Assembly (NCBI GenBank): GCA_050246815.1
Contig: JBFWVI010000030.1
Coordinates: 21,740 to 40,483 of the forward strand
Length of the DNA stretch: 18,744 bases
Direction of reading: 5' to 3'
Source of the DNA: Bdellovibrionales bacterium
GTDB taxonomy: Bacteria; Bdellovibrionota; Bdellovibrionia; Bdellovibrionales; UBA1609
In this document: positions 1 to 18,744 of the stretch, one piece after another
Layout: every line of letters starts with the position of its first letter
How positions within the stretch are numbered: position 1 is the first letter of the stretch
Translations under genes and position numbers: made by a program
The notes under the pieces: generated by a model
Told to the model about the DNA's origin: nothing
What the model saw: only the letters and a program-made list of their open reading frames with translations
The model's database searches: none

Positions 1-1726
1 CGATTAGATCATGGCGTAGTTCATCGCTGGGGGCGACCCCGGACTTTAAAGTCACGTAGCAGTACAGGCCTTGTCCTTTTAAATCGTGTGGATAACCAAC
101 GGCAGCGGCCTCAGCTACTTTGGAGTGAAGCACTAAAGCACTTTCAACTTCAGCGGTGCCCAAACGATGGCCTGAAATGTTAATCACGTCATCCACGCGG
201 CCTGAAATCCAGTAGTACCCATCTGCATCACGACGAGCGCCGTCACCTGTGAAATAGTAGCCAGGATACTGGGAAAAATAAGTTTGAAAGAAGCGCTCAT
301 GGTCGCGATACACCGTGCGCATTTGCCCGGGCCAAGAGTCCGCAATGCATAAAACGCCAGTGCCTTCTCCTTTTATTTCTTCGCCTTTTTCAGTTAATAA
401 AATTGGTTTAATCCCAAAGAAGGGTCGCGTGGCGGACCCAGGTTTTAGATTGGTGGCCCCGGGCAGCGGACTGATAATAATGCCGCCAGTTTCTGTTTGC
501 CAGTAGGTGTCGACGACCGGGCAGCGTTCTTCGCCTGGCACACGATAATACCAAAGCCAAGCTTCTGGGTTAATCGGCTCTCCCACCGAACCTAAAATAC
601 GCAGGCTTCGACGCGACGTTTTTTTCACAAAAGCGTCGCCCTGTTGGATAAGAGTGCGGATAAGAGTTGGGGCGGTGTAAAGGATATTCACTTTGTGTTT
701 GTCGACGATCTGCCAAAGTCGCGAGGCATCCGGGTAGGTGGGTAGGCCTTCATAAAGCAGGGTGGTTGCGCCGTTACTCAAGGGGCCATAGATCATGTAG
801 CTGTGACCCGTAACCCAGCCCACATCGGCCGCGCACCAGTAGATTTCTCCGGGACGGTAATCAAAAACCATTTCGTGTGTTAAAGAAACATAGACCAAAT
901 AGCCGCCCGTGGTGTGCAAAACACCCTTGGGTTTGTTGGTGGAGCCCGAGGTGTAAAGCATAAACAAGGGGTCTTCTGCATCCATGATTTCGGGGGCGCA
1001 GAGTGGGGACTGCGATTGTTCCAGCTCGTGCCACCAGATGTCGCGTGCGTTGTCCCAGCTCACCTTGGCTCCGGTGTGCTTCACTGTGATCACGTGCTTA
1101 ATGCCAGGCACCTGGTTTGCCGCAATATCCGCATTATTTTTAAGTGCAATGGATTTTCCGCCCCGCAAACCTTCATCGGCCGTGATCAAAAAAGTGCTCT
1201 CGCAGTCACTCATGCGGCCGGCCAATGAATCCGGTGCAAAACCGCCAAACACCACGGAATGAACGGCGCCGATTCGGGCGCAGGCCAGCATCGAGATCGC
1301 AGCCTCTGGGATCATGGGTAAGTAGATGGTGACGCGGTCACCCTTTTTGACCCCGAGGGACTTCAGGCCATTGGCCATACGACTAACGCGTTCAAGCAGT
1401 TGACGATAGGTGATTTTGACTGCCTCGGCGTTGGGGTCTTCGGGTTCCCAAATGATGGCGATCCGGTGGGGATCTTGTTCGGCGTGGCGGTCTAAGCAGT
1501 TTTCACTCACATTCAGACGTCCGCCCTCAAACCATCGGACTTGCACGGGATGTTGAAAGTTGCAGTTTTTGACTTGGCGCCAGGGGTGATGCCAGGTCAA
1601 ACGTTTTGCCTGCTCTGCCCAAAAATCCTCTGGATTTGAAATCGAGCGCTGGTAAAGATCTTGGTAGAGCTTTTCCGTGACGTGGGCTTTTTGCCACTCG
1701 GGTTTTGTCTTGATCAAGTCGCTCAT
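1..1726 (-). CDS. acs: Acetyl-coenzyme A synthetase (acetate--CoA ligase), 3' end beyond the window's left edge
   Basis: Not in the ORF track because it has no stop in the window. Manual translation from ATG 1726 (upstream RBS AGGGGG) gives [45 protein letters not shown]...[17 protein letters not shown]. It also contains the AMP-binding loop [25 protein letters not shown], plus [21 protein letters not shown] and [23 protein letters not shown]. Confidence 0.97.
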
Positions 1727-1785
1727 AATTCCCCCTGTTCAGAAGCTAACTGAATCCTAAATTTTGTGCTGGCAATGCTCAAGGC

Positions 1786-1813
1786 TTGAGTGAAGTTCGC
1801 GTCATGATATACT
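1786..1813 (+). promoter_or_regulatory. Candidate sigma70 promoter for the peptidase-hydrolase genes
   Basis: TTGAGT (1786-1791), a 16-nt spacer, then extended -10 TG-A-TATACT (1805-1813), about 30 nt upstream of the TTG start at 1846. The inverted repeat CTCAAG-G-CTTGAG (1778-1790) overlaps the -35. Confidence 0.45.
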
Positions 1814-1845
1814 CAAACTCCTTTTAAGGCATCTGGGAGTGGCAT

Positions 1846-2850
1846 TTGCGTTGTCGCGAGTTGGAAGAGTTAGAAGAAATCTTAAGTCGCCGCCCTCGCG
1901 GCGTGAATCACTATGAATTGACGCGGATCGATTTTCGTCAGAATCAATTTCCTATTCGTGTTGTCAGTCTAGGTGAAAAAGGTGCGCCCACTTTGGCCTT
2001 TGTGGCGGGGGTGCATGGTTTAGAGCGCATAGGCTCGGATGTGGTGTTGGCGTATTTAAGAGTTTGTCTGGCGCGCTTAGAGTGGGATTCTGTTTTTCAG
2101 AATTTGCTCACAAAAACCCGTCTGGTTTTCATTCCGGCACTCAATCCAGTGGGGCTGGCGCGAAACACCCGAAGCAACGGTCAAGGTGTAGACCTCATGC
2201 GCAATTCGCCGCTTGATGCTGATGAGCCCGGAGGCTTTCTTTACCGTGGCCATCGTTATTCGTCTTGGTTACCATTTTACCGCGGACCTCAAAATGCACC
2301 TATGCAGGCCGAAGCTTTGGCGCTGGCCAAAGCTCTTGAAGATGAGGTTTGGCCCGCCGATCTTTCTATGGTGATTGATGTGCACTCGGGCTTTGGCGCC
2401 ATTGATCGAGTCTGGTTTCCCTATGCGCACTCGCGTCGCGCCTTTCCTCACTTGGCAGAAGCCTATTGGCTCAAAAATACTTTCGATCAAACATACCCAC
2501 ATCATTTTTACGCAATCGAGCCCATGGCACGCCAATACACTCTGCATGGAGATTTATGGGACTACTTTTATCTGCGACAGCGCGAAGACCACCCGAAACG
2601 GTTGTTTTTGCCTTGGACCTTAGAAATGGGGTCCTGGATTTGGGTCAAAAAGAATCCAGGACAGTTATTTTCCAGTGGCAGCATTTTTGACCCCGTGCGG
2701 CCACATCGGCGTAAGCGGATACTGCGTCGCCATCTGACGTTATTTGATTTTATGCATCGTGTGTTGGCCACGGACCAATCCTGGTGGCATTTATCTGGTG
2801 GGGAGCGCGCTTCTTTGGAGCATCGGGCGCGGGAATGCTGGTATGAGTAA
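1846..2850 (+). CDS. M14-family zinc carboxypeptidase-like protein
   Basis: Zinc-binding GVHGLE (HxxE) and M14 signatures IPALNPVG, RSNGQGVDLMRN, IDVHSG and a late TLEMG glutamate. TTG start preceded by GGGAG. Confidence 0.88.
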   Translation: MRCRELEELEEILSRRPRGVNHYELTRIDFRQNQFPIRVVSLGEKGAPTLAFVAGVHGLERIGSDVVLAYLRVCLARLEWDSVFQNLLTKTRLVFIPALNPVGLARNTRSNGQGVDLMRNSPLDADEPGGFLYRGHRYSSWLPFYRGPQNAPMQAEALALAKALEDEVWPADLSMVIDVHSGFGAIDRVWFPYAHSRRAFPHLAEAYWLKNTFDQTYPHHFYAIEPMARQYTLHGDLWDYFYLRQREDHPKRLFLPWTLEMGSWIWVKKNPGQLFSSGSIFDPVRPHRRKRILRRHLTLFDFMHRVLATDQSWWHLSGGERASLEHRARECWYE

Positions 2851-3592
2851 AACCTGGGTTTTGATGCGGGGGTTGGGTCGCGAAAGCGGACACTGGAGTA
2901 CTTTCGTTAATGCCTTTCAGCAAGCTGTAGCACCCGATCAAGTGATGACTGTGGATCACCCTGGGATGGGTCGTCAGCGCGAACGGGCTGTGCCGAACAG
3001 CGTGACAGCTATGGCAGAAACCGCGCGCACCCAAGTTCCCCGCACTGGATCCTCGTTTATTCTAGTGGGGCATTCCTTGGGTGGAATGGTGGCCCTCGAC
3101 TGGCTTTCGCATCACCCTGAAGAGGTGGCCGGCGTTGTTTTAATCAACACAAGTACGCGGGACACCAGTCCTTGGACTGAACGCTTAGATTTGGCTGCAC
3201 TGCACAAGATGGGGAAAATTTTTCTCGAGCCCTCTGAACGTGAGCGTGAGGAAAAGATCTTACGGCTGGTTAGTCGCGCCCCGGATCGCCATCAAAGCTT
3301 GCTTGCAGAATGGGTGAGGATCGCCCGAGAAAGACCGCCAGCCAAGTTCACTGTTGCTAAGCAATTATGGGCAGCGTCAAAGTTTTCATTGCCTGAAATG
3401 CCCGCAAACCCCCCACCAATTCTTTGCCTAAGCAGTTTGGGTGATGAACTGGTGAACCCAGCCTGCAGCGATCGTTTGGCTAAAAGTTTGAATGCGCCAC
3501 TGAATATGCACCCATGGGCAGGTCACGAAGTGACTCTTGATGATCCACAATGGGTACTGACTCAGGTCCAGAAATGGCGTGAAACCATCTGA
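2843..3592 (+). CDS. Alpha/beta-fold hydrolase (249 aa)
   Basis: Likely start is ATG 2843, overlapping the upstream stop (ATGAGTAA). Oxyanion-region LMRGLG, nucleophile elbow GHSLGG, acid in GDELV, His in AGHEVTLDDP. Confidence 0.9.
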   Translation: MSKTWVLMRGLGRESGHWSTFVNAFQQAVAPDQVMTVDHPGMGRQRERAVPNSVTAMAETARTQVPRTGSSFILVGHSLGGMVALDWLSHHPEEVAGVVLINTSTRDTSPWTERLDLAALHKMGKIFLEPSEREREEKILRLVSRAPDRHQSLLAEWVRIARERPPAKFTVAKQLWAASKFSLPEMPANPPPILCLSSLGDELVNPACSDRLAKSLNAPLNMHPWAGHEVTLDDPQWVLTQVQKWRETI

Positions 3593-3684
3593 CTTTGGCC
3601 GTGAACATTTTAGTAGCACGCGCCGCGTCTATAAATCTGGCTAGCAGCATCGCCGATACCTCATATATGAAGATCTGCATGTAT

Positions 3685-5124
3685 ATGGGCAACAAGCGCG
3701 CGAGGGGACACGCTTTTTGGGCCGGGTTCTTAACCCTGTTCTTAAGTTTTGTTTTCCACTTTAATGGCGCCGCACAAACGACTGATCTTTCAGTGCCGAC
3801 ATTAAGTGCCTCGGCGAAAACTTTTAGCCAAGCCAGTCTGGAATTTTCGAATTCGCAATTTTTAAGAGCTTCAGAACCTTACTTTCGCGAAGGCGCGAGC
3901 AGTAGTCTGACCTCTTGGAAACTGGGTTGGAAAGCCCGGGCACAACGTCGAGGTTGGTTTGCCAACGTGGATGCTCGAAACGATTATCAATCTGAAGAAG
4001 ATCATCATTACATTAAGCCTTTTGATCTGGCCACAGGTTGGGGCAATGAAAATAACCGCTTTATCTTAGGGCGGCAGCGTCAAGACTGGTCTGTGGCGGA
4101 TGATCTGTGGCGGATTGGAATGTGGCAGCCGCGTTTCACGGATGATCAAATCACCCGTGAAAACGGTGGATTTACCGGGGCCTTCGCAAAATTTGGTAAC
4201 GACGATGCACATCTGTTGTTGTTCGGTTCGCCTTATTGGATTCCGGACACTCAGGCCTCTTTTGAATTGAAAAATCAAAAATTCGTCTCTAAAAACCCCT
4301 GGTTCAAACCCCCCACCAATATTGTCAATTTGGACGGGATTCCCACTGATGTACGCTACAACTTTGATCGGCCCAGCGTTGAAGATGTGATCAAACACGG
4401 TATGGCTGCTGCTCAATTTGAGTATCGCCCCACGACAGTTCACTTTGCGCGTGTGTCGGCAGCTTATAAACCGCTCAACCAATTGATCATTGGATTTCCT
4501 TTGGAATTGCATTTGGAAGACCCTAATTATGCGCAAATTGACGTGAAAACCCGTGTGCTTTATCAGCAGCTGCTCACTTTTGAAGCCGGGGTTCGCGATC
4601 AAGATGGGTACACAGCATGGTGGTCGGTGACCAGTGATCGTCCTTTCCGAGACAATCCTCCACCGGAGTGGACAACACAAGAGGTCAAAGACGCTGTGAT
4701 TGGTTCGGTGTATGTGGGGCGAGACTTGCGCGGAAGTGGACCGAACGCCACTCATGCCTACATTAGTTATTTGCGAGTCGAGGGTGGGGATGCGCCTGAT
4801 CGTGGCGAGTTCAAGGGGACAAAATCACTGTTTGAGCCTCGTTATATGTTTCAAGATGCCGTGCAGGTTGGATTGCGTCACACGGCGCCGCTGTTGACGC
4901 GCAAATGGCTTGCTCACTTCAGTGGCAATGTGATTTACGATTTTGCTCAACACGGTGTTATGGCTTCGGCGAAAATCGCACAGCCATTTGGCAAAGCCTG
5001 GTCGGCGCTGCTGTCTGGGGATGTCATAGGGCTTGTCGACAAGTCGGGCCGCGTTCAAGAAGGATTTATTTCCACCTATCGCGCCAATGATCGAGTCTCA
5101 GCTGGAGTGCAATATGTATTCTGA
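3685..5124 (+). CDS. Predicted outer-membrane beta-barrel protein of unknown function (copy A)
   Basis: Signal-peptide-like N terminus MGNKRARGHAFWAGFLTLFLSFVFHFNGAA, alternating amphipathic strands, and C-terminal beta-signal ...VSAGVQYVF. Start uncertain (ATG 3667/3679/3685). Paralogous to 13428..14879. Confidence 0.75.
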   Translation: MGNKRARGHAFWAGFLTLFLSFVFHFNGAAQTTDLSVPTLSASAKTFSQASLEFSNSQFLRASEPYFREGASSSLTSWKLGWKARAQRRGWFANVDARNDYQSEEDHHYIKPFDLATGWGNENNRFILGRQRQDWSVADDLWRIGMWQPRFTDDQITRENGGFTGAFAKFGNDDAHLLLFGSPYWIPDTQASFELKNQKFVSKNPWFKPPTNIVNLDGIPTDVRYNFDRPSVEDVIKHGMAAAQFEYRPTTVHFARVSAAYKPLNQLIIGFPLELHLEDPNYAQIDVKTRVLYQQLLTFEAGVRDQDGYTAWWSVTSDRPFRDNPPPEWTTQEVKDAVIGSVYVGRDLRGSGPNATHAYISYLRVEGGDAPDRGEFKGTKSLFEPRYMFQDAVQVGLRHTAPLLTRKWLAHFSGNVIYDFAQHGVMASAKIAQPFGKAWSALLSGDVIGLVDKSGRVQEGFISTYRANDRVSAGVQYVF

Positions 5125-7363
5125 CATCAAGATGACTTTGGTCGGTTTGATTGCGGCGATTTTTCTGCTGGGGTGTGCGGGGGAAAATGAGTTCTCTACT
5201 GTTCCGCCAGATGTGAAATTTGATAGCCCTAAATTCCAATGTTTGAGCAAGGCGGACGAAGTTTTAACGGACTACTTAAATGGTAACTTGACCAATAGCG
5301 AGGTGCAAAGCTTTTGGAATTGTCTGGATATGGCCGTAGTTCAGTTTGTTAAATTTGTCCGTGGCAGCGAGGGGCAAAATTATAAACCCCAAGAGATGGC
5401 CAAATTTTTGGACACCTATTTTTTAGATAATCGTGGTTTGGCACAACACTCTGAACTTTTAGCTGAGTTTATGGAGATCAAGCGCCTCTTTGTGGGCGGT
5501 TCCTTAGAACGGGTCAGTCACACGGACCTTTACTATCGTACACGCGAATTGTTGATGGAGTTCAAATCCATCACGATGGAATTGAATCCTCATATGAAGA
5601 CGCTTCACCTTGGGCTTTCTGGTGAAAACAGTAAAGCATTGCTCGGTAGCGAAGTTGAGGCGGCAACTCTCGCTTTGCAAAGAGCAGGTGAGAGGTTGGG
5701 GCATTTATTTAAGAAGGGTAATTATTTTTATTCATTCAGTCACTTGCAGGCTCTTTTAACTGAACTTGAAAAATTTGTGCAAAAAACCAGTCCTGATTTT
5801 ACGCTTGCAAACACTCGCAAGTACATCCCGCTGTTTTCGGAGTTCAAAAATTTGGTGGTCGCCCCGCCTTACGATCTGATTCGCAATGAAGACTGGAATC
5901 GCCTACTTGAATCGATGAGCAGCATTTTAGGTTGGATTGTCCAATATCGGTTCTACATAGAAGATGAGGATTGGGGACAGGGAGACTCTTTTGAAGCTTT
6001 GTCGCGCATAGCACGAGGAGCCTTATCAGAACTGGAGAAGGGTCTTGATAAGCAAGACAAGAAAGAGTTCAGCTTCATCGATCTGGATCGCCTAGTGGTG
6101 CAGTTGGATGAGCTTGATTTGCTTCCTTTGGATTTTGATGCGGAAACGGGAAAAAGTATTCTGCGGCGCTTGGGCGAGCGAGTACTGGCGCCTCAAAGTG
6201 AAGTTGGCACAGGGTTGAATCAGGCGGATCTGGTCGCTTTGCGACAAGAAGTGTTGCGCTGGATTGAGGCGCAACACTTCTTAAACCAGGTCGCCAAAGA
6301 TTCGATGCCCGTATTTGAAGAGACATTCAGCAGCGAACAAATGTCGGTCGAGGCTCAGGATGCCGCTCCCGATCCGGCAGCAGAAATGCGCATGTTGATG
6401 CGAACCCGTTGGCCTTTGTTACATGACAATAAAAATCGATTGGTGTTTTCAGCCGCAACATTTGCCGGACAGTATGATCAAGGCAGTCTGAGCACTTTAA
6501 ACTGGCAGCGCGCTTTGATGCGAGCCTTGATGAGGGGTTATGCCAAGCAGACTAGTCCGGATGGGGCAACCGGGTTAAGTGGTGACGAGTTGAGCGTTCT
6601 GCTTCAAGACTGGCATGTTTTGGCCGAAAAAATGGGATTATTCGAGCCTGGTGAGGCTGAGAGTATGGCTAAAAAGATCTTTATGGAAGCCAACTTGTTT
6701 ATGCCTTCTAGTAATGGTGACGAACGTATCGATTTTATCGAAGCGGTACAGTATATGGCCTATGCTATTTCGGGATTAAATAGTGCGGGTGATATTGTGG
6801 ACACCATCGAAGAGCAGTGCCAGGATGCCATTGACAAAAAGAAAGTGGTGGCCGCTTGTTTACGAAGTCAACTTTATGGCCAGCGTCATTCATTCTTGGG
6901 CAATTTCCCTTTCTTGCTGCAATTCGTTGGTGAGAACGAAGCGCGTTGGCGGCAGTTTGCAAATATGATTGAAAACACAACACGCAACGGCGTTTCGGAT
7001 AAACCGTTCAGCAAAGGCGATATCGTCGAAATGATTGTGCTGCTTCATTACATTGAAACCTTCTATGGCACATACGACGGTAACAAAAATCAGTTGATCA
7101 ATGTGGATGAAACCCTAAATGCATTTCCTGTTTTCCGTCGTTCGCTGAACGAAATCGTCAAAAACTCATTCGGTATCACGATGAGTGGAGATGACCTGAA
7201 AGGGCTACTGACCTATTTGTTCAATTTCGGTAAGCCGCCTCAGTCCACATTTGGCGGTGTGCTGAAGTTCTTGAATTGGCGCTGGACTCCCGAAGCCTGG
7301 AATTACGATGTGGATCGTTTGCGTGTGATACAGATTCTAGCCGAACTCAACGCCAGCCGCTAA
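5114..7363 (+). CDS. Large alpha-helical lipoprotein with EF-hand-like loops, unknown function (copy A, 749 aa)
   Basis: ATG 5114 with GGAG 6 nt upstream. Signal peptide MYSDIKMTLVGLIAAIFLLG-C with lipobox LLGC. EF-hand-like 12-mers SSNGDERIDFIE and DGNKNQLINVDE. Paralogous to 14869..17523. Confidence 0.8.
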   Translation: MYSDIKMTLVGLIAAIFLLGCAGENEFSTVPPDVKFDSPKFQCLSKADEVLTDYLNGNLTNSEVQSFWNCLDMAVVQFVKFVRGSEGQNYKPQEMAKFLDTYFLDNRGLAQHSELLAEFMEIKRLFVGGSLERVSHTDLYYRTRELLMEFKSITMELNPHMKTLHLGLSGENSKALLGSEVEAATLALQRAGERLGHLFKKGNYFYSFSHLQALLTELEKFVQKTSPDFTLANTRKYIPLFSEFKNLVVAPPYDLIRNEDWNRLLESMSSILGWIVQYRFYIEDEDWGQGDSFEALSRIARGALSELEKGLDKQDKKEFSFIDLDRLVVQLDELDLLPLDFDAETGKSILRRLGERVLAPQSEVGTGLNQADLVALRQEVLRWIEAQHFLNQVAKDSMPVFEETFSSEQMSVEAQDAAPDPAAEMRMLMRTRWPLLHDNKNRLVFSAATFAGQYDQGSLSTLNWQRALMRALMRGYAKQTSPDGATGLSGDELSVLLQDWHVLAEKMGLFEPGEAESMAKKIFMEANLFMPSSNGDERIDFIEAVQYMAYAISGLNSAGDIVDTIEEQCQDAIDKKKVVAACLRSQLYGQRHSFLGNFPFLLQFVGENEARWRQFANMIENTTRNGVSDKPFSKGDIVEMIVLLHYIETFYGTYDGNKNQLINVDETLNAFPVFRRSLNEIVKNSFGITMSGDDLKGLLTYLFNFGKPPQSTFGGVLKFLNWRWTPEAWNYDVDRLRVIQILAELNASR

Positions 7364-7399
7364 AGATCGTAAATGATTCGCCAGCGCGCCCCTTCCATT

Positions 7400-7629
7400 T
7401 TTTAAGCCCATTTTTGCAAGTTTGACTTTCCTCCATCTATGCGAGGGCTTTTCGTACCGCCATCCTGGCGGTCCGAGCGAGATTTGGGCGGAGAAGATTT
7501 CTCTCTTTATTTTTTGAGAAAAATTCAATAAATCGGCCCCACAAATCTTAAGTCTTTTGCGCTGGACGCGCAAAAGGGAACCCTCGCAGGGATGGAGAAA
7601 AAGCAAACTCGCAAAAATCGGCTGTAAAA
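7400..7629. other. Long branched fold-back structure (structured ncRNA or ssDNA element)
   Basis: Closing helix of about 42 bp: TGCGAGGG 7440-47/CCCTCGCA 7581-88; CTCCATC 7431-37/GATGGAG 7591-97; AGTTTG 7419-24/CAAACT 7604-09; ATTTTTGC 7410-17/GCAAAAAT 7611-18; AGCC/GGCT; TTTTA/TAAAA. It encloses three arms: ACCGCCA-TCC-TGGCGGT 7456-72, AGATTTG 7480-86/CAAATCT 7542-48, and CTTTTGCGC-TGGAC-GCGCAAAAG 7554-76. Confidence 0.8.
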
Positions 7630-7721
7630 GCAAAAAGTGCCGGGAACCAAGAAGCTGTTCAATTTTTAAAAGCAAGACGAGCTGTTGAAGTTTAAATGCG
7701 GGATTGGCTGTTTAAGCAAGG

Positions 7722-7741
7722 GTAGGAGTAACTCGTACTCC
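7722..7741 (+). repeat. REP-like GTAG-footed hairpin upstream of the transposase
   Basis: GTAG (7722-25) directly at the foot of the palindrome GGAGTA-ACTCG-TACTCC (7725-41). Only one copy is seen in the window. Confidence 0.5.
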
Positions 7742-7879
7742 AATTAAAAGGGCCAGGGTCTTTAGGGCTTGAGTGGCAAAAAACAATAAAGCAGAACCGA
7801 CCAACTTAAAACCTAAAGCAAAAAATACATCCGCAATGTTCGTTTTTGACCTTTTTGCGGCTTTGTTGGACCTTCGGTC

Positions 7880-8482
7880 ATGTCCAAAAAAGCACCGCAA
7901 AAACGAAAAGGCCAACTGCCCTTACTCCAACAAAAATACCCACTTCAATACGGCGGAGTGCTTCGAACAAAGGCCAAAAACCGAGGGTTTAGACCGCTTT
8001 CTTCAAAAGAATCCATGCACGTGGTTTTACGCTCCTCCCTGGCCAAAAAAGAATGGTCCTTTCAGCACAAAAGAAACCGCAAACGATTGGCTGAATTTAT
8101 CAATCGGTTTTCAGCCAAGAAGGGCATCGAACTGATCAAGGTGGCCAATGTGGGTAACCACTTTCATTTTCATGTCAGGATCCCGAATCGCACCCTTTAT
8201 AAGGCCTGGATTCGGGGTTTAAGCTCGGCCATTGCGGTGATGGTGGCGGGTCATGAGGGTTTAAGGCGAATCAAGGCCCAAGCCAAAGCCAAGCTCACCT
8301 CGCCAAAGACTAAAGTGAGTCGTTTTTGGGATTACCGCCCTTTCAGCCGAGTGGTGCGTGGACTGCGGGCTTACCTCAGCCTTAAAGACTACGTTGAAAT
8401 CAATGAGCTTGAGGGGCTGGGAGCCCCTCAATATGAAGCCGTCATCTTGGTTAAATATGGCCAGACTTTTAATTCGGCCTGA
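7880..8482 (+). CDS. tnpA: HUH-superfamily Y1 tyrosine transposase (IS200-like/RAYT-like), 200 aa
   Basis: N-terminal MHVVLRS strand, HUH motif VGNHFHFHV, FWDYRPFSRVV block and catalytic-type helix LKDYVEIN (YxxxN). Highly basic. A second copy lies at the window end. Confidence 0.85.
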   Translation: MSKKAPQKRKGQLPLLQQKYPLQYGGVLRTKAKNRGFRPLSSKESMHVVLRSSLAKKEWSFQHKRNRKRLAEFINRFSAKKGIELIKVANVGNHFHFHVRIPNRTLYKAWIRGLSSAIAVMVAGHEGLRRIKAQAKAKLTSPKTKVSRFWDYRPFSRVVRGLRAYLSLKDYVEINELEGLGAPQYEAVILVKYGQTFNSA

Positions 8483-9847
8483 TTAGCCGCGAAGATGCCA
8501 GGCTTTTGGCTGCAAGAAGGTCTGAATTCCATAAGTAGAAAGTGTTGTGCCGATGCCGGAGTGTCCGCGGCCAGACCATGGAAGACGTGGGCTCACGCGG
8601 TCGCAGCAGTTCCAGTAAACCGACCCTGCGTTGACCTGCGCTAAGATTTTTTGTGCCCGTTCGCGGTCGGGAGTGTAGACCCCAGCGGTCAGACCATAAG
8701 CTGTGTCATTCATGAGGCTTAGCGCCTCTTGGTCATCTTTCACTTTTTGAATTCCGATGATGGGGCCAAAAGATTCTTCGCGCATAAGTTCCATGGTGTG
8801 ATTGACGTTGCTGAAAACAGTGGGGGCAAAATAATAGCCTTTACGTTTCAATCGTTCGCCTCCACAAAGCAGCTTGGCTCCTTTGGCTTTGGCGTCTTGA
8901 ACTTGTCTTTCCAGAGTCTGGATTTGAGCCTCACGAGTCAATGGCCCGATATAAGTGTCGTCGCTGGTTGGGTCACCGACTTTAAAGCCCTGGACTGCGC
9001 TGGCGAATTTGTCGACAAAAGTGTCATAGATTTTCGCATGGACATAGATTCTTTCTACCGAGCAACAGCTTTGACCCGTATTGTAGAATGCCCCGTCGCT
9101 TAAACTGTCCACGGCACTGGCCACGTCCGCGTCTTCACATACATAGGAGGGGTCTTTGCCGCCCAGTTCCAACTGAATTTTGATCATTCGACCTGCCACA
9201 GTTTCTGCAATTTTTTTTCCAGTGCCATAGGATCCAGTAAAGAAGACCCCGTTAATCGGCTGCTTTAATAGTTCAGCACCAATGACTCCTTCGCCGATCA
9301 AAATTTGAAAAGCATCTGTAGGGATTCCGCTTTGGTGTAATCGTTCGGTGATGGCAAGGCCTGTCAGGCTAGAAAATTCAGATGGTTTGTACAAAACCAC
9401 ATTACCAGTTAAAAGTGCCGGAATAAAAACGTTGGACCCCACGAAATAGGGGTAATTCCAGGCCGAGATGTTGGCGATCACTCCTAGGGGTTCATGATGA
9501 ATCACTTCGTCCATGCTTCCATCTTTAAAAACGGCTTCACCTTGGAGTGCTGAAGCCACTTTGTCCAAAAAAAAGTCAATGCGGCCTAAGGTGCCGTTCA
9601 CTTCATTTATCGACTGTTTCAATGGTTTTCCAACCTCTGAAGTTAAAATTTGGGCTAGCTCGGTTTTGTCTTTTTCAAGACGTTCTCGAAATTGACGAAT
9701 GGCTTTGATTCGCGCATTCAGTGGTGTGGCAGCCCAATCTTTTTGAGCGATCTTTGCTTTATTAAACTTTTCTACTACTGTGGTGGCTGTATCCGCTTTT
9801 AGTTCCTTAATGATTTCGCCCGAGGCGGGGTTGATGACTTTGAGCAT
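8483..9847 (-). CDS. NAD(P)-dependent aldehyde dehydrogenase
   Basis: Motifs ISAWNYP, YKPSE, FTGSYGTG, LELGGKDP (catalytic Glu), NTGQSCCS (catalytic Cys), EESFGP and YGLTAGVYT. Confidence 0.95.
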   Translation of the reverse strand: MLKVINPASGEIIKELKADTATTVVEKFNKAKIAQKDWAATPLNARIKAIRQFRERLEKDKTELAQILTSEVGKPLKQSINEVNGTLGRIDFFLDKVASALQGEAVFKDGSMDEVIHHEPLGVIANISAWNYPYFVGSNVFIPALLTGNVVLYKPSEFSSLTGLAITERLHQSGIPTDAFQILIGEGVIGAELLKQPINGVFFTGSYGTGKKIAETVAGRMIKIQLELGGKDPSYVCEDADVASAVDSLSDGAFYNTGQSCCSVERIYVHAKIYDTFVDKFASAVQGFKVGDPTSDDTYIGPLTREAQIQTLERQVQDAKAKGAKLLCGGERLKRKGYYFAPTVFSNVNHTMELMREESFGPIIGIQKVKDDQEALSLMNDTAYGLTAGVYTPDRERAQKILAQVNAGSVYWNCCDRVSPRLPWSGRGHSGIGTTLSTYGIQTFLQPKAWHLRG

Positions 9848-10611
9848 TAGCTTTTCCTTCGTTGCGCGATTTGCAGAAATTCCTGCAGCATGGGTTTGGA
9901 GTCAAAGAGAGAAAAATCTTTAGGGTTTTGAAATTCGGGGTGCCACTGCACGGCTGCAACATATGGACCTTGATCACGACGAATAGCTTCGATAAGGCGG
10001 TCGTCCACTGAGCGGGCTTCAATCGAAAATCCGGGCGCCAAGTCTTTGATTGCTTGATGATGCACGCTATTGACCTTGGCTTGTTTAATGCCAGGGTAAA
10101 GCTTCGCCATTTTTGATTCAGGTGAAATTTCAATCTTATGAAAGTTTTGGTCGTAAATTTCCCAGTTGCGATGTTCAAGAGACCCTTGCAGTTGGGTTTT
10201 GATGTCTTGATACAAAGTTCCCCCAAAAGCCACGTTTAAAAGTTGCAGCCCTCGGCAAATTCCTAGAACGGGTTTGTTTTGCAAGCCAAATTCATTAACC
10301 AAAGCGATTTCGTAGCGGTCGCGCACAGCATCGCCTGACCATTCGGGTTTAAGGGGAACTTCTCCGTAAGAAGAGGGCGCCACGTCCGACCCGCCTTGTA
10401 AAATCAAGCCATCTAAGTCCTGCACAAGGGTGGACAGTGAAATAGCCGTATCCGGCCCGAGTGAGGGAATCAAGTAAGCTAGGATATTTTGTCGCTGAAG
10501 CCAGTGCCCGACATCTTCGACCAAATAAAGGAGGGTTTTCCCTTTGAAGACAGGGCGCTGGGGATCCGCGTGAAAAAAACAAGAGCTAATGCCGATGCGA
10601 AGCACGTTCAT
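9847..10611 (-). CDS. Gamma-glutamyl-gamma-aminobutyrate hydrolase family (peptidase C26, PuuD-like class I amidotransferase fold)
   Basis: DGLILQGGSDV, nucleophile PVLGICRGLQLLNVAFGGTLYQD, VNSVHHQAI and VQWHPE (His-Glu). Its stop overlaps the ALDH start by 1 nt. Confidence 0.92.
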   Translation of the reverse strand: MNVLRIGISSCFFHADPQRPVFKGKTLLYLVEDVGHWLQRQNILAYLIPSLGPDTAISLSTLVQDLDGLILQGGSDVAPSSYGEVPLKPEWSGDAVRDRYEIALVNEFGLQNKPVLGICRGLQLLNVAFGGTLYQDIKTQLQGSLEHRNWEIYDQNFHKIEISPESKMAKLYPGIKQAKVNSVHHQAIKDLAPGFSIEARSVDDRLIEAIRRDQGPYVAAVQWHPEFQNPKDFSLFDSKPMLQEFLQIAQRRKS

Positions 10612-10619
10612 CCTTTGGC

Positions 10620-11756
10620 TTAAAAAGCCTCGCTAAAGATAGCTTTGAAGTCTTCACGGGTCACGGCGCGTGGGTTTGATAGGTGACAAATATCTTGTAC
10701 GGCTAAGTCCACCAATTTATCGATTTTGTCTTTAGTGACGCCAGCTTTGCTTAAATTCTGGGGGATATTTGTTGCTGTCTTTAGATCTGTTAGCCACTGT
10801 AAGAACCCTTGAGGAGTCCGGTCTTTTAAGCCAGCGGTGACAGCCATATTTTTAAAGCGTTCGGCTGCTACGCCGGTATTGATTTTTAAGGCGTAGTCGA
10901 TCATCACACCATTGGCCAAACCGTGATGCATGTCGACTACCGTTCCCAATGCATGAGCGCAAGAGTGAGTGACACCTAAGCCTTTTTGAAAGGCGATGGC
11001 TCCCATCATTGAGCACATCATCATTTGACTGCGTGCCTCAATATCCTGGGGTTCTTTTACGGTTTTCACTAAGCTTTGTGAGGCCAGGCGAATTCCTTCG
11101 AGGGCAATACCATCGCAAATAGGGTGATAACCTTTTGCCAAATAAGCTTCCACGCAGTGGGTGAGCGCATCCATACCTGTGGCGGCGGTCACTGGGCCAG
11201 GAAGATTAAGCGTCAGCTCGGGATCAGCAAAAACGGCTTGTGCCAAAAGTTTTGGGGAGAAAATGATTTTTTTTACATGAGTTTGATCATCTGAAATCAC
11301 TGAGCTTCGCCCCACTTCGCTGCCTGTGCCGCTGGTTGTGGGCACTGCAATCCAGTACGGGATAGGGCCATCGACAGAGAGCGCCCCAGGCTTTTCATCT
11401 TCATAATCAAATAGATCACCTGGGTGGGTGGCCATCAGTGCGATCGCTTTAGCCACATCAAGTGCTGCGCCACCGCCAAGACCAATGATTGCATCTGCAT
11501 CGTGACCCTTAAAGGCTTTTACACCTTCGTTGACCTGTGACTTTACAGGATTGCCCCAAATGCCCGAAAAAGTTTGCACTTGCAGGCCGACGTCTTTTAG
11601 TGACAATTCGATTTCGCGGCACAAGGGGAGTGCGGCGACTCCTTTGTCCGTGACAATCAAGGGACGCTTAATATTTTTGCCTTTCAAAAAATCAGGCATT
11701 TGTTTGCGCACGCCGGCGCCGAAATGGATCAAAGTTGGAAAGCTGAAGCGATACAT
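10620..11756 (-). CDS. Iron-containing alcohol dehydrogenase
   Basis: IGLGGGAALDVAK and VPTTSGTGSE, with metal ligands in GMDALTHCVE, HSCAH and MHHG. Confidence 0.95.
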   Translation of the reverse strand: MYRFSFPTLIHFGAGVRKQMPDFLKGKNIKRPLIVTDKGVAALPLCREIELSLKDVGLQVQTFSGIWGNPVKSQVNEGVKAFKGHDADAIIGLGGGAALDVAKAIALMATHPGDLFDYEDEKPGALSVDGPIPYWIAVPTTSGTGSEVGRSSVISDDQTHVKKIIFSPKLLAQAVFADPELTLNLPGPVTAATGMDALTHCVEAYLAKGYHPICDGIALEGIRLASQSLVKTVKEPQDIEARSQMMMCSMMGAIAFQKGLGVTHSCAHALGTVVDMHHGLANGVMIDYALKINTGVAAERFKNMAVTAGLKDRTPQGFLQWLTDLKTATNIPQNLSKAGVTKDKIDKLVDLAVQDICHLSNPRAVTREDFKAIFSEAF

Positions 11757-11768
11757 CGGAAAGTCTCC

Positions 11769-13145
11769 TTATATGATTTCAAAGTAACGTTGCATTTCCC
11801 AGTTAGTCACTGAATCTTGGAACTGGCGCCATTCCCACAAACGAGTGTTCACAAAGTGGTCGACAAATTGATCACCCATCAGCTCGCGCGCAAGTTTTGA
11901 TTCTGAGAGTCTCATTGTGGCTTCATACAGATTGCGGGGCAAGCTTTGCGCATCTTTTGCCAAGTAAGCGCTGCCCTGCACCGGCGTGTCTTTAAGTGCC
12001 AACTGCTTTCGGATGCCATACAGGCCACTTGCCACCGAGGCCGCAATGGCCAAGTAGGGGTTTACATCCGAGCCTGAAATGCGCGTTTCCACTCGAGTTG
12101 ATTTGCCGCTTCCAGGGATCACACGAAACGCCACCGTACGATTGTCCAGGCCCCAAGTGACTTTGGTGGGCGCCCAATAACCTTCAACCAAGCGCTTGTA
12201 GCTATTTACCGTCGGTGCATAAAAAGGCAAAAGTTCAGGCAGGCAGCGTAATTGGCCTGCAACATAACTTTTGAATAAAGGGCTCATGCGGTGGGGGTCT
12301 TTTTCTGCAAAGAACAGATTCTTGCTGCCCTTTTTATCCCATACGCTTTGATGAATGTGACCACTGCAACCAGGCAGTTTGGCGTGCCACTTGGCCATAA
12401 AGCTTGGCATGATGCCAAAGCGATAGGCGATTTCTTTGGTCGCTGTTTTAAAAAGAACAGCTCGGTCGGCGGATTCCAAGGCGTCAGAGTACAGGATTGC
12501 GGCTTCGTAGACTCCGGGCCCAGTTTCGGTGTGCAATCCTTCCAGTGGAATTCCGAACTGTAACATTTCATCCATCAAAGCAGTGAAAAACGGCTGGTTC
12601 AAAGTGGCACGCAGAAGGCTATAGCCAAACATGCCAGGTGTGATCGGTTCGGGATTTTGACAATTTTTTTGCGCAAAGCTTTGTGGGGTTTCTTTGAAGT
12701 TAAACCATTCGAATTCCATACCGCTTTTGATGGTGTAGCCTTCGTCTTCAGCGATTTTTAAAACACGCTTTAAGACCTGACGAGGGCAAATCGGCAAAGG
12801 TTTGCCCTCGTCAGTTGTGAAGTCTCCAAGAAAAAAATGTAACTGATTTTCCCAAGGAATTTCTCGATGTGTGTTTAAATCAATTTTTGCAACGGCGTCT
12901 GGGTAACCTGAGTGCCAGCCGGTGTAATGGCTGTTGTCATAGCAGACGTCGGCCGAATCCCAACCAAAAACCACATTGCAAAAACCAAAGCCGCCGTCGG
13001 CTGCAGATAAAAATTTATCCTTGTGTAGATATTTGCCGCGCACGACACCATCTAAGTCAGTCACTGCGACTTTGATTTTGTCGAACTTCGAGTCTCTAAT
13101 TTTTTTGATAATTTGCGAAGCTCGATCGGTCTGTTTGTTGGCCAT
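11769..13145 (-). CDS. Glutamine synthetase-like gamma-glutamyl-amine ligase (PuuA/GlnA4-like)
   Basis: DLDGVVRGK, GMEFEW, HTETGPGVYE, FMAKW...GCSGHIHQS, APTVNSYKRL, WGLDNRT, RVETR and NPYLA. RBS AGAGGGG. It heads an operon of catabolic enzymes rather than an ntr/glnA context. Confidence 0.92.
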   Translation of the reverse strand: MANKQTDRASQIIKKIRDSKFDKIKVAVTDLDGVVRGKYLHKDKFLSAADGGFGFCNVVFGWDSADVCYDNSHYTGWHSGYPDAVAKIDLNTHREIPWENQLHFFLGDFTTDEGKPLPICPRQVLKRVLKIAEDEGYTIKSGMEFEWFNFKETPQSFAQKNCQNPEPITPGMFGYSLLRATLNQPFFTALMDEMLQFGIPLEGLHTETGPGVYEAAILYSDALESADRAVLFKTATKEIAYRFGIMPSFMAKWHAKLPGCSGHIHQSVWDKKGSKNLFFAEKDPHRMSPLFKSYVAGQLRCLPELLPFYAPTVNSYKRLVEGYWAPTKVTWGLDNRTVAFRVIPGSGKSTRVETRISGSDVNPYLAIAASVASGLYGIRKQLALKDTPVQGSAYLAKDAQSLPRNLYEATMRLSESKLARELMGDQFVDHFVNTRLWEWRQFQDSVTNWEMQRYFEII

Positions 13146-13427
13146 ATTCCCCTCTTTGTAACATGCGAATTCGAATGGTCAGCAGGCTGCTTCATAGGTT
13201 AAGCTTGTGTCAATTGCGGGAGGCTTGAAAAAAATACCATGCTGTCGACATCCTATCCTAAACGCGCTCACTTTTGAGGCCAATTGGATGCGTTCTGGCG
13301 GGTTGAAAAGGGGATTTTTCACTCTCCTTGTAAAGCCTTCTGCTCTTACGAACACCCATTGTGGAACTAGAGTCAAAACCGTAAAATTTGACCCTTGATC
13401 ATAGCCGTGAGGACGGCTCAGGTGGTT

Positions 13428-14879
13428 ATGGCTTTAAGGACACCAGGAGCTTTGCTGCGACTGCGCGGCTGGGCTGCCTTTTCAAATTCTGTTCTTAGAC
13501 GACTCGGCTGTTGCATTTTGGCTACGGTGGGGTTTTGCTCGGTCGGGACTTGGGCCAATACGGACTTGCAATTGCAATTGCTGCAAAGCCAGTATTTGAG
13601 TGACACTCAGAATCGTGTCCAAAGTGACGCCTATTCTTCTTTCGGTGTGCGCCTAAAACATCAAAATGCCCCAGAAAGCCGCATGGTTCATGGTTTAGAC
13701 TTGTTGGGGCTTGCCTCCGCTGATGGCACTGAACAAGCTTATGTGGCGGCGCCTGAGTTTTATTGGGGTCTGAATGCTAACATTCAAAAACTTCCCGGCA
13801 AGCTTATCCTTGGGCGAAAGCGATTCGCTTGGAGTCATTTTGACGAGGAGTGGAATCTGGGGATTTGGCAGCCCTATGTTCGTTGGGATTATTTGCATCC
13901 TTTGCCGCAGGGTTTAAGTGGGGCCTTTTTGTCTTTAGGTGAAGAGGGACCTGTGCAAGTTACGGCCTTTGCGACGCCATTTTTTCTGCCAGATCAGGGG
14001 CCTCAGTTTGAAGTTATTGATGGGCAATTCAATTCCAGCAACCGATGGTTTCGTCAGCCCACGAATAAACACATGGTGATTAATCAGGATCGTCGTTTGA
14101 ATTATGAGCTCGATCGCCCCTCAGAGGGGGACGTGGTGATGAATGCGGGTTATGGGCTGTCTGTGTTGGTTGGAAGCGAAAAAGAAGGGCCGTGGTTTAA
14201 AGCCTCTCTGGCGGATAAGCCCATAAATCAAATGCACATTGGTATCGAGGGGTATCATAGTATCGCAAGGCTGAATCGATTTTTGGAATCCGTGGCGGTG
14301 GTGCACCCTGTGGTTGCTCGTCACAATGTCATGACGCTTGAAGCAGGTTATTCGGCTCCGGATTTTTTTGGCTGGATATCCTTAACGGAAGAGCGCCCAA
14401 AAGATCCACAGATGCCTGACGAGTGGGAAGAAGCTTCGCTTTACGCCTCACGCTTCATAGGTATGACTTTGTCGCATCGTTTGCCTTGGCAGGGGTGGCG
14501 TAGTCATTGGCTGAAGTATGGCGCAATGACGATGAGTGAGCGTTTGCCGCCAGAGCGTTTGGATGACCCTGAGGACAATCTGGAGTCTTCGCTTGATCGA
14601 TATCCATTTCGCGAGGTTTTAAGTTTTGAATGGACCGCACCTTTTGTAAATCGAGCAAGTCATCGTTTGGATTTTGGTTTGCGCTACCTGTACTCAGTGC
14701 CCGAGAAGGGGTCCCTGCTTTCGGCCAAGCTTGAATTGATGTGGCGGCGCAACACTCGTTGGGACTTAGGCGTGGATGTGCTGGGCACCGAAGGTCCCTC
14801 GAGCGTGGAAGATCGTGGGCTGATGAGTCTTTACCGAAATAATGATCGCGTGATGGGGGGTATGACGTATGTCTTTTAG
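13428..14879 (+). CDS. Predicted outer-membrane beta-barrel protein of unknown function (copy B)
   Basis: Signal-peptide-like segment ...RRLGCCILATVGFCSVGTWA and C-terminal beta-signal ...VMGGMTYVF. Many blocks are shared with copy A. Start uncertain (TTG 13395, or ATG 13428 with AGGTGG upstream). Confidence 0.75.
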   Translation: MALRTPGALLRLRGWAAFSNSVLRRLGCCILATVGFCSVGTWANTDLQLQLLQSQYLSDTQNRVQSDAYSSFGVRLKHQNAPESRMVHGLDLLGLASADGTEQAYVAAPEFYWGLNANIQKLPGKLILGRKRFAWSHFDEEWNLGIWQPYVRWDYLHPLPQGLSGAFLSLGEEGPVQVTAFATPFFLPDQGPQFEVIDGQFNSSNRWFRQPTNKHMVINQDRRLNYELDRPSEGDVVMNAGYGLSVLVGSEKEGPWFKASLADKPINQMHIGIEGYHSIARLNRFLESVAVVHPVVARHNVMTLEAGYSAPDFFGWISLTEERPKDPQMPDEWEEASLYASRFIGMTLSHRLPWQGWRSHWLKYGAMTMSERLPPERLDDPEDNLESSLDRYPFREVLSFEWTAPFVNRASHRLDFGLRYLYSVPEKGSLLSAKLELMWRRNTRWDLGVDVLGTEGPSSVEDRGLMSLYRNNDRVMGGMTYVF

Positions 14880-17523
14880 TTCGACATCACGTTTTTTTCT
14901 TCCTTTGGCGTTGATAATTGCCGTGGCTGCTTGTGGCTTGAAGGTCGGAGAAAAAGCTCCGGTTGACAATCCAATCACGATTGGCGGATCGGGCTTTTCG
15001 TGCTTATCCCACATCACTGAGTACGCCGAATCTTTTGTGGATGCTCGCTTGAATGAGGCCGAGATTCGTCGATTTATGGGCTGCATTCGTTTTTCATTCG
15101 AAAGTTTCGCTAAGCACGCACGGGGACTTGAGCGCAACACATATAAGCCTGAAGAGATTCGCGACTTTCTTCACGAATATTTTCTGCAAGACAAAAGTAT
15201 TACCAATAATCTTTTAACAGATTTTATGGTGATCAAAAAAACCTTGGTGGGTGGAACTGTTGAGCGGGTCACTCGTGAGGATTTAAAACAAGCCATCGAT
15301 TTTTTAACCTTCATCGAAGAGCAAGCGATCAAGTTAAATCCGTACATGAAGATTTACAATTTCAGTATCGGTCGGCTTTGGGCTCAGCAGGATAAAGAGT
15401 CCGAACCTGAAGTGGAGATTGCAGTGCGCACTTTGCGCGAAGTGGGGATTGCCATTGGTGAACGATTGGCGCGGGCCAATGCGCCTTACCCCATGGAACA
15501 CATGGAATCCTTCATGCGTGAGTTTAGGCAGTTTGCTGGCTGGGAAAGAATTTTTACCAACGCCCATGCCACAGAAAGTTGGACTGCGTTTTTGAGTGCG
15601 TACAAGTCGGTGATTGCGGGCAGTGATGGCGTGCACATACGACCAAAAGATTGGCCGCCTCTTTTAAGCTCAGCGGCAAGTATTTACGGGATGTCGCTCA
15701 AGGCTCGCTATACGCGCGAAAAGAAATCCATGATGTATGGCGAAGGTCTGCAGGGTGTGATGCTGCTAGCCAATGATGTGGTTCGAGTCATGCAGGAAGC
15801 CGTGGATCAGCAGCCGCAAAAAGTAATTCGCTTTGAGCAGTTTGACCGCTTGATTGATGCAATGCAACCTTTGGGTTTGATGCCACGTGTTCCATCCGCG
15901 GATATCAGTATGGAGCGTGCCATTCGACCCGGCAGTTTCAAAGGGGCTTTGCGCGCTTTGCTGAACCGCATTTTTGGTGATTCTAAGACGCCCTGGCGAC
16001 AACGGCAGGGGGAAGGCCTTGACCGAATTGTCATTCAGCGAGCGATGGCCGAATTTTATCGCTGGGCAGATGTGCAAAAGTTTTTAGATCGCACTTTTGC
16101 GCCAAATGATAAAGAGGGCGTCGCGGGCCAAACCGTAGAAACCCTATCTGAGCGATTGGGGCCGGTTGGCGCCAGTCAAAATTTATTAAAACTTTTTGGT
16201 GAAAAGTCGAGCATCGCCAGCCCCGATGATGTTTTGGGTTTAGTTCGGATGATGGAACAAAGCCTAAGACCTCTGTTTCGGCCGGGTGAAGATCAAATTT
16301 TCTTAACCGAGTCTAGCTTACTGGCCAAATACCAATTGGTGCACGGCTTTCATAATCTCTCCATGATGAATCTTTCGCGGGCAGTTGTGGGGTTGGTCGG
16401 CCTTGGCTATAGCACTTACCGCGGCAAGGTGGGGCTGTTTGATGGCGGCATCACCGACGAAGAAATGCAGGCCTTTTACATGGATTTTCGTGAAATTGGC
16501 GTCGACATGCAGCTCTTTGACCCCCGCACGGATAACGCAGGTTACCGGTCTTATCAAGAAGCCAATATGTTCACTTACACCGGCAATGGTCTACAGCGTT
16601 TAAGCGAGGTGAAAGACCCCAAAGACGCCATGATGAGTTATCCGGAGGGTATGGAGTATCTGCTGTTCATTTTGTCGGGCGGAGCGATGGGACGTGCGAT
16701 TTATACCGGTATGATGTCTGAGCACGGCTTATGTGAGTCAGTCAGTCGAAATGCTCCAATCAGCGTGCACGGATATCGAATGGTCGAGCGCAATTGCTTT
16801 CGGCAGAATCTTATGCAGATTTTGTTGCCCCGCTTGGGAACCATGCCAACGATGCGCGCCGAGCTGGAAAAGGCCAATCCGCAGGAAAAAGTGGCAATGT
16901 CCGAAAATTTAATGGCCACAATTTTTTCTCCGGAATTCAGTGATCCTAAGTTTATTGAGTGGCACGAAATCACCACTATCGCGGTGATCATGCACTATAC
17001 AGAATCAGTAATGACTCGTTACAATAGTGATCAAGACACGTACTTAAATGCCTCTGAGGTTTGGAAGGCCTATGAAACCTTCAAGGTGTATATGCATCAA
17101 ATGACCGTCGACAAATGTATGCAGTACGTAGGTTCATTCTCAAATCCTGATAGTCCAGCCGCACGCATCGAACAGCAGGCCATGAAGATCTACGCTTGGA
17201 GCGATATGAAAGAGGCTCTAAAAAAATGGATCGCCCAACGCGGATGCAACAGTATTCCTGAATTTGTTTCGCAGGCTGTTTTTGCTCATATTGTGAACGA
17301 GGGGCGTATTCCCTCCTCGATTTGGGAGGTCGATCTGATGCCGCGTCAGATTTGTGTGGTTGATATGAGCTTCAAAGACTGGCCCTTACTTTTTGATCGA
17401 CTGCCTGATCTGCGCGCTTGTGTGGGTATCGATTTTAAAGTGGATCGTGCGGCTCTGTTGCGAGTTTTTGCTGCTTTGGTAAAAGCCAGTTCAGACACCG
17501 CTCAAAAAAGCGATTTGAAGTGA
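14869..17523 (+). CDS. Large alpha-helical lipoprotein with EF-hand-like loop, unknown function (copy B, 884 aa)
   Basis: Signal peptide MSFSSTSRFFLPLALIIAVAA-C (lipobox VAAC), with GGGGGG upstream of the ATG. EF-hand-like NSDQDTYLNASE. Paralogous to 5114..7363. Confidence 0.82.
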   Translation: MSFSSTSRFFLPLALIIAVAACGLKVGEKAPVDNPITIGGSGFSCLSHITEYAESFVDARLNEAEIRRFMGCIRFSFESFAKHARGLERNTYKPEEIRDFLHEYFLQDKSITNNLLTDFMVIKKTLVGGTVERVTREDLKQAIDFLTFIEEQAIKLNPYMKIYNFSIGRLWAQQDKESEPEVEIAVRTLREVGIAIGERLARANAPYPMEHMESFMREFRQFAGWERIFTNAHATESWTAFLSAYKSVIAGSDGVHIRPKDWPPLLSSAASIYGMSLKARYTREKKSMMYGEGLQGVMLLANDVVRVMQEAVDQQPQKVIRFEQFDRLIDAMQPLGLMPRVPSADISMERAIRPGSFKGALRALLNRIFGDSKTPWRQRQGEGLDRIVIQRAMAEFYRWADVQKFLDRTFAPNDKEGVAGQTVETLSERLGPVGASQNLLKLFGEKSSIASPDDVLGLVRMMEQSLRPLFRPGEDQIFLTESSLLAKYQLVHGFHNLSMMNLSRAVVGLVGLGYSTYRGKVGLFDGGITDEEMQAFYMDFREIGVDMQLFDPRTDNAGYRSYQEANMFTYTGNGLQRLSEVKDPKDAMMSYPEGMEYLLFILSGGAMGRAIYTGMMSEHGLCESVSRNAPISVHGYRMVERNCFRQNLMQILLPRLGTMPTMRAELEKANPQEKVAMSENLMATIFSPEFSDPKFIEWHEITTIAVIMHYTESVMTRYNSDQDTYLNASEVWKAYETFKVYMHQMTVDKCMQYVGSFSNPDSPAARIEQQAMKIYAWSDMKEALKKWIAQRGCNSIPEFVSQAVFAHIVNEGRIPSSIWEVDLMPRQICVVDMSFKDWPLLFDRLPDLRACVGIDFKVDRAALLRVFAALVKASSDTAQKSDLK

Positions 17524-17614
17524 ATTTGACTCGTCAGAGTCGAAAAGTGTTGCCGTCCCCCGGTTGTCTTCGTTCTAATTAAAGAGAGTTTAAATTTTAG
17601 CGTCAGAGGTATTT

Positions 17615-18463
17615 GTGAATGATTTTTATCTGCATACCATTTTGCGCGGGATCGCTGTTCCCATGGTGGTGGGCGGAGCTGTTTATATCTTGGCACGCGT
17701 AACACCGACTTTTATCCGCGACACATTGCGCGGGGCAGGTTTAGCGGCGGCAGTTTTGTTTTCCTACATCCTGTTGCTGGGTATGCCGGACTGGCCGCTG
17801 ACGGGCAGTCCAAAGGGCGTGGTTTCTGCACTGTTGGTGGCTTCTATATGGCCATTGCTGGAGGCTATGGGTACGCGTCGCCTTTGGTGGAAGCGTTTTG
17901 CCTTGATCGCTGCGGTCAACTTGGTTTGTTTGCGGCCACTGGTCGAATCCGCCTGGTCGTTGCAGAGCAGTCTCACTATTTTATTAGGTCTAACTTCGAC
18001 TGTTGTTCTGATTTGGTTTGCTATTGATCGAGGAAGTCAACAGATGCAGCCCTCTGCCGTGTTGGCAGCGTTAGCGGTAATATCTGGCACGAGTGCCGCA
18101 TTTATGTGGCTGACGGATCATGGTGGTTTAGCAAAGTTGGGTGGAGCATTGGCGGCCGCCCTAGCGATAATGACTCTGCTGTCCTTAATTCGGGCCCTAC
18201 GAGCACAAAGAGAACTCAATTCGGTGGCCGTGATCGCACTGACAGCAATCTGGTGCACTTATGCATTCTACACGGATATTTCATGGACAAAAATGATTTG
18301 GCTTGCAGGGCCGTTCATATGGTTTGTGATTCGCGATATTTTAAATTGGTCAGGGGGCACTCCAGTCAAAGACACGATCACAACAATTCTTTTGACTCTG
18401 CCGTCAGGCTTGTGGGGTCTGTGGCTTGTTTATAATAAGGCCATTGAAACGCAAATTTACTAA
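17615..18463 (+). CDS. Polytopic inner-membrane protein of unknown function
   Basis: 282-aa ORF with GTG start and GAGGT upstream. Roughly 9-10 hydrophobic segments with short basic loops. No motif recognised. Confidence 0.75.
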   Translation: MNDFYLHTILRGIAVPMVVGGAVYILARVTPTFIRDTLRGAGLAAAVLFSYILLLGMPDWPLTGSPKGVVSALLVASIWPLLEAMGTRRLWWKRFALIAAVNLVCLRPLVESAWSLQSSLTILLGLTSTVVLIWFAIDRGSQQMQPSAVLAALAVISGTSAAFMWLTDHGGLAKLGGALAAALAIMTLLSLIRALRAQRELNSVAVIALTAIWCTYAFYTDISWTKMIWLAGPFIWFVIRDILNWSGGTPVKDTITTILLTLPSGLWGLWLVYNKAIETQIY

Positions 18464-18572
18464 ATTCTATCTCGCCCCTTGAAGTCTTAGACGAGGCAAA
18501 GTCACTGATCTAAACTGCTAAAGTGGCAAGATGCGTCTTAGGTTGAATCAATATCAAGATTCGAGCGTCCAT

Positions 18573-18744
18573 GCGGCTAATCAGGCCGAATTAAAAGTCT
18601 GGCCATATTTAACCAAGATGACGGCTTCATATCGAGGGGCTCCCAGCCCCTCAAGCTCATTGATTTCAACGTAGTCTTTAAGGCTGAGGTAAGCCCGCAG
18701 TCCACGCACCACTCGGCTGAAAGGGCGATAATCCCAAAAACGAC
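18573..18744 (-). mobile_element. HUH/Y1-transposase element, copy 2 (right end only, inverted relative to copy 1)
   Basis: The reverse complement of 18573-18744 matches 8319-8490 at 170/172 nt. Confidence 0.9.
18581..18744 (-). CDS. tnpA: 3' end of second Y1 transposase copy (5' part beyond the window's right edge)
   Basis: Translates to ...RFWDYRPFSRVVRGLRAYLSLKDYVEINELEGLGAPRYEAVILVKYGQTFNSA*, identical to copy 1 except Q>R. Confidence 0.88.
   Translation of the reverse strand, partial: RFWDYRPFSRVVRGLRAYLSLKDYVEINELEGLGAPRYEAVILVKYGQTFNSA

Follow-up and report, generated by a model that had tools for sequence, protein, structure and literature searches.

The analysed window, an 18,744-nt stretch of a Bdellovibrionales genome, carries two copies of a two-gene module in which the gene of a predicted outer-membrane beta-barrel is followed by that of a large lipoprotein (Table 1). 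The copies are diverged, with 28% identity between the barrels (369 columns, E 4e-32) and 23% between the lipoproteins (742 columns, E 6e-53), and both pairs share the same 11-nt overlap, so that the lipoprotein gene starts within the Tyr-Val-Phe-stop codons of the barrel gene. A tblastn search of the genome itself returned only these two copies of each gene. Scans for promoters and terminators did no better than chance, and no tRNA was found. The start of barrel 1 possibly lies 6 nt earlier; the same gene is 481 aa long in its database record. A previous sequence-only reading had described the duplicated module, and its four open reading frames and quoted motifs were all recovered in the translations. 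That reading missed the overlap and the EF-hand loops of the lipoproteins. Its term "orphan" holds for curated families only; beyond these, the pair forms a large family spread through the phylum.

Table 1. Features of the window (feature, position, strand, description).
M14 zinc carboxypeptidase and alpha/beta hydrolase	1846..3592	+	upstream of pair 1; Pfam
Barrel 1	3685..5124	+	signal peptide, predicted 18-strand outer-membrane beta-barrel (residues about 47-479), C-terminus Y-V-F
Lipoprotein 1	5114..7363	+	ATG at 5114, 749 aa, lipobox Cys21
11-nt overlap, pair 1	5114..5124	+	lipoprotein ATG within the barrel's terminal Tyr-Val codons
Degenerate EF-hand loop, lipoprotein 1	6707..6742	+	residues 532-543, after EANLF motif
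Canonical EF-hand loop, lipoprotein 1	7076..7111	+	residues 655-666
Stretch of ~6 kb between the pairs	7880..13145		Y1 transposase-like gene and four-gene metabolic operon; outside the module
Barrel 2	13428..14879	+	paralogue of barrel 1; true start uncertain
Lipoprotein 2	14869..17523	+	884 aa, lipobox Cys22, EF loop ~17023-17058

The barrel model comprises 18 amphipathic strands (pLDDT 89.6) that begin directly after the leader, with no plug, POTRA or TPR domain, in agreement with the proposal that the upstream genes encode transmembrane barrels lacking these elements. The leader, the even strand number and the C-terminal aromatic-x-aromatic motif are those of a BAM-assembled outer-membrane barrel; the last residue is Phe in 130 of 148 homologues and the third-last is Tyr in 133 of them. 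Structure comparison placed the model in the OprD/AlgE/DUF1302-like class. The best fold matches were OprD/OccAB, chitoporin and LamB (Z 18-22), led by OccAB3 (Z 22.3, rmsd 3.8, 311 aligned); AlgE (Z 21.2, rmsd 4.2, 326 aligned, TMq 0.51) was tied with OccAB/OprD to within about 1 Z, and identity to these structures was 9-13%. The long conserved loops (31, 57, 28, 25 and 17 aa) are fixed in length and all follow odd strands, and are therefore predicted to lie outside; loops 4 and 5 bear extra beta-hairpins in the model. The periplasmic turns have 2-7 aa and are mostly unconserved. Loop 3 is long and invariant. In OprD/AlgE-like barrels this loop narrows the pore, and its conservation may be a feature of the fold.

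No curated family fitted either protein, consistent with the claim that neither maps to a characterised system. PDB sequence searches with the barrel, the lipoprotein and the barrel profile gave no match, and a further homologue search yielded no additional named protein. The database label "transposase" often carried by the barrel (seen on WP_155724054 and Bd2415) found no counterpart in the DDE, HUH/Y1 or serine recombinase families; the label is wrong, and the protein is, by its model, a secreted barrel.

The lipoproteins begin with a hydrophobic leader ending in a lipobox Cys, as bacterial lipoproteins do, and with 749 and 884 aa and an all-helical model they fit the earlier description of helical lipoproteins of ~750-880 aa. 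The model (pLDDT 92) is a chain of EF-hand-like units, an unusual multi-EF-hand architecture for a bacterium. Across the family, length ranges from about 700 to 1,700 aa and repeat number is variable (1-5 matched stretches). The lipobox pattern occurs in 135 of 156 homologues, the misses being mostly odd start calls, and Cys21 is invariant or nearly so. It is followed in lipoprotein 1 by a 21-aa linker, and the linker from the lipid-bearing Cys to the first disulfide Cys measures 19-23 aa in 114 of 133 lipoproteins. Lipoprotein 1 has two disulfide-type pairs (Cys43/Cys70 and Cys569/Cys582), three related ~110-aa helical repeats at residues 58-396, detected by profile comparison and not shown by BLAST self-comparison, and a C-terminal EF-hand domain.

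Residues 655-666 follow the EF-hand pattern D-x-D/N-x-D/N-G-x-hydrophobic-x-x-x-E between helices, with Asp at position 1 in 95% and Glu at position 12 in 97% of 137 rows; in the degenerate loop, Gly (89%) and a position-12 Glu (96%) are conserved. The lipoprotein has this one canonical loop of the putative calcium-binding type. Pfam EF-hand models matched weakly in 14 of 33 lipoproteins, and TPR families in none of the 33. The lipoprotein profile matched ALG-2 (E 9e-4), and the C-terminal half resembled penta/multi-EF-hand folds (Z 7.8, rmsd 4.0, 165 aligned), with further partial EF-hand matches at Z 7.6 (3.6, 173) and Z 7.2 (3.7, 164). The ESM Atlas returned only EF-hand clusters, at 0.81 or below. 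Foldseek at E 0.001 and VIA-align at Z >= 8 gave no match for the whole 749-residue model. The matches listed for it included no fold of SusD, AlgK or Slam cargo, any of which may still apply.

The occurrence counts cover 301 genomes of the phylum, of which 194 have the barrel and 193 the lipoprotein. Tallies per family were equal except in f13 (2 barrels, 3 lipoproteins) and f15 (2 and 0); both f15 barrels had a partner lipoprotein when a wider profile was used. A lipoprotein adjoined 149 of 151 barrels examined (148 found by script, the 149th on a wider fetch), and of the 148, 136 pairs were co-directional and 12 head-to-head. An in-frame lipoprotein ATG at exactly -11 occurred in 108 of 129 co-directional pairs and in none of the 12 divergent ones. 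The terminal Tyr codon of the barrel was TAT in 113 of 119 cases versus 58% elsewhere, related sequences not being independent. Eight loci of the genome's own family hold the two pairs directly in tandem. Lipoproteins with no adjacent barrel also exist (L053, and a second copy in L058). In FastTree phylogenies of 41 pairs, which carried long-branch warnings, the distance correlation was 0.90, a value that none of 2,047 partner swaps within genomes reached. The predictions that homologues are almost always linked and that each lipoprotein keeps its own barrel were thus borne out, although cognate congruence and co-occurrence would also follow from an inherited or duplicated operon. None of the three results named beforehand as refuting (a non-barrel model, unlinked homologues, mapping to a known system) occurred. 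Covariation analysis of 137 paired rows (MI and a Gaussian method) produced artefacts, with within-chain controls missing strand contacts. A complex prediction that combined residues 45-479 of barrel 1 and residues 21-585 of lipoprotein 1, short of its final 164 residues, scored 0.01 (mark 0.32) and counts neither way.

Neighbours of the pair otherwise vary freely. Among 45 clustered regions, the M14 zinc carboxypeptidase and the alpha/beta hydrolase recurred in 8 and 9, respectively, and are not universal. Histidine auxotrophy served as a lifestyle proxy: the sole histidine-prototroph family (f20, 14/14) had the pair in 0 of 14 genomes. The pair was also missing from most genomes of f12, f13, f15 and f27. 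It was not found in several histidine-auxotroph families, which suggests that its presence may not simply follow dependence as a way of life.

In B. bacteriovorus HD100, Bd2415/Bd2414 and Bd2365/Bd2364 are taken to be the two copies on the strength of gene order. After 30 min in prey, Bd2364 (2.2/1.8x), Bd2365 (2.4/1.8x) and Bd2414 (1.8/1.7x) were up, and neighbours Bd2363 and Bd2366 were flat (PMC2797640 supplement). All three belong to the 240-gene predatosome sheet, of which 174 genes are hypothetical (PMC2797640); Bd2415 lies outside it (1.2x, P 0.15; PMC2797640 supplement). At the protein level, Bd2414 rose by 1.0 log2 at 3-4 h while Bd2415 fell by 0.8 log2 at 3 h (imputed values), and Bd2364 was flat, then -0.5 (PMC12546842 supplement); Bd2365 was not among the rows listed in two protein tables. 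Strain 109J tolerated single transposon insertions in all four genes, assigned by gene order, and showed no defect: fitness W was 0.9-1.7 under the four conditions of predation (PMC6561027 supplement). The "transposase" of that Tn-seq table is a different gene, judged by its neighbours. Our literature search found no paper naming Bd2414/2415, Bd2364/2365 or the four UniProt ids, nor one on the pair by topic.

The gene pair and its linkage, the start-codon overlap, the lipobox, the sequence of the EF-hand loop and the varying repeat number are direct observations. The folds of the two proteins, and the placing of the conserved barrel loops on the outside, are predicted from models. The overlapping genes are very probably translated together in matched amounts, the two proteins probably form a physical complex, and the lipoprotein may, on balance, sit on the surface side. 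Uptake rather than a purely structural role is weakly suggested, and HD100 expression, assigned by gene order, points to the intraperiplasmic stage. We tentatively favour, at somewhat short of an even chance, a single envelope unit in which the 18-strand channel is joined by a dedicated lipid-anchored EF-hand lipoprotein. Stabilised by calcium, the lipoprotein would serve as a lid or arm, probably docked on the outer loops, which captures a substrate and hands it on during the predator's establishment and growth in prey. Functional overlap between the two paralogous pairs would be expected. An unlikely extension is that the pair forms a new class of outer-membrane machine in predatory bacteria, a TonB-independent channel capped by a calcium-switched helical arm, with the arm's length tuned by its repeats and the amounts of the two proteins matched via the start codon in the beta-signal, which senses or feeds on the prey envelope; on this view, redundancy of the two pairs would account for their having been missed in genetic screens. 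Counted against the lid are the periplasmic partners of AlgE and DUF1302, the nearest barrel precedents, together with the insertion tolerance, the place of Bd2415 outside the predatosome, the discordant Bd2414/Bd2415 protein trends and the solo lipoproteins.

The lipoprotein could instead lie beneath the barrel, in the manner of AlgK with AlgE or of DUF1329 with DUF1302. There it would be a conduit or scaffold that moves a lipid or polymer, and repeat number would set how far it extends across the periplasm. This arrangement is possible but rather doubtful. Lipoproteins face the periplasm by default, repeat number does vary, and the barrel fold is AlgE/DUF1302-like. The barrel profile also gives weak hits to DUF1302-type barrels that have LolA-like and MMPL genes as neighbours (L060 and the own-genome L175; for the latter, hhalign 94%, E 1.5e-7, C-terminal 176 columns), and one copy lies beside an LPS heptosyltransferase in 7 regions and a 434-aa gene, waaA by gene order, in 4. 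However, the turns on the periplasmic side are short and for the most part not conserved, the 33 lipoproteins match no TPR family, and the pair has no recurring synthase, MMPL or LolA-like neighbour (45 regions, 40 commonest neighbour clusters).

Export of the lipoprotein as the sole substrate of its barrel, threaded unfolded to the surface and folded there by calcium into an adhesin or sensor, takes up the translocator/cargo idea of the previous reading and would account for the one-to-one pairing, coupled translation and cognate trees, for a fixed linker long enough to thread the barrel, and for the EF-hand loops and Cys pairs. It is nevertheless unlikely: the model lacks any domain for receiving cargo, such as TPR or POTRA, the long invariant loop 3 is of a kind that narrows the pore, a catalytic exporter needs no matched translation, and the fold matches channels for substrates (OccAB/OprD, AlgE, chitoporin), not a protein translocator of known type. 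The discordant trends and solo lipoproteins would also suit an ancient co-regulated operon whose porin and periplasmic calcium buffer or sensor act apart in one pathway. We consider this improbable, as linkage was kept after inversion to head-to-head in 13 loci, presence and absence of the two genes coincide, and other neighbours change freely.

Little is settled about the uptake of prey material by Bdellovibrio-type predators, or about the way they remodel their own envelope while inside prey. On gene order, the analysis joins three predatosome hypotheticals in a single two-gene unit that is conserved over most of the phylum. It also assigns a predicted fold to each protein and corrects the "transposase" label. 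This unstudied pair of most Bdellovibrio-group bacteria likely works as one envelope unit in prey.

Known systems share parts of this design. Penta/multi-EF-hand proteins (calpain small subunit, sorcin, ALG-2, FCaBP) partially resemble the C-terminal half of the lipoprotein, with Z under 8, whereas the lipoprotein is a bacterial protein of 700-1,700 aa with mostly degenerate loops and disulfide-type Cys pairs. OprD/OccAB, chitoporin and LamB share the fold class of the barrel, which has no sequence family match; these channels are not known to have a dedicated lipoprotein partner. AlgE/AlgK likewise sets an 18-strand barrel next to an all-helical lipoprotein, AlgK being a TPR protein. The pair differs in its 9-13% identity, its EF-hand-like partner with no TPR match, the lack of a recurring synthase, and its barrel-to-lipoprotein order with overlapping start. 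DUF1302 (PF06980)/DUF1329-LolA-like systems combine an 18-strand barrel with an adjacent envelope protein, and OccAB and AlgE are the published top structural matches of DUF1302 (PMC13499233). The pair's barrel has a weak profile likeness to one DUF1302 barrel, but PF06980 matched 0 of 32 of the pair's barrels at E 0.1, while the true DUF1302 gene of the same genome passed. The lipoprotein next to it is helical and of EF-hand type instead of LolA-like, and no MMPL gene recurs alongside; an adjacent LolA-like/DUF1329 gene occurred only at the distant barrels L060 and L175. Slam/type XI systems also link a barrel gene to a lipoprotein gene. Slam has an N-terminal TPR domain and a 14-strand barrel, and its cargo a handle and beta-barrel; the pair has 18 strands, no TPR and an all-helical lipoprotein. 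SusCD is built on a 22-strand TonB-dependent barrel with a plug, in contrast to 18 strands and no plug here, and the lipoproteins are unrelated in Pfam. Identity with Slam or SusCD thus fails on strand number, TPR and plug. Still, SusCD/BtuBG has the same order of a barrel gene and then its cognate lipoprotein gene, and provides the working analogy for the favoured channel with a lipoprotein lid or arm.

The two-gene unit, in which a gene for a predicted outer-membrane beta-barrel (barrel) precedes one for an EF-hand-like lipoprotein, is present twice in the window (pair 1, 3685-7363; pair 2, 13428-17523), as the sequence-only reading had claimed. The barrels share 28% identity (E 4e-32) and the lipoproteins 23% (E 6e-53); a tblastn search of the same genome found two copies of each gene, only those in the window. 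None of the four proteins had a passing match in Pfam or NCBIfam, and the named homologues of the pair belong to Bdellovibrionales (neighbouring locus tags K1X29_07175 and K1X29_07180). Eight loci of the same family carry the two pairs in direct tandem; in the window, 6 kb separate them. The four-gene operon between them resembles a gamma-glutamylation amine-catabolism set and, since it splits pairs that are tandem in relatives, is probably an insertion. With the Y1/RAYT-like gene, tblastn gave 13 matches spread over 12 contigs of the genome, in several cases where a contig ends, which points to a recently active element.

Features of the window and of compared loci (locus handle before the colon)
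Position	Feature	Remark
1846-3592	M14 carboxypeptidase and alpha/beta hydrolase	upstream of pair 1
3685-5124	barrel 1	pair 1
5114-7363	lipoprotein 1	pair 1
7880-8482	Y1/RAYT-like transposase gene	Pfam Y1_Tnp E 1e-4, just under cut-off
8483-13145	glutamine-synthetase-like, iron alcohol dehydrogenase, peptidase C26 amidotransferase and aldehyde dehydrogenase genes	- strand
13428-14879	barrel 2	pair 2
14869-17523	lipoprotein 2	pair 2
17615-18463	282-aa very hydrophobic membrane protein	no Pfam match; single copy in the genome
18573-18744	end of second transposase-gene copy	inverted, 99% identical over 172 nt; at contig end
L175:1714-11465 (G000:C4)	MMPL, chalcone-isomerase-like, LolA-like and DUF1302 barrel cluster	same genome as the window
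L036:13515-15321	second pair of the genus	near LPS heptosyltransferase and Kdo transferase genes
L042:8725-11405	one lipoprotein gene broken into ORFs of 142 and 761 aa	frameshift or assembly error
L053:6912-9113	lipoprotein copy	no adjacent barrel of its own
L058:9674-12436	lipoprotein copy	no adjacent barrel of its own

Among 301 sampled genomes of the phylum, 194 contained a match to the barrel profile and 193 one to the lipoprotein profile (187/262 high-quality genomes for each), with nearly identical family tallies; a wider barrel profile reached 204 genomes, weak matches included. In five families of this sample (f12, f13, f15, f20 and f27), the profile search did not find the pair in most genomes. 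The expected linkage held: a lipoprotein gene adjoins 148 of 151 distinct barrel ORFs (136 downstream, 12 head-to-head) in loci L031-L174, a rate that belongs to this selection, which was drawn from part of the listed barrel matches, with distant-family windows placed where both matches were already known. The three exceptions are a barrel whose lipoprotein gene turned up head-to-head once a larger region was retrieved, a barrel truncated where its locus ends, and a distant barrel that has a LolA-like gene as its neighbour. After removal of ten barrels that were incomplete, out of length range or unpaired, 141 pairs remained, and an in-frame ATG lies exactly 11 nt before the barrel end in 108/129 co-directional pairs and 0/12 divergent ones. 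The pair is conserved and tightly linked, with overlapping stop and start regions. Flanking genes otherwise vary, the upstream M14 peptidase and hydrolase recurring in 8-9 of 45 regions. Head-to-head arrangements (L051, L052, L054, L055, L059 and L176; mostly family f19) have gaps of roughly 60-220 nt, a candidate bidirectional promoter.

The AlphaFold2 model of barrel 1 (32 sequences; pLDDT 89.6, pTM 0.84) agrees with the proposed transmembrane barrel: its secondary structure comprises 18 long, amphipathic strands, which span residue 47 through the terminal Phe, and, also as proposed, no plug, POTRA or TPR domain. In structure it comes closest to other 18-strand channels, with which it shares 9-13% identity (Z: OccAB3 22.3, OccD2 22.2, AlgE 21.2, chitoporin 20.9, Wzi 18.8). 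The label "transposase" attached to the barrel in databases is wrong, as the protein models as an 18-strand barrel; Bdellovibrionota clusters in ESM Atlas are labelled "transposase family protein" or "hypothetical", one with 10% DUF1302. PF06980 (DUF1302) matched 0/32 barrel members, and the wider profile weakly matched the true DUF1302 barrel of this genome, which adjoins LolA-like and MMPL genes, in an alignment confined to the C-terminal 176 columns. The family is therefore a separate one within the OprD/AlgE/DUF1302 structural group, with that DUF1302 barrel as its nearest named relative.

Lipoprotein 1 was modelled as all-helical (112 sequences; pLDDT 91.9, pTM 0.87); the model contains about a dozen motifs of the form helix-short strand-helix, and two Cys pairs are conserved. 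Its best partial structural matches, on the C-terminal half, were nearly all EF-hand proteins at Z ≤ 7.8, scores that by themselves may reflect no more than a common arrangement; loop sequences (canonical at 655-666, degenerate at 532-543) independently support an EF-hand-like nature. Profile comparison divided residues 58-396 into three related repeats of ~110 residues (repeat 1 versus 2, 96% probability, E 1e-9; repeat 3, 76-79%). Among homologues, repeats are added in blocks of about 225 residues, and lengths span 698-1,668 aa in the best 150 of 2,160 clusters and reach 1,682 aa at L040.

In Bdellovibrio bacteriovorus s4 (L071), the order peptidase, hydrolase, barrel, lipoprotein, small gene, dCTP deaminase matches HD100 Bd2418, Bd2417, Bd2415, Bd2414, Bd2412 and Bd2411. 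Gene order thus assigns the pair to Bd2415 ("putative transposase") and Bd2414 ("EF-hand domain-containing"), and a second pair to Bd2365/Bd2364, between Bd2366 and Bd2363; by order, the genus's second pair also adjoins the Bd2368-2377 tonB/agl cluster. In published data, Bd2364, Bd2365 and Bd2414 rise about 2-fold 30 min into prey and belong to the 240-gene predatosome, and Bd2415 lies outside it (PMC2797640). At the protein level (PMC12546842), Bd2414 is up 1.0 log2 at 3-4 h and Bd2415 down 0.8 (imputed), and Bd2364 stays level before dropping by 0.5; the supplement rows covered contained no entry for Bd2365. The four strain 109J genes, assigned by order, have insertion fitness (W) of 0.9-1.7 in PMC6561027, so single insertions are viable and free of a predation defect in the host-independent background; its authors point out that pathways can go unnoticed through redundancy. 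The M14 peptidase and hydrolase correspond by order to Bd2418 and Bd2417, which increase 7-12-fold in host-independent growth, a rise that the pair does not share.

The models predict a channel-type barrel with conserved outward loops and a helical EF-hand lipoprotein, and we infer that both proteins are produced jointly as parts of a single unit. The last strand of this barrel class ends in the periplasm, so that the loops following odd strands lie outside; they are the long, length-fixed and conserved ones (median 31, 57, 28, 25 and 17 residues in 137 rows), loops 4 and 5 carrying extra hairpins in the model. The leading reading, tentative and at somewhat under even odds, is that the lipoprotein would dock on the outer side of the barrel at loops 4-5 and serve as a lid or arm stabilised by calcium, catching a substrate that the channel takes up while the predator establishes itself and grows in prey.

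The best TM-score of the barrel was to AlgE (0.51), the periplasmic turns measure 2-7 residues (137 rows), and the linker from lipid Cys to next Cys spans 19-23 residues in 114/133 lipoproteins. That the lipoprotein is instead a periplasmic scaffold or conduit, as AlgK or DUF1329, seems rather unlikely, if less so than the other alternatives. The exporter-and-cargo relationship of the sequence-only reading, with the barrel exporting the lipoprotein, is doubtful. In FastTree trees of 41 pairs, the correlation between barrel and lipoprotein distances is 0.90, and none of 2,047 within-genome swaps does as well as the true pairing, which bears out the anticipated congruence of cognate trees; inherited linkage alone also predicts it. 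The absence of any stable complex is improbable.

Searches by locus tag, UniProt id and topic, with subscription papers outside their coverage, found no relevant paper. None of six terms looked for occurs in the main text of PMC11656739, and its supplementary lineage-specific family lists may include these genes; the locus tags are absent from two supplementary files of PMC10769870. The pair is real, undescribed as far as searched, and a variant of barrel-plus-lipoprotein systems. Judged by the general features of Slam, SusCD, AlgK and OprD loops, and for DUF1302 by comparison with PMC13499233, the pair would work like SusCD or AlgE/AlgK yet is a member of neither, and it belongs neither to Slam nor to DUF1302.
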